A stretch of 64,000 bases of DNA, from the NCBI GenBank assembly GCA_004431415.1, contig QPMI01000692.1:62001-126000 (forward strand), given 5' to 3'. Numbering within the stretch: position 1 is the first letter of the stretch; each line of letters starts with the position of its first letter. The translations under genes and the position numbers were made by a program. This DNA is from Cyanophora paradoxa CCMP329 (taxonomy: Eukaryota; Plantae; Glaucophyta). Below, piece after piece: positions 1-64,000 of this stretch. The notes beneath the pieces were generated by a model. It did no database searches, was not told the DNA's origin, and worked only from the letters and a program-made list of their open reading frames with translations.

Positions 1-2
1 TC

Positions 3-215
3 CCACAGGAACTCGAACATGGTGATATCTACCACTTCGACACGTCCACTACGGTGCCTCTCATTCGTGAATTCCGCGAATTAAAATAGTTCGACCGCTT
101 GACGATTAAACTCATCGACCATGATGGCGCTCTCTTAGATTTCGGGGTTTGGGCGCGTTATTTCACTTTTGAAATCGAAACCTACGACGCACCGCCCGAA
201 ATGAATTTCTACTAA
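3..215 (+). pseudogene. Minor capsid (penton) protein C-terminus, with in-frame TAG at 87-89
   Basis: Frame 3 reads ...RELK*FDRLTIKLIDHDGALLDFGVWARYFTFEIE..., the l-x-I-x-l-x-D-x-x-G-x-l-x-D-F...ft-x-eI pattern of Polinton/PLV pentons. Lies immediately upstream of the putative MCP. Confidence 0.65.
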
Positions 216-262
216 GCCCTTTAAATTATTTTCTGATCCCAAAGATAAGAGAAGAAACGCTC

Positions 263-1576
263 ATGGAGACTAACAGCCAATTCCAGCGCCCAACGCTGAA
301 ATCTATGCTCACCACCGATGACTACAAGGATTATTTCCTAAACAAGTCGCTGGTCATTGGAACGTCCTCTGGCACTAAGCCACTTCGAGTTCTGGTCGCC
401 CCCGATACCGAACCAACCAATGCCCTCGGTAACCGAGTAGTTTTCAAAATCCCCCTCTACCATTTCCTGAATGGTCTCGCGCTGCAACTCGACCTTAACC
501 CGATCACCCTCACTGATCTCACGAATGGTATCGCTGGAACTACTGGCTACCTTCGCGTCATTGGATCGCTAATTAAGCGCATTGAAATCTCTCACGCTTC
601 ATTCCGCTATGTTGTCCCAGAAGATTTCGTCACCCAGTATTTTCTACTGATGACTGAACAGGGCGAACTCGATAAGAAACTTCGCTATGTGGGTGGTCTT
701 GTCGGAACCGCTGGTAACACTGTCGGTGGAACCTACGAAATCGATTTACCCTCTCCTTTCGAGAAGGCGATGTTCCCACTTTGCGCTCTGAACTCTGAGA
801 TCACAGTAGAAATCGAATTCAAGGCGCAAGGGGATGGTATTATTGAGGACACGAACAATGTTGCTAATATTGCGGTAACCAACAATGGCGCTTCCCTTCA
901 AGTGCTGAAACCCCGCGTTATTTGCAAGGTCGTAAATGCCGATTAGGCGGTTGTATCTGAGACCATTGCCCGTGTTAAATCGACTGGCATCGCGATCCCC
1001 TACAACGAAATCGGTTTCCTACACACAGATTTCCAGCCGACCGCCTCCGGTTCGCGAGTCAATCTCTCGCAACTCACAGGTGCGGGTCTCATCCACACTC
1101 TCGTATTCTCTGTGCGCCAAAACGCGAAGACGAAGGTGAACAACGGAACTCTCTCGGTTCTGGCTCCTCGTGCACTCAGAACCAACGCTGTAAGCTTCTA
1201 TGTAGAACTCAACAATAACCGCCTTTACTCGAATACTTCGCTTCCTCTCATGATTGCCGCGACCGAACTTCAAGAGAAATATAATTCGGCGATCTTTACC
1301 GAGAGCACAAGCTACCCCGCTCTCACTGGCATTTATTTCGGTGCTGGAAACGGAAAAGCGTCGCTTCTCAACCAAGAGAATACGGGCTACATCGATGCCA
1401 CAGGCACATCGGCGTTCGATCTGGTCTTCGAATTCAACGGTGTCACAACGGCAGCCGAAGGTTCATCAGAATGGTATGCGGGTGCCGCTTATCAGAAGAT
1501 GCAAATTCAGTGCATTGCCCTCGCTCATAACATAATGATAATCACAGGCGACGGTATCCGAAGAGTATCCGCATGA
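263..1576 (+). pseudogene. Putative double jelly-roll major capsid protein (~437 codons), one in-frame TAG at 944-946
   Basis: ORFs 263-946 and 1112-1576 are in the same frame with no other stop between them. Beta-rich pattern (VVFKIP, LIKRIEIS, FPLCALNSEITVEIEF, C-terminal NIMIITGDGI). Sits between penton and ATPase. Confidence 0.75.
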
Positions 1577-1621
1577 TTACCACATTCAGTCTTATTTTTC
1601 TATTGTTTTTATAGTGAAAGA

Positions 1622-2488
1622 ATGCAAAAAGGGACGACGCCCATGGATCTCGAGGAATGGAACCCGAAACAGAGGGTGAAACTTCCCGCACGATTTCTCC
1701 TTTTGGCGAAAACCAATTGTGGTAAATCGGTATTCTTAAAGTGGCTGATCAAAGAACTCGAAGACCAGATCTCGTATGTTCTGGTTTTCTAGCCTACGAG
1801 TTTCAACGGTTTCTGGGGACAAATTACAGATGAAGTGCATGATACCTGGAAACCGGAATATGTGGAGTCGATCATAGAAGCCCGCAAAAAAGCCATCATC
1901 GCGGGTAAGAAACCAAAGAATATTCTCATTGTGCTCGACGATTGTTTGGAGTCCGGAACTATCGATCTTTCGCGCGATCATTTGCTAAATAAATTGATGG
2001 CGCAAGGTCGTCATACGTTTTGTTCCGTGGCTCTAATATCGCAGAAACTAACAAAGCTTTCAACGATCATTCGCAGCAATGCGGAGTATATCATATTCCT
2101 TAGCTGGTCAAACATGCGAGAGTTTGAAGCATATCACGAGGAATTCGGGAACATGGATAAAGAGAGTTTCAAACGCATGTTCCAAGAATTCTGTCATAGC
2201 TACCAAGCGATCATTCACGATAATACCGGGTATTCTGTGCGATGGTGGGTCGAAAAAGCCGATATGATCGATGACCATCCGTTTACTAAATTCCACAAGC
2301 GGGCGGCTTTTGAAGAAAAGAAGCGCAAACAGCAAGAGGAGCAAGCGACAAAACCGCCGCCTGTCAAAGATTCGACAACTGTATGCAAAACTTTATCCAA
2401 ATTTGAGCGTGAGCTTGAAGGTATCCCCAAACTTTCGCAAATTTCGCCCAAGAAAAAGAAAATGTTAATCAAATGTAAGAGAAGATAA
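1622..2488 (+). pseudogene. A32/FtsK-like DNA packaging ATPase, one in-frame TAG at 1790-1792
   Basis: From ATG 1622: Walker A AKTNCGKS, VLVF*PT, Walker B ILIVLDDCL, GRH...ISQK...IRSN. In frame with ORF 1835-2488. Confidence 0.9.
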
Positions 2489-2490
2489 TC

Positions 2491-3174
2491 ATGGTCTACC
2501 GAAAGAAGCCTCAAACCATTCAAACGGTCGCTTCTGGTAATCCTAATCGCGGACTTGAAGAGTCTGGATTAACGTCGGGCGGCGGTCTCGAAATGCCCCA
2601 ATATCTTATAGACACTTCGCCAGAAGAGGTCGCCAAGCAAGAGGCGATTATTGCGAGTGCCACCGCGGACAAGGGCAACCAAGATAGCGGTAAACGCCGA
2701 ATGGAGGATTTAGCTACTGTAAAACCACAGATTGGAGGCGGCTCCATCGATGAAGCAACCGACAAAGTACTCAAAGCGCAAGTTGTCGCAAGCCAGCACA
2801 AGACACAAGACGTCCCGAAAGCCGCCGAAACCGAGCTTAAAAAGCGCGGATCCTATCAAAAACACACGGTTCCTGTTGACGTTGTCATGAGCTTCGAAGA
2901 GAAAGTGCGAGACCTTGAAATGAAAGTCTCTAACTATGAGAAATGGATGCAAGATTATAACGAACGCAAGAAATTAAAGGGTCTCGTAAAGAAAGAGATC
3001 TCCAAACTCGGATTAAAGCAAAAGGTCGACGTAGAGGAGATTAAAAAGGAGGAAAAGACAGATGCGCAAGCCGTTACTCGTCAGCAATCGGTCGCCCCGC
3101 AATATGCACATATAGTGCCGACTGCACCAGCGAATTTCGCGGCAATGCTCGGTGGTAAACGCCATATCCGCTAA
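2491..3174 (+). CDS. Hypothetical basic/coiled-coil viral protein
   Basis: 227-aa intronless ORF starting 2 nt after the ATPase stop. Confidence 0.65.
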   Translation: MVYRKKPQTIQTVASGNPNRGLEESGLTSGGGLEMPQYLIDTSPEEVAKQEAIIASATADKGNQDSGKRRMEDLATVKPQIGGGSIDEATDKVLKAQVVASQHKTQDVPKAAETELKKRGSYQKHTVPVDVVMSFEEKVRDLEMKVSNYEKWMQDYNERKKLKGLVKKEISKLGLKQKVDVEEIKKEEKTDAQAVTRQQSVAPQYAHIVPTAPANFAAMLGGKRHIR

Positions 3175-3336
3175 TGACTGTGAATATCCGCAAGGCAAAG
3201 CTGAACCCGCCCGTATTTAGAGCGGGTCTTAATATGAACGCCCTTGCAAAACGGGCATGTGGGTTCTGTAAACAGCATTATAAGTTCGACCAACTCATAA
3301 GGAAACACACGAGCAAGCAATAGCCTCATTCCCTTT

Positions 3337-3347
3337 TATTTTCTCCG
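3337..3347 (+). promoter_or_regulatory. Element promoter-like motif TATTTTCTCCG (also at 3917, 4486, 9820)
   Basis: Same 11-mer ends 10-31 nt upstream of four ATGs. Variants precede the MCP (227) and ATPase (~1593). Confidence 0.6.
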
Positions 3348-3378
3348 ATATTTAATACGTTGCCCAATTGTAGGGTCG

Positions 3379-3813
3379 ATGAATTTCATCACACAATGCA
3401 TCGAAATGTTTCATTTACATTTCATATCTCACTGTAAGTCCGGATGCTGCGACACAACCGTAGAGGTTGATATTACCGATGAAGACCATGGAGGTAGGCG
3501 CCTTTCTGTATATTCTAACCACAGCGACAATCACAACCACCCACGATCTCGATCACCCTCGCCTGTGACCGCGGCTATGAGTTCCAATATCGAAACCGCT
3601 CAGATAGAGGACGTGCATGTAGAGCATATTAGAAGGCGCTCATGTCCTGAGTTTGTGGAAGGTCATTTGCGCGCTGACTCCCCTTATCCGATGTATAGAT
3701 TGGATCAAATGGCATTAGGCGACGATGAAAATGTAACGAACCCTTATGTTTATCCTCAGCAACCTTATGTATATCCTCAGCAACAAGAAAGAACCGTCTG
3801 GAATGGTTATTGA
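3379..3813 (+). CDS. Hypothetical viral protein
   Basis: 144-aa ORF preceded by the element's TATTTTCTCCG motif. Contains a near-perfect in-frame 21-nt duplication (PYVYPQQ x2). Confidence 0.55.
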   Translation: MNFITQCIEMFHLHFISHCKSGCCDTTVEVDITDEDHGGRRLSVYSNHSDNHNHPRSRSPSPVTAAMSSNIETAQIEDVHVEHIRRRSCPEFVEGHLRADSPYPMYRLDQMALGDDENVTNPYVYPQQPYVYPQQQERTVWNGY

Positions 3814-3937
3814 GCGGTGAATTTTGGTGGCGATTGTATCGAGCCAAGGGCAAAAATTGAAGGTTTCGGTTAAAGGTTTTTAAGGGCAAGGGAAATAATA
3901 CAGAGTGACAAAAAACTATTTTCTCCGGTTATAGTAA

Positions 3938-4351
3938 ATGGCGAAACCCAAGATTTCAAACCAAGAGGCGATGGCGGCACAGCAGGAAAAGCGCAGACCC
4001 GGGCGACCGAAAAAGGTGATCACAGAAGAGGAGAAGGCGGAGAGATTAAGATTAAAACGCGAAAAAGACGCCGAGCGGCAGCGAAACAAGCATCAGAGAC
4101 AGAAGGAGGAGCGATTAGCCGCCGGGGAAGCGACTGTATTTACCCCGGAACAGCTACAAAAGATTGCAATTCGTAAACAGCAGCGATACCAAGACGATGA
4201 AGAGTATCGGGAGAAAATCCGAGAGAAGGCAAGGGAATACCAACGCAGAAAGAGAGCGGAACGAAAGCTGTATCCGCCGGTGAAGCCCCAGCCGCAAAAG
4301 CCCGCTGGAAGACCCCGAAAGCATGTGGTCGAGAACGCGAAAAATCCGTAG
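3938..4351 (+). CDS. Basic DNA-binding protein with two AT-hook-like motifs
   Basis: RRPGRPKK and AGRPRK motifs flank a K/R/E-rich helix. Upstream TATTTTCTCCGG. Confidence 0.7.
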   Translation: MAKPKISNQEAMAAQQEKRRPGRPKKVITEEEKAERLRLKREKDAERQRNKHQRQKEERLAAGEATVFTPEQLQKIAIRKQQRYQDDEEYREKIREKAREYQRRKRAERKLYPPVKPQPQKPAGRPRKHVVENAKNP

Positions 4352-4520
4352 CGGAAAGTATCCATACGATGCAAAAAATGATTGATTTTTTACCTCCCTT
4401 TTTATTCCCCGTATCGGTCAAAAAAGCACTTAAAGAATTGGCGACAAGGGTATGAAAAGGAAAATTTGGTAGATTGCGCCGAAATTATTTTCTCCGGTTA
4501 TTTTAAAAGAACTAATAGAG

Positions 4521-7500
4521 ATGCCGCGCGCAACCAAAAAAATCGCTAACAATGTTCGGGACGAAATTATCGGATACATTATGCAGGGATTGAGTCAGGA
4601 TTTGCTAACCGAAGAACAGGCGCATTGGGCGATGCACAACACAATGAACCGGAAGCCCAAGCTCCAAACGCTGATAGATATTCGGGATACTCTGAATGGC
4701 ATCATTAATCCCCGCGTTTTCCGCAGGGCAGAGCGGAAAGAGAAGCGCGCCGCTCGCACCCAAGTTAATATAGAAAAGCAAAAGCAAAAAGAACAAGAGG
4801 CGAAGCGTTTACAGCGCTTCGATCGCAAACAAAAACAGAAACGGGCGAAAGAGAAGAAGCTTCAAGCGAAGCAACTTAAAGAAGAGCGTAAAGCGTTAGA
4901 GGATGCGATTAAACGCATTATTCTCGATCCAATCGCCGCATACGATCCGGAAACTCTCGCAACAATTACGTTCAAGCTATGGGGACCTGGATCCGGTGCT
5001 CGGTCGTCGGAGGTAATTGTTATTCCCGGAATTCCCGGAACATATATAAAAGACAGAACCTTTGTCACCTACAAGAATATAAGAGAGACAGTTTCGGTGA
5101 GGGTGTTGCGAAACTTTGCTCTGGCAAAAATCGATAGAGTGTATGGAATTCTCACCGCTCAAAATCGTTATTATTCGGAAGAGAGAGAGATTCAATCTTC
5201 GATTTACTCGAAAACTACGATGAATTGAAGATTGGTCTGGGAACTTTCGCACAAGCATACGAGATGTTCTTCTTTAAGACACCACCAACCGAGGAACAGA
5301 AAAAACTACGCAAAGGTTTCGATGATTTTGGCGGCAGTGTCGATGATGCCTTTATAACTGTTCATGAGGTCGTGATCTATGGGGACGAAGGTGTCGAAGA
5401 TGACGGAGCCGGTGCTATACCTGGAAATCGCTATGGGTTTCTGGATGAGGAGCTTACGGACAGTATGCGATGCACCGCGATTATGAGCAAATTCACAGAC
5501 TACACATTAAATCCAAACGCGTCTGAGTTCGAAGATATTATTGAGCTTCCCAAATCATCGACATCTAACGCTTGCGGCTATGATATGATCATCTCCACAT
5601 GGGGAGCGTCCATTAAAAAGTGTCAGGAGGCGCCAAAACCGCGATATACTGACTTAACTATGTCGTACGACGGTCTCTATAAATTCTTTCACGGTCGTGA
5701 ACGCACACCTGGCGACTCTCTGGCTCTCACGCTCCGCCACATCGAGAAATTCTGTAAGAGAATCCAGACAGGCTTCCGCGTCTTTGATGTCGACGGAAAG
5801 TTAGTATACAAATTCGCGGCGGAATCAATTAACAAAAACATCTTTCCCCGCAATATTCACTTTATGATTCACAACAAGCATATTTATATATTCAACGATA
5901 ACATCAAGTCGCTCGAAATGCGCATGGCAAAGATGGAGGTCGAAGAGCTCGATGATCATGTTCCTAAGTCGACCTCTTCGTTAGCACTATACAAAATTCC
6001 GACGTGTCTTACTCACGATATCTTCGCGCACACATCCAAGGATCTGTTAAAGATCACGCAATTAAAACTATCGCCCGACGAGCGCAGTTTCATCCGCATT
6101 CTTTATACTGGGCGCGAAGGTCTGGAAGGTCTTCTATTTACGTTCCTGAAAATGCGATATGAGCCCGCTGTGAAGCTAACACCATCGAAACAAATCGACA
6201 GCATCACATTCAAAGCTAATGGCTCGATGTTCTCTATCAAAGATCCACGCACAACATCCACGCACAACAGACCACTTTATTGAGCAAGATTTCGAAACAG
6301 AAGAGTATTATAATAAGGTCTGTGAAATCGGTAAGGGGTTCCGCGAGTCGCTACTAAATGCGACGAATATCTCACATTACAGTCCGAACATGCGCGAAAT
6401 TCTCACGCACTACAAGCGATCCGCACTAAGCGGCTTTTTCTATAAGCCGAACCCGAAAGCTACCTACACAGCTGTCGATATGGCGAAGTGCTACCCTTCG
6501 ATACTGAAAGGCATGCAATATCTTCCGAAATACAATGTATTCGATGACTTCGTTCCCTTTAAAGCGGGAAGCGATATTCTCGAATACGCGATCTACTACG
6601 TGCGCGTGGTCGCGTTTGAGAGAGAGCAAGCGACTTTCGCCGACGACGAGGACATTGATTATGATGCCGCCGTTTCCCGCAAGATTGATGGAATCGAAAT
6701 TATTCTGGATCGCGCATTTTCCGTGAGTGGTCGCTGTTATAATTTCATGACAGGCTACACTCTCTCCATGCATTGGGCGGACGTAAAGGACAAGATAGAG
6801 ATTATCGCGGTCGCGGAGCCTTCGCATTTGGTGCCCAATACGTCGATCGCTGAGATGCAAAAAGTGCTGTCAAGCGACATTCAAACCACAGATAAGAAGC
6901 ACATTTTAGTGAAAGAGATCGGAATGCTCGGCAAATTCCAAGACTCGCAAACATCCACGAAAATGTTCTACAACCGTGCCGAGGCTGAGAGGTTCGCCCA
7001 AGAATGCGGAGGAACAGTAGAGGTGTTTACTTTCAATCCTAAGAATTCGAAACGTGTCAAAACTCTTAGCGAATTCGAAGGTCACATCTATTTCGTTAAG
7101 ATCAGCTCCCACCGCGAGCTCGTTAACGGATTCCTTCCTATCCACTTTCATATTTACGATCGTAACCGTGCCAATATGTTTGCGCAATACAAGCGCCTGA
7201 CAGCGCGCGGGCACAAGGTTGCCGGGATCAGAACGGACTGTCTATATATCGAAGGTTCATGGACAAGTAAGAAAGAGTTCGACCGAAATGCGTTTGAGAA
7301 CATGGGCAAATTCAGCTATATTCCCGGGAAAAGATGCCCTGAGAATGCACTCCGCCCACCGCGGGGTGTAACTCTCGAATTTCAGGATCCCGAGACACTC
7401 ATTAACCGGTTCTCGCTGAGGGACGAATTTAATCCGGAGTGCTTTCATTGGGTTGCGGAGCTCCATTAACGTCCTGAGTCTACGCATAACGTCCTGAGTC

Positions 7501-8405
7501 TACGCATTAACAAGCGGCACAAGAAGGAGACAGACCGTGAATTAATTCGGGCGATTAAAGAGGATCTCTTCGAAAACGGACTCGAAGCCTCACAGATCAT
7601 TTCAAAATACGGCTTACCGACAATTAATGATCTAAACGCTATTCCCGACGGCTACTTTGGCATCGCTTACAGAAACGAAATGACCTTAGCCTATAACAAA
7701 CTGATGCACGATAGACGGAAAGTAAATATTGCAACCGTAGAGGTCAACGGTATCAAATTCTACAAAGGTCTGGAAGTCGTTTGTCGCGGGTATCTACGCA
7801 TTTCGCGATCTGAGGGTGAGTCTATTAATGCATACACAAATTACACCTATCGAATCACCAAAATCACAAAGCAAATGGTCACATTAACTGACGTTTTCGA
7901 TGGCGTCACGTTCGAGGTTCCGTGCGCGATGTTAGAACATTTTTCTCTCCCTTATGCAGGAACAGGTCATTCAACGCAAGGTCTCACACTTGATTCGGGC
8001 ATTGTCATTTGTGAGGCTACGTTCCGCTATACCACTCGCGAATGGTTCTATACCGCTCTCACTCGTAACCGCGATCTGTCCACTGTGCTGATTTATACAC
8101 CGATTCACAGATTCCAAGGAAAGAGCGACTACATCGAATATCTGAAAACGAAGATCCGCGGATATAAATGTCAGGATCAGCGTGCCGGGCGCGATTTCGA
8201 CGAAGCGGATTATATTACGCCGGAGTGGATATTAGAGCGCAAGAAGCAACAGAAGGGCGCCTGTGCGATCTGTTCCCTTCCGATTCCGATTGAGCCGCAA
8301 GATCCGAATTACAAGCTCGTCGTGGATCGCATTAACAACAGGCGCCCACATCTTAAAGACAATTGTCAACTCGCGCATCACGGGTGCAATTGCAGCAAAA
8401 AATAA
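4521..8405 (+). pseudogene. Divergent family-B DNA polymerase fused to SF1 (PIF1/RecD-like) helicase C-terminus and HNH-like nuclease; frameshifted
   Basis: ORFs 4521-5228, 5225-6283, 6219-7469 and ~7490-8405 join after removing a (GA)n slip and 13-/20-nt duplications, with one further frame change near 7460. PolB motifs AVDMAKCYPS, KxxLVKEIGMLGK, IRTDCLY. Helicase motifs YAGTGHSTQGLT, YTALTR. C-terminal CxxC...DRINN..PH...NC..C-N. Confidence 0.8.
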
Positions 8406-8423
8406 ACAGGTTTAATTAGAAGA

Positions 8424-9806
8424 ATGTCACGGATCGTTAGAAGGGTAGCGGGCGAGGAAACGGAGACCACCATACTACCTATCGCGGTTCCTGAAACTGA
8501 GCAAGTCCCCCAAAAAATTACAAAACGCCAAGCAAAATCAAATTTATTAGGATATGTTCCTTTTAGCATTGCTAACCCGTCCTCTAAGATCGTGCGACGC
8601 ATGTATGACCCAAAGACAGGTTTTAAGAACCCGTCCGCGATATACGAAGAGCTGAGAAAAGAGGACAAGACCCTCACACTGAAAGAAGTGCAAGATGTCG
8701 CAGCGAAACAGGAATTTATGCAGATCAACAAGAAGCCCCCCGCACCGACCCAAACCGCTTTCATTCCCATCACAGCCCCGCCGTGGTGCTATCAAGCGGA
8801 TCTCATTTTTTATCTCTCATATGGCAATTATAATTCCGGCTACATTGCAGTCCTTACTCTCATTGAGATGACAAGCCGAAAAGCATATGCCAAGAAGTTA
8901 AAAAATAAGGAGGGCGCAAGTGTTGCCGCCGCTTTTGCGGAGATGCTCACAGAGCTTCCGGCTCCAATGAATCGATTGGAGACAGATAACGGCTCAGAAT
9001 TCATCGCGAAGGAGTTTCAGGAGGTCGTAAAAAATAATGGAATAGAGCACCGCTTTAAACAGGTCGGAGATCACACTTCGCTGGGAATTATGAATCGCTT
9101 TCATTTGACCTTAAAAACGATGATAAATAATTACTGTGTCGCTTATAACACAGTGCGATTTATGGATAAATTGGACGACTTCGTTTTCAATTATAATAAC
9201 ACCATTCACAGAACCATAGGAATGAAACCCGCGGATGTTAAGCTTTCTGATATGGAGCGGATCCGAGCGGCTATTATTTCAAGGAAGAACACAATCGTAA
9301 AGGATATATTCAGCGACTTTAAGCCGGGTCTCCACGTCCGTGTATTATAGCCGAGATCAAAGTTTGATAAAGGAGCAACACAAAGGTATAGCCGAGAGGT
9401 CTACAAAATTGCGGGAAGGAGAGGAAACGCGATAGAGGTGCAAGATGCAGCCGGGAACGTAATGCCGAAGCTTTTTAAGCCGCACGAGTTGCAAATCATT
9501 ACAGAGGTCGAAGCTGTGGTGGAGCCATCAGGCAACGCTATTTTAGCGGCTGATGTAGAGGCAGCTTCTATCCGGCAGGTTCAAAAAGAAGGCATAGATG
9601 TCGCAGCAAGTGTTCCAAAAGGCGCATTATTGGAAAATCGCGCAGAAAAGACAAAGAGGGCGCTGAGAGAGCTCGCTAAACTCACGATTGCCGGCACTGA
9701 GAAGCTCTCTGAGGTAAACAGTCAGCGGTGGTATAAATCATTCAAGAATCAGAGCGCAAGCTATACAGCCCCTACTACGCGCATTCTTCGGTCATCTCGT
9801 TCATAA
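8424..9806 (+). pseudogene. Retroviral-like (rve) integrase, one in-frame TAG at 9348-9350
   Basis: YQADL, LETDNGSEF, NRFHLTLK, YNNTIHRTIGMKP, then VRVL*PRSKFDKG...YSREVY continuing in frame into ORF 9438-9806. Confidence 0.92.
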
Positions 9807-9845
9807 CAAACCCCGAAATTATTTTCTCCGGTAAATATAAAAGAG

Positions 9846-10160
9846 ATGGAGGGTGAAAAGCATTTCGTGGATATTCCGTATGATAAAAAAGACGTTGCGA
9901 AATCCCTCGGTGGAAAGTGGGATCGTGAGAATTCATGCTGGTATGTCACGAAAAAAGATCACTCTCTATGCTCTCAGTTCAAAACTCTAAGCTATGAGCA
10001 AGTGTATCAAAGAAACGTGAAGGTTTACCTCGATATTCCTTATGAATTTAAGGATCAAGCGAAGGCTGAGAAAGCCCGCTGGGATCCCGTTATGAAATCC
10101 TGGTATGTCATGGGTCTCGATCACCCGCTAATGGGCAAGTTTCCGATCAAGGAGCATTAA
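9846..10160 (+). CDS. Tandem DUF5710-like repeat protein
   Basis: Two copies of (F/Y)xDIPYxxKDxAKxxxxxWDxxxxxWYV. Confidence 0.8.
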   Translation: MEGEKHFVDIPYDKKDVAKSLGGKWDRENSCWYVTKKDHSLCSQFKTLSYEQVYQRNVKVYLDIPYEFKDQAKAEKARWDPVMKSWYVMGLDHPLMGKFPIKEH

Positions 10161-10184
10161 TGTATATGTCGTTTTTTTCATTTT

Positions 10185-10577
10185 TTATGAAATTGGGAAC
10201 CTTTGCTCGACCTGTAAGTCCCACTTTCGCACTTTCAGCCTTTCTTGTATGAGTTCGTTAATGTCCCGTGCTATACCCATCGTCTTTGCTTCGGCATTTG
10301 AGCCGCATGTAAAGATATCGATCGCTAATAGCCCCTGGTCGCTATAAGAGTGAGCTGTGGCATGCGACTCATCTAATAGAAAGCCAATCGCGAAACCGGG
10401 AGGGGAAATAGAGCCATCGAAAATGCATGTGTGCTGGTGCACGATGCGCATATTGCGATCTGTGATATATTGCGATAGGTTCGCTGTGATCCACTCGGCG
10501 CATGCCTCCGGGGACTCAGTAAACGGCTCGGTTATATAGTCGAGCATAACGTGGTAGCCGCGGTATCGGGAATCCAT
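10185..10577 (-). CDS. speD: S-adenosylmethionine decarboxylase proenzyme (short prokaryotic/phage type)
   Basis: 130 aa with N-terminal GYHVMLD, LLDESHATAHSY self-cleavage motif (E-S-H) and AIDIFTCG. Confidence 0.9.
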   Translation of the reverse strand: MDSRYRGYHVMLDYITEPFTESPEACAEWITANLSQYITDRNMRIVHQHTCIFDGSISPPGFAIGFLLDESHATAHSYSDQGLLAIDIFTCGSNAEAKTMGIARDINELIQERLKVRKWDLQVEQRFPIS

Positions 10578-10963
10578 TATTATTTAAGTCGATATTTTTG
10601 TAAGCTATGTGGTTTCGTAGCCGCCAAATCGCGCCCTTTGCGAATCTGACCGCGCCGCTTTGTAGTAGCGTAGAACTACTCTATACGCGCGCGGATGCAA
10701 AGTATAACTAGTGGAGCCTCACGGGAACGCGCGCCGGCGCTCAGAATGTAGCGGACACCTCCGTTTTCGGGCACTTGTGTAGAAATCGAAGTCGGTCTTT
10801 GCTTCACGGTGGGCTTAGCTAGTCAAAGCATAACCATCATGCCCGGAATCAAGGTGTGAGCACGTAGCAATTAAGAGCGCGCCGAGATCGGCTTCCTGTC
10901 CAAAGTTATGCCCGGAAAACGGAAGGGGGTCTCCGCGAAGTCGCGATCGCGATGTTATCGAGT

Positions 10964-11043
10964 CGGGACTCGGGACTCGGGACTCGGAACTCGGGACTCC
11001 GGGACTCGGGACTCCGGACTCGGGGCTCGGGACTCGGGACTCC
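10964..11043. repeat. (GGGACTC)n heptamer microsatellite
   Basis: About 11 imperfect copies visible directly. Confidence 0.9.
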
Positions 11044-11178
11044 AACTTTGCAACTTAAAAAATGCAACCGACGGGGGTCAGAGGCTTAGAGCCCCGCGAT
11101 CGTTTTTTTAAAAATATGCATTTTACACATTATTTATTGAGCCTATGAAACTTATTCAAAAGCCTATTATTATTTATT

Positions 11179-14100
11179 AACAAGATCCGTGCTCCTGCGG
11201 AGCACTAAGTACGGCGAAGCCTCGCGGACGCCCTCGCAGCTGTCACAGTAGGCCTACAGGGCACCCACCGACTGCCAGGCTGGCCAGCGGCCTGGCCGAT
11301 CGCGAACAGCTTTCTGGCTGGAAGCTGGCTGGCTGACGGCCAGTCCAGCTAGCGCTGGCCGGCTAGAGGAATATTAATGTACTGAGGAAATAAAGGGTGG
11401 AGCAGATTGAGAGGAGATTAATTATATAATATTGTTGGGAAGGAGGCCCGGGAGGAGCGAAGTTCCCGCGGCCAGGCGCATGCACATGCGTAGAGCTTGC
11501 GAATCTCTTAGAATGCATATGCTATCAATGTGGAGGGCTGCGGAGGCGAGGGCGCACGGAAATATGTGCAGGCCTGTGCAGGATCGAAAATTTGGCGTCG
11601 GCTGGGTTCTTGTGCTCTTTCGCCCCCAGAGAGCTTGCGCAAAGCTTGGAAAAGCTCTCAAATGAATACTGTACGGATGGGCATGCGTGAGGATGCGATG
11701 GGCATTCGAAGCTTGTGGAAGGCTTTTAAAACATCTCTGATGAATATTGTAGCGATGCCCGTGCGTGAGGATGCGAGGGCGCGCGGAAAGATGTGCAGGT
11801 CTGTCCAGGATCGAATTTTCGGGGTCGGCTGGGTCCCCGCGGCCCGGCGCATCCGTAAAGCGTGCGGAAGGCTTCTTCTACATCTCAAATGCTTATGCTA
11901 TTGTTCCGCGCATGCACCGCGGCGTGGGCGCGCGGAAAGATGTCCGGGCCCGTGCAGGATCGAATTTTTGCCGCCGGCTGGGTTCTCGTGCTCTTTCGCG
12001 TCTTCGAAGCTTGTGGAAGGCTTTGATAAAATCCCAAATGAATATAGTAGCGATGTGCTTGCGTGAGGATGCGAGGGCGCGCGGAAAGACGTGCAGGTCC
12101 GTGAAGGATCGTATTTTCGGGGTCGGCTGGGTCCTCGCGGCCCGGCGCATCCGTAAACCGTGCGGAATGCTTTGTCTACATCTCAAATGCTTATGCTATT
12201 GTTCCGCGCATGCGCCGCGGCGTGGGCGCGCGGAAAGATATCCGGGTCCGTGCAGGATCGAATTTTTGCCGTCCGCTGGGTTCTCGTGCTCTTTCGCGTC
12301 TTCGAAGCTTGTGGAAGGCTTTGATAAAATCTCAAATGAATATTGTAGCGATGCGCATGCGCGAGAATGCGAGGGCGCGCGGAAAGATGTTCAGGTCCGT
12401 CCAGGATCGAATTTTCGGGGTCGGCTGGGTCCTCGCGGCCTGGTGCATTTAGAGACCGTGCGGAAGTCTTCTTCTACATCTTAAATGCTTATGCTATCGT
12501 TCCGCGCGTGCGCCGCGGCGTGGGCGCGCGGAAAGATGTCCGGGCCCGTGTGGGATCGAATTTTTGCCGTCGGGTACCTTCCTGCGCTGTTCCGGCTCCG
12601 AAAAGCGGATTTCGGGGGTGCGCAGGCCGTGCTATGTCTATACGCGCCAGTACGCGTCGATTGCGCGCGTCGCGGGACCGGCCGGAACCGGGAGGATCAA
12701 ATTTCGGCGTACTGTTCGGACTGCAGCGTCGAGGGCGCCCGAAATCGAGCTTGCGGCGATGCGCTCGCCCTCGCCCGTCATTCTGTATCGTTCTGGGGCG
12801 TCCCTGGCGCGATTTCGTTGCGGGACCGGGTCCCACCTTCTGACTCGGACTGCATTTGTCGGAGGTTAAGTACCGGAATTGATCCAGAGGGAAATTCGAT
12901 TTTCGCGCGACGCCCACGGGGGAGCGGTCGTCTTAGGGGAGCCAGGACGCTAAAAATGGATCTAGAGAGGTCTGTGGGGGTTCGGGTGGCTGAGTGACTA
13001 GCGGCAATCGTGTCCGTGTCGAGGCAGAATTAATAATTCTGTCTCGAGGGAGTGCGACACGGAAATTATTCGGCAGGGGGGATCTCGAGTGGAAAAAAAG
13101 GTTAAAAAAGGAATTTGGATCGGCGGTTTTTGGTTTTGAGACAAGATCCGTGCTCCTGCGGAGCACTAAGTACGGCGAAGCCTCGCGGACGCCCTCATGG
13201 CTGTCACACTAGGCCTAGCGCACCGGCCAGCGGCCGGCCCGGCCGGGCCGATCGTGAACAGCGCTGGCCCGGGCCGGGAAGCTGGCGGCCAGCTGCAGCC
13301 CCACTTGTACTGGCCCGGCCAGCTAGAGGAATATGAAGGGGAGGGGTACCGGTTGGACTGGCTTTTAACTGGTGGAGCAGATTGAGAGCTCGAGGAGATT
13401 AATTATAAAATATTGTTGGGAGGGAGGCCCGGGAGGGGCGAGGTTCTCGTGGCCAGGCGCATGCACAGAGCTTGGGAATCGCTTAAACAGAACCTAGAAT
13501 GCATATAGCATCGATGTGCAGGGGTGCGGAGGCAAGGGCACGCGGAAAGCTGTGCAGGCCTGGCCAGGATCGAATTTTAATTTCGGGGTCGGCTGGATTG
13601 CCACGCCCTGTCGCGCCCGCAGAGCTTGCGAAAAGCTTTCAAAAGATCTCTGATAAATATTGTAGCGTTTTCCATACATGAGGACGCGAGGGCGCGCGGA
13701 AAGCTGTGCAGGACCGTCCAGGATCGAATTTTCGGGGTCGGCTGGGTCCCCGCGGCCCGGCGCATCCGTAAAGCGTGCGGAAGGCTTCTTCTACATCTCA
13801 AATGCTTATGCTATTGTTCCGCGCATGCACCGCGGCGTGGGCGCGCGGAAAGATGTCCGGGCCCGTGCAGGATCGAATTTTTGCCGCCGGCTGGGTTCTC
13901 GTGCTCTTTCGCGTCTTCGAAGCTTGTGGAAGGCTTTGATAAAATCCCAAATGAATATAGTAGCGATGTGCTTGCGTGAGGATGCGAGGGCGCGCGGAAA
14001 GACGTGCAGGTCCGTGAAGGATCGTATTTTCGGGTCGGCTGGGTCCTCGCGGCCCGGCGCATCCGTAAACCGTGCGGAATGCTTTGTCTACATCTCAAAT

Positions 14101-16738
14101 GCTTATGCTATTGTTCCGCGCATGCGCCGCGGCGTGGGCGCGCGGAAAGATATCCGGGTCCGTGCAGGATCGAATTTTTGCCGTCCGCTGGGTTCTCGTG
14201 CTCTTTCGCGTCTTCGAAGCTTGTGGAAGGCTTTGATAAAATCTCAAATGAATATTGTAGCGATGCGCATGCGCGAGAATGCGAGGGCGCGCGGAAAGAT
14301 GTTCAGGTCCGTCCAGGATCGAATTTTCGGGGTCGGCTGGGTCCTCGCGGCCTGGTGCATTTAGAGACCGTGCGGAAGTCTTCTTCTACATCTTAAATGC
14401 TTATGCTATCGTTCCGCGCGTGCGCCGCGGCGTGGGCGCGCGGAAAGATGTCCGGGCCCGTGTGGGATCGAATTTTTGCCGTCGGGTACCTTCCTGCGCT
14501 GTTCCGGCTCCGAAAAGCGGATTTCGGGGGTGCGCAGGCCGTGCTATGTCTATACGCGCCAGTACGCGTCGATTGCGCGCGTCGCGGGACCGGCCGGAAC
14601 CGGGAGGATCAAATTTCGGCGTACTGTTCGGACTGCAGCGTCGAGGGCGCCCGAAATCGAGCTTGCGGCGATGCGCTCGCCCTCGCCCGTCATTCTGTAT
14701 CGTTCTGGGGCGTCCCTGGCGCGATTTCGTTGCGGGACCGGGTCCCACCTTCTGACTCGGACTGCATTTGTCGGAGGTTAAGTACCGGAATTGATCCAGA
14801 GGGAAATTCGATTTTCGCGCGACGCCCACGGGGGAGCGGTCGTCTTAGGGGAGCCAGGACGCTAAAAATGGATCTAGAGAGGTCTGTGGGGGTTCGGGTG
14901 GCTGAGTGACTAGCGGCAATCGTGTCCGTGTCGAGGCAGAATTAATAATTCTGTCTCGAGGGAGTGCGACACGGAAATTATTCGGCAGGGGGGATCTCGA
15001 GTGGAAAAAAAGGTTAAAAAAGGAATTTGGATCGGCGGTTTTTGGTTTTGAGACAAGATCCGTGCTCCTGCGGAGCACTAAGTACGGCGAAGCCTCGCGG
15101 ACGCCCTCATGGCTGTCACACTAGGCCTAGCGCACCGGCCAGCGGCCGGCCCGGCCGGGCCGATCGTGAACAGCGCTGGCCCGGGCCGGGAAGCTGGCGG
15201 CCAGCTGCAGCCCCACTTGTACTGGCCCGGCCAGCTAGAGGAATATGAAGGGGAGGGGTACCGTTTGGACTGGCTTTTAACTGGTGGAGCAGATTGAGAG
15301 CTCGAGGAGATTAATTATAAAATATTGTTGGGAGGGAGGCCCGGGAGGGGCGAGGTTCTCGTGGCCAGGCGCATGCACAGAGCTTGGGAATCGCTTAAAC
15401 AGAACCTAGAATGCATATAGCATCGATGTGCAGGGGTGCGGAGGCAAGGGCACGCGGAAAGCTGTGCAGGCCTGGCCAGGATCGAATTTTAATTTCGGGG
15501 TCGGCTGGATTGCCACGCCCTGTCGCGCCCGCAGAGCTTGCGAAAAGCTTTCAAAAGATCTCTGATAAATATTGTAGCGTTTTCCATACATGAGGACGCG
15601 AGGGCGCGCGGAAAGCTGTGCAGGACCGTCCAGGATCGAATCTTCGGGGTCGGCTGGGTTCTCGCGGCCCGGCACATCTGTAAAGCGTGCGGAACGCTTG
15701 ATCTACATCTTAGATGCTTATGCTATTGTTCTGCGCATCCGCCGCGGCGTGGGCGCGCGGAAAGATGTCCGGGTCCGTGCAGGATCGAATTTTTGCCGTC
15801 GGCTGGGTTCTCGTGCTCTTTCGCGTCTTCGAAGCTTGTGGAAGGCTTTGATAAAATCTCAAATGAATACTGTAGCGATGCGCATGCGCAAGGATGCGAG
15901 GGGGCGCGGAAAGATGTTCAGGTTTCTAGCTATAGAGGATCGAATTTTCGGGGTCGGCTGGGTCCCCGCGGCCCGGCGCACGTGCAAAGCGTGCGGGGTG
16001 CTTCTTCTACATCTCAAATGCTTATGCTATCGTTCCGCGCATGCGCCGCGGCGTCGGCGCGCGGAAAGATGTCCGGGCCCGTGCAGGATCGAATTTTCGC
16101 CGTCGGGTACCTTCCTGCGCTATTCCGGCTCCGAAAAGCGGATATTTGGATTGCGCAGGATCTGCTATGTCTATGCGCGCCAGTACGCATCGATTGCGCG
16201 CGTCGCGGGACCGGCCGGAACCGGCCGGATCAAATTTTCGGCCTACTGTTCGGACTGCAGCGTCGAGGGCGCCCGAAATCGAGCTTGCGGCGATGCGCTC
16301 GCCCTCGCGCGTCATTCTGTATCGTTCTGGAGCGTCCCTGGCGCGATTCCGTCGCGGGACCGGGCGGGACCGGGTCGACGTCCCACCTTCTGATTCGGAC
16401 TGCGTTTGTCGGAGGTTAAGTACCGGAATTGATCCAGAGGGAAATTCGATTTTCGCGCGACGCCCACGGGAGAGCGGTCTTCTTAGGGGAGCCAGGACGC
16501 TAAGAATGGATCTAGAGAGGTTTGTGGGGGTTCGGGGAGCTGTGTGATTTGTGTGTGATGGGGGAAGCGTCACGTCCGTGTCGAGGAAAAATTATTAATT
16601 TTTCACGAGGAGGCTGCACAGGGAAATTATTTACAGGGGAGATGAAAAGTTTCGGGTTCGAATCCGACCGGAATTTGGCTCGTTGTTGACCGGGTTTGAG
16701 AAAGAGGCTTCGCCTGAAAGAGGCTTCGCCTGATAAAA
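11179..16738 (-). mobile_element. Non-autonomous Helentron/HINE-like element, triplicated, with ~150-bp central tandem repeats
   Basis: Asymmetric subterminal IR GGCGAAGCCTC (11213) / GAGGCTTCGCC (16704, 16720). Hairpin GTGCTCC-TGC-GGAGCAC (11189-11205). Terminal CTTGTT on minus strand with T/A-rich flanks. Units start at 11180, 13141, 15053. Confidence 0.7.
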
Positions 16739-16937
16739 TTCAAAAAACACTACTTTGAGGCATTCTATATATATTCGGAATCGCCGCGATGTGATGACCC
16801 CGAATACGTCGGTGACCCTGTATATATGTATATGTCGGAATATGCGAAAAAAGAAAAAACAAAAAAGTGAAAGCTGTGCGGGATCACACACACGGAGGTT
16901 CAGACATATATACGAAATATATACATGACTGAATTGT

Positions 16938-17747
16938 TTATTTTTCACCAAGTTCATAGTTAGTCATAATGAGATGGTTTCTTTTCTTTTTTGTCATACC
17001 ATACACTTTGCCATACGTATGGCGAATATAGGGTTTAAATAGGAGTTTCATTAAAAGAGCATCATTTACAACCATCATAACCTTGCATTTCGCTGTCTTA
17101 AATAGGTCTTCCAAATCCAAAAAGAAGGTTTCTAAATCGAATTCTACATTTTCGTAAAAGTCATTATTGCTGTTTACGTATGGAGGATCGAGAAATATAA
17201 AAGCCGCTTCATCATCTCTATATTTGGCTACGATATCGCGAAAATCCCCATGGGATAGGCTGGCTTCTTTTATGAAATCATCGTAAGGTATCTTCTTTTT
17301 AAGAGTTGTATATGGACTCACCTTCACGTTTCGTTTTTTGAAATCACGGAGGGTTTTAACATTTAAAACGCTGTTTTTAAGAAGATAGAAATGGTGAGCC
17401 AAGTAATCCATTGCATCTTTACGATCATGTTGTAGAAACTTCTTATAGACTTCTTTATGCTCTTCTATATTGCTAACTGCTTCGAACTGTTTAAGACTCT
17501 CTAAGAGTTTAACTTTATTGTCTGGGTCTTTCATTGTATTCAAAAAAAGGGTATGGGTTTCGTCGTTATCATTCATATAATAATTAAACCGGTCTTTATG
17601 CTTTTCCCAAAGATAGAAACTACAAGCACCTGAACCACAAAACGGTTCTATAACTTTATTAATTCCTTCTAAATCGATATATGGATAGATCGTATCCATT
17701 TCATTATACTTGTTGCCGGTATATTTATGGTAAAAGTGAGTCTTCAT
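16938..17747 (-). CDS. Dam/D12-class N6-adenine DNA methyltransferase
   Basis: YTGNKY, EPFCGSGA (motif I), MND, FIFLDPPY (motif IV). Intronless, AT-rich. Confidence 0.92.
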   Translation of the reverse strand: MKTHFYHKYTGNKYNEMDTIYPYIDLEGINKVIEPFCGSGACSFYLWEKHKDRFNYYMNDNDETHTLFLNTMKDPDNKVKLLESLKQFEAVSNIEEHKEVYKKFLQHDRKDAMDYLAHHFYLLKNSVLNVKTLRDFKKRNVKVSPYTTLKKKIPYDDFIKEASLSHGDFRDIVAKYRDDEAAFIFLDPPYVNSNNDFYENVEFDLETFFLDLEDLFKTAKCKVMMVVNDALLMKLLFKPYIRHTYGKVYGMTKKKRNHLIMTNYELGEK

Positions 17748-17963
17748 TTATTATAGGAAGAGAAAAACAATTTATATATGTATCTCGCATGTAGTTTGCA
17801 TGTATCTTGCATAGTGGGCGGGGCGCGAGTGGTTCCAGTTGCGATTAATCGTGGTCTATCGTCGTACTTTGTCGGTGGGGCTTACCTTGGTCTCGCAAGT
17901 TTGTGCAGGTGGGCATTTTCGGCAGCACAAACTTGCTTTAAAAAATATAAAATGAAATTCGGT

Positions 17964-18311
17964 TTAACTCTTACGTGTTTTGCTATAACACTCTCGGCAT
18001 TGGTAGTTGAGACCATCCTTCGTTCTTTGTCTTTTATTAAACTTACTTGCAAGCTTCTCAATCTTCAAAGGCTTGCAGTGCGAGCATATCTTCGATTGTA
18101 CTTCGATCTTCGGACGCGTTTTTAACACACAATGATAAAGGTAATTGTGATACTCTCGGTCGCAGTCTTTGCATCTCCAATTCAAAAGTACATTCCCTGA
18201 GCTACGCTTTTGCAATGCATAACTCGATGCCGGTTTTACCTTATCGCAAACATTGCACCGCTTACTCTCAGGTAAATTTACTTGATTGCTTGCCATTGTT
18301 ACATTATACAT
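17964..18311 (-). CDS. Small protein with two CxxC...CxxC zinc-finger-like repeats (viral/HNH-associated type)
   Basis: CNVC..CKDC and CSHC..KDGLNYQCREC. Confidence 0.6.
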   Translation of the reverse strand: MYNVTMASNQVNLPESKRCNVCDKVKPASSYALQKRSSGNVLLNWRCKDCDREYHNYLYHCVLKTRPKIEVQSKICSHCKPLKIEKLASKFNKRQRTKDGLNYQCRECYSKTRKS

Positions 18312-18680
18312 TCGGGATATCTTTAAGTGGGGATCACTTGTTTATTTGGTGGGGTTTACCTGGATTTTTCAATTTGGCTAACTGAAAACAGTCCGGAAAC
18401 GATCGGGAACATTTCGTAAAAATAAGGGTCTTACTGTCCTTACTGAGAGATCGGGGGAAAGTTAAAGGGCTTACTGGGAATGGTAAGGAATTAGAAAAAT
18501 AAAGAATGAAAGGGTTTCGTGATTGGTTTCAGTAAGGAGAGGTTAGAAGTCTGAAAAATACAGTGCTATTTTATAGTTTGTTACTGAGCCTTACTGAGAA
18601 ATTTGAAAATGGATAATGGGCTTACTGAGAATGGTAGTGGGAAGGTCGCGCAATTGGTGGGGCTTACCTGCATGCGAGCG

Positions 18681-19200
18681 GCAGCGAAGGCGTACCCCCA
18701 CCGGGGACCCGGAGGGAGCGCGCGGGGAGGGGTTTGTGCATCTAGACCTAGGGCCTTCTCCGGGCCCGCGCGGGAGGGGTACGCCACCGCCGTCGCCTTC
18801 GGACCAAGGGCCGATGGGGGGCCCCTTGCCCGAAGGCGGCAGCGAAGGCGTACCCCCACCGGGGACCCGGAGGGAGCGCGCGGGGAGGGGTTTGTGCATC
18901 TAGACCTAGGGCCTTCTCCGGGCCCGCGCGGGAGGGGTACGCCACCGCCGTCGCCTTCGGACCAAGGGCCGATGGGGGGCCCCTTGCCCGAAGGCGGCAG
19001 CGAAGGCGTACCCCCACCGGGGACCCGGAGGGAGCGCGGGGGGCGGGGTACGGGTATCTAGACCTAGGGCCTTCTCCGGGCCCGCGCGGGAGGGGTACGC
19101 CACCGCCGGCGCCTTTGGACCAAGGGCCCCCGCGATTGGGGGGCGCCTTGCCCGAAGGGGCCAGCGAAGGCGTACCCCCACCGGGGGGCCCGAAGGGAGC
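18681..19200. repeat. 158-bp GC-rich tandem repeat (~3.3 copies)
   Basis: Units start at 18681, 18839, 18997 and ~19161. Confidence 0.92.
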
Positions 19201-19842
19201 GGGAGGGTGGAAGTTTGGGTCGGGGCGGGGTACGGGTTCTAGACTCTAGTAGGAAGATGTGCTAGTGGGAAGATGTGGGTGAGTCAACAACTGAGCGCAC
19301 CAGATTGCATAAGTTGGACGTGCTCGAATTCGAAGCTGCGCTGTCGCAGACACATGCTGAGAAGACCTTGCCGCAGCCGAAGACGATGCAGGCCTAAGGA
19401 CCTAAGGACCATGACTTCATGAGCATGACATAATCCAGAGAAAGTCTTCTTATGACGCGCATCCGCAGGACGGACTTATGATGACGGCAACACGTTAAGC
19501 ACGAAGGAAACCTTCGACGACCGCAGCCTCTCCGAGCGCAAGGTTTACGTGGCGGTTGGCTGGTTCGTACCTTACGGGATCCACGGACCGGAACGGCAGA
19601 GCGCAGGTCCAGCAACCACTCCTGCGCAACGAATCAAGTACGAAGAACGTCTCGATAGCCTAGTAATACGCAACCCGGCGGCCGCCGGCCGGAACGCAGG
19701 CGGAACGCGGGGCGTGTAGAAGCATCCGACATGCGGGGGCGCATTCTCGACATGGGATAGTTTCCGAAACACATTTGTGCTGCGTAGTTTGCCGGTGCAT
19801 CGCCCGCTCATTCCCGTTGGCGCTTTCAAAGTGACGATCTGA

Positions 19843-20907
19843 CACTAGTAGATAGGGGGGGGGGGAAGTGACATTATTCTGACAATATTCTGGTATTATT
19901 TAAAATGTCAGAATGAATGACATTATTCTGACATCATTCTGACATTACTAGACAGCGCGAGACTTCAAATGCTAGAATCAGCTCGGAAACTAGGCCGGCA
20001 GGCGTCCCCGGCCCAACATTTAGCGTCGGGCGGTGCTCTTTCGATGATGAGTGTCCGCTTGCGCCGGTTTAATGTCAGAATAATGTCAACATGCCCGATA
20101 TTATCTTGACTTTACTTTGACAATATATAGCCTCTTAATACTAGACATCCGTACTATACGCGCGCGGCCGCGCGGGCGGCCCCGCGAGGAGATTTCGGGC
20201 CGGCGCTCCCCGGACGCCGGCCGCCGCGCCCGGCGTATGGATAGGCCGTGTCAAGGCGCGCACGGGAAGCCGCGCACAGGAAGCGGCCCGGTGCGCCCCC
20301 GTTGGCCGCCCTAGGAGATAATGTCAGAATAATTTCAGATCAAGGTCAGGTGAGGGGTGTTCGGATGGGGGCGATCCGAGGTACGTACGCGTTGCAGCGC
20401 GCATTAAAGAGACATCTAATATCATGTATAAAGGTTGAGAGCGGCGCCGTGGGCTGGCGAGCGCGCACCAGAAAAGCGCGGAGCTTCGCTGCAGTTTCGC
20501 TCGGACAGATCGCCTCCGAAATCTGGACACGCAAAGCTTGAGGTTAGATACAAACCAGTGTGAGGGGAAAGAGAGTGGGCCGAAAGTCGGCTACCTCGGC
20601 GAGTTCGGCCAGGGCGCGGCCAGGGCGAGCTCGGTCGCGTAAGAAGAGGGGAAGGAGCGGCGGAGGAGCCGCTCTTACACGGCCGTTTCGCGAGCATGTT
20701 GTTAGATTGTTGTTAGATTGATGTTATTGTGACATCAACATGACATTATCTCTGATATCACTCTGACAGTATTCTGACATTTTGGGATAATGTCAGAATA
20801 ATATCAAGTCGGACAAAAATAATGTCAGAATAATATCGGGTCTGACATTATAAATAATGTCAGAGTACTGTCAGAATAATCTCACTTCCCCCCCCTATCT
20901 ACTAGTG
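19843..20907. mobile_element. Non-autonomous CACTA (EnSpm) element
   Basis: TIRs CACTAGTAGATAG(G)nAAGTG...CACTT(C)nTATCTACTAGTG, TGA target-site duplication on both sides, many subterminal TATTCTGACA/TGTCAGAATA repeats. Confidence 0.93.
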
Positions 20908-20920
20908 TGATGGCGCGCCC

Positions 20921-21790
20921 ATGAGAGCCGTGTGCCGACGGTTTCGGCGGATCGCGGACGACGGCAGCCTCTGGGAGCGCGTTGCGCTGCGCGAGCCGAA
21001 CGACGCGGCGGCAGAGGCGCCGCGCGCGGCGCTGATCCATGGCCAGCTGCCTGAGAAGGCGCGGGCGGCGGTACCGGTGCGGCGGATTTGCCCGGCCAGC
21101 TTCAGGCGGCTCGTGTCAGCATTCCGGGAACAGCTGGAGGAGCTGCACGTGCTCCTCAGCGGCGGCCAGGGCGCAGCAGACGTGTCTGGCCTGGGGGCCA
21201 TCAAGTGCGCGAGCGCGCTTCGCGAGCTGTGCGTCGGCGTCGCGATCGACAACGAGAAGTGCGCGTGGGACCCGCCACTTCACGCCACGGCTGCCTTCAC
21301 CCAGCCCCTGTCGATCATCCAGTTCCTATCCAAGCTCGAGGTGCGCGTTCGCTTCGCAAACGTTAGCGTTATAACTAGTGTCAAGCGATCCGAGACTCAG
21401 AGTCTCGTTCGTAAACCACGCGCTCGCCCGCGCACCGCAGCGCCTCGCGACGGGCGCGCCGTCCCTTCGCACCACGGACATCGGGGCCCCGCTCCCGATC
21501 GCCGCGGACCTCGCTGCGGTCTCCTCCCTTGCGTTCCTCCACGAGCTCAGGGCGCGTTTCATGATCACCGCTCCTCTAGATCCGCGCTGCGTTGCGTTGC
21601 ATTTTGGGAAGATCTGACGTTTAAATTTGCCCGCGCATACATAGATCTCGGACGGCGCTGCAAAGCGGATCGGCCCCGCGGAGCGCGAGAACCTGCTCAG
21701 CGTCCTCCTGGACACGAACGTCGTCTTCGACGACGACGACCAAGACGTCTACGTCGACTCGGAGGCCAACTCGTAGCTTGGCTTATATAA
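20921..21790 (+). pseudogene. F-box-like protein gene fragment (5' end truncated next to CACTA insertion)
   Basis: AVCRRFRRIADDGSLW matches the second half of an F-box, followed by LRR-like LEELHV/LRELCV stretches. The first half of the F-box is not seen. Confidence 0.5.
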
Positions 21791-22067
21791 GAGCCGCCAC
21801 GCCCGATCGTCCCAGACCCCGCCGAGCACTGGTCCGGTCCCGTCCTTCCCTGCGGCTGGGCCCTGTCCCGGGGACACGAACGTCGTCTTTGAATTCGAAG
21901 ACGAGGACTCGGAGGCCGGGTCTGTTGTCACCGAGTACTAGCTAGTGTAGCTAAGTACCAGTACAAAGTAAATATAACCATGGACAACACGATTATTTTA
22001 CAAAGTAGTGCGCGGGGCCACACAAAAAGGGAAAAGGGGGTCGGCCGCGGGGGCCTCGGGGCCCACA

Positions 22068-25000
22068 CTAGCCGCCGCCGAGGCCCATCAGGACGTCGAC
22101 GGCGCGCGAGAGGTCGCCCCGCGCCTCCGCCAGCGCCCGCGCGTTCGCCGCCGCGTCCCCGAAGCCCATCCCCGCCAGCTTCCGCATCTCCGCCTCGTAG
22201 GGGTACTGCAGAGGATGAGGGGAAGTGGGGGGGATGGCACGGTACGAGGGGGCGGACCTGCTGCTGGGCGGGGGCGGCGGGGGGCGCGGAGGGGATCGGC
22301 GCCGCGCCGTATCGGCTGCGGGGCGGGGCGGGGGGCTGTGAGGGAAGCCTGAAGGGCAGCGGAATCGGGCAGGGCGGGAGCGCACCCGGACACGGGGCCT
22401 GAGGGTTCTGGAATTCGAAGGGGTGTGAGCCCAAACAACGGGGGGTACAAGCGGAGGACTCACCGGAGGGATGGGGGGCGGAGGGGGCGGAGTGGAGGGA
22501 GGGGTACATGGACTGGGGGCGGGCCATGGGGGCGATCCGGTGCCTCCGCATGTACGTGAGGAACTGCGTGATGGTAAAATATACCGTACCCCGCCCGAAT
22601 ACTCGGGGGGGGGGGGAACCCGGACCTGGGTAGGGATCTCGGCGAGGACCTCTTTGGCGAGCTTCTGGTGCGCGCCGTGGCCCTTGAAGTCCCGGAACGG
22701 CACGAACTGCAGTACCCCCCAGCCGGGTCGGACGACAGAGGGGGGGGATGAAAGGAATGGGGGTACCTGGACGATGTCGTTCTCCATGACTTTGCCGTCG
22801 GCGCGCAGCGGCTCGTCGTCCGCGTCGAGAATGTCCATATTCGAGAAGTCGGCCTGCGTGGATTCGAACCAGGGACGAAGGTCAGAGGGGACAGAGTAAT
22901 GGGGCGGGACGGGGGAGACGCTAGGCACTCCGGGCGTGCGCGGCGCGCGGCTCGGGGGGAGGCGGGCGGGCGGGGCGCGGGGGGGTGGGGGAGGCGGGGG
23001 GGTAGGGAAAGTGGGTACGCACGCTGCCGACGCCGACGATGACTATAGAGAGCGGCAGCGACGAGGCGTGGACGATCTCACGCACCGTGGCCTCCATGTC
23101 TGACGGGGGGTACGCGGCTCTTTCGCGCGCGGGGTACAGGGGGGTGGGGCGGGGTACGCGCGCGCACCGTTGATGACGCCATCAGTGAGGAGCAGGAGGA
23201 TGTGGTAGTTCTGGCGGTCCGCAGTGAACCGCTGCTGCGCAAGCTCCGCCGCCCTCCGGACGATCTGGGGGGTACCGCTTCTGCCAGGGCGGGGCGAGGG
23301 GCTTACGAGGTTTTCATCATCTTTTTTTCGCACCTGGCTGAAGATCGTGGGCCCGTGGAGCCGCACGGAGCGCAGCGTCTGGTGGTACGCCTCCAGGACG
23401 CCCTGTACCCCCGCGCACTCGGGCTGCGTGCGAGAAAGGAAGCGCTCAGCCCCGGAGAAGGCGAGGCGAGGAAAAGCTTCGTTCGCACGCTGAACTCGTT
23501 GCCGTTGAGGGGGAAGCAGTGGTTGACGGCCCAAGAGGGCGGCAGCTGCGCCCCGAAGCCCCACGCCTGGCGAAGGAGAGGGGGGGGGGAGTCAGGCGAG
23601 CAGGGGGGAAGGGAGGGAGGGAGGAAGGTGGGGTACCGGGAACAGCTTGTCGGTGTCGTAGTGTGCGAGGATTTCTCCTACGGCCCGAATCGCCTGCGGA
23701 GGGAAGGATACCGGCTCGGGCGCGAGGGCGAGAAGAGGCGGGACGGGGAGGGCTGGGGCGGGGGCGGGAGCCGTTGAGGGGATTGAATTCGAAGAGCTGA
23801 ACCGCACTCTAGACCGGGCGCGCCTAGGGGCTGCTTAGAACGAGCGGCAGGGGTCGCGCTTGAGCTCGAGGCAGCTCGGAGCCGGGGAATAGGGTCATAT
23901 GAGCTCAGGCCCGGGCTAGCCCGGGACACCTGCTCGTATTCGTTCGGCTGGCTCCTGCGGGCCCGCTCCGGTGAGGCGGGGGGGTGGGAGGGGGGGGAAG
24001 GAATGGGGGTACGCGGACCCGCCGACGTAGTGGAGGGACGTCGAATCGGTGGGGGCCCTGCGGGGGTACGTGAATCGCGCCGTGCCCTAAAACAATCCTG
24101 CGCAGGACCCGCGCGCACCCGTTGCTCGCCGTGAAATCGATCGCGACGAGAAGGGATATTTCCTGCGGGGGTGCGGTTCGAGCCAGGGGGAGGAATCCCG
24201 AGGCGGGTACGGGGACGCACGCAGCCGCCGGCGATGTAGTCCAAGAACGAGTGTTCTCGTGTCACGGAGAAGCTCTCGACCTGCGGCGGCGTCGGGAAAA
24301 CCGGTCGCGACCGGGTTCGAACCCGGGCGCACCAGGACGGCCCCGCAGGAGGGGTCCGGAGGCTCGCCCTCCCGCTTGGAGAGGGGTAGCTCCTTCCGGC
24401 CCGAGCGGAGCTCCCCAAGGCTCGTCTGAGCCGTCTGAGCTCCGGGCCGTCCGAGCGCGGAAGGGGGGTACGGGATTGCCCACCTGTGCCCGGCCCAGGA
24501 GCTCGTGCGCCCCGCCGGAGTGGTAGTGGAACACCTCGACCAGCAGCGGCCGGTCGAAGTCGCCTGTACCCCGCCTCATATCGGCCCCAGGGGTACCGGG
24601 GCGTGCGGGAAGGGCAGGGGAGGGGTACCGTTGCAGAGGGTCTGGACGGTGGTCTCGTGCTGCTTCCACTTCGGGTGGAGGGTGTTGTCGTCCACCTGGG
24701 GGTAGAGGAAAGTTTTAGGCGGGTAGAAGAAGAAGAAAAAGTAGGGGAAGGGATACGCCGACCTCGCTCTTGTACACGGGGCCGTACGTGTTGTCCTCGC
24801 GCGCCCGGCTGACCACCACGAAGGCGTCTGGGGCACGGGCTCGGTCGCGGGCGGGCGGCGGCCGCGGGTTCGAATCCGGGCGCACCGGTCTTCCACCAGA
24901 GCATGCGCATCTTCGGTATGCCCCGGGCCGCCAGCTTGAAGCTGCGCGGAGCGGGGCGGGGGCCCGGGCGCGTCGGGGCCGCGAACGGGTCGTAGCGCGC

Positions 25001-25967
25001 GTACCCGGCCGAGCGCACCGGACCGTGTCGAGGAGCCCCTTCACCTCCTCCGCGTGGATGGTTATCTGACCGTTCTTCCGCGTGGGGTGCTTCCCGTTCC
25101 TGCGAACGAACGTTCCTCCGCGACAGGCGGGGCGCCGCGCAGGTCGCGTCAGACTCACCTGAGCTCGCGGGTGAGCCGCTGCCCCCGGGAGGAGACCAGC
25201 TCTCCCAGGACGATGTCGGCCTCCCCGATGAAATCGTGAGCGGAGAGGTCCCGGCTGTTGCTGTCGCTGTCGTACACCTGCGCGGCCGCCCCGTTCGATT
25301 CGCCCTTCCGTCCTTGTTCGGAGAGGAAGGGCGGCCCGTGCGCGGCGAGGCGCGGCTCGCCTCGAGCTTGAAGTGCTGGTTCTCCTCGAAGTAGTAGTCC
25401 AGGCGGAACGTGGTGGTGAACTTGGGGTTCTTTTGGAGGGCGGGGCGCAGGCGGGCGGGCGCCGGGCGGTGAGGCCGGCGCGGGCGCATGCGGAGGGGCG
25501 GGCCGGGGCGGCGGGGCGAGCGCACGGGACAGTTGTCGATGGTTTCTGTGCGCCCGATCTCCTTCCACTGCCTGCGTGCGTCAGGGCGCCGTCGGTTAGC
25601 CGAGGCCGCTCGACGGAGGGCGTCGGCGCTCGGCGATGAGCGCTCGTCGTCGGCACTCGGCGCTCATTCGGAGCTCCGAGGCTTAACTTCGACGGGCGCC
25701 ACGCACCCCGAAGGCACACGCCCGTAGAGTACGACGAAGGGGTCTGCGCTTCCCGGCGTCAGCGAGGCGAGCGCTTGACGAGCGCCGCAGGGCCAGCGCG
25801 CCGGACTCTGATAGGACATCGAGCTTGACTAGGCTCGTGCAGGAGATGCTCAGCTCCACCTGCGCGAGGCGACACTCGTCGGCATTGCGCTCGGAAGCCG
25901 GCAAAGCACGGACCTTGCTGGCAAGGCTTCCGCCGTCCCCGATAAGCTCCTCTATTACCTTCGTCAT
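22068..25967 (-). CDS. Copine (two C2 domains + vWA) with C-terminal UBA domain; many introns
   Basis: Exons VELSISC..DVLSESDPFVV, NPKF..DYYFEE, SFLDYIAGG, VAIDFTASN, YDTDKLFP, GPTIF, YHILLLLTDG, DIVQFVPFR, VLAEIP. Tail LAGMGF..ARALAEARGDLSRAVDVL. Confidence 0.9.
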
Positions 25968-26329
25968 CGTTGCAGCGCCAGTGGTGACGTGAGCACTTCG
26001 TGTGGCGACGTGTGCACTGCCGGGGATACAGGATCAAAAGTGCACTGAGGTCACCCACCTCTCCCGGCCCGCTGCGATGGCTGTGCGAGCAGCTGCATAG
26101 TCTCCTGCTCGACCATAGGAGCAGCTCATCGGCCGCTGGCTCGTCGAGCTCCGCACACGCTCTTGCAGGCTAGTGCAGCTCTGCCGAGTGGTGCATCTCT
26201 GCCGGCGCCGGACGACGCTTTTGGACCTGCGTGAGCGACGGCGAAAGTATGCGTCGGCGAGCACGCGCGGGCTAGCGAGCCGGCGAACTGGCAGCGAGGC
26301 CGCTCCCCACAGCTGCAGCTCGCTCAGCT

Positions 26330-26655
26330 ATGGACCGCTTTGGAGGAGACGACAATGCCAACTTCCAGGCGAGCCCGCGCGGCGCGGAAGGGCGACCCTG
26401 CCCCCTCCGAGCCCTGACCGGTTCGCGCCGCAGCTCGCCCCGCCGGGCGTACGGGAGCGCTCGCAGGAGGAGATCGGTGCGCTCTGCTCCATCCTCTCGA
26501 GCCACCCGTGCGCGGCCTCCCGCCCCGCTTCGCTTAGCTTGGCTTCGCCCACGGCGCTCGGCGGCCGACGGCGCCGGCCGCAGGAGCCGCAGAGGGGACG
26601 TGGACCTCCGGAAGATCGTCCACTGGCTGAGCCCGATGCAGGCGAGCGGCCCGGC

Positions 26656-26686
<31 letters not shown>

Positions 26687-29428
26687 GCGCCTCGCCGGCC
26701 GCTGACGCGTTCGAATTCGTCCGCAGCCGTTCGACGGCCAGCGTGAGCCGCGGCCCCCTCCCGCCGACCCGCGCGGCCGCATCTCACCGCCCGCGCGCAG
26801 CGGCGAAGGCGCTGCGCCTCGCGGCCCGCGCCTGCAGGCTCGAGGTCCACCCCAGGGACCACAAAAGTGCGCCGCCGGCGTCGCCCAGCCCGGGCCGCCC
26901 ACCTTTGGTCCTTCCCGCTCGCCCCGACAGGCGCGCAGTCTTCCGCAGAGGGGAGCCGGCCGACAAGTTCTACATGGTCGTCGCAGGGTCGGTGCGCCGC
27001 GGGGAAGCGCCCCCGCCCGGATTCGATCCCGCGTCCCTGGATCGACCCCCCTCCAGCTCTCGGTCTTCGCGGAGAACGAAAACGTGACGCTCGGCGGCCG
27101 GAAGGTGCGGTGCCTGTACCCCTCCACGTGATTTCTGAGCCCGTCCGAAACGGGACCGTACCCCCCGCAGGTCCCCGAGCTGACGGCGATGCTGAGCACG
27201 GGCGATGCCGTCGGCGGGTCGACCATCGCCTCCCCCACCACCCAGATCTGGTACCCCCGTAACCTTGGCCCCCCTCCCCCTCGACCCGCGGCGACGCCGC
27301 GCCGTACCCCCTCGCAGGACGATCACAGCGCTCGCCTCGACGCCCGTGCAGCTCCTCTCGCTGGGGTACGTCGCCTTGCAGCGGATCCTCGAGACCGTCG
27401 CCTCGGAGAAGGTGCCGTACCCCTCTACTGAACCCCGTACCCCCCTCACGCCGCCCAGTTCGCCAAGGAGAAGCGGTTCACGCGAACGGTCCCCTTCCTC
27501 TCCGACCTGAGGCGAGCACCCCTCCCCGCCGAGCCGCGTACCCCCTCCCGCTTACCTGTACCGCCAGCGACGCGAAAGTCGAGCGCTTCTTCTCCTTCGC
27601 CCGCAAGCGCGTCCTGCCCCCGGCGACTGGTCCGCTCCGTACCCAGGCTGCTCGCCCCGTACCCCTCTTTCTGACACCGACTCCGCGTCAGTCTTCTGGC
27701 GGCCGGGCGCCTTCGTTGGGAACGTGTGGCTGATCCAGCACGGACGCGTCCGCTTCTGCTGGCCCTCCCAGGAGGCGATTCCTGTACCCGGCCCCCTCTT
27801 TGGCCCCCGCTGAAGTGGGAAGCAGGGCGGGGGCGAGGCCGGCGGGCGGCGGCACCCCTCTGCGATCGAGGGCGATGAGGCGTGCGAGCTGGGGTCGGGG
27901 GCCCTCGTGGGGGGTAGCTCCTTCTTCGAGCGGCACGGCCGATACACCGTACCCCCCGCTTCCTTCCCGGTACCCCTCCTCTCCGCTCACAGGCGGCAGG
28001 TGCACGCGATCGCGTCGTCGCGGGTCGTCGCGTGGGAGCTCCTCAAGCTCGCCGTACCCCGGGGCGCGTCACGTACCCCCGAACTGCTCCGCGCCCCTCC
28101 CTGCCCCTTGACCGGCTGCCGCAGCTCTGGACGAGAGCGTTCGGGCGGCGATCGACGCGCGCGCCGCGCGCCTGACCCGCAGCGACGGTGCGCTGCCCCA
28201 TCGGGCCGCAGTCCGCCGCCCGCCCACGCGCCCCGCCGCCCGCACTCGCAGGCGCCGACACGAGCGAGTACGCCCTCGTCGCCCCCTCGGCCCGTACCCC
28301 CGGATCGACCCCGGCCTCCCGCCCCCTCCCGGCCCCGCCCCCGCCCCCGCCCATCCGCCGGCGCCCGGCCAGCGCGTGGGTTCGCCTCTCCTCCCCGCAG
28401 GCCGCCCGGCCGTCCCGCCGCCCCGCCTCCGCCGCGAGCCACTTCCGCCCCTCCTCCACCGTACCCCCCGGCGGCAGCTCCTCGGAGGACGAGGGGGGTA
28501 CGGCCGACCCCGACGTTCGGAACCTCCTCGAGCTGCGCGCCGCGCTCCGTACATCTGCCTGGGACGAGCAGGGCGCGGACCTGGACGCGGGGTCGAGCCC
28601 CGGGGGGTCCCTTTCCCCGCCCCGCCCGGCCTCGGCCGCCTCCGCCTCGGCTGCGCGCCTCGCCGCCTCCGCCTCCGCCGCCTCCCTCGGCACCGGTACC
28701 CCCCGCAGCCTCCTTCTCCGCTCCCGCATCTCGTCCACGCCGTCGCTGTCCGCGGGGGTACCGGCGCGCCCCGCCTCCGCCTCGGCCGCCTCGCTGCGGT
28801 CCCGCCCCTGGAGCGCGGCTTCCTTCCTCTCCGCGGGGCGGCCCCCCAGCGAGCCGCCCCCCGAGCCGGCCCCGGTACCCCCCCTCCAGCCTCTCCCCTC
28901 CGACCCCGCCGTCGCCCCCCCGCCCTCCCCGGGCCGCCGTACCCCCCGCGACGAGGATCTGGAGGGGGAGGGCGCCCGGGCCGTGGACAGACGGGTACTG
29001 GAGGTACTGCACCCCCCGCAGAAGCCGGCGCCCTTGGACCCGTACGCGGCGGCGCGGCCCAAGATTGCCGTACCCTTCCGGCCGGGCTCCCTCCCCCACC
29101 ACCTCCGCCCCACGTCCGCCTCCTCCAACTCGAGGTCCTCCCGCGCCCTCGCCCTCTCCGAGGTCCGTACCCCCTGTTTCTCCCACGAAACTGTGTGACC
29201 CCGGTTCGAATCCCGGCAGGACCTGGACGAGATCTTGGCGCACGTGCAGTCCCGAGGCCGCGCGCCTGCGGCGGCGGCGGCGGCGGGGCGGCCCCAGTCG
29301 GCCCTCTCGCGGGGGGCCCCCTCCCGCCCCGGGACAGCGGGAAGCACACGGCCCCTATAGCTAGAGCTGTACTCGTAGCCGTCGGCGCCAAGGTCCGCTC
29401 GGCGCTACAGCTTATGCATGAACACTGA
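26330..29428 (+). CDS. Cyclic nucleotide-binding domain protein (intron-containing, low-complexity C-terminus)
   Basis: VFRRGEPADKFYMVVAGS, LSTGDAVG, RTITALASTPVQLLSL, and a second repeat (VFWRPG..VWLIQHGRV). Boundaries approximate. Confidence 0.7.
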
Positions 29429-30896
29429 TCGCGGAGCGGAGCGCGAGAATACTTACGCTATAACTTCGTAAGCCGCACAGCCGCTGAGCGGCACTAGCTC
29501 CAGTAATAGGTTTTCAAACTACGTATACAGCTAAAATTCTGCCTAGCTAGGCAAGCCGGACAAGCTGGGGGCAACCTCCCTTCAAAGAATCAGCAAAACT
29601 ACAGAAGAACGCAGGACTGTCAAAAACACGCAGGATCTGTTGAAAAGGCTGTGGGAACTAAGCAAAACATCTGCGACATAGAAAGAAATAGATTGTCGAT
29701 CGATCGACACTGTGACGCGTTGAAAGCATGCGAGTCACTGGGCCCCCCCAGAGCGTGCCTGGGGCGGCAACGGCGCGCGGTGAGCGGCGCTGACGAGCTG
29801 CGACGGCTCAGAGCGGAGCACACCTTAGTGGACTGAGCCGTGTCGGGTGTTGGGCAGCGGTGCGTCTCGTGCTCGAAGGCGGAGCCGGGGCGGGCCCACT
29901 CCGGGCACGGCAAGCCCTGCGGAGCAAGCTTAAGGGTCACGCCGGGACGCGTCTGAAGGGCCCGGGGAAGACTGAGCCATTACGAACCGATTCCTTAAAC
30001 ATGCTCTCGAGAAGAAGCTGCTTCTCCCGAGTGAGCTCAAGGAGGAGCTGATGCCGCCCAACGCCGGCCGCGGCGGCGACTGTGCTCTGCAAAGGCACTT
30101 CGACGACGGCGGAGAGCTCTGGATCCGGATCGCTGTCGTCGCGACCGGAAGCTGCGAGGGAAGCCAGCGCCTCGACCTCCATTGGTCGGCGTCCACACGA
30201 ACCCCGCAGGCGTTAGTGCGCGCTGCTGGATCGACACTGCTCCGGCCTCGAGTCCGGCGTCGACTACAACTCCCTTGCTAGTTGCCTGACAAGCCGAGCC
30301 TCGGCAGTCACAGCCGAAGAGGAATCGAGGCGCACGCGGCACAGTCTTCGCTAGCTCGGTTCAGTCCGACGGTCGACGCCTCTCCTGCAGGAGGCAGACG
30401 AGTCGGTGAAGATGCTGGGCGGCGGAGCGGCTGCTGCCCGGAGCGGATTGCTGACAATTTCTACAGACACTGAGTCTTGAGGCCCCGCAAGCGGATTCTG
30501 CTTTGTACCCCTCGAGCTCCGCGGTTACAACTGCCGAGCGACAGTCACGTTGGTTACGCCTTAGGTGCAGAATGTCCATCTAACGGAGATAAAATAGCGC
30601 TTTTCTGGCAGGCCCGGCGGCCGGGAGCGAGTGCTATTGACGTTGCTGATGTACCCCTCAACCTTCACATCCCCCTCGCAGATAGACTTGCGCGGGCGCG
30701 AAGAGTGCAGCAGCAGCGGCCACCGGGATGGCACGCGACGCTGCCAGGTAGATTACGCATCATCAGGCGCGGTCGCGGCCCGACTTGTGGGCTCGCTCGC
30801 CGCTTCCGAACTCCCATCGACGCCGATTGCGCAAGCGGGACCGGTACCGCACACACGCTGATTCCCCCAGCCCGGCACGGCACTGCGCGAGCGTAG

Positions 30897-33584
30897 ATGC
30901 TATCTGAGTGTACTTGCAGCTCAGAGAGCGTGCAGCCCGCGGCCGGCCGCGTTTCAGCTAGTTGGTCCAGCGCCCCGCGGTCGAACGAGATGACCGGTGC
31001 CCTGTCGGCGTCGGCCGAGCCGGCCATGCATCCAGAGACGCTCTCCAACTGCGTGGATGCTGTCGCACAGGCCGTTCTCGGCGACCTGACGAAGTTCAGC
31101 TGTGCGCTCCCATCTCGGCCCATCGAATCTTCAAAGAATCTGGCCATCTGCGGGCTCGCCGCGCTGACGGGACGCTCTCCTCGCGTTTTTCTTCAGATGT
31201 GGAGTGCATGGCGCTCTCGGGCGGGGCCGCGAGGGACGGGCAGGGCGCAGTCGGCCCCTCCCTTCGGATCAAGCGCGTCTGCAGCCTTTCAAGTGTCGGT
31301 AAGCGAATCGGGGCTCCCTCATCTCTTTCCTTCTGTGCTCCCTGAGCCTTTTAGCGCTTCAATTTGACGTTGTGCATGTCATCGTTGAAATTTGATCGCG
31401 ATCACAGGGGCGAACCCGCTCGCGGTCCAGTTCAGCAAGGAGGCAAGCTGCAGGGATCCGGAGTCCGACGCCGGCTCTCCCGACGTCGTCGCAAGCTCTG
31501 CGATCGCCAACCGATGCGAGTGAGTCCGGATCCGCGCCATATGCTTTGCCTTTCCAGGTCGCCGAGCGATTTGATCGGCACCATCGCGATGTCGCGATCG
31601 ATCGACCTCGCGTGCACTCGAGCTCACTCTTGGCCTGTTTCAGGTGGTTGGTGGACGCTAGTCTTGTCCCCAAGGAAACCTTCTCTCGCTCCGGACCCTC
31701 CTGCCCCTTCAAAACGCTCTTCGTGGTGGGTTCCTTCTCGCTCGGATTGGGTGATCGTCGCTGTTCTCGCGTGCTTATGTGCCCGCCCGTAGGTTCCTTG
31801 CTCCTCCCCCCTCTCGAGACGGCCCCTTCTCGTGTTTCTCTTCTTCTCCTCGACCGCGAACGAGTACGATTCAATTGTCGACGGGGTGCGATTGTCGAGG
31901 GTGCACATCCATAGCTCTCTCTTCGCTGATTACGTACGCTGCAGTATGTGCGGGCGAATGTCTTCGCCAACCTCTTCCGGCACTGCGGCGCGGTCGAGGT
32001 GGGCGGCGGGCCGCTCTGCGTCGTCGGGCCGGGCGCCCCCGCCCGCCCGCTCGACGTCGACGACTGCGCACTCGACTTGCTCCGAATCAGGTGCGGCGTC
32101 CCGCGGCTGTCCACGGCAAGCTTAAGACTCGACTGCTCAGTCTGCCCGCGCGCCCCGCAGCCCTGCGACGCGGTCAGAGACCTCCTCAAAGCTCATCGAG
32201 ACCCGGATGGGCGAGTCCCTCTCCCTCTTCCGAAAGGTATATACCGTTTTCATCAATCTTTCTCTTACGCTCGCCCCTCGCTGACGCCCTTGTTAGTTCC
32301 CGAGCATGCGGACGCGGCTCTTCCAGGGCGCCCTGCTCCGCACGTTCCCCGTCGGCTACGAGCGTGCGCGCGTTTAATTTACAAGCCGAGCTCGAGCTTC
32401 ATCTGAAGCTTAAGCTTAAGCTTCTGCGTCCTGCGTCCGCAGTCATGGCCATCGGCGAGCCGTACACGCGGGCGCTGGTCATTCTGGTGGGCGCCGTGCG
32501 CTGCACCGACTGCGTGAGCGCGTCGGCGGAGGCGGAGGCGGACGCGGCCGCTGTGCATATGGACGGGTGGGAGCTCAGGCCCGGCGACAGCCTCGGCGAG
32601 CTCTGCCTCCTCTCGCCCTGCCCCGTCAGGTTCGCTTAAGGCCAGCGGAACTCGCTGATTCGATTCCGTTCTGTTGACGCTCTCTCTGCGCATGCGCAGC
32701 TCGGTTTCGGCCGTTGTCACCTCGCCGGTGCTCTGCATCGAAGTCGACGCGTCGTACGGCATCGCCGCGCCGGCCCCGAGCGCAGTCCCCGCGCCCGTGC
32801 CGGCGCCTCTCGAGGCGGGCCGCCCCCGGGCGCGCAGCGACAGCTGCGGATCCGGATCCCTTTCCGTCAGCGTCGAGCGCGAGCGGGCCGGCAGCTTCAG
32901 CTTCGGCTGCAGCGAGCAGCGCCCGCCCGTGGCGAGCTCGAGCCCCTGCCAGTCCCACGCCAGCTCGTCCCCCGCCACCCCGCCCCCGCTTCCGCCCCCC
33001 CCGCCCGCCTCCGCCTCCGTGGCCCCACCATCCGGATCCGAACCCGAGCCTGACTGCGTCGCCGCGACGGCCGCTCTCCACATATCGCTCTCCCGATCGA
33101 ACAGCATGCATATGACGAAGCCTGGCGGCCCTTGCTCCCCGCATTCCCAGGTCGTCCCTCCGGCCCCCGTCCCGGCCCCGGCCTCGCCCCCTCCGGCCGC
33201 GCCCGCCGGCCCCTCGGCCTCGCCCCCTTCGGCCTACGGGGGCGCCGGCGCGGACTCGCTGCCCCCGGCCCCCGGCCTCATCCTCCGCCCCGTCAAGAAG
33301 GCTGTACCCACGAAGCGGAAGCGGGACACGATCACGTGCGCCCTTCTCTCTTCTTTTCCTTCCTCTTCTCTGATTTGATTTGATTATAGGTACGACATGA
33401 TCAAGGCGCACTTCGACGTGCCACTGAGCCGCGCGGCGGAGCGGCTCAACGTGTGCAGCACGACGCTCAAGTCGATCTGCCGCGAGCTGGGGATCAGCTC
33501 GTGGCCGCACCGCGCCTCGTCGAGCGGCTCTGGCGGATCGAAGCCCGGCTCGGGCTCGAACTCGCCGCGGCCGCCCCCGCGCGC

Positions 33585-33627
<43 letters not shown>

Positions 33628-33909
33628 CCCAAACCATCCGCGGCCGCCCGACAGTCGCCCCCAGCCGCGGCGGCCGAGCCGCAGCCGCAGGCCGTCCCCT
33701 CTTTCTACCCGTACGCATTCGACGCGAGACCGGCGCAGCAGACGCGGGCGCCGACGCCGCCCCTGTACCCGGCCCGCGGGCAGGAGGGGTACGGCCTGCC
33801 GACCGAGTTCCGGATGCTGGACCCCTCCCAAGTCCAAGGCCTGCTCGACGTCGACATGTTCGACATCGACGGAGCGGCGGCGGCGTTCCCGCTGAATTTC
33901 GGCAGCTGA
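30897..33909 (+). CDS. RWP-RK transcription factor with upstream cNMP-binding-like domain
   Basis: IT/YDMIKAHFDVPLSRAAERLNVCSTTLKSICRELGISSWPHR. Upstream GEPYTRALVILVGAV..ELRPGDSLGELCLL..SVSAV. Poly-Q tract. Start approximate. Confidence 0.75.
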
Positions 33910-34869
33910 AATATTGATGCCGGAGTAGTTTCGGCACCGACCAGAGTCCCGCCGGCCTGCAAATGGCCACCGCGGAGCCTCGAGCTCGGAAGCCAAGCTC
34001 GCTCCCCGGCCGAACGGGGCAGCAACTCGAGCACCATTTCCAGATTTCGGACTTTTTCAAGCCGCTAGGACTAATTAATAGTTTTAGAGATTGATAGCCT
34101 GATGAATGCGAGGTTTCTGATATCGATGTTTTTGTGTTCTGACTGCAAACGTGTTCTGAGTAGTTTTCAATAGGGCATCGTTCCTTTTGTGTTTCAAACT
34201 GAGCGGCAAAGTTTGCCGAGTCGGCCAGTTGTTGGCCGTGTTTAGCGAGCGACAGCGTGTAATGTACCCTAGGCCTCCCCGAATACGTCGTAAGAACTTT
34301 TACGTCACGGCGTTGACTTTCCCCGTCGATTCTGCGTTCACCTCTTGCGATTGCAATTGGCCTAGGCCTCATGATTAGTAGGTGCAATTTTGTCTTCCCC
34401 CATCAGATCATCCGCATTTGGTCTCTTCATTCGCCGCTCCTTTTAATCTTTCAAAACCCGGGTCAGGCCCAAGGTGCGCCTAGCTATATATAGGCACGCG
34501 CCCTGCACACGTCTACGTAGTCTTTATTCTACTCATTCTTTGACAGTATGCATATATGTCTTTAAATTCTTAAGCTTGCTGTATGCAGCTAATTTTATAA
34601 TCGTTGCCGAGGCCCATCGATAGCATCGATCAACCTGTAAATTCTAGAATTCATAACCTTCGATACAGTGACTCAGTGATATCAGTTTGAATTCATTTTA
34701 AAATTGAAGCGCGTTCAAATCATATGCATGAAGCAAGCCAGGGCGACTCAGCGAGCTCGAGGCGGCGCCTGGCCTCAGGCCTAGGGCCTGGCGCCCCGGC
34801 GTGCAGTCGTCGGATCCGGAGCTCGAGACGCTCTCGAGCTCCAAAATCGTGGCCGGATGCTGTTGCAAT

Positions 34870-35588
34870 TGCACATGTACAGACCGTTCTCCGAGAGGCT
34901 CGGCGACCTAACGAAGTTCCGAAGTTAACCGCATTAATTGCATTAATTCGGGACCGCATTAATTAAGCTAGCGTTCCCTTAGCCGGAGTTGAACCCGCAC
35001 TATAGTCGGCCTTAGTGATGCCTCCGAAGCGCGGCGTCCCTCAGCCGGGCGAGGAGCCTGCCGCTGGCGTCTTCGGCAAGGAGAAGCAGCCGAAGCTCCA
35101 GCAGGGCATCACTGAGTCAGGGGCTTCCTTGTGGAGAAGAGCGTCAATTGCAAGGGCTTGCCGCGCGGCGCACTCAGCGATACGCGCGCGCGCGGACACG
35201 CCTGAGCAAGCCGCCTTCTTCAGGAACGTAGCCAGCGATATGCGCAAGCAGGAGGAGCAGAAGGAGGTGGCAGCCGAGTCGTCGCAGCCGCAGAAGCGTT
35301 CCGTGCCCTCGCCCGCCTTCAAGACGACGAGGCAGAGTCCGGCGAGGACGGGTTCGGCAACGAGGACGTATGATTACGTGGCAGCGCTACTAGGCTAGCT
35401 TGTACTGCAGGCCCGCCCGCAGCCCAAGGCCTAATTGTCTAATTTTCAGTAAAATACCCCCCGCCCCCCCCCATACAAGCCCGAAAGTTATAAAACGCAT
35501 TAATTCGGGACCGCATTATTAACCATACTAGGGGTCCGGGTCCAAAAACGCATTAATTACCGGCGCATTAATTAAGTGTTACACGGTA
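34870..35588. mobile_element. Possible Tc1/mariner/pogo-like DNA transposon remnant
   Basis: Repeated CGCATTAATT motif and a right end ...GTGTTACACGGTA (rc TACCGTG). No matching left TIR found. Confidence 0.35.
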
Positions 35589-36564
35589 GTACTAGTATAC
35601 GTACTAGCTAGTGCTGAGTCACTGAGTCCGAGGCTTTCGAATTAAAATATTCCGAGGACATGATCGATATTATGATCGATGATCATGCATACTATGATAT
35701 GAATCATATGATCAGCCGCTCCGAGGCTCGGCGCCGGCGCGGCGCGCGCGCGCGCGGGGCGCTGGGCGGCCTGGCCCAGTGGGCCTCGAGCCGCGCGCTG
35801 ACTCAGTGAGGCTGCGCTAGCGGATCCGGAACCGACGCACGTGTCGACCGCATGCGCAGCCGCGCGCTGCGCACGCCCGCGCGCGCCTGACCGGCCGCGG
35901 ACTCGGCGCGGAGTCGGCGCGGACTCCGCCGCTCTCTCCGCGTAGAAAATTAATTAATTAATTATAACGTATACTAGTACCGACTCTATTACCGAGCCCT
36001 AAACCGCGAAGAAAAGCTTAAGAGAGCGCTAGCCGCGAAGCGCGAAGCAGGCTTCAAGCAGCGCGCGATCGCGAGCGCCGGCGCCGCGCGCTGAGCTGAA
36101 TTCGGAGCTTCACCGGGTACAGCAGCACGTGAGGGGTACACGTCTCAAATTCCCGCAACACCCAGGTTCGTCTCACGGCGCCGTCGCTTGCGCCAGTTGG
36201 TCTATCTCGGTGTGCTGGAGCTAGCGGGCATGCTTGGAGCAGTTCCCGCCGGCGCCAATCGCACTGCGCAGCCCGGCAGCGAGGGCCGCGCCGACGTTTT
36301 GTGCTGCGAAGGGAATAAGACTGCTTAGACTAATACCACGCTGTCGACGCGAGCTTGGGCCAGCCGTTAGCGAGCTAGACGGCGCGCGCCTACCGCACGT
36401 AGCCGCGCGTGCCCCGCGCTCCAGACTCCCCCAACACGTCTCGTTAGGCCCCGCTTAACCGCCGGTCCATCTAAACCCCGCCGCCCCGGTCCTCGCCTTG
36501 CGCCGTGCCGTGTCCCATCTAGCTCTGACCGCAGCTCTGACCGCGGGCCGCGCAGAACGAGCCG

Positions 36565-38800
36565 ATGTCGCAGCTCACGCTCGATGCCGCCAAGCGCGCT
36601 GTCGACGAGGGCCGCCCCGTGGACCTCTACAGGTGCGGCGCTCGACGGCGGCTCGCTCGCCGACCGCGTGTCGGTGTCGCGTGAACCGAGATGAGCCCGC
36701 GTTCCATCGAGAGCGGTGCCCTAGATAAACCGGAGTTGGCTGCCCTGCGCAACCTAGGCTGCCGCCGGCCGCCGCGCTCCGCTCAGGCGGGCCCGGCCGC
36801 GCGCGCAGCGACCAGGACGTCCTCACGCTCCTGGCCTGGATCGAGGAGGGGCAGATCCCCGGCGACTGCGCCATGATCATGGGCTACGCGAAGTGCGTCC
36901 CGTACCCCTCCCGGACTCCCCCCCCCCGCCAAACTGCGCCTCTGACCGCCGCCGCCTGATTCCCCGCAGCTGGTGTGGTGCGTCACAGCCCCAAGGGAGC
37001 CACGCCCCGCGCCCCGCGCCCCGCCGAGCGCCCCGCCCCGCCCCGCCGCGCAGGGTACAGCAAGGCCGCCCAGCCGATCCTGGAGGAGCTGTGCGCACCC
37101 CCAGCTCGCTCGCTCCATCGGGGTGCGCTCTGACGGCCGCCGGGGTACAGCGCGCAGCGAATGAAGGGCACCCACGCGATCGCGCGCGTCGACGCGGACC
37201 AGTGCGGCCGCCCTCGTACCCCCCGCCCCCTCCTTCCCCTCGGGGCCAACATGGGCGTACAGGTACATTAAGGAGCAGGATCCGCAGGGCAGCAAGGTCC
37301 GGAAACGGTGTACCCCCTTCCCTCTCCTTTCATCCATGACCCCGCAGCCGTACCCCGCAGCTCGTCGCCGGCCTCCCGCTGAACGGGTACCCGACGTTCG
37401 TCTTCGCTGAGAAGGCGACCGAGGCCCCCGGCGACTACGGTACCCCTTCTGCTTCCCGTCCTCTCCTGCCGGGATCCGACGTACCCCGCTCGCAGACTTC
37501 GACACGGCGATCGTGCAGGTGCCCCGCACCGCTGACGCCCTCGAGCACTACATGAACAAGAACTGCGGTTCGTCCCCGTACCCCCCTCCTGGGTCCCCCG
37601 GTCCTTGCCGATTGCTGTACCCCCAGGCCCACACAAGTCGACTTTCGATCTCGGGAAGGCGCAGGCGGACGTCAGCGCCGGCCGCGTGATTGAGGCGTGC
37701 CCCGCCCTCCGTACCCCCTCCACCCTTCTACCGCCCCCCCTTCCGTCGAACGAGCGTTCGCCCGCAGCTCGATACCGCCGCTGAGCTCACTTCGTTCCTG
37801 CACGCCGTCGAGGACGACGCCTTCCCCGGCGGTACCCCCACCCGGCTTCTCCCCCCCCCACTTCTCTCCCCCTAACTAATCGGGGTACCCATGCCCAGAC
37901 GGCGCCCTGGTCGAGGGCTACGCGAGCTGGTGTGGTGCGTGGCCCCTGTACCCGCGTACTCACTTTACCCCGCTAAATCCCCCCCCCCCCCCCCCCCCCC
38001 TCCCCGGGTAGGCCACTGCAAGAGCCTCAAGCCGCAGTACGAGAAGCTCGCCCTCGATCTCGCCGGCAAGGTGGGCGTACCCCCGTCTCCGCCCCGAATC
38101 GTACCGGTACCCCCCCTTTCCCCAGGGCTGACGCCGCCCGCCCTTTTCATTAGGTTCCGGTCGCCCGCATCGGTGCGCTTTAATCTGATCTGCTTCGGTG
38201 CCAACGCCCTCGCGAGGCGAGTGCCCGCCGACGCGTGCCCTCCTCCCGCCCTCCCCCTGCAGACGCCGACGAGGCTCGCGTCTTCTCCCTCGGGAACACG
38301 ACCATTGCGGGGTACGCCGTTTGTTCGTCGAGGCGGGAGGGGGATGCGGATCGCTGTCAGGCCCCGGTCTCACCCGCGCCCGCGCGCCCGCGCCTCGAAA
38401 CAGGTACCCCACCGTCGTCTACTTCGACGACAACGGCTCCGCCGACGGCGTGGTGCGTACCCGTACCCCCGCCCCGCCCGGTCCCGGCCCGCAGCCGACG
38501 GGGTCCCGGGTACCGCAGTTCGAGGAGAGCAAGTACGAGGGGATGCGCACGACGGATGCGCTCCGTAAGTTCGTGGACGGGTTCCGCTCCTCGCTGGACG
38601 AGGACGTACCCCTGGTCCGAATCTCCCCCCCCTCTTTTTTTGAGCGCGCTGGGTCTTATTTCTTCTTCGTTCGCCAGGTCTCGGAGGAGGGCGCCGAGTT
38701 CGCGGGCGCGGAGTTCGGGGCGAGCTGGGCCTCCTCCGAGGAGGACGCCCTCTTCGGGGCGGACGAGGAGGCGGCGGGCGAGCTGCCGTTCGAGCTCTGA
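36565..38800 (+). CDS. Protein disulfide isomerase-like protein with two thioredoxin domains (WCGYS and WCGHC)
   Basis: Spliced active sites YANWCGYS and YASWCGHCKSLKPQYEKLA, GYPT motifs, YEGMRT..L..FV, acidic tail. Start approximate. Confidence 0.8.
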
Positions 38801-39916
38801 GGCGGGAGGCGGGAGGCACGCTGTTGCCCGCCGCGGCGCGCGGGCTTGGGTCTAGGGGACCGGGCCGCCGCGCGCGACGCGGCCGTCAGGAAACCGATCG
38901 CGAGCTCGAGGTTGGAATCGCAGCATAGAGTGGGGCGCAACTTGGCCTCATGAGACCGATCGATTATGAGAATAGATGACATGATCACGAAAGAAACGTA
39001 TACCGGCAGCTCGGCCGCGGGGAAGGGAGGGGGGGGGGGGGGGGAGGGAGGGGGGAGGGGGTTCAGGGACGTTTGTGGCAAGCTAGCTGGGCCGGGCCGG
39101 GCTGCCCCTTGGCAAAGGCGAAGCCCACGTGCACCGCAACTGGCGTGCTGGGCCCCGGGGAGCATGTGCATAATGCGGCGGGGGCGGGCGCCGAGGGCCG
39201 GGATTGGCCTGGGAGGGGGATCCGGGGGGTACAGGGCGCACAGCTCGCGCTGGATCTCGGGGAGCATGCGGAGTACGGGGCGGGCGAGGTCGAGGGGCGA
39301 GGCGAGGAGCGCCGCCGCGGCCGCGAGCGGCGAGGCGGCGGCGGGCGGATCGGGAGAGGCAGGGTGCGGGGACGAGGCAGAAGCCGCCGAGCGCGCCGTG
39401 GTCGATCGTGGTCAAGCTTAAGAGACCGCTGCGGCGTCTCCCACGCCGGCGTTCCCGGGGCGCCCCGCGGCCGCGGGGCCGCCGAGGCGCCGGCGCCGGC
39501 GACGGCGCCGCTCCAGCTCCAGCTCCGGTTACCGGTCCAGCGGCTTCATGATCATGATCAGGGCCGCCGGCTCGCGCGCGCATGCGCAGCGCCGGCTCGC
39601 GCAGCCACACCGGGCGCGTACGACTCGCCCGGAGCCAACGGAGCGTCGCGAGGGATCGTTGCGGACGTCGTCGCGCTGCCGCAGGCCGGCGCCAGGCCGA
39701 ATTACTGCGGTAGCTCGCTCAAATGGCTCGACGCCGCGCCCATCGCGAATTCGAACGACTGCCCGATGCGAGGGCTCCCGCGTGCCGCCCAGCTCGATTT
39801 TGCTCGGGGTCAGTCAGTGTGATCAGCGCACTGATCGCAGCGAAGGGGGTACGGGCACCAGGGCTGACCGTAGAAGCAATCGGCCAGGCGCTGACCGTAG
39901 AAGCAATCGGCCGCGT

Positions 39917-41376
39917 TATGGGCAGGCGCACGATGACGCCCTCGCCGGTGCCGCGGCTGTCGGCCAGGACGCCGTCGCCGGTCCCTCAGGCACTGCGGGG
40001 GCACCAATCAAAGGAGAACATCCCACCGCAAGCAAAGCCGCAGCGCCAGAGCAACGCGCTCTCGCCGCGAGGCTCGCTTGCCTCGCCTCGCGGGGCAGCC
40101 GGAGGGCAGCCGCGCGGATCGGCCGGAGGGCTGCCGCCCGCTGCACCGCGACCGTCCCATGCAGGCCAGCAACCAGATGCGGAGCCGACGGGAACCGTGG
40201 ACCTCCGTCTTTGCGCCTGCCTTCCGTTCCTGCTCTGCTCGACAGCGGTGGCCGAGCCGAGTGCGAATGCCGTGGTCGACAGGAAGCTTGAGCAAATGTT
40301 CGAGGTGGGTCTCGAAGCGCGCGCTTGTCGCTCGAAGCTAACGATGCAAACAACGAACAGGCCGCCGTTAGCGAAGGTTCGACACTTTCGATTTGAAGGC
40401 AGCACCGGTCGCCAACCCCGACCCCGCCGGCGCAGGGCGCGGGCTGCACGTGGCGACCCCGGACGAGGTCCGACAGTTCTACGAGCTCGCGGGGAAGGGA
40501 CAGGACAAGTCCCTGGTTCGCCCGCGGCGCCGCGCGCCAGGACTCGCCTTCTGATCGCTGAGCGCGCCGCGCAGTCGCCGGGCAAGCGGGCTCAGGCGAT
40601 GCGTGACCTCATCGGGCTCGTTCAGGTGCGCGGAGCGGACGCTCGTCTCTTTCCCGGAGACCGGCCTGCGCCGCTCGCCGACCGCCGACCGGCCGCGCCC
40701 AGATCCTGAAGAAGCACTACCTGGCGAAGCCCGAGCTGCGCTCCAGCCTCCTCAAGATCGATCCCAAGAACCAGCAAACCCTCGCCCTCCGCATGCCCTC
40801 CATCGACTCCGCCTGTGCGCCGTACCCCTCCGCGCCGCGATCCGCCCCGCCCCGATTCGAACCCGCGCCTCCCATCCAGCCTCGTCGCGGCGCTCGCTGG
40901 TCGAAGAGTTTTTGATGGAGGCGTACGACACGAAGCCCCTCTTCGAGCGCGTGCGCGTCGCCGTACCCGTCCGACGAGGACCCCCGTACCCCCTCACGCC
41001 TTCTCCCCCCCCTCAGATGGCCATCTCCGAGCTCCTCAGGTCTTACGGCGCGCGAAACGCTTTGCTGTACCCCTGCGCGGCGAAGCCCGTGACGTCGTCG
41101 CTCTGCAGGCCTGTACAAGCAGGCGTGCGAGGGGGACTGCAGGGTAGCCGAGCCCGGCATGTTCGAGGTCCGCCGCAAGATGAAGGTGCCGCAGTACCCC
41201 CCTCCCATCCCCTCCCCTCCCCTCACCGCCCCCCTCCCTCCCCACTCGTTTACCGGTACCCCCCTCTTTCGCCGCAGTGGTCGGCCTGGAGGGAGCTGCG
41301 GGGTATGCCTCGGGACGCGGCGATGAAGCGGGCTGTCGAGCACTTCCGCGTTATGAAGCAGAAATACGGGTCATAG
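39917..41376 (+). CDS. Acyl-CoA-binding (ACB) domain protein
   Basis: C-terminal exons YGLYKQACEGDC..PGMFE..KWSAW..LRGM..DAAM. Start approximate. Confidence 0.75.
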
Positions 41377-41799
41377 GCAGAGGCCTAGGCCGCTAGCTAG
41401 ATAGCTAGCTAGCCAGCTAGCTTCGATTCCGGCGTCCGTGGACCTTCTCTTTAGTTTAAGCCTTCGAGAGTAAATATTCGAACTCGTGTGCGGTGTTGCG
41501 CTTGTATGCTATAGCTCTAGCAACGTGCAGCTATTCTTTGAATTAACGATTCTGCGATTTTATGGTTTGGTTTTCAATGTGCAAATATTGAGTTTTGCCG
41601 ATCCCGTTGCGAAGGCGGGGACGTCAAAAAGTGTGAGTCAAATGTATACACGCCGCACACGCATATGCATGGCCAACAAACAAGAGAAGCGTGCAGCCCC
41701 GGAGCCGCTCTGGCCGCTCATATGATCACGTCCGCGCGGCGCCGCCGGCCGCTGCCGTCGCCCCCATGCCGCGCGGGTCCTGGGGGGTACGGCGTGAGA

Positions 41800-44700
41800 C
41801 AAGAATAGCCGGCGGGGTACGGAACTCTGTGAACTCTGACCTCGCCCTCCCGCGGGATTTCGTAGAGCTTGTCCAGGTGCTCCCGGATCAAGTGCCTTAC
41901 CTCGGCGTCGTTTATCTTCTCCACGTTCTGGATGATGCGCTGTACCCACCCCCGGGAAGCGTCAGCGGATCGCGGGCCGCCCTCCACACTGCGCACGGCG
42001 CGCGCGCGTACCCGTCCCGTGACGGGGTCCGAGTCGATGTAGTAGGGGTAGACGTGGTACTCGACGATCTGATTGCGCGCGCGTCACGCTTCGTCGTTCT
42101 CGCGCCCTTTCGAAGAGAGGCGCTGCGGGGATCAGAACCTGGGTCATGCTGACGACGACCTCGAACATGGCCCCGAGGCGGCGCAGAGGGCTCTTCTCCG
42201 ATGTCGAGACGTCTCCCAGGGAGTACAGGCAGATTCCCTTCTTGGGCAGGTCCTGCAGGGGGGGGGGGGGGGGGGGAGAATTAGGGGTAAGGGTCGAGGC
42301 CGACGGGAGGAGGGGATAACGGGGTACGCGCCTGCTGGTCCCAGGCGTCCGGCGCGAGGTTCAGGAGCATCTTACCCCCCAGGCCCGCGCGGACCTCCTC
42401 GGAGTCTGGCGGGGGTACGCGATTGATCAGCAAGAGGGAAGGGGGGTACCGCGGTCCGCGAACGGTTCGCACTGGCGTGGGGGTCGGAGGAGAGGATGGA
42501 GCCGCCCTTCTTGGGGGGGATCAGGCCGCCCTTCTTCCCCCCCCCGAAGGCGTCGCCGCCGCCTCCCTTGCCCGAGGAAGGCCCGGCGACACCGGAGCCG
42601 CCGGGCGGCCCCGCGCCCCCGGCCTCCTCCTTCACCTCGGAGTCCAGCATCTCCATGGGCAGCAGAGTGCTGGGGCCGTGCCCCACGATCAGATCGAACT
42701 CGGCGTTGAGCATGAGCTGCCGCGCCGACTGCGCCATGCCGGCCGTCGGCTGCGTCGTCCCGGGCTTGCCCCAGTCCACGAAGCCGATGAGGAGGTCCAG
42801 CGCGGCCCCCGCGCTCGGCTCGTCGTAGAGGCTGCGGTCATCTCAAGTCAGAGGGGCGAAAGGCGAGCGGCGCTCGCTGGCTCGCTGGCTCGCTCGATTA
42901 CCTGGCCATGGAGTCGCCCCGCTGGAGCGCGCGGCTGCTTGCGCCGCCGCCTCCGCCCGCCGTCGACGCGCGCCGCGTGGAGAGCGGCGGGGCCCGCGCG
43001 ATACTGGACTTGCGGCCGTCGGGTCCGACGAGCGGCACGCCGGCGCCGCCCTCCTTGGCCGCCTTGGCCTCCTCCGCGGCGATGCGGTTGGCCTCGGCGT
43101 CGGCGCGCTGCTTCCGGCGCTTGGCTATGAACGACTTCTTCGATTCCTCCAGGTGCACCACGTCCACGATCTGGTACCCCCCCTCGCCCGTCAGCAACCC
43201 CGGAACGCCCTTGGATATCTTCTTGCTTAGCTTGCTTAGCCCTTGGCGCCCAGACGTCTACTAGCCTCGCGCTCTGCCCTCTTGGGGGCCCCGCTCGGGA
43301 GGGGGGAGCGGGGGTAGGGGGGACAGTACCTCGCGGGTAATGCAGTCGACGCGGCCGAGGCCCATCAGGTGGTTCCAGCTGGGGGCCGACGTCAGGGGTA
43401 CGGGAATCGTCGACCTGCGCGAGCGGGCGAGCGCCGGGGCGGGCGAGCGCGTCAGCCATTTCATCCTCGCGCCCCGCCTTCGCCCGACCAAGCGCACTCG
43501 GTCCACGCCGCGAAGCCGACGGTGCCGGAGCGCAGGGCGACGCGGAGGTAGGCCTGCCCTCCCTCCTGCGTCCCGATCACGCGGATTCCTGCGCGCAGGG
43601 GCGAGACGGGTCAGGTAAGGGGCGGGCGGGCGGGCGGGCGGAGGCGGCGGAGCAAGCGCGCGGGCGGGCCTCGTGTGCGGAGGAGCTGGAGCGTCGTCAG
43701 GAAGCCGTCCGGATTGCCTATGTACCCGGTCAGGTGCGGAGGAGGGGCCGGGGAGTGGCCGGGTTGCCCGCCTATGTTGCGGTCGGCGCTGTAGGGGTTC
43801 GCCACGGAGAGCAGTAGACGCCGGGCGTCGATGTCCAGGTTGTACAGGAATGCCTCCAGATACGCCTCCGACATCTCCCGCCCAGACTGCGCGAGCGGAA
43901 GGCAGGAGAAGTCAGCGGGGCGGGGAGCTGGGCGGGGAGCGGGGCGGGGGAGGAGCCGACCTGCAGGGTACGCTGCCACTTCGTCTTCTTCGCGTCGTTG
44001 CGAACGACGGGGGCGCCCAAATTCGCGACGATCAAATCCGCGCTCGAGAGGATGGATTTGAACTCGAACGCGGCCTCTGGTGGCTCGTCCGTCGAGACGG
44101 GGTTCAGGCTGCCGAGGAAGACGATGCGCGTGGCCCGCGCGCGGCGCTTGCCGTCTGCCATGACGCCCATCGTGTCCTCCTCGTCCGCCCAGAAGTGCAT
44201 CGGGAGCTTCCGGTTCGGCGTGAAGAGCGACTCCCGGAAGATTGCAGTGAGGCCAGGGCACGGGCCCGCCAGCTTCGCCAGCAGCGCTGCGCGAGCGTCA
44301 GCGGGCGCTGCGGAGGGCGGGCGGGCGAGCGGGCGCGCCCTCCAGGGCCGCCTTGAACGAGCGCTTCTCGACTTCCTCCTCGACCTTCCGCAGCAGCTGG
44401 GTCGCCCGCGCCTTGATGTTGTGCGCTGCGGGCGCGTGGGCGGCGTCAGGCGATAGGAGCTACGGCAATCCGCGCAGAGGCTCGCCGACCTTTGCTCTGC
44501 GCCTGTGCGAGCGTTTCCGGCTTCAACCGCTTCTGACCCCGCTCGAAGTTGCTAAGAGCTTGCATCGCATCGGCCATGCTGCCCTTCATGATCACAGCTC
44601 TGTTCGGAGGCGCGTTGTACTGCTGATGCTGAGGAGCGCCCGGTGGGGCTCCGGGCGGTGGTGCTCCGAGCGAGGACGGTCCCGCCCGCGGTCCGGCGAG

Positions 44701-44999
44701 GTTTCGCGACGATTCTGCGTCGAACAACTCAGCGATGCAGATGACGGTGCACGTTGTCGGGTGCTCTCACCGTAAAGAGGTGTTTGGGTCGCTGGAGGTG
44801 GGCCGAACGACGGGGATTGCGCCCCGTAACCAGAAGGAGCCCCGTATCCCGACCCCGAGTAGGAACTGCCTGCATAGCTGGGCGCCCGGTCGTAGCTGGC
44901 CGCCGGCCCATAGCTTGTTGGCGCCTGGTAGCTGGGCGGCGCCTGGCCGTAGGCTGGGAAAACCCCTCCGCCGCCGCTCCTCTGGTCTCCCGCATACAT
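41800..44999 (-). CDS. CapA/PGA_cap-like metallophosphoesterase-fold protein with degenerate active site; intron-rich
   Basis: Ordered motifs IVFLGS, ADLIVANLGAPV, SVANPYSAD, DGFLTTL, DLLIGFVDWG, FDLIVGHGPS, ICLYSLGD. Boundaries approximate. Confidence 0.7.
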
Positions 45000-45675
45000 C
45001 GCGCTCGTCTCTGTCGAGACCAAGCGCGAGGGCGGACGCTGGAGAGTCGAGGCGGTTGGAAGGTAGGGGTACGTGTCAGTCCAGCGGCCACCAGGCTACC
45101 AGTAGCTAGCGGGCTATCTGTGCGCCATCTTGTTGTGGATCCAGCAGAGGTACATCTAGAGCGGCGATCCCTGTCTGGGCCGAAGTGTGCAGGGGGATGC
45201 GTCGGCCGCAGCCCGCCGCCTTCGCGGCCCCCGTCGCGCCTGTGGGACTTTCGGGCGCGAGGCACGCTCACGCCGTGTCGAGCTGGCGAGCTGCGACCGT
45301 CGGCCGCGATTCTGTGACGACGTCGCTCCGACGAACGCTGGTGCGCGCCCTTGAGGGCGTTCCTGACCTCTGCTTCGGCGCTTACGCGCGCTGCGGCTAG
45401 ATTGGAAGGCGGCTCTGCGCCGCGCCGCTCCCGGCTGCAGCGGCGCCGCGCGACAGCAGGAGATTCACGTGGACCGGCCCGCGCGCCGCCGCCGGGGGCT
45501 TCGAGGGCCTCGTTCACTTCGCAGCATATCACCGTGCGCTTTCGCACCCGCCCCCGCGTGTCCGACGGGCAAAGCTAAGCTTTTCGTGAGCAGGGTCCGG
45601 TCTCCCGCGTCCGCGGCCGCCTCGCGCCGCGCCCCTGCGCGCTGACTCGCCGGCCGCGAGCAGGGATCTGTCCGC

Positions 45676-46450
45676 ATGGGTCGCCGATCAGGTGGTTTAC
45701 GTGCAGACTCACACGCGGGAGATCGCAGATCAAATCTTCAACAAGGTCCGGCTCACGCCACCCTCTGTCAATGATTCGCCGCCCGCCCTTCCGACATCGG
45801 CGGCCGCCATCCGCAGGATCAGTTCTTCGCCCTTTCCCTTTTCCCTTACCTCGCGTTTCTGTACGAGGCGAAGAAGCTGGTCCGCCCCGCCCCCCCCTCC
45901 CCCCAAGGGCTTGGGCCATAGCTAGGCCTGTGCCTAGGCCTCCGGCCGCTCTCAGGCTCACCGTCCGAGACGCGCAGGCCGATGCAGGTCACTTCCCGAA
46001 GCAGGCGTACAAGGGATTCGTCTTCCTCCTTGTGTTCGTATTCGGGACTATCCCGGCGTGCGTCACTCTGTTCTCTACGATGAAGCGTAAGCCTCCGGAT
46101 CGAATTCCGCTGAGGACATTTCCTGCAGAGGGCTCTACGCGCGCTCGGCGTACGGGCGGGAGCTCATGGATGTGGACTGGCTCCACGGCTCGGCGGAAAG
46201 CCTTCTGACCATCACCAACATCGTGCGCTCCGCTCCGTCCAGTTTCAATTCAAAAATTCAAATCTGGCCTCGGCTCGCGCGCGAGCGAACGCTCTCTTTT
46301 GATCTGGGGCGGGCACGGCATGCGCAGCTCATCGTGCTGGGCGTACGGAGCAGCGTGGCGGAGCTGATGGAGGGGGGGGAGGACGCGCGGCGCGGCGAGG
46401 GGCCGAGGGAGGAGGCCGAGCGGCCAGATGGAGGAGACGGCGAACGTTAG
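45676..46450 (+). CDS. Small putative membrane protein (spliced)
   Basis: Hydrophobic exon GFVFLLVFVFGTIPACVTLF with GT..AG introns between short exons. Confidence 0.4.
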
Positions 46451-47552
46451 CTTCCTACATATACAGCTATAAGAGCAAGGAGGCCTGCCGCAGTACCAGC
46501 TAGCTTCAATGAGAGTAATCGGTTTTTACGTGTCCGCCAGCCCCGGGGCCCGCGGCCCTGCCATCGAGATCAGCAGCCTGGCAGGCTGAGCCCGGAGCAG
46601 CATATGCATATGCATGCAGCTGCAGGGAGGAATTCGAAATGGCTCCGAACATGTACCGTAGTATTACATGAAATAGCACTGGTCATGAAGTAGCTATATA
46701 TAGGTTATTGCCTTGAATTGGCCAGTGGCCATGGGCTGTGGGTTATATAATTAGGAGCTGGGCCCTGCCATCCGCAGCATGCGGCTGATCCGAGTGATCA
46801 TGAGCCCTGGCCATGGGCCCGGGGAGGAAGCACACGATTCTCGAATTCGTACAGGCAACAAGCTTAAGAGTCAACAAGAACAACATCGCGACTTATCTGC
46901 CTACTGAAGGGAAATCGGATCTCACCATCGGCGCCATTCGCACATAGTACAGGGCGACTACATCGTCCGCTGTAACTACTACCAAGAAGGTTTGGGCAAC
47001 GGGGCCAAGGACAAGTACGTGTACACGAGCGGCCTGCCATGCCGGGCTCGGACTAAAGCTGTGAGCAGGCGGCTCCTACTAGATATAGCTACTAACTGGG
47101 CCTCTGCTCTGCTGTCTACTCTGCTGTGCTACTGCGACTAGAGAATGAGAACTACAGTACAAGCAAGAGAAAAGGCTGCCATACTGGAACACAATATAAA
47201 GAATACTGGAGGATCGAGAAAGCAGATACGTATAAGCACACAAAAGAAGAGGGGCACACTTGATTTGAAAACAACGCCGCTATCTTAGTAAAACACTCTC
47301 TGACTGCTCAAACACAATGCAAACTGCACGCGAGGCTTTGTACAAGCTGCTGTCGTCTAAGAATTCAAATCAAACGGATATCCTGAACTAGGTAGCACAC
47401 TGGACAAATGAAAACGCTAGCTTCAAATATGAAAATATATGCGATGAAACACTCTCACACTGCCGGATGGCTGTACACAGGAAGGAAGGAGGGGGCGCCG
47501 CCAACGCCGACGCCGCCGGGTACCAGTACAATTCGCGATCGAGCGTGCGAGC

Positions 47553-49700
47553 CTACGGCGAGCCGCAGCGGGGGGGCGGGAGCTCGGGGGTCGCCGCCGG
47601 GCTATCCACCGCGGAGCAGACGGAGGCCCCGCGGTCCCGGGAGCGCTGTCCCGGCGCCTCGTCGCTCCCCGCAGGGCTCTCGTCGCCGCTCGACTCAGGA
47701 GACTCCACGGTACCCCCCTCCCGCTCCCGCCCCCGCTCCCGCCACCGCAAGAACGTCGGCGGCGGCGCGGAGGCCGCCGCGGCCGCCGCGGAGCGACCGC
47801 CGCGCTCCTTGTCCCGGGAGCGCGCCCGCCGGTTCTGGAAGTAGATGCGAACCTGCGAGCCGCCGCTAAGAAAAGAAGAAGAGAGAGAAAGAAAGAAAGA
47901 GAAAGGAAGCGGACCTGGTGCTCGCTAATGCCCACGTCGCGGGCAATGGACGCGATCTCGGCCGGGCTGTGCTTGATGCCGTTCCGGTCCTCGTAGTACC
48001 AGTTCAGCTTGGCCTTCTGGTCCTCGGAAAAGAAGATGCGCTTCCGGCCCGCGGCGGGCGCCAGCGCGATCGGGCGGAGGAAGGGGCTCGGCGCGGACGA
48101 AAGCACCCCGTCGGACCCCGAGGTGGGGGGGGACCGGCCGCTCCCCGGCGGCGAGGTCGGGACGATCGCGACGGACGTGAGGTGCAGCGGGATCGGCGAG
48201 ATCGTCTGCGGCGGAGTGAGCACGCGGGAAAGAGAGCGAGGCCGGGCGGAGCCGCACAGTGGGGTCCGTGGGCGAGTCAGCGTCGCGGCCGGTGCCGGAG
48301 TCGGGAGACGTGGAGCGCGGGCGGCACTCCGCGAACTCGCCGTGGCCGTGCAGGAGAACGAGGCGCATGAGGAGCTGCGGAGGCGATGCGGTCAGCGCGG
48401 GCGCATGGAGAACCCGCAGTCTGGCGGCTCTGGCGGCTCGCCTTCTGGCAGGGGTCCTCGAAGGGATCGTCGGAGCGGGGCGCCTCGGCGAGGCGTGCAA
48501 ACGAGGAAGAAACGAAGCGCTGCAGGAGCGTTCCCTCGGAGAGCCCGAGCACGGAGTCGCGCATCGCGCCGAGCCGTTCGGCTGCCCGGCGACGGTCGGC
48601 GGGGAGGGCGGAGCCGGCGCGCATGCGCGGAGCGCACCGAGCTCGGGGACTGGCAGGTTCATCCAGTGCATCGGGGCGGACGTGCTGACGGACTCGTCGC
48701 CGCAGGAATCTTCGCGGCTGTAGCGCTGTCGCTTCCGGGACGAACGGGAACTCCTTTCGCGGTAGACAAAGTCCCTGTCTTCATGCTTCCCGCTGCGTAC
48801 ACTGGCAGGGGCGGATCAGATGTATGCCGTGCGATCGCGTGCGACGGCAGCACAGACCCCTCATAGTAGCTCAGCCGCTCCTTGCGGCCGCTAACTTCGT
48901 ACGGGCTCCCGTCATAGGGCTGACGGCTGGGGACCTGGCGGAGGGTCGCGGAAAGTTAGGTCGTACGAAAGAAACGGAAAGAAAGAGAGCGGCGAACTTC
49001 GCATTCATCATCAAGCTCCTCCATTGCTTCATCGATGTTGTACTCGAAAAGGGGATCTGCGGTGCACCACACTCTTCAGCGATCACATCTGAACTCATAT
49101 TCAACGGACGCCGGAAGACTGACCTTGCGGGGCCTGCGATCGACGCGGCTGCTTGCCAGACCGTCTCATTGAATGATCTAGAGCATCCTGCGGCGAGGAA
49201 TGAGCTCAGCGACTTCCTCCGAACATGCGGGCCTGAAACGTGCGACTGAAGTTCACCTCGTGATACTCGGATTGGACACTCGTCCGCCGAAAAGGTACGT
49301 CATGAAGCATGAGAAGAGCTTCGGCTGCGCAGTCCAACAAGGAAGGCTCCACTTTGGGCTCGCTTCGAAGTGCTGCGTGAGGGGTCAACTCGAGGTCTTG
49401 AACTCGGGCAGCGCCAGGGATCGCCGAGAACTGACCTGTACTGCTGAAAGCATGTCGACCTCCGAAGGCGCAGCTCGACGGCGCTGGCATGTGTACGGCG
49501 GGCATCACGGCCAACATCTGGTTCTCCGTGACTGGAAGTAGAGAGTGGGCAGCGGTCTGACTGACTTCTTCTATCTGAGCGCATGCGCAGAGACGGCGTA
49601 CGTCAGCGCCGGAGGTCGCAGGGCTCGCCGATCGCCGTGGAAGCGAATCGCCGGCAAGGTCGAAGGCGTTCATTGTTGCGACATCGGAGGCCGGGAGCGC
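47553..49700 (-). CDS. Homeodomain protein
   Basis: RKRIFFSEDQKAKL..EIASIARDVGISEHQ/VRIYFQNRRAR with an intron between Q and V. 5' extent uncertain. Confidence 0.8.
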
Positions 49701-51280
49701 GTACTAGGCCGCAAACTAAGTCATTAAGGGCCAGCTCACCTCTTCAGCAACAGCGGCAAGCTCGGAGCACGAGCGAGATCTCCGGAGCGACGAGAGGCAA
49801 TCTCCGGCGGGCAATGGGGCGGTGCTCCGCTAATAAGGGACGAGATGTCGCACGCTAGATGCCGCGCGGCGCCGCCGCTGCCAGGCTGATCAGCCGTCCA
49901 GATCTCCCGCGCGTGCGGCGGCAACTCGCCTTTTGCCGCGTACCCACCTGGAGGCTGGAGCATGCAAGAAAATAACCGCCGATATAATGAAAAACCCAAA
50001 TCCAAGATCATGATTCCATCAAGAAAGCACGTGCTCTGACAGCCTCTGAGCACTGCTCTCGCGCCGAATGGATCCCTCAATCGCGTCACCGTTGGATTGA
50101 GGGCCCGAATAGGCTGCAGCTTGCTGCGGCAGGCTGCGCGCGCGTGCATCCAAATTCCTGCAATTTCGAAATTCGAATTCGCGATCGACGTCACGCGCGA
50201 ACTCGCCGCGAAATCGCGATCGCCGGCGGATTCGCCGCGAACTTGCAATTGCGACTCTCGGAAGTTTGCCATTGTTAAATTGTGCTTAACTTACAAATAA
50301 CTTACAATGATACGTTTTTCCAAGTTGCCGTGAACTCGCGAGACGCTAACGGATTCGAAAAGAAAGCTCCCCGAGGCTGTGAGCCTGTAATCATTGAATG
50401 TCTGTACATCATTCACAGTACATGTACATGTGAGTCTGATGTGACTCCTGTCACGAGTCCTGTGAGCCTGTGAGGCTGTACCGGTACATGTGAGCCTGCA
50501 TGTGAGTATGTGACCCGGGTGAGTCCCGAGTCCGGGCCCCGGGGCCTCGAGCTCCGGCCCCCGGAGTCCGGACTCCGGAGTCCGGCCCTCCGCCGGGCCA
50601 GCGCAAGCTCCGGGTTCGATGCGGCCGGAGGGCGGTCCGGAGGCCCGCCGGACCCGGGCGGGGGATCGATATCTGTACTGCTTCCCGGAGGAGCTCGAGA
50701 TCGATATCCCGGGCCCTTCCCGGCCCCTCCGGCCCAGGCTCCGATCGCGAGTCCGGGCCTCCGGCCCAGGCTCCGGCCCTCCGTTGCATACTGGAGAGCC
50801 AGAAATATTCAGTGGGCTGCATATTTATAGTTCTAAATTAAACGTTTTTGGGCCACCTACTAAACATTTCTCGCCTTCTAAAGCCGAGAATTTAATTTGT
50901 AGGGGAAGCCCCGTCTCCGCCATACAAAAGCCGGCGCCCTGCGAAGTGGCAGTTTTCTACTTATTTTCCTGTACCACATTAACCAGTTCTAGATCTACAG
51001 TATGCAGTGCCATCACTGCCATGCACAGGGCTAGGTGCACGTGGCGCGGGGCATTATATTGGGGGGCTCTAAGTTCTAGCCTAGTAGCTGCAAGCTGATA
51101 TGGGGATTCGCAGAAGGATCCGGACAAGCGGGAGGTCCACAGGGGGACAGCCGGCAGGGGGAGGCCGGGGCCAGAGCGGGATCTAGATCTGGAGCGGGGG
51201 CGGGAGCGGCGCCGGCGGGGGCGTACGCGTCGGCGATTACTCGTGGATTTATAATTAGTAAGGTGGCGCCAGCTGCAGGG

Positions 51281-51560
51281 CCGGCGGCGCGCGAGGGCGT
51301 TATAATTAGGGGCGGGGCCGGGGCCGGGGGCGGGGCGGCCGGCCGCGTTGTCCCGGCGGCGCGCGAGGGCGTTATAATTAGGGGCGGGGCCGGGGCCGGG
51401 GCGGGGCGGCCGGCCGCGTTGTCCCGGCGGCGCGCGAGGGCGTTATAATTAGGGGCGGGGCCGGGGCCGGGGGCGGGGCGGCCGCCGCGTTGTCCCGGCG
51501 GCGCGCGAGGGCGTTATAATTAGGGGCGGGGCCGGGGCCGGGGGCGGGGCGGGGCGGCCG
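51281..51560. repeat. 71-72-bp tandem repeat (4 copies) with TTATAATTA core and GGGGCGGGG boxes
   Basis: Units start at 51281, 51353, 51424, 51495. Confidence 0.9.
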
Positions 51561-53073
51561 GGCAAGGGCGGCGGTGTCTACGTATACGTGGCGAGCCTCG
51601 GAGCGGCGGCGGCGGCCAAGCGCGGCGCCGGCGGCTGCGGGGACTACGTATACGATCGCGAGGTCCCGGGCCGGGTGCGCCCAGTTTATAATTAAGTCCG
51701 ATCCGGCGGCCGCATCTCGCTGGGTAGGCGGGCGGGTCCGCGGATGCGAGCTAGTGTACGTATACGAAGACTCTCATAGTATAGCTAGTCAGAGTAAGTC
51801 AGAGTATAATTAATATTAAGGCAGCTAGCTATAGGATCCCAAAGCTTAAGGGCTCGGCCAGGGCGATAGATCTAGATCTAGAGAGAAGGCCAGCGAGAAG
51901 CAGGACCGGAGAAAATGGGACGCACCCCCCGGGGCGAGGCTGGCCACCGTCGGGAGGAGGGCGAGGAAAAGAAAAGAGAACAATTGCAAAACAAGCGGAG
52001 AGATTAGGCCGAGGGCCCGGCCCGGGGTTCGGCGGATGGCACGTCGTTCGAACGCCGTCCACCCGCGCGCGCGCGCCTCGCAGTGAATGAGTGGTAATTT
52101 GGGAACTGCGGGGCGGGCGTGATCATGATCATGAGGCCCGGGCAGGTGACGCGAAAGACGCGCAATGCGGGGTGATGTCCCTTTGCTCGACCGTAAAAAA
52201 CAACGTTGACCTTGAATTGACTTTGTGATCATGAGATCATGATCAATCGTTTCGATATCGATATCGTGTAGCTGCCCCGGACCGCCCCGCGACTCGGCGA
52301 GCTCGAGGTGGCGCACTACGACATCAATCCCCAGAGCCCCGTGGCAGCCGCCGACATCGCCTTTGCAATTGGGATCCTTTTTCACGCCACGGTTTCGCGC
52401 TGGTTTGAATTTCGGGGGCACATGTACATGTACAGCGCTAGTGCGCGCCGCCTTTCAGCCGGCAAGGGCCGGGCCCCGCGAGCAACGCCGCCGCCACGAG
52501 CAGGGGCCGCGGCCACGAGCAGGGGCCGCGGCCGGGGATGCTGGGGGGGGGGGGGGGAATACATGCCCCGACTTGCAATATTAATTGAGATCTGAGCTAT
52601 AGACGCCGACAGACTGAAAGCTTACCTTAGTAAAGTTTGCAATTGCGCACGGAGTCTCAGGGGCTCCCCGGAGTCTCAGAGTCGTGCGCGCGCGAGAGAG
52701 GTCCGACATGTACTAGTGTACACTGTGACAGCCGTTGCTCAGCGGCTGGCCATGGCGTCGATCGCGTCGCGCCGCCGCCGTCGACGTTGTTGGCTATAAT
52801 TAATAAACGGTCGGCCGGCGCCGTACGCGTACGCGCGCCTGCCACTAGTACTAGCTAGCGCTGTATATACGTGGGCCTTTGTGAAGCGTTGAGCTCTCGA
52901 GCTTGCCCCTTCGCTGTCAATGCATTGTTAACCCTCGGAGGTTGCATGAGTCACGCGTCGCGGAGGTTTGGGTGTTATATTGCGATCAGGTACACGCTGC
53001 ACTAACAGGGGGGCTAGCACTAACCGACGCGGGGAGTAACAGCCGGTGTACCCCTCGGGGGGCCTCCCGGCCT

Positions 53074-53856
53074 CTAACGATGCTCAGGCTCTAACTGAAT
53101 GCTGTACCCCCCGCTGTTACTGCCCGAACCTTCCGAACTTGCGTAATTCGGCCTCGCCCTGTACCCAGTGGCTGGTGTCGTCCATCCATTCGCGTACCTC
53201 CCTCTGACGCTTGAGTGACTCACGCTGCTCGGGGGTAGGGGAGGGGGGGCCTTCGAGGCGGGGTGGGAAGGGGGTACGGTGGCAAAATTCAGCCACTCGG
53301 GGGGTATGCCGAATTCGCCGTGAACGATCCTCTGCGGTGTGAAATACCGGTCGCTGCTCACGGCCAAGTGGAAGAACGCGCTCCTGAGCCCGGAGAGGAA
53401 GCGTGGTTGCATGAATGGCTGCTGGAGGGACTCGTCGCGCCAGGGGGCTACGAAATCAATGATACGCTGCTGTACCTGCGCGGGCAGGGCAAGGATCTGG
53501 CTCTTGCGGTTCGCAAAGGCCGTCCACAGCGCTTGCAGGTCGGCCCAATCGCCGTTCAGATCCCTGCGTTCGCGCCTCAGGTACGATCTCGGGTTCTCTG
53601 TCATACCCATCAAGCCCGCGGCCCTGATCATCTCCCTGTCCGGGAGCTCTCGCTCGTCGTGGAATTCGTCTCTAATCCAGCGCACAAGGTAGAGCACGCG
53701 CTCCATGAAGTTCTCCGCCGGCGAGCCGCCCCCTGAGGACGTGCGCCTCCCCTCCAGCACTGCGTTCGCATCCTCCAAGTCCACGTTCCGCTGTCGAATC
53801 TCCCCGTCCAGGTCGCCGTTGTTGTACAGCACGTCGGACTCGCGTGTTCGCGCCAT
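53074..53856 (-). CDS. Hypothetical protein, paralog of adjacent gene, F-box-like LP..VQ..I motif
   Basis: ADLQALWTAFANRKSQILALPAQVQQRIIDF. Confidence 0.6.
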   Translation of the reverse strand: MARTRESDVLYNNGDLDGEIRQRNVDLEDANAVLEGRRTSSGGGSPAENFMERVLYLVRWIRDEFHDERELPDREMIRAAGLMGMTENPRSYLRRERRDLNGDWADLQALWTAFANRKSQILALPAQVQQRIIDFVAPWRDESLQQPFMQPRFLSGLRSAFFHLAVSSDRYFTPQRIVHGEFGIPPEWLNFATVPPSHPASKAPPPLPPSSVSHSSVRGRYANGWTTPATGYRARPNYASSEGSGSNSGGYSIQLEPEHR

Positions 53857-53890
53857 GCTCGCGGCTCGGTGAGAATTTATACCTGTACCC

Positions 53891-54619
53891 CTACTCGCGG
53901 TCGGGGTATCGAGGGCCTGGCAGCCTCGCGCGCTTCCGCAGCTCGGCCTCGTCTGGCGACCAGCTCGTCGGATCATTGCTGTACTCCATCCACCTGCGAA
54001 TCTGACCCTCCCGCAGTATCTCTTGGCGCTGCTCCGCCGTGGGCGCCGGTGGGCCGTACGGTGGGCCGGCAGGCGTCAGTTTTCTATACTTGTATCTCTT
54101 GAACCGTTCTTCCATATTGTCTTGTTCTTCGTCCCATCCTTCAGGGATCAAATCCGATGGGGGACATAGGGTACCACCCATTCATCTTCCTTGTTTTTGG
54201 CGTGGTGAACGAAGCCTTGGAAGTAGTGCTTCAAAATATTGAGCGGGCGATTGATGATCTCCGTGCGAGTGCCCGCATTCAGGAAGAGATCCAGTATAAC
54301 TCTCTGAACGTCTTGGGGCAGGTAGGTCATGGGGCTCTTGCGCGAGCCGAACGCCCACCAGAGCTTGCGAAGTTCATCGCGAACCCTGCCCATGTCGTCC
54401 CTGTGTTCGATTTCGTACACCGGCGGCTCATACGTTCGGATGTCTACCCTGGACCGAGGCCTCTGCGTGCCACATCGCGCAAATACGTCGCAGCCATGCC
54501 CCGTCTCGCATTGTATTGGGGATCTCTTCTTTCACCCAGCCGATCAGCCCGTTTACCTGCTTAGTGTAATCTCGGATGTACCCCGATAGCGGTGGGAGGG
54601 TAGTCTGATTATCAGACAT
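53891..54619 (-). pseudogene. Hypothetical protein (two frameshifts), paralog of 53074-53856
   Basis: Three adjoining ORF pieces. DELRKLWWAFGSRKSPMTYLPQDVQRVILDL. Confidence 0.55.
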
Positions 54620-54669
54620 ATGCATTCGCACACATCAAGAAATTCTAAACGCTACTGCGAGGCTAAGCT

Positions 54670-55334
54670 ATGCATACCGATACAGATTGCGAGACTTGCG
54701 AGAACTTACAACAGGGGAGCGCGGCGTGGCACGCGGCGCGCCGTGAAAAACTAACTGCATCTAATTTTGCGGCTGCGTGCGGTATAAACCCTGGAAATCC
54801 AGGGCCCGCCTGTGGGCGGAGCTAAGCGGGATAGCGGAGGAAAACAACTTTGACAACCCTGCCCTAACCTACGGGCATGACTATGAGCCCTTCGCGGTCT
54901 CTCTCTACAAAACGTTGAACAATAACGTGGACGTGCAACATACTGGATTGCACGAACATAAGGAACTGCCCTTCCTGGCGGGGAGCCCGGACGGGCTAAT
55001 CGGAAACGATCGCATACTCGAAATAAAATGTCCGTACAAACAAGAACTCTACGACAAGGTTCCTACCTATTACATGACGCAGCTGCAAGGACTTTTAGAC
55101 ATAACGGGCCGCGAGTGGGCCGAACTTTTTTGCTTCACGCCTCTGCGCGTGCGAACGTGGTACGTCAGACGGGACGAGAGGTACATTCAGCTCATGCGGC
55201 GGTGCTTACATCTATTTTGGTCGCACGTGAAGGCTGGAACTCCGCCCGAGCCCTACAGCGATCGAATGAAGTCAGAGAACCTCAGCGAGGAGCAGGCGGC
55301 GCTGCGCGAGTTTAAGTTGTACGCCCTCCTCTAG
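54670..55334 (+). CDS. YqaJ-like viral recombinase / lambda-type exonuclease (1-nt frameshift near 54790)
   Basis: QGSAAWHAARREKLTASNF, YGHDYEP, FLAGSPDGLI, LEIKCPY, YYMTQLQGLL. Confidence 0.92.
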
Positions 55335-55566
55335 TGTCTCGACCCTCTCAGATATTAATTTAAAGATCTGGGAGGGTCGGGACACGTCTCTTGGTCAGAC
55401 TACTTATGTACGCCCTCCTCTAGTGTCTCGACCCTCTCAGATATTAATTTAAAGATCTGGGAGGGTCGGGACACGTCTCTTGGTCAGACTACTTATGTAC
55501 GCCTCCCTCCTCTAGTGTCCGGACCTTTCCAATAATCTATAAAGAAAGTAGGGAGGGTCCGGACAC
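55334..55566 (+). repeat. Three tandem copies (~89-bp period) of a 52-bp palindrome with AT-rich core
   Basis: GTGTCTCGACCCTCTCAGAT-ATTAATTTAAAG-ATCTGGGAGGGTCGGGACAC at 55334 and 55423; divergent copy at 55515. Confidence 0.93.
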
Positions 55567-55861
55567 GTCTCTTGGTCGGACTCACCGTAGCTTGGTGTAG
55601 CTCAGGCCCAGGCGGGGAAGGCGAGTCTGCAATGAATCAGACCCCACAGGATTTGGTTGAGCTGCTCTTTGCAGGGGGGCAGGAAGGCGGCCGCAGAGGG
55701 CTAGGGAGACTAGATCTAATTAGTAATCCCACACCGCGCATGTGCAAGCGACAGAGAACGAAGTGAGTAAATGCAGATCGATGATACGGCAATCATGAGT
55801 TGTTCAGAAAAGGTCGGGACACATAGAGAGTGCATGCCCTCACTCTCGTCCGCCCTCGCAA

Positions 55862-55911
55862 TGTCCCGACCCTCCCAGATCTTTAAATTAATATCTCAAA
55901 AGGTCGAGACA
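55862..55911 (-). repeat. Inverted copy of the same palindrome
   Basis: TGTCCCGACCCTCCCAGAT-CTTTAAATTAAT-ATCTCAAAAGGTCGAGACA. Confidence 0.92.
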
Positions 55912-56012
55912 TTCATTGATCATATGCATGACGTCACTTGAATTCGCACGTTCGTATTTACACACTGGCACGCGCATCCCGTTCGCGAAGTCCACACTGT
56001 GACATCCGACAA

Positions 56013-59000
56013 TCACACGCGCCTGTGAATGAGAGCATAGCAGTCGGAGAAAACGTTGTAAACCTCTGGGAAGCTTGGCGCCATGCCTGCCCTTGCCTGC
56101 TTAGCCTGGCGCTCTACTGCGTCGTCGAGCATGTCTTCCTCCCACGTGATGTAGCGTCGCTTTCGGCTGCCCATTTGCCCTCCGTCCGCGTCGGAGAAAG
56201 CGCGTCTCACTCCGAGGTACTTCTCCAGCAGGTACTTGATGACTTGCCAAGACTGCTGCGAGAGCCGCTTCTTCTCACCGTCCGCTGCATCGAAGCGGGG
56301 CGCGCGCTCGTCCAGACTCTGCAGAGCCGCGTACGCCTCCCGACCTCCGGCGACGCCAGGGCCGCGTAGGCTTCGTCCGACCACAGAGCACGCCCCGCGA
56401 GCTTTCCATACCCCGCCAGCCGAAGAGTTTCTTGAACAGCGCGACGACCTTCGATACCTTGAGGCGCTCAGCAGTAGGCACGATCTCGGCAACGTCCGCG
56501 CCATGCTTCAGCACCAGCGTGACCACGGCAGTGAGCGGGATGGAGTAGAACGAATCCACATCCAGGCGACGTCTCCTTCGGTCAGCTCGCTCGGATCCTT
56601 GGCCAGGAACGCGGCGATCGACGTGCGAGCAAGCGAAGCAACCTTCTCGATGTCCAGCTTAGCGAGAGACTCGCGGACTGCCTCCAGGCCAGCACCGTGC
56701 TCCACAGATCGACGGGCTCCAGCGCGCCCGCCTCCAGCACGCTCCTGATCTCGCGCAGCCGCTGCTCCTTCTCCTGCTTCGGTCCGCTCGGGTTTTGATC
56801 CTCCGTGACTTGCACGTTCATCAGCGCGCAGGTCGACATCAGCCGCAGGCGCGCTGCCACTGCGAGGCGCCGAGTGGGCATGCCGGCGCGGCGGCTCCCG
56901 CGGTGGCTAGCCTTCAGGTCCAGGTAGCGCTGCATGTCGTCCGAGCTCTCGTCGTCGTCGCTCTCACGCCAGTGCGCAGCGCCGCGCCGACCGCAACCGA
57001 GGGCGTCCGGTTCTTGCGCACGGCGACGAGCAGGTGCTCCCCGTCGGGCGTGCTGCGTTTGCGCAGCCTTCTGACTCGAAACAGCAGCTGCACGATGTCG
57101 TCCGCCTCCAGCTGCGCGGGCTCTGCCTGGAACACGCCGTAGACCTTGTCAAAGTGCGCGTCCGAAAAGTCCACGCCTGCCCGAGCGCGGAAGTTGCGAT
57201 GAGCACGTCGCAGGCCTTGTACGCGCCCTCCTCAGACACATCGATCGACACGATGCGCACTGGGCCGTCGTTCGTGAAGCGCACGCTCTTCTCCTTGGCC
57301 TGCCCAACGATGAGCCCGATCGTGAACGGTGCGCCGCTGCCGTCCTCGGGCCCTGCCTCGAGCTGAGTCACGTACTGAGCGCCGCCAGGCTGAGCTGCTC
57401 CAGCGCCTGCTTCGCAATCTTCTCCTGCATCTCGATCGCCTTGGCCGGCGTCTCTGCAATGATCATCGCCCGGCAGCGCCCGGTCTGCACAGCGCCATGA
57501 TGTCCGCCTCGACGTGCGCCGGGCTGTCTGACACGCGCATCTTCCAGTCGCAGGTGCGATGCGAGTTGTACAGGAGCCCCAGGCGCGCCCCGACCTCCTG
57601 CGCCGACTCTGCCAGGTACGCGAGATCGACCGACCGAACGAAGCCGTCCATCGCCACGATGCGCGATGCCTTCATCACGCCGCGCCATAGGCCCACGCAG
57701 CGCGCGTTTCGAGGCACTGACCGCATACCTAGGTGCAGGCCGGTGGGCTCGAGGGTGCCGCTCGAGGTGAGGTGCTTCGTGAGGGAGGAGAGCTCGTCCA
57801 GCACGACCAGTAGCGGCGCCGTCGACCAGCCCTCCCAGTCCTCGAGCACCTTGTGCAGCGAGTCCATGTGATGACGACGCACCTGCACTCCTCATGGCGG
57901 AAGCCCACTTGCCATGCGATCCCTTTGAGCTCTCCGGTGGCTTCTTGATGTCCATGTAAAGCACGGCGTCCTTTGACAACTCCGCAGCATCAATGCGACG
58001 CTTGAGGTCGCGGGAGAAGGCCCGGCGGCAAGTCACGAGGATCACTCGCCAGCCGCCTGCAAGGGCCGGGTCCAGGTACGCATCGATCAGCGCCTGCGTC
58101 TTCCCGTGTTGAGTCCGAGCAGATGACGTCGACCTGCGGCTGAGCGGATCTCGGGTTCTGCTCCAGCGCCCCGAATGCGGAGGTAAGGATCTTGCACGAG
58201 AGGTGGCGTTCATCCACTGCATTGACGCAAGCCTCCAGGCCCGTCGACTCGAGCGCGATCAGGAGGGAGGGGAGGGCAATGTCGAAGGCGACAGGCTGCG
58301 AGGGATCGGTCACATAGCGGGTCTGTGCCACGCTGCCCGACTCCCTCCGGTCCCTCCCCTCGAGCTCGACTTCAATACCGTGCGCCTGGATGGAGATTCG
58401 AGCCGCCGGCGCCCCCGGCTGACTCCCGCCCAGGACGAGGGTGATGGACCCGTCGGGCTCGACTCCAAGGTGCTGAACGCGGCGGGCGTCGTGCAGGCCA
58501 AGGTCCGCGCGCAGCTCTGCCCCGCCTTCCAGATCTCGTCCTCACCGCCTTGTTCTTGCGCAGGCGGTCCAGGAGCCGCTCCAAGGCCGGCAGGCTTGGG
58601 CTCGAATCCAGGAGAGCGCCCGGCTCCGGGATGGGCTTAGCGCGGGGCGCCGAGCTTCTGGATGGAGTGGGGAGGAGCTCCGCTCGCGGCCCGGGCGCCG
58701 GCCCCGCAGAACGTAGCCCCCGTGCATCCACACCGAGCTCCAGGCCGCTCGAGCTCCCAAAGAACCATGCATGAGATCGCAAGCCTCCGGGCTCTGTAGG
58801 ACGTAGGCAGCCTTGAATCCATTATCCAAGGGGCGAGAGAAAGTGAAGCCTCCGAACTTGGTTGCAAAGGCGCAGGCTGCCGCGGTGCTCGTCTCATCCT
58901 CGGCACCCGAGAAGTGGCTGGGGGTGATGCAGGGCGGGTGGAAGACGCAGAAAGCCGTCCCCAGGGTCGGGCTGCAGGCCTTCTGGACTTCGACGAGAGG

Positions 59001-59113
59001 GAATCGAACGAAAAAGCTGCACTCCTGCTCGCTCAGATCTATCTGCTGTACCCCGGGCCGGGCATACGGGCCAGGAAGGCGTCGACGTCGAGAGACACGC
59101 GTCCGGTTGCCAT
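56013..59113 (-). pseudogene. Herpes UL9/NCLDV-type replication origin-binding protein (SF2 helicase), multiple frameshifts
   Basis: Ordered motifs across frames: VICSD..TGKT, VILVTCRRAFS, MDSLHKV, LVVLDELSSLTKHL, RIVAMDG, VLIATSALG-xG-VDF, IVQLLFRVRRL. Start codon uncertain. Confidence 0.82.
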
Positions 59114-59203
59114 GGTCGTCTCTCTATAGCTAGGCTTGGAAAATTCTAGATCTACTAGGCTAGTCAACGTCTGTTGGCTAGCTATAGTCGACGTCTGGAC
59201 TGC

Positions 59204-59340
59204 TGTCTCGACCTTCTGAGATATTAATTTAAAGATCTGGGAGGGTCGGGACAGGCTCTGGTCCGTCTGGATCCGGACTGCTCAGCGGCTGTCTCGACCT
59301 TCTGAGATATTAATTTAAAGATCTGGGAGGGTCGGGACAG
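59204..59340 (+). repeat. Two further copies of the palindrome (86-bp period) upstream of the helicase
   Basis: TGTCTCGACCTTCTGAGAT-ATTAATTTAAAG-ATCTGGGAGGGTCGGGACAG at 59204 and 59290. Confidence 0.93.
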
Positions 59341-60263
59341 GCTTTGGTCCGACCTTAAGCGCTCAACTAGACCCGGTTGACACCGTCTTGATCTCTCCTT
59401 CTTGGCGCAGCGGACGATGTGACGCGCAGACCGTCGGCCCGGCGGACGGGGAGGCGCGCGCGTAGAACTTCGGAAGCGCTAGCCCTTGCTTGACCGAAGC
59501 TTAGAAAGTTTTGAGCGCACGTGAATGCGACACGTGTAGAGAGAAGGCAGAGCGCGCCGGAGCTAGCTTGCGCGGCCGAGCGCTCGACCGCCTTTGCTCC
59601 TAAGCTCAGAAAGTTTTGGGCTCACGCGGTTGCTCCACGTGTTTCGACTCAAAACACAGTACCCCAACCCGAAAAAAAGCGCCCGGGCAGCGCATCTCGC
59701 AGCGCCCGGGCCCAGCGCTCCTTGCAGCACTTGCCAGAGGCACTAGCTTGCATTCCGCTCAGCCCGGAGAGCCGCCGCCTCGCTCCTTTCGATTCGGAGG
59801 TGCGCCTCACTTCGCAACCTCTTTCTCCGCACCACGGCTAGCTCCGGACCTCAGATTTTGGGCGCTGGAAAGCTCTCTCGACGCCGCACTCACGCCGCCA
59901 CGCGCAGGGTCGCTCGCGCCGGCCGCGGACCTTCGAAAGCTCGATGGCGCCCGAGCCGGAGCACTCCGCCGCATCCCGCAGGTGCCAGCTCGCTCTCTTG
60001 CCGCTCTATCCCTTGCATTTAGCACCTAGAACATGCCCGCAACCTCGCGCTCGATTCGCCCGCGTCCGCTGACATTTGGTCTCTGAGCAGGTGCCGAGAT
60101 TGGCCGCCGCGCCTTCCGCAACTCGAGCCGACGTTCGCGGCGACTTGCGCACGCTTCTAGATCTCGTTCTCAAGCCCGCGCATCGATTCGGCGGCTCCGG
60201 CTCGCCTCCCCGCGCCTCCAGCCCCGCGCCCCACACCCGTTCTTGTCCTAGCTAAGCCCTCCC

Positions 60264-61576
60264 TTGTCCGCGGCCAGTCGCGGGCTACGCGCATCGCGGA
60301 TAGCATCAGTGGAGCTACGTTTCAGCGCTGGACGCAGGCCCGCCGCCAATCCCTCCCACCTCCCGCTCGCAGCACGCTCACTGGGCCGCAGGCAGCTTCG
60401 CGGGGAGCCGCTGGATTCGAAGCCGCGCACCTTCCCCGCCCGTCCCGACGTCGTACGCGCTAACGTCGCCCGCGCCGCAGGTGGCCGCCAGGCCTCCTGC
60501 ATCCAGGCCTTCGAGCCGGCGTGGCTGCGGGCGCAGCGCCTCGGCTTCTGGCAGGAGACGGCCTCCTGTCCCTCACCCGCTTCATCATCGCCCACTGCGC
60601 CGTCGACCCACCACCTACGTCGCCGCCCGAACACGGAGGGCTACATGACGAGCGTCGCGGGCATCGTCGAGTACATCGCGCGCACGGAGGGCCCCGACAC
60701 CTCGCCGCCGTCGGCGCCGACATCGAGAACGGCCGGCTGGACGAGACCCTCGCCGGCTTCGGCTCCTGGTGCCGCCCTACTCCTACAAGCTCGGCGGCGT
60801 CTGGCAGACCTACATCCGCGGCATCGTCCCCAAGGCCCGCTCTCCCTCGGCGAGAGCCAGCCGGCGCTGGAGGCGATCGCGATCCCCGTCGCCCAGTTCA
60901 AGGACCCGGTGGCCGACGTCGGGCCTTCCTCGTCAAGCCCCACACAAGGGCAAGGGCAAGCGCACCCGCAACTCGGCGCCGGCCTTCCTCCCGCCCAGCC
61001 CCCGCCACTGCCCCCAGCAGCGCCCCGGCCAGCAGCGCATCGACGAGATGCTGCCGCGCCAGGTCCGGCCCGCGTACCCCCGCTTTCCTCCCGTACCCCC
61101 CTCCCCCGCCCCCTCCTGATCCAAGGGCAGGGTACCTCCGCCTCCCCGCGAGCGCCGACGGCCCAGCCCCCTCCCGGCCCGGCGCCGTCCTCACCGCGAT
61201 CCAGGGCTTCGGGGCCCAGCAGGAGGCCGAGCGGCGGGCGCTGGCGGCGCGCCAGGCGCGCGAGGCGGAGGAGCGGCGCCAGGCCCTCTGGCCCAGCGCC
61301 TGCAGGCCACCATCGCCTTCCGCGCCGAGCTGGACTCCGGCTTCCGCGCCGGCCAGATCGCCGGGGCGGAGGCTCGGAGCGCTGGCGGGCGTTCGAGGCG
61401 GAGTCGGCGGGGCTGGCGAAGGGCCTCGGCTACAGCTACCGGCGCGTGCCCGTGCTCAAGGACTACGCGTCGGCCGCGGCGCGGAGGCCTCGCGGGCGGA
61501 GATCGACGCGGCGGAGGAGCAGGCGGCGCGCGAGGAGGCCGAGGACAACGCGCGCTTCCGGCACCTGCACCACTGA
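60264..61576 (+). pseudogene. One or two hypothetical viral proteins, heavily frameshifted
   Basis: Coding-like segments switch frames (EGYMTSVAGIVEYIA, PYSYKLGGVWQTYIRG, GYSYRRVPVLKDY). Confidence 0.45.
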
Positions 61577-61624
61577 GGCCCCGAGGCGGTATTTTTCTCA
61601 ACCCTCCCTCAATTCGGTCCCGCG

Positions 61625-61873
61625 ATGGCCTTCGAAGCTTATCCTGCCCACTACTCGCTAGAGCGCTGGCCGCGACCTCACCTGGCTCCTCGGCGGCACC
61701 CCACGGCCTCGGCGGTCATAGGCGTGGGCTTCGGCTACGCCGCCAAGTCCCTCTACGCCCCGGCGGCGCCTCGCAGGCGGCGGCCGGCATGCGCCCCGCC
61801 GGGCGCTAACTTTTCAAAGTTCATTCTCCCCTCCCCTTTTCCGAGTTCCGAGTCCGTTGGCGTTCCCTTTTAA
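61625..61873 (+). CDS. Small hypothetical protein with hydrophobic segment
   Basis: ASAVIGVGFGYAAKSLY; intronless. Confidence 0.4.
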   Translation: MAFEAYPAHYSLERWPRPHLAPRRHPTASAVIGVGFGYAAKSLYAPAAPRRRRPACAPPGANFSKFILPSPFPSSESVGVPF

Positions 61874-61903
61874 ATTTTCTTCATTCTCGTTACACGTTCG
61901 AAG

Positions 61904-62380
61904 ATGTCGAGCGCGGTAGAGAAGCTGCTGTGCACCGTGTTCAAATCGGATTCGCGATGCAGCAAGATCGGCGAGGCGGCGAGGGCTAAGGGCGGGGCGG
62001 CGGCGGAGGGGCCCAGGGTGAAGGCGGCGGATCCCGCGCCGCCGTCGCTGAAAACGATCAAGGGGGCGGGCAAGGGCAGGAGCGTGGGGGCGCTGCCCTC
62101 GTGGCGATCGCGCCGGGCAGAGGGAGGCGGCGCACGCGGCGACGGCGGCGCTGGCCGCGCGGCGGCAGGCGGAGGCCTACCCGTGCCTGGGCCGGGGGCT
62201 GCACCCGCCGGCCGGCCGCCCTACGCCGTGAGCGCCTACTTCGACGAGGCCAACCGGCTGAGCTGCCAGGAGCTGTGCGACAACCGCATGCGGCGCGCCG
62301 TGGACGGGCACCTGCCGCTGCTGGTGGCGCTGGGCGGCTCGCTCCTGATGGTCTGGTACCTGCGCGGCCTGGTCATTTAG
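61904..62380 (+). CDS. Small protein(s) with C-terminal transmembrane helix
   Basis: LPLLVALGGSLLMVWYLRGLVI at the C-terminus. Confidence 0.55.
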   Translation: MSSAVEKLLCTVFKSDSRCSKIGEAARAKGGAAAEGPRVKAADPAPPSLKTIKGAGKGRSVGALPSWRSRRAEGGGARGDGGAGRAAAGGGLPVPGPGAAPAGRPPYAVSAYFDEANRLSCQELCDNRMRRAVDGHLPLLVALGGSLLMVWYLRGLVI

Positions 62381-62406
62381 ATAGTTTTTCGAAGTCTAGG
62401 TCAAAG

Positions 62407-62807
62407 ATGGGCTGGGTGGACGCCGTGCTGACCAAGGTCTTCGGACCGAAGAGCGCGCAGCCGCCGCCGAGCTTCAACCTGGCCGCGGCGATCAGCACGA
62501 CGATCGAGCGCAAGAACAACGAGCTCATCCTAAAGAACGACGGCAAGCTTCCCTGGGCCGACGTGGCCGCGGGCGCACTCGGCAGCACGCTGACGGGAAT
62601 CGATCGGACGGGCGCCGCGGCGTGAAGGTCGGGCAGGCGGTTGCGGCCGTGCCGGAGCTTGCGATGAAGGGCTGGCACTACGCCAAGATCGCCGCCGGCG
62701 TCGCCGCCGTGCTCCTTGCGATCTGGCTCGCGTGGCAGCTGCGCGGCGCCTACCAGGGCGCGCGCCTGCAGAGCGCCCAGCTCGACTATTTTCTAAAGGC
62801 TAGGTAA
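62407..62807 (+). CDS. Putative N-myristoylated membrane protein (one frameshift ~62620)
   Basis: MGWVDAVL... joined to ...IAAGVAAVLLAIWLAWQL. Confidence 0.55.
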
Positions 62808-62819
62808 AGCGAGCGAACC

Positions 62820-63193
62820 ATGCGCGGCGGCTCTTCCCCCCGTGTTTCCTTCGCTGAGAACCCGGTGGCGAACGCAGTCGCCCCTACCCCCCTGGAGCCC
62901 GGAGTGAAGCTGGAGCGTGCGAACGCAGTCTCCACCAAGAAGGCCAAGCGCGCGCTGGCGCTGGAGGTCCCGGTCGCGGAGGATACGGAGAAGGTTGCAT
63001 TCAACAAGCGCAAGACGTACAAGGCGATACGCGAGGGACAGCTGCTGCCACGGACTCGGTTCCCGGGCTGCCGGGCACCACGGCCGGCGAGCTCCTAGTG
63101 CGCAACCTGCGCCTGCAGTACGTCTCCCGCCTCCGCCGCTCCAAGGCCAAGAAGGCGCGCCTGGACTCGGGCGATAGCAGCTCTAGCTCGTAG
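62820..63193 (+). CDS. Small basic hypothetical protein (frameshift ~63050)
   Basis: K/R-rich ORF continuing in another frame to LVRNLRLQYVSRLRRSK. Confidence 0.45.
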
Positions 63194-63549
63194 GGCTCTG
63201 TACTGTTGTATTCAATGCCTTTACCAGTTCCTGTTCCTATCCAGAGCACGACTCGGGTGAAGGGCACGGTCATAGCGAACATGAACTCGGCGAACTTTGC
63301 AAAGTTCATCAGGGTTCCCAGGCGGGGATCCTCCAGTAGATCGCCTCGCGCAGCGCCTCGTAGACGCGCATGAGGGAGCGCTCGTTCTCCGTCGCGAAGG
63401 CGTCGCCGGGCTCGTCGGGGTCGGGATCCGTGAGCTCGGAGTACTCGTCCGAGCTGCCCGCGCTCTCGGCACTGCGGCGGGGTCGGGCGAGGGTCGGGCA
63501 TTCTTTGCTGGTAGAAGGGTTAGAAGAGGGACCAGAAAATCACTAGCAA

Positions 63550-63890
63550 TCACGGGCGCCGGAACTCCATCGAGTCGCCGCGCCAGTACTTGTTGCCGGA
63601 GGCGAGCAGCTTCATCGGCTCGCCCGTCGAATCGTGCTTCCAGGCCTCGCCGTCCCAGAGGGCCGTGCCGCCGTCCTCTAGCTTGAGGCGGTGGCCCGGC
63701 TCGAGCCGGTTGCCGTCGAGCATGCGGCCGGCCATGAGCGCCAGGTCCCACTCGGTGAGGTTGCGCTGCTCTGCGGGGGTGAGGCCGCGCTCGACGCGCT
63801 CGGGCTGGCGCGCCTCGCGCTCATGCGGCTGAGGCCCACCAGGAAGAAGATGGGCAGCGCAAAGGCCATGAGATCTAGCAGGGCCTCCAT
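63550..63890 (-). CDS. Small hypothetical protein with N-terminal hydrophobic anchor (frameshifted)
   Basis: LLDLMAFALPIFFLVGL then EWDLALMAGRMLDG..LWDGEAWKHD. Confidence 0.45.
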
Positions 63891-64000
63891 TGAGGAGGGA
63901 CTTAGAAAAGGTTCCGGACCAGGCCCGAGAGCTGCGGGCCCAGGCGCCGGGCGGCGTAGTAGAGCGCGGCCGCCGCCGCGCAAGGATCAGAAGGCGCGGC

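Follow-up and report, generated by a model that had tools for sequence, protein, structure and literature searches.

A cluster of genes that encodes an origin-binding helicase and an exonuclease among repeated palindromes, with no DNA polymerase in sight, raises the question of what kind of element it belongs to and how that element is replicated. Such a cluster occupies the right-hand part of the window (the whole 64-kb stretch of Cyanophora paradoxa DNA that was analysed). The reading preferred here, to which we assign a probability of roughly 60 %, is that it represents the left end of a multi-copy, likely PolB-less endogenous small DNA virus, in which a cassette carrying a UL9-type helicase likely replaced most of an SF3 helicase gene. 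The term virus is a reading from gene content, because 52.9–64 kb revealed neither a capsid, a packaging ATPase or an integrase nor a right terminus.

The left boundary of the multi-copy element lies approximately at 52862..52891. In short-read run X14, a contig at single-copy depth (95) stops at 52891, and the depth rises about 40-fold at this boundary, adjacent bins standing at about 245 and about 9,500. Position 52862 assumes 31-base words, and the exact left terminus stands on this one comparison of depth and contigs. High depth persists up to 64000, and the element continues past the window end. Relative to single-copy flanks, depth is 37–43x over the helicase and 63–76x over the downstream genes in runs X14 and X5, a helicase deficit that is absent from runs X9 and X1; these contig depths are rough and do not equal copy number. 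All named paralogs of the element genes come from the glaucophyte C. paradoxa, and the alga carries this unclassified DNA element, likely a virus, in dozens of copies. The neighbouring PLV in the window has a different G+C content (about 46 %) and no DNA in common with the element. Most frameshifts in the element are likely assembly errors; biological decay is the less likely cause, because short-read contigs over the helicase, which average many copies, differ from the window by gaps and 0–2 other letters.

The visible part reads, in order, YqaJ gene, palindromes, UL9-type helicase, palindromes, spacer, SF3 tail and membrane-protein genes. The YqaJ (lambda-type) exonuclease is encoded on the plus strand at 54670..55334, from the ATG at 54670 to the stop codon at 55332–55334, and matches PF09588 over 54765–55331 (E 5.2e-20, 72.7 bits, cut-off 22), while a paralog scores above the cut-off of TIGR03033. 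Near 54788, one base is missing relative to the short-read contigs of all four runs. Six YqaJ paralogs are 95–99.5 % identical. In a quick tree the YqaJ forms a clade of its own (SH-aLRT 99), outside the clade with contigs that we take to be of giant viruses and not joined to the clade of presumably gamadvirus-like loci, to which identity is 32–42 %; both labels are our own reading. Among 161 loci, 160 of them taken around YqaJ relatives, none contained a UL9-type ORF.

To the left of YqaJ, gene A (53074..53856, minus strand) is a paralog of gene C (53891..54625, minus strand), as amino acid comparison with the frames of gene C indicates (30.6 % over 98 aa, E 2e-6; 41 % over 39 aa, E 7e-5). 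Gene C itself is likely one gene broken by two frameshifts, judging by codon-model read-through and its paralogy with gene A. Scans of gene A against Pfam, PHROGs and NCBIfam returned no family, and the ESM Atlas returned nothing (0.77). An F-box-like look of both proteins finds no support in Pfam. A resemblance of gene C to Mriya_1 was dropped, shuffled sequences having equalled its score in 8/500 cases with a 4-sequence profile and in 85/500 with an 18-sequence profile. At the other end of the visible part, a series of small genes includes some for membrane proteins, as the first-pass annotation had noticed. On the plus strand lie gene G (61625..61830, end approximate; a likely membrane protein), gene H (61904..62380; 158 aa with a C-terminal hydrophobic anchor), gene I (62407..62807; ~134 aa, a Met-Gly start, one hydrophobic segment and one frameshift) and the basic gene J (62820..63193); on the minus strand, gene K (63190..63520, limits approximate) is followed by one or more genes L with a hydrophobic segment, reaching the window end (63550..64000). 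The most hydrophobic 19-mers score 1.84 in H, 1.79 in I, 2.15 in L, 1.45 in K and 1.06 in G.

The helicase gene (56013..59113, minus strand) comprises ~1,035 codons that the codon model spreads over several frames, and its product is a UL9-type or CyRepA1-like SF2 helicase. The piece of the window with Walker A matches PF02399 (Herpes_ori_bp) at 21.9 bits against a gathering cut-off of 20, and two paralogs reach 29.7 bits (P0032) and 22.5 bits (P0045, E 3.7e-5). This match is limited to N-terminal helicase motifs, profile positions 47–161 of 820. The top profile for all five paralogs tested is CyRepA1 (NF042913; E 1e-15 to 3e-6), which on P0045 beats PF02399 with an E value of 1.1e-15; its best score, 57.6 bits, is below the curated cut-off of 200, and the likeness does not extend beyond the helicase motifs (44 % over 50 aa). 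Pfam scans of the paralogs detected no DUF3854 primase-like domain. The paralogs contain GLNTGKT, VTCRRAF, VVLDE, AMDG, ATSALGAGVDF and QLLFRVR, which we take to be SF2 motifs. An N-terminal region of ~330 aa precedes the recognised part, and a pattern search of it detected neither an AEP nor a HUH motif. The ESM Atlas placed the helicase with PF02399-bearing clusters, mostly bacterial, at 0.95. Of the candidate stretches picked out by helicase patterns, 74 viral and 182 prokaryotic, none proved to be a relative, and 45/45 viral records lacked PF02399. A representative search with a profile of 548 positions that lacks Walker A and B gave six matches, five from C. paradoxa; the sixth, P0046, was dropped as a false match to an insect repeat protein. 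Two structure predictions of element proteins reached pLDDT values of 40 and 35, and their fold searches were uninformative. Relative to P0060, the helicase alleles fall into groups 99, 70–73, 62–67 and 40–47 % identical, and the 62–67 % alleles adjoin YqaJ genes that are 95–99 % identical.

Six imperfect palindromes of 50 nt each surround the helicase and occur nowhere else in the 64 kb, where at most 27/50 positions match the unit. On the plus strand, p1 (55335–55384), p2 (55424–55473) and the variant p3 (55516–55565) form an array with an 89-nt tandem unit, p1 beginning at the base directly after the YqaJ stop. The inverted p4 (55862..55911, minus strand) lies ~100 nt past the helicase stop in the sense orientation of that gene, and p5 (59204–59253) and p6 (59290–59339), again on the plus strand, lie on its other side. 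The pairs p5–p6 and p1–p2 constitute a 155-bp direct repeat, 83 % identical, around the helicase. When the favoured strand of four distinct copies was folded, z scores ranged from −4.0 to −8.2, and none of 200 shuffles was equally stable; the outer-arm mismatches are T–G on one of the strands, and in 4/4 pairs this strand gave a better fold than the opposite one. The palindrome pattern had no match in the viral and metagenome contigs searched.

The region beyond the palindromes holds the trace of a second helicase. A spacer without clear coding signal (59340..60490), common to UL9-type copies, absent from SF3-type gene models and without an Rfam match, leads to an orphan 3' end (60490..61576, plus strand; ~360 codons) of a ~1,500-aa SF3-type P-loop protein. 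This tail is common to 27 gene models from other copies, of which nine (1,018–1,519 aa) include a P-loop core with the Walker A sequence GQSGTGKS and 12 have SF3 sequence upstream of the junction. The element appears to exist in two forms, because named UL9 genes are missing from the contigs of all 12 SF3-type models (as are matches to window positions 57300-60455), whereas 8/15 of the others have such a gene 2–4 gene numbers away (Fisher p 0.003). Four further models among those 15 match 57300-60455, and three of the 27 were left untyped. These counts come from automatically predicted genes and their numbering rather than from contig DNA, and the cluster listings give one name per sequence, which means that SF3-type contigs could have UL9 genes that escaped listing.

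In the window copy, the palindrome-bounded UL9 cassette likely replaces three quarters of the SF3 gene. Residues 1–1150 of the SF3-type protein P0088 have no tblastn match anywhere in the 64-kb window, and in run X1 a contig departs from the window at 60490 into SF3 upstream codons (a loose end, read by eye). The two forms share their surroundings: SF3-type models continue into downstream genes G (P0065) and J (P0084), a YqaJ gene (g16152) is found two genes away from an SF3 model of 1,506 aa (g16154), and over 110 aa of the tail the SF3-type P0087 is identical to the UL9-type P0077, P0080 and P0082. In all three models with the 70–73 % helicase allele, the junction with the tail lies ~45 codons further downstream. 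The SF3 assignment of the long gene, as judged from its sequence, is weak by profile. Its GQSGTGKS, ICMVMAE and VIVCN are presumably Walker A, Walker B and motif C; phrog_1156 matches weakly across the P-loop core of P0086 (E 0.007; one of six proteins), AAA_22 matches the long proteins weakly (E 0.002–0.005), and NCBIfam and PDB gave no match. A HUH-like pattern was seen by eye in the SF3 N-terminus, whose predicted structure (pLDDT 35) had no Foldseek match and which had no BLAST match to an ORF with the HUH motif; the window contains no HUH endonuclease. SF3 patterns found no loci, and the SF3 proteins matched none of the nine gamadvirus-like records searched.

The SF3 form is inferred to be the ancestral state, because the window tail lacks the P-loop and the upstream domains. 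Recombination would have brought about the swap, probably on more than one occasion, and the YqaJ exonuclease may have helped. The incoming helicase would bind the G+C-rich arms of the palindromes, melt their A+T core and pass the fork to the host nuclear primase and polymerase, and the cassette would thus act as a portable initiator-plus-origin module. A bolder and more tentative version envisages a new glaucophyte DNA virus lineage whose backbone was invaded more than once by a UL9/CyRepA-like initiator with its own palindromic origins, each invasion deleting most of the SF3 gene, such that several origin–initiator specificities may coexist and compete in one genome like plasmid incompatibility groups.

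The same arrangement might be explained by a selfish mini-replicon, a palindrome–helicase–palindrome cassette that parasitises the virus, moves via the 155-bp direct repeats and destroys the SF3 gene, leaving UL9-type copies in need of SF3-type helpers. The repeats around the helicase, an inverted p4 that could flip it, divergent helicase alleles with two junctions in a uniform backbone and a plasmid Rep family as top profile are all in keeping with this idea, as is model P0034, which joins gene I and the helicase in one orientation, opposite to the window copy, although P0034 may be a chimeric prediction spanning tandem copies. We consider it unlikely, since a simple insertion would keep the 5' part of the SF3 gene nearby, and this part is absent from the window; the cassette contains no recombinase, and UL9-type copies are numerous and near-identical (the 99 % allele), which suggests that these copies are replicated.

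Another proposal leaves the element as described and takes the palindromes as hairpins of RNA or of single strands at which transcripts end, as in mimivirus and Sputnik. The placement of p1 and p4 behind genes and the strand bias of the T–G mismatches speak for it. Nevertheless, p5 and p6 are placed on the upstream side of the helicase, where no gene ends, genes A, C and G–L are followed by no copy, and tandem arrays with A+T cores are better suited to origins, which makes such hairpins rather improbable. Still less credence is given to the view that the stretch is either a duplicated piece of an inserted giant virus (GEVE) or an ordinary PLV. GEVEs have been reported in C. paradoxa (Sarre 2025), its assembly contains 366 PLV-type capsid hits (Bellas 2023), and PF02399 is known in PLV-type insertions. 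Against this stand the separate YqaJ clade, the lack of PF02399 in catalogued glaucophyte PLVs and a layout that is uniform and dense, recurs in many copies and ends sharply, which would be unlike GEVE debris. The visible part contains no NCLDV core gene.

Under the preferred reading of a small virus with an exchanged helicase, a replication-gene swap has likely been caught within one genome. That DNA viruses exchange replication genes is usually deduced from distant genomes, whereas here a single cultured alga apparently carries both helicase states in near-identical copies whose junctions can still be read, so that direction, breakpoints and origin–initiator matching become directly testable. 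The element would add a many-copy virus-like element that the glaucophyte PLV catalogue consulted does not list and, for a lineage whose genetic tools are few, a compact candidate replicon made up of a helicase and palindromes.

Among known systems, herpes simplex virus combines the SF2 helicase UL9 (PF02399 type), the oriS palindrome with an A+T core and the lambda-type exonuclease UL12. The element resembles it in helicase type, palindromes with an A+T core and exonuclease, but matches UL9 only in N-terminal helicase motifs and has no herpes polymerase, primase or capsid gene; by this comparison the likeness is one of analogy, not of membership. The first-pass annotation had correctly recognised the helicase family, the exonuclease, the element-specific palindromes, the start near 52900 and a PolB-less virus-like replicon other than the Polinton module: 34 frames searched against Pfam, and subsets against PHROGs and NCBIfam, contained no PolB, integrase or capsid family between 52.9 and 64 kb, and protein-primed PolB and rve integrase were absent from the same interval (Pfam). 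Its specifically herpes-type logic found no support, given the higher CyRepA1 score on P0045 and the parallels in mriyaviruses and PLV-type insertions described below, and it had missed the multi-copy state and the SF3 replacement.

CyRepA1 proteins are plasmid replication proteins of cyanobacteria (NF042913; PMC9978351, PMC10079941). They share with the element a single Rep with a helicase domain supporting an autonomous replicon, while the sub-threshold score, the missing DUF3854 and a likeness in helicase motifs only set the two apart. PF02399 is found in 15 of 34 PLV-type insertions of streptophytes, which have no pPolB and in 22 cases a tyrosine recombinase, and in none of 156 catalogued glaucophyte PLVs (Bulzu 2025, PMC12220804, Table S6). 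Like PLVs with PF02399, the element is endogenous and multi-copy; unlike all 156 glaucophyte PLVs, it carries this family. Its visible part shows no PLV capsid, ATPase, integrase or recombinase and no terminal inverted repeats.

The closest parallel is offered by the Mriyaviricetes (Yaraviridae, 'Gamadviridae'), which have an SF2 or SF3 helicase, mutually exclusive, and some of which combine a UL9-like helicase with a YqaJ-like nuclease without PolB, the interchangeability of SF2 and SF3 being inferred from presence–absence patterns (Yutin 2024, PMC11253617; 10.1101/2024.02.29.582850). The visible part of the element likewise contains a YqaJ-like PDDEXK nuclease, one helicase, SF2 or SF3 and never both whole, small membrane proteins and no PolB. 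Long helicases with an extra N-terminal region are also common to both (PEV2 SF3_hel2, 4,562 nt, versus 1,506–1,519 aa in the element). No HUH, VLTF2, VLTF3, RuvC, capsid or ATPase was seen in the 11 kb visible (VLTF2, VLTF3 and RuvC by Pfam, PHROGs and NCBIfam), nor an AEP motif by pattern in the helicase N-terminus, and, except in YqaJ (32–42 %), the element shows no similarity to the loci read as gamadvirus-like; comparison of Mriya_1, Mriya_48, Mriya_50 and Mriya_51 with these presumed loci, without reference proteins, gave no significant match. Judging by the gene content of the visible part, the element may work like a mriyavirus, PolB-less and with interchangeable SF2 and SF3 helicases, although here both helicase types appear in one near-identical population within a single glaucophyte host.

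The left edge of the element lies at approximately 52.86-52.89 kb. The features listed by the first-pass annotation are present: the YqaJ exonuclease matches PF09588 (E 5e-20), a piece of the UL9-type SF2 helicase matches PF02399 just over the cut-off, genes H, I and L encode small proteins with clear hydrophobic segments, and the six element-specific palindromes, imperfect and 50 nt long, occupy both sides of the helicase and are absent elsewhere in the window. What was missed is that the ORF at 60.7-60.9 kb belongs to the tail of an SF3-type gene (60490-61576), and hence that the element appears to exist in two helicase forms.

A piece of this ORF used as a query retrieved 27 gene models, whose EukProt names all share one format. 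In nine of them (1,018-1,519 aa), the portion seen in the window is preceded by a P-loop core. The long protein may tentatively be regarded as SF3/D5-like on the basis of its motifs and a weak match to a PHROG primase-helicase, while NCBIfam and PDB searches gave no match; its first 1,150 residues match nothing in the window. By eye, residues ~270-350 in the N-terminal region of one such protein (P0072) recall an HUH or AEP palm in degenerate form. Upstream of the junction, 12 of the 27 models contain SF3 sequence, with neither a named UL9 gene on the contig nor a match to window positions 57300-60455 in any of the 12. Among the other 15, a UL9 gene is located two to four gene numbers away in eight, four more match 57300-60455 and three are untyped. 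The contrast in named UL9 genes, 0 of 12 against 8 of 15, gives p 0.003, copies being typed from automatic gene models and gene numbers, with one name per sequence in the cluster listings. Common to both are YqaJ (one SF3-type example), the SF3 tail and the downstream genes G and J. At the loose contig end at 60490 in sequencing run X1, the DNA continues as in SF3-type copies. Two of four runs, on the other side, lack the drop in depth that a missing helicase in some copies would produce. At the level of gene models, there is good evidence for replacement of the helicase in place.

Helicase alleles share 99, 70-73, 62-67 or 40-47 % identity with the reference protein P0060, a much wider spread than that of the six YqaJ paralogs (95-99.5 %). 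YqaJ is the numbered neighbour of the 62-67 % allele on two contigs, while in three models of the 70-73 % allele the junction with the SF3 tail is positioned ~45 codons further downstream. The allele spread and this second junction fit repeated module exchange in a uniform backbone, although the latter could also stem from a later deletion.

The element is real, multi-copy, endogenous and virus-like, and is left unassigned to a family. All close paralogs with a name are from EukProt Cyanophora paradoxa, and 48-73 % of sampled words are present in 20 of the 24 sequencing runs listed, all from one organism. YqaJ is represented by 14 gene ids, 19 contigs carry a named helicase, and contig depth suggests, roughly, tens of copies. 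Read through with a codon model, the helicase (56013-59113, minus strand) spans ~1,035 codons with 13 frame changes. Short-read contigs differ from it by gaps and 0-2 other letters, compared with zero differences in the single-copy flank 50001-50830, and the published assembly is described as built on long reads (PMC6704402); the frameshifts are therefore likely to be assembly errors inside a repeat.

The element is read here as a PolB-less nuclear virus, with a probability of about 0.6. By analogy with what is established for UL9, plasmid Reps and lambda exonuclease, an incoming helicase of the SF2 type would bind the palindrome arms and then melt the A+T core. Synthesis would be left to the primase and polymerase of the host, and the end resection needed for recombination-dependent replication would fall to YqaJ, which could also have helped the helicase swap along. 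With G-T pairs included, 94.7 % of palindrome arm cells are paired, and the three double-sided arm changes all come from the variant copy p3, both observations being weak given five distinct sequences. The palindromes might instead be transcript-ending hairpins, a less probable reading suggested by the placement of p1 and p4 after stop codons and by folding biased to one strand. The direct and inverted repeats on the helicase flanks would fit another less probable reading, in which the helicase cassette is itself a selfish unit. A loose contig end at 55582 in run X9 continues with what resembles another palindrome variant, so palindrome arrays may vary among copies.

A further alternative, also of low probability, is that the element is a fragment of a giant-virus endogenous element or a Polinton-like virus (PLV). 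A separate PLV occupies 1-9806, with a capsid, a Pox_A32 ATPase, the end of a UvrD-like helicase and an rve integrase; its capsid matches, by eye, C. paradoxa capsids listed in Bellas 2023 Table S2, and CTAG is nearly missing from 1-10000 (1 observed vs 38 expected). To its right lie a tandem repeat of 149/298 nt in three blocks (11705-16106) and an A+T-rich, intron-free D12 adenine methyltransferase gene (16938-17747, minus strand; PF02086, E 4e-16), probably of viral origin. Immediately left of the element, a high-depth repeat contains a 71-nt tandem array (51281-51560) in which TTATAATT forms the core.

Neither the element nor the helicase swap is described in the literature searched. Methylated viral regions have been reported in C. 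paradoxa (Sarre et al. 2025), and the example in a figure of that study could be a copy of the element. Among the sequences searched, the helicase has no close relative outside this alga; its best profile is CyRepA1, yet the score is far under the cut-off. In a published tally, PF02399 occurs in PLV-type insertions from streptophytes and some other hosts but in 0 of 156 from glaucophytes (Bulzu et al. 2025 Table S6, PMC12220804).

In a quick tree of 95 rows, the element's YqaJ forms a separate clade with two metagenomic proteins, P0002 and P0004 (64 and 49 % identity to P0001; contigs <2 kb), which indicates that YqaJ relatives exist beyond this culture. Related YqaJ genes also occur in a family of virus-like loci (L002, L008, L012 and L164-L180), the proteins of L164-L180 sharing 46-58 % identity with that of L008. 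An HUH-motif ORF in L008, and the continuation of L002 and L012 into eukaryotic-looking genes, suggest integrated elements that are gamadvirus-like by our own reading. Genes of the element other than YqaJ have no match in the loci read as gamadvirus-like. Mriyaviruses are reported as 35-45 kb viruses without PolB and with a YqaJ-like nuclease (Yutin et al. 2024, PMC11253617 / 10.1101/2024.02.29.582850), whose helicases are either SF3 or UL9-like SF2, in a mutually exclusive manner (Yutin et al. 2024, PMC11253617). In the roughly 11 kb of the element inside the window, no capsid, VLTF2/3 or HUH gene is seen. The element would nevertheless appear to work alike, the likeness consisting of the absence of PolB from this part, the YqaJ nuclease and the alternation of SF2 and SF3 helicases.
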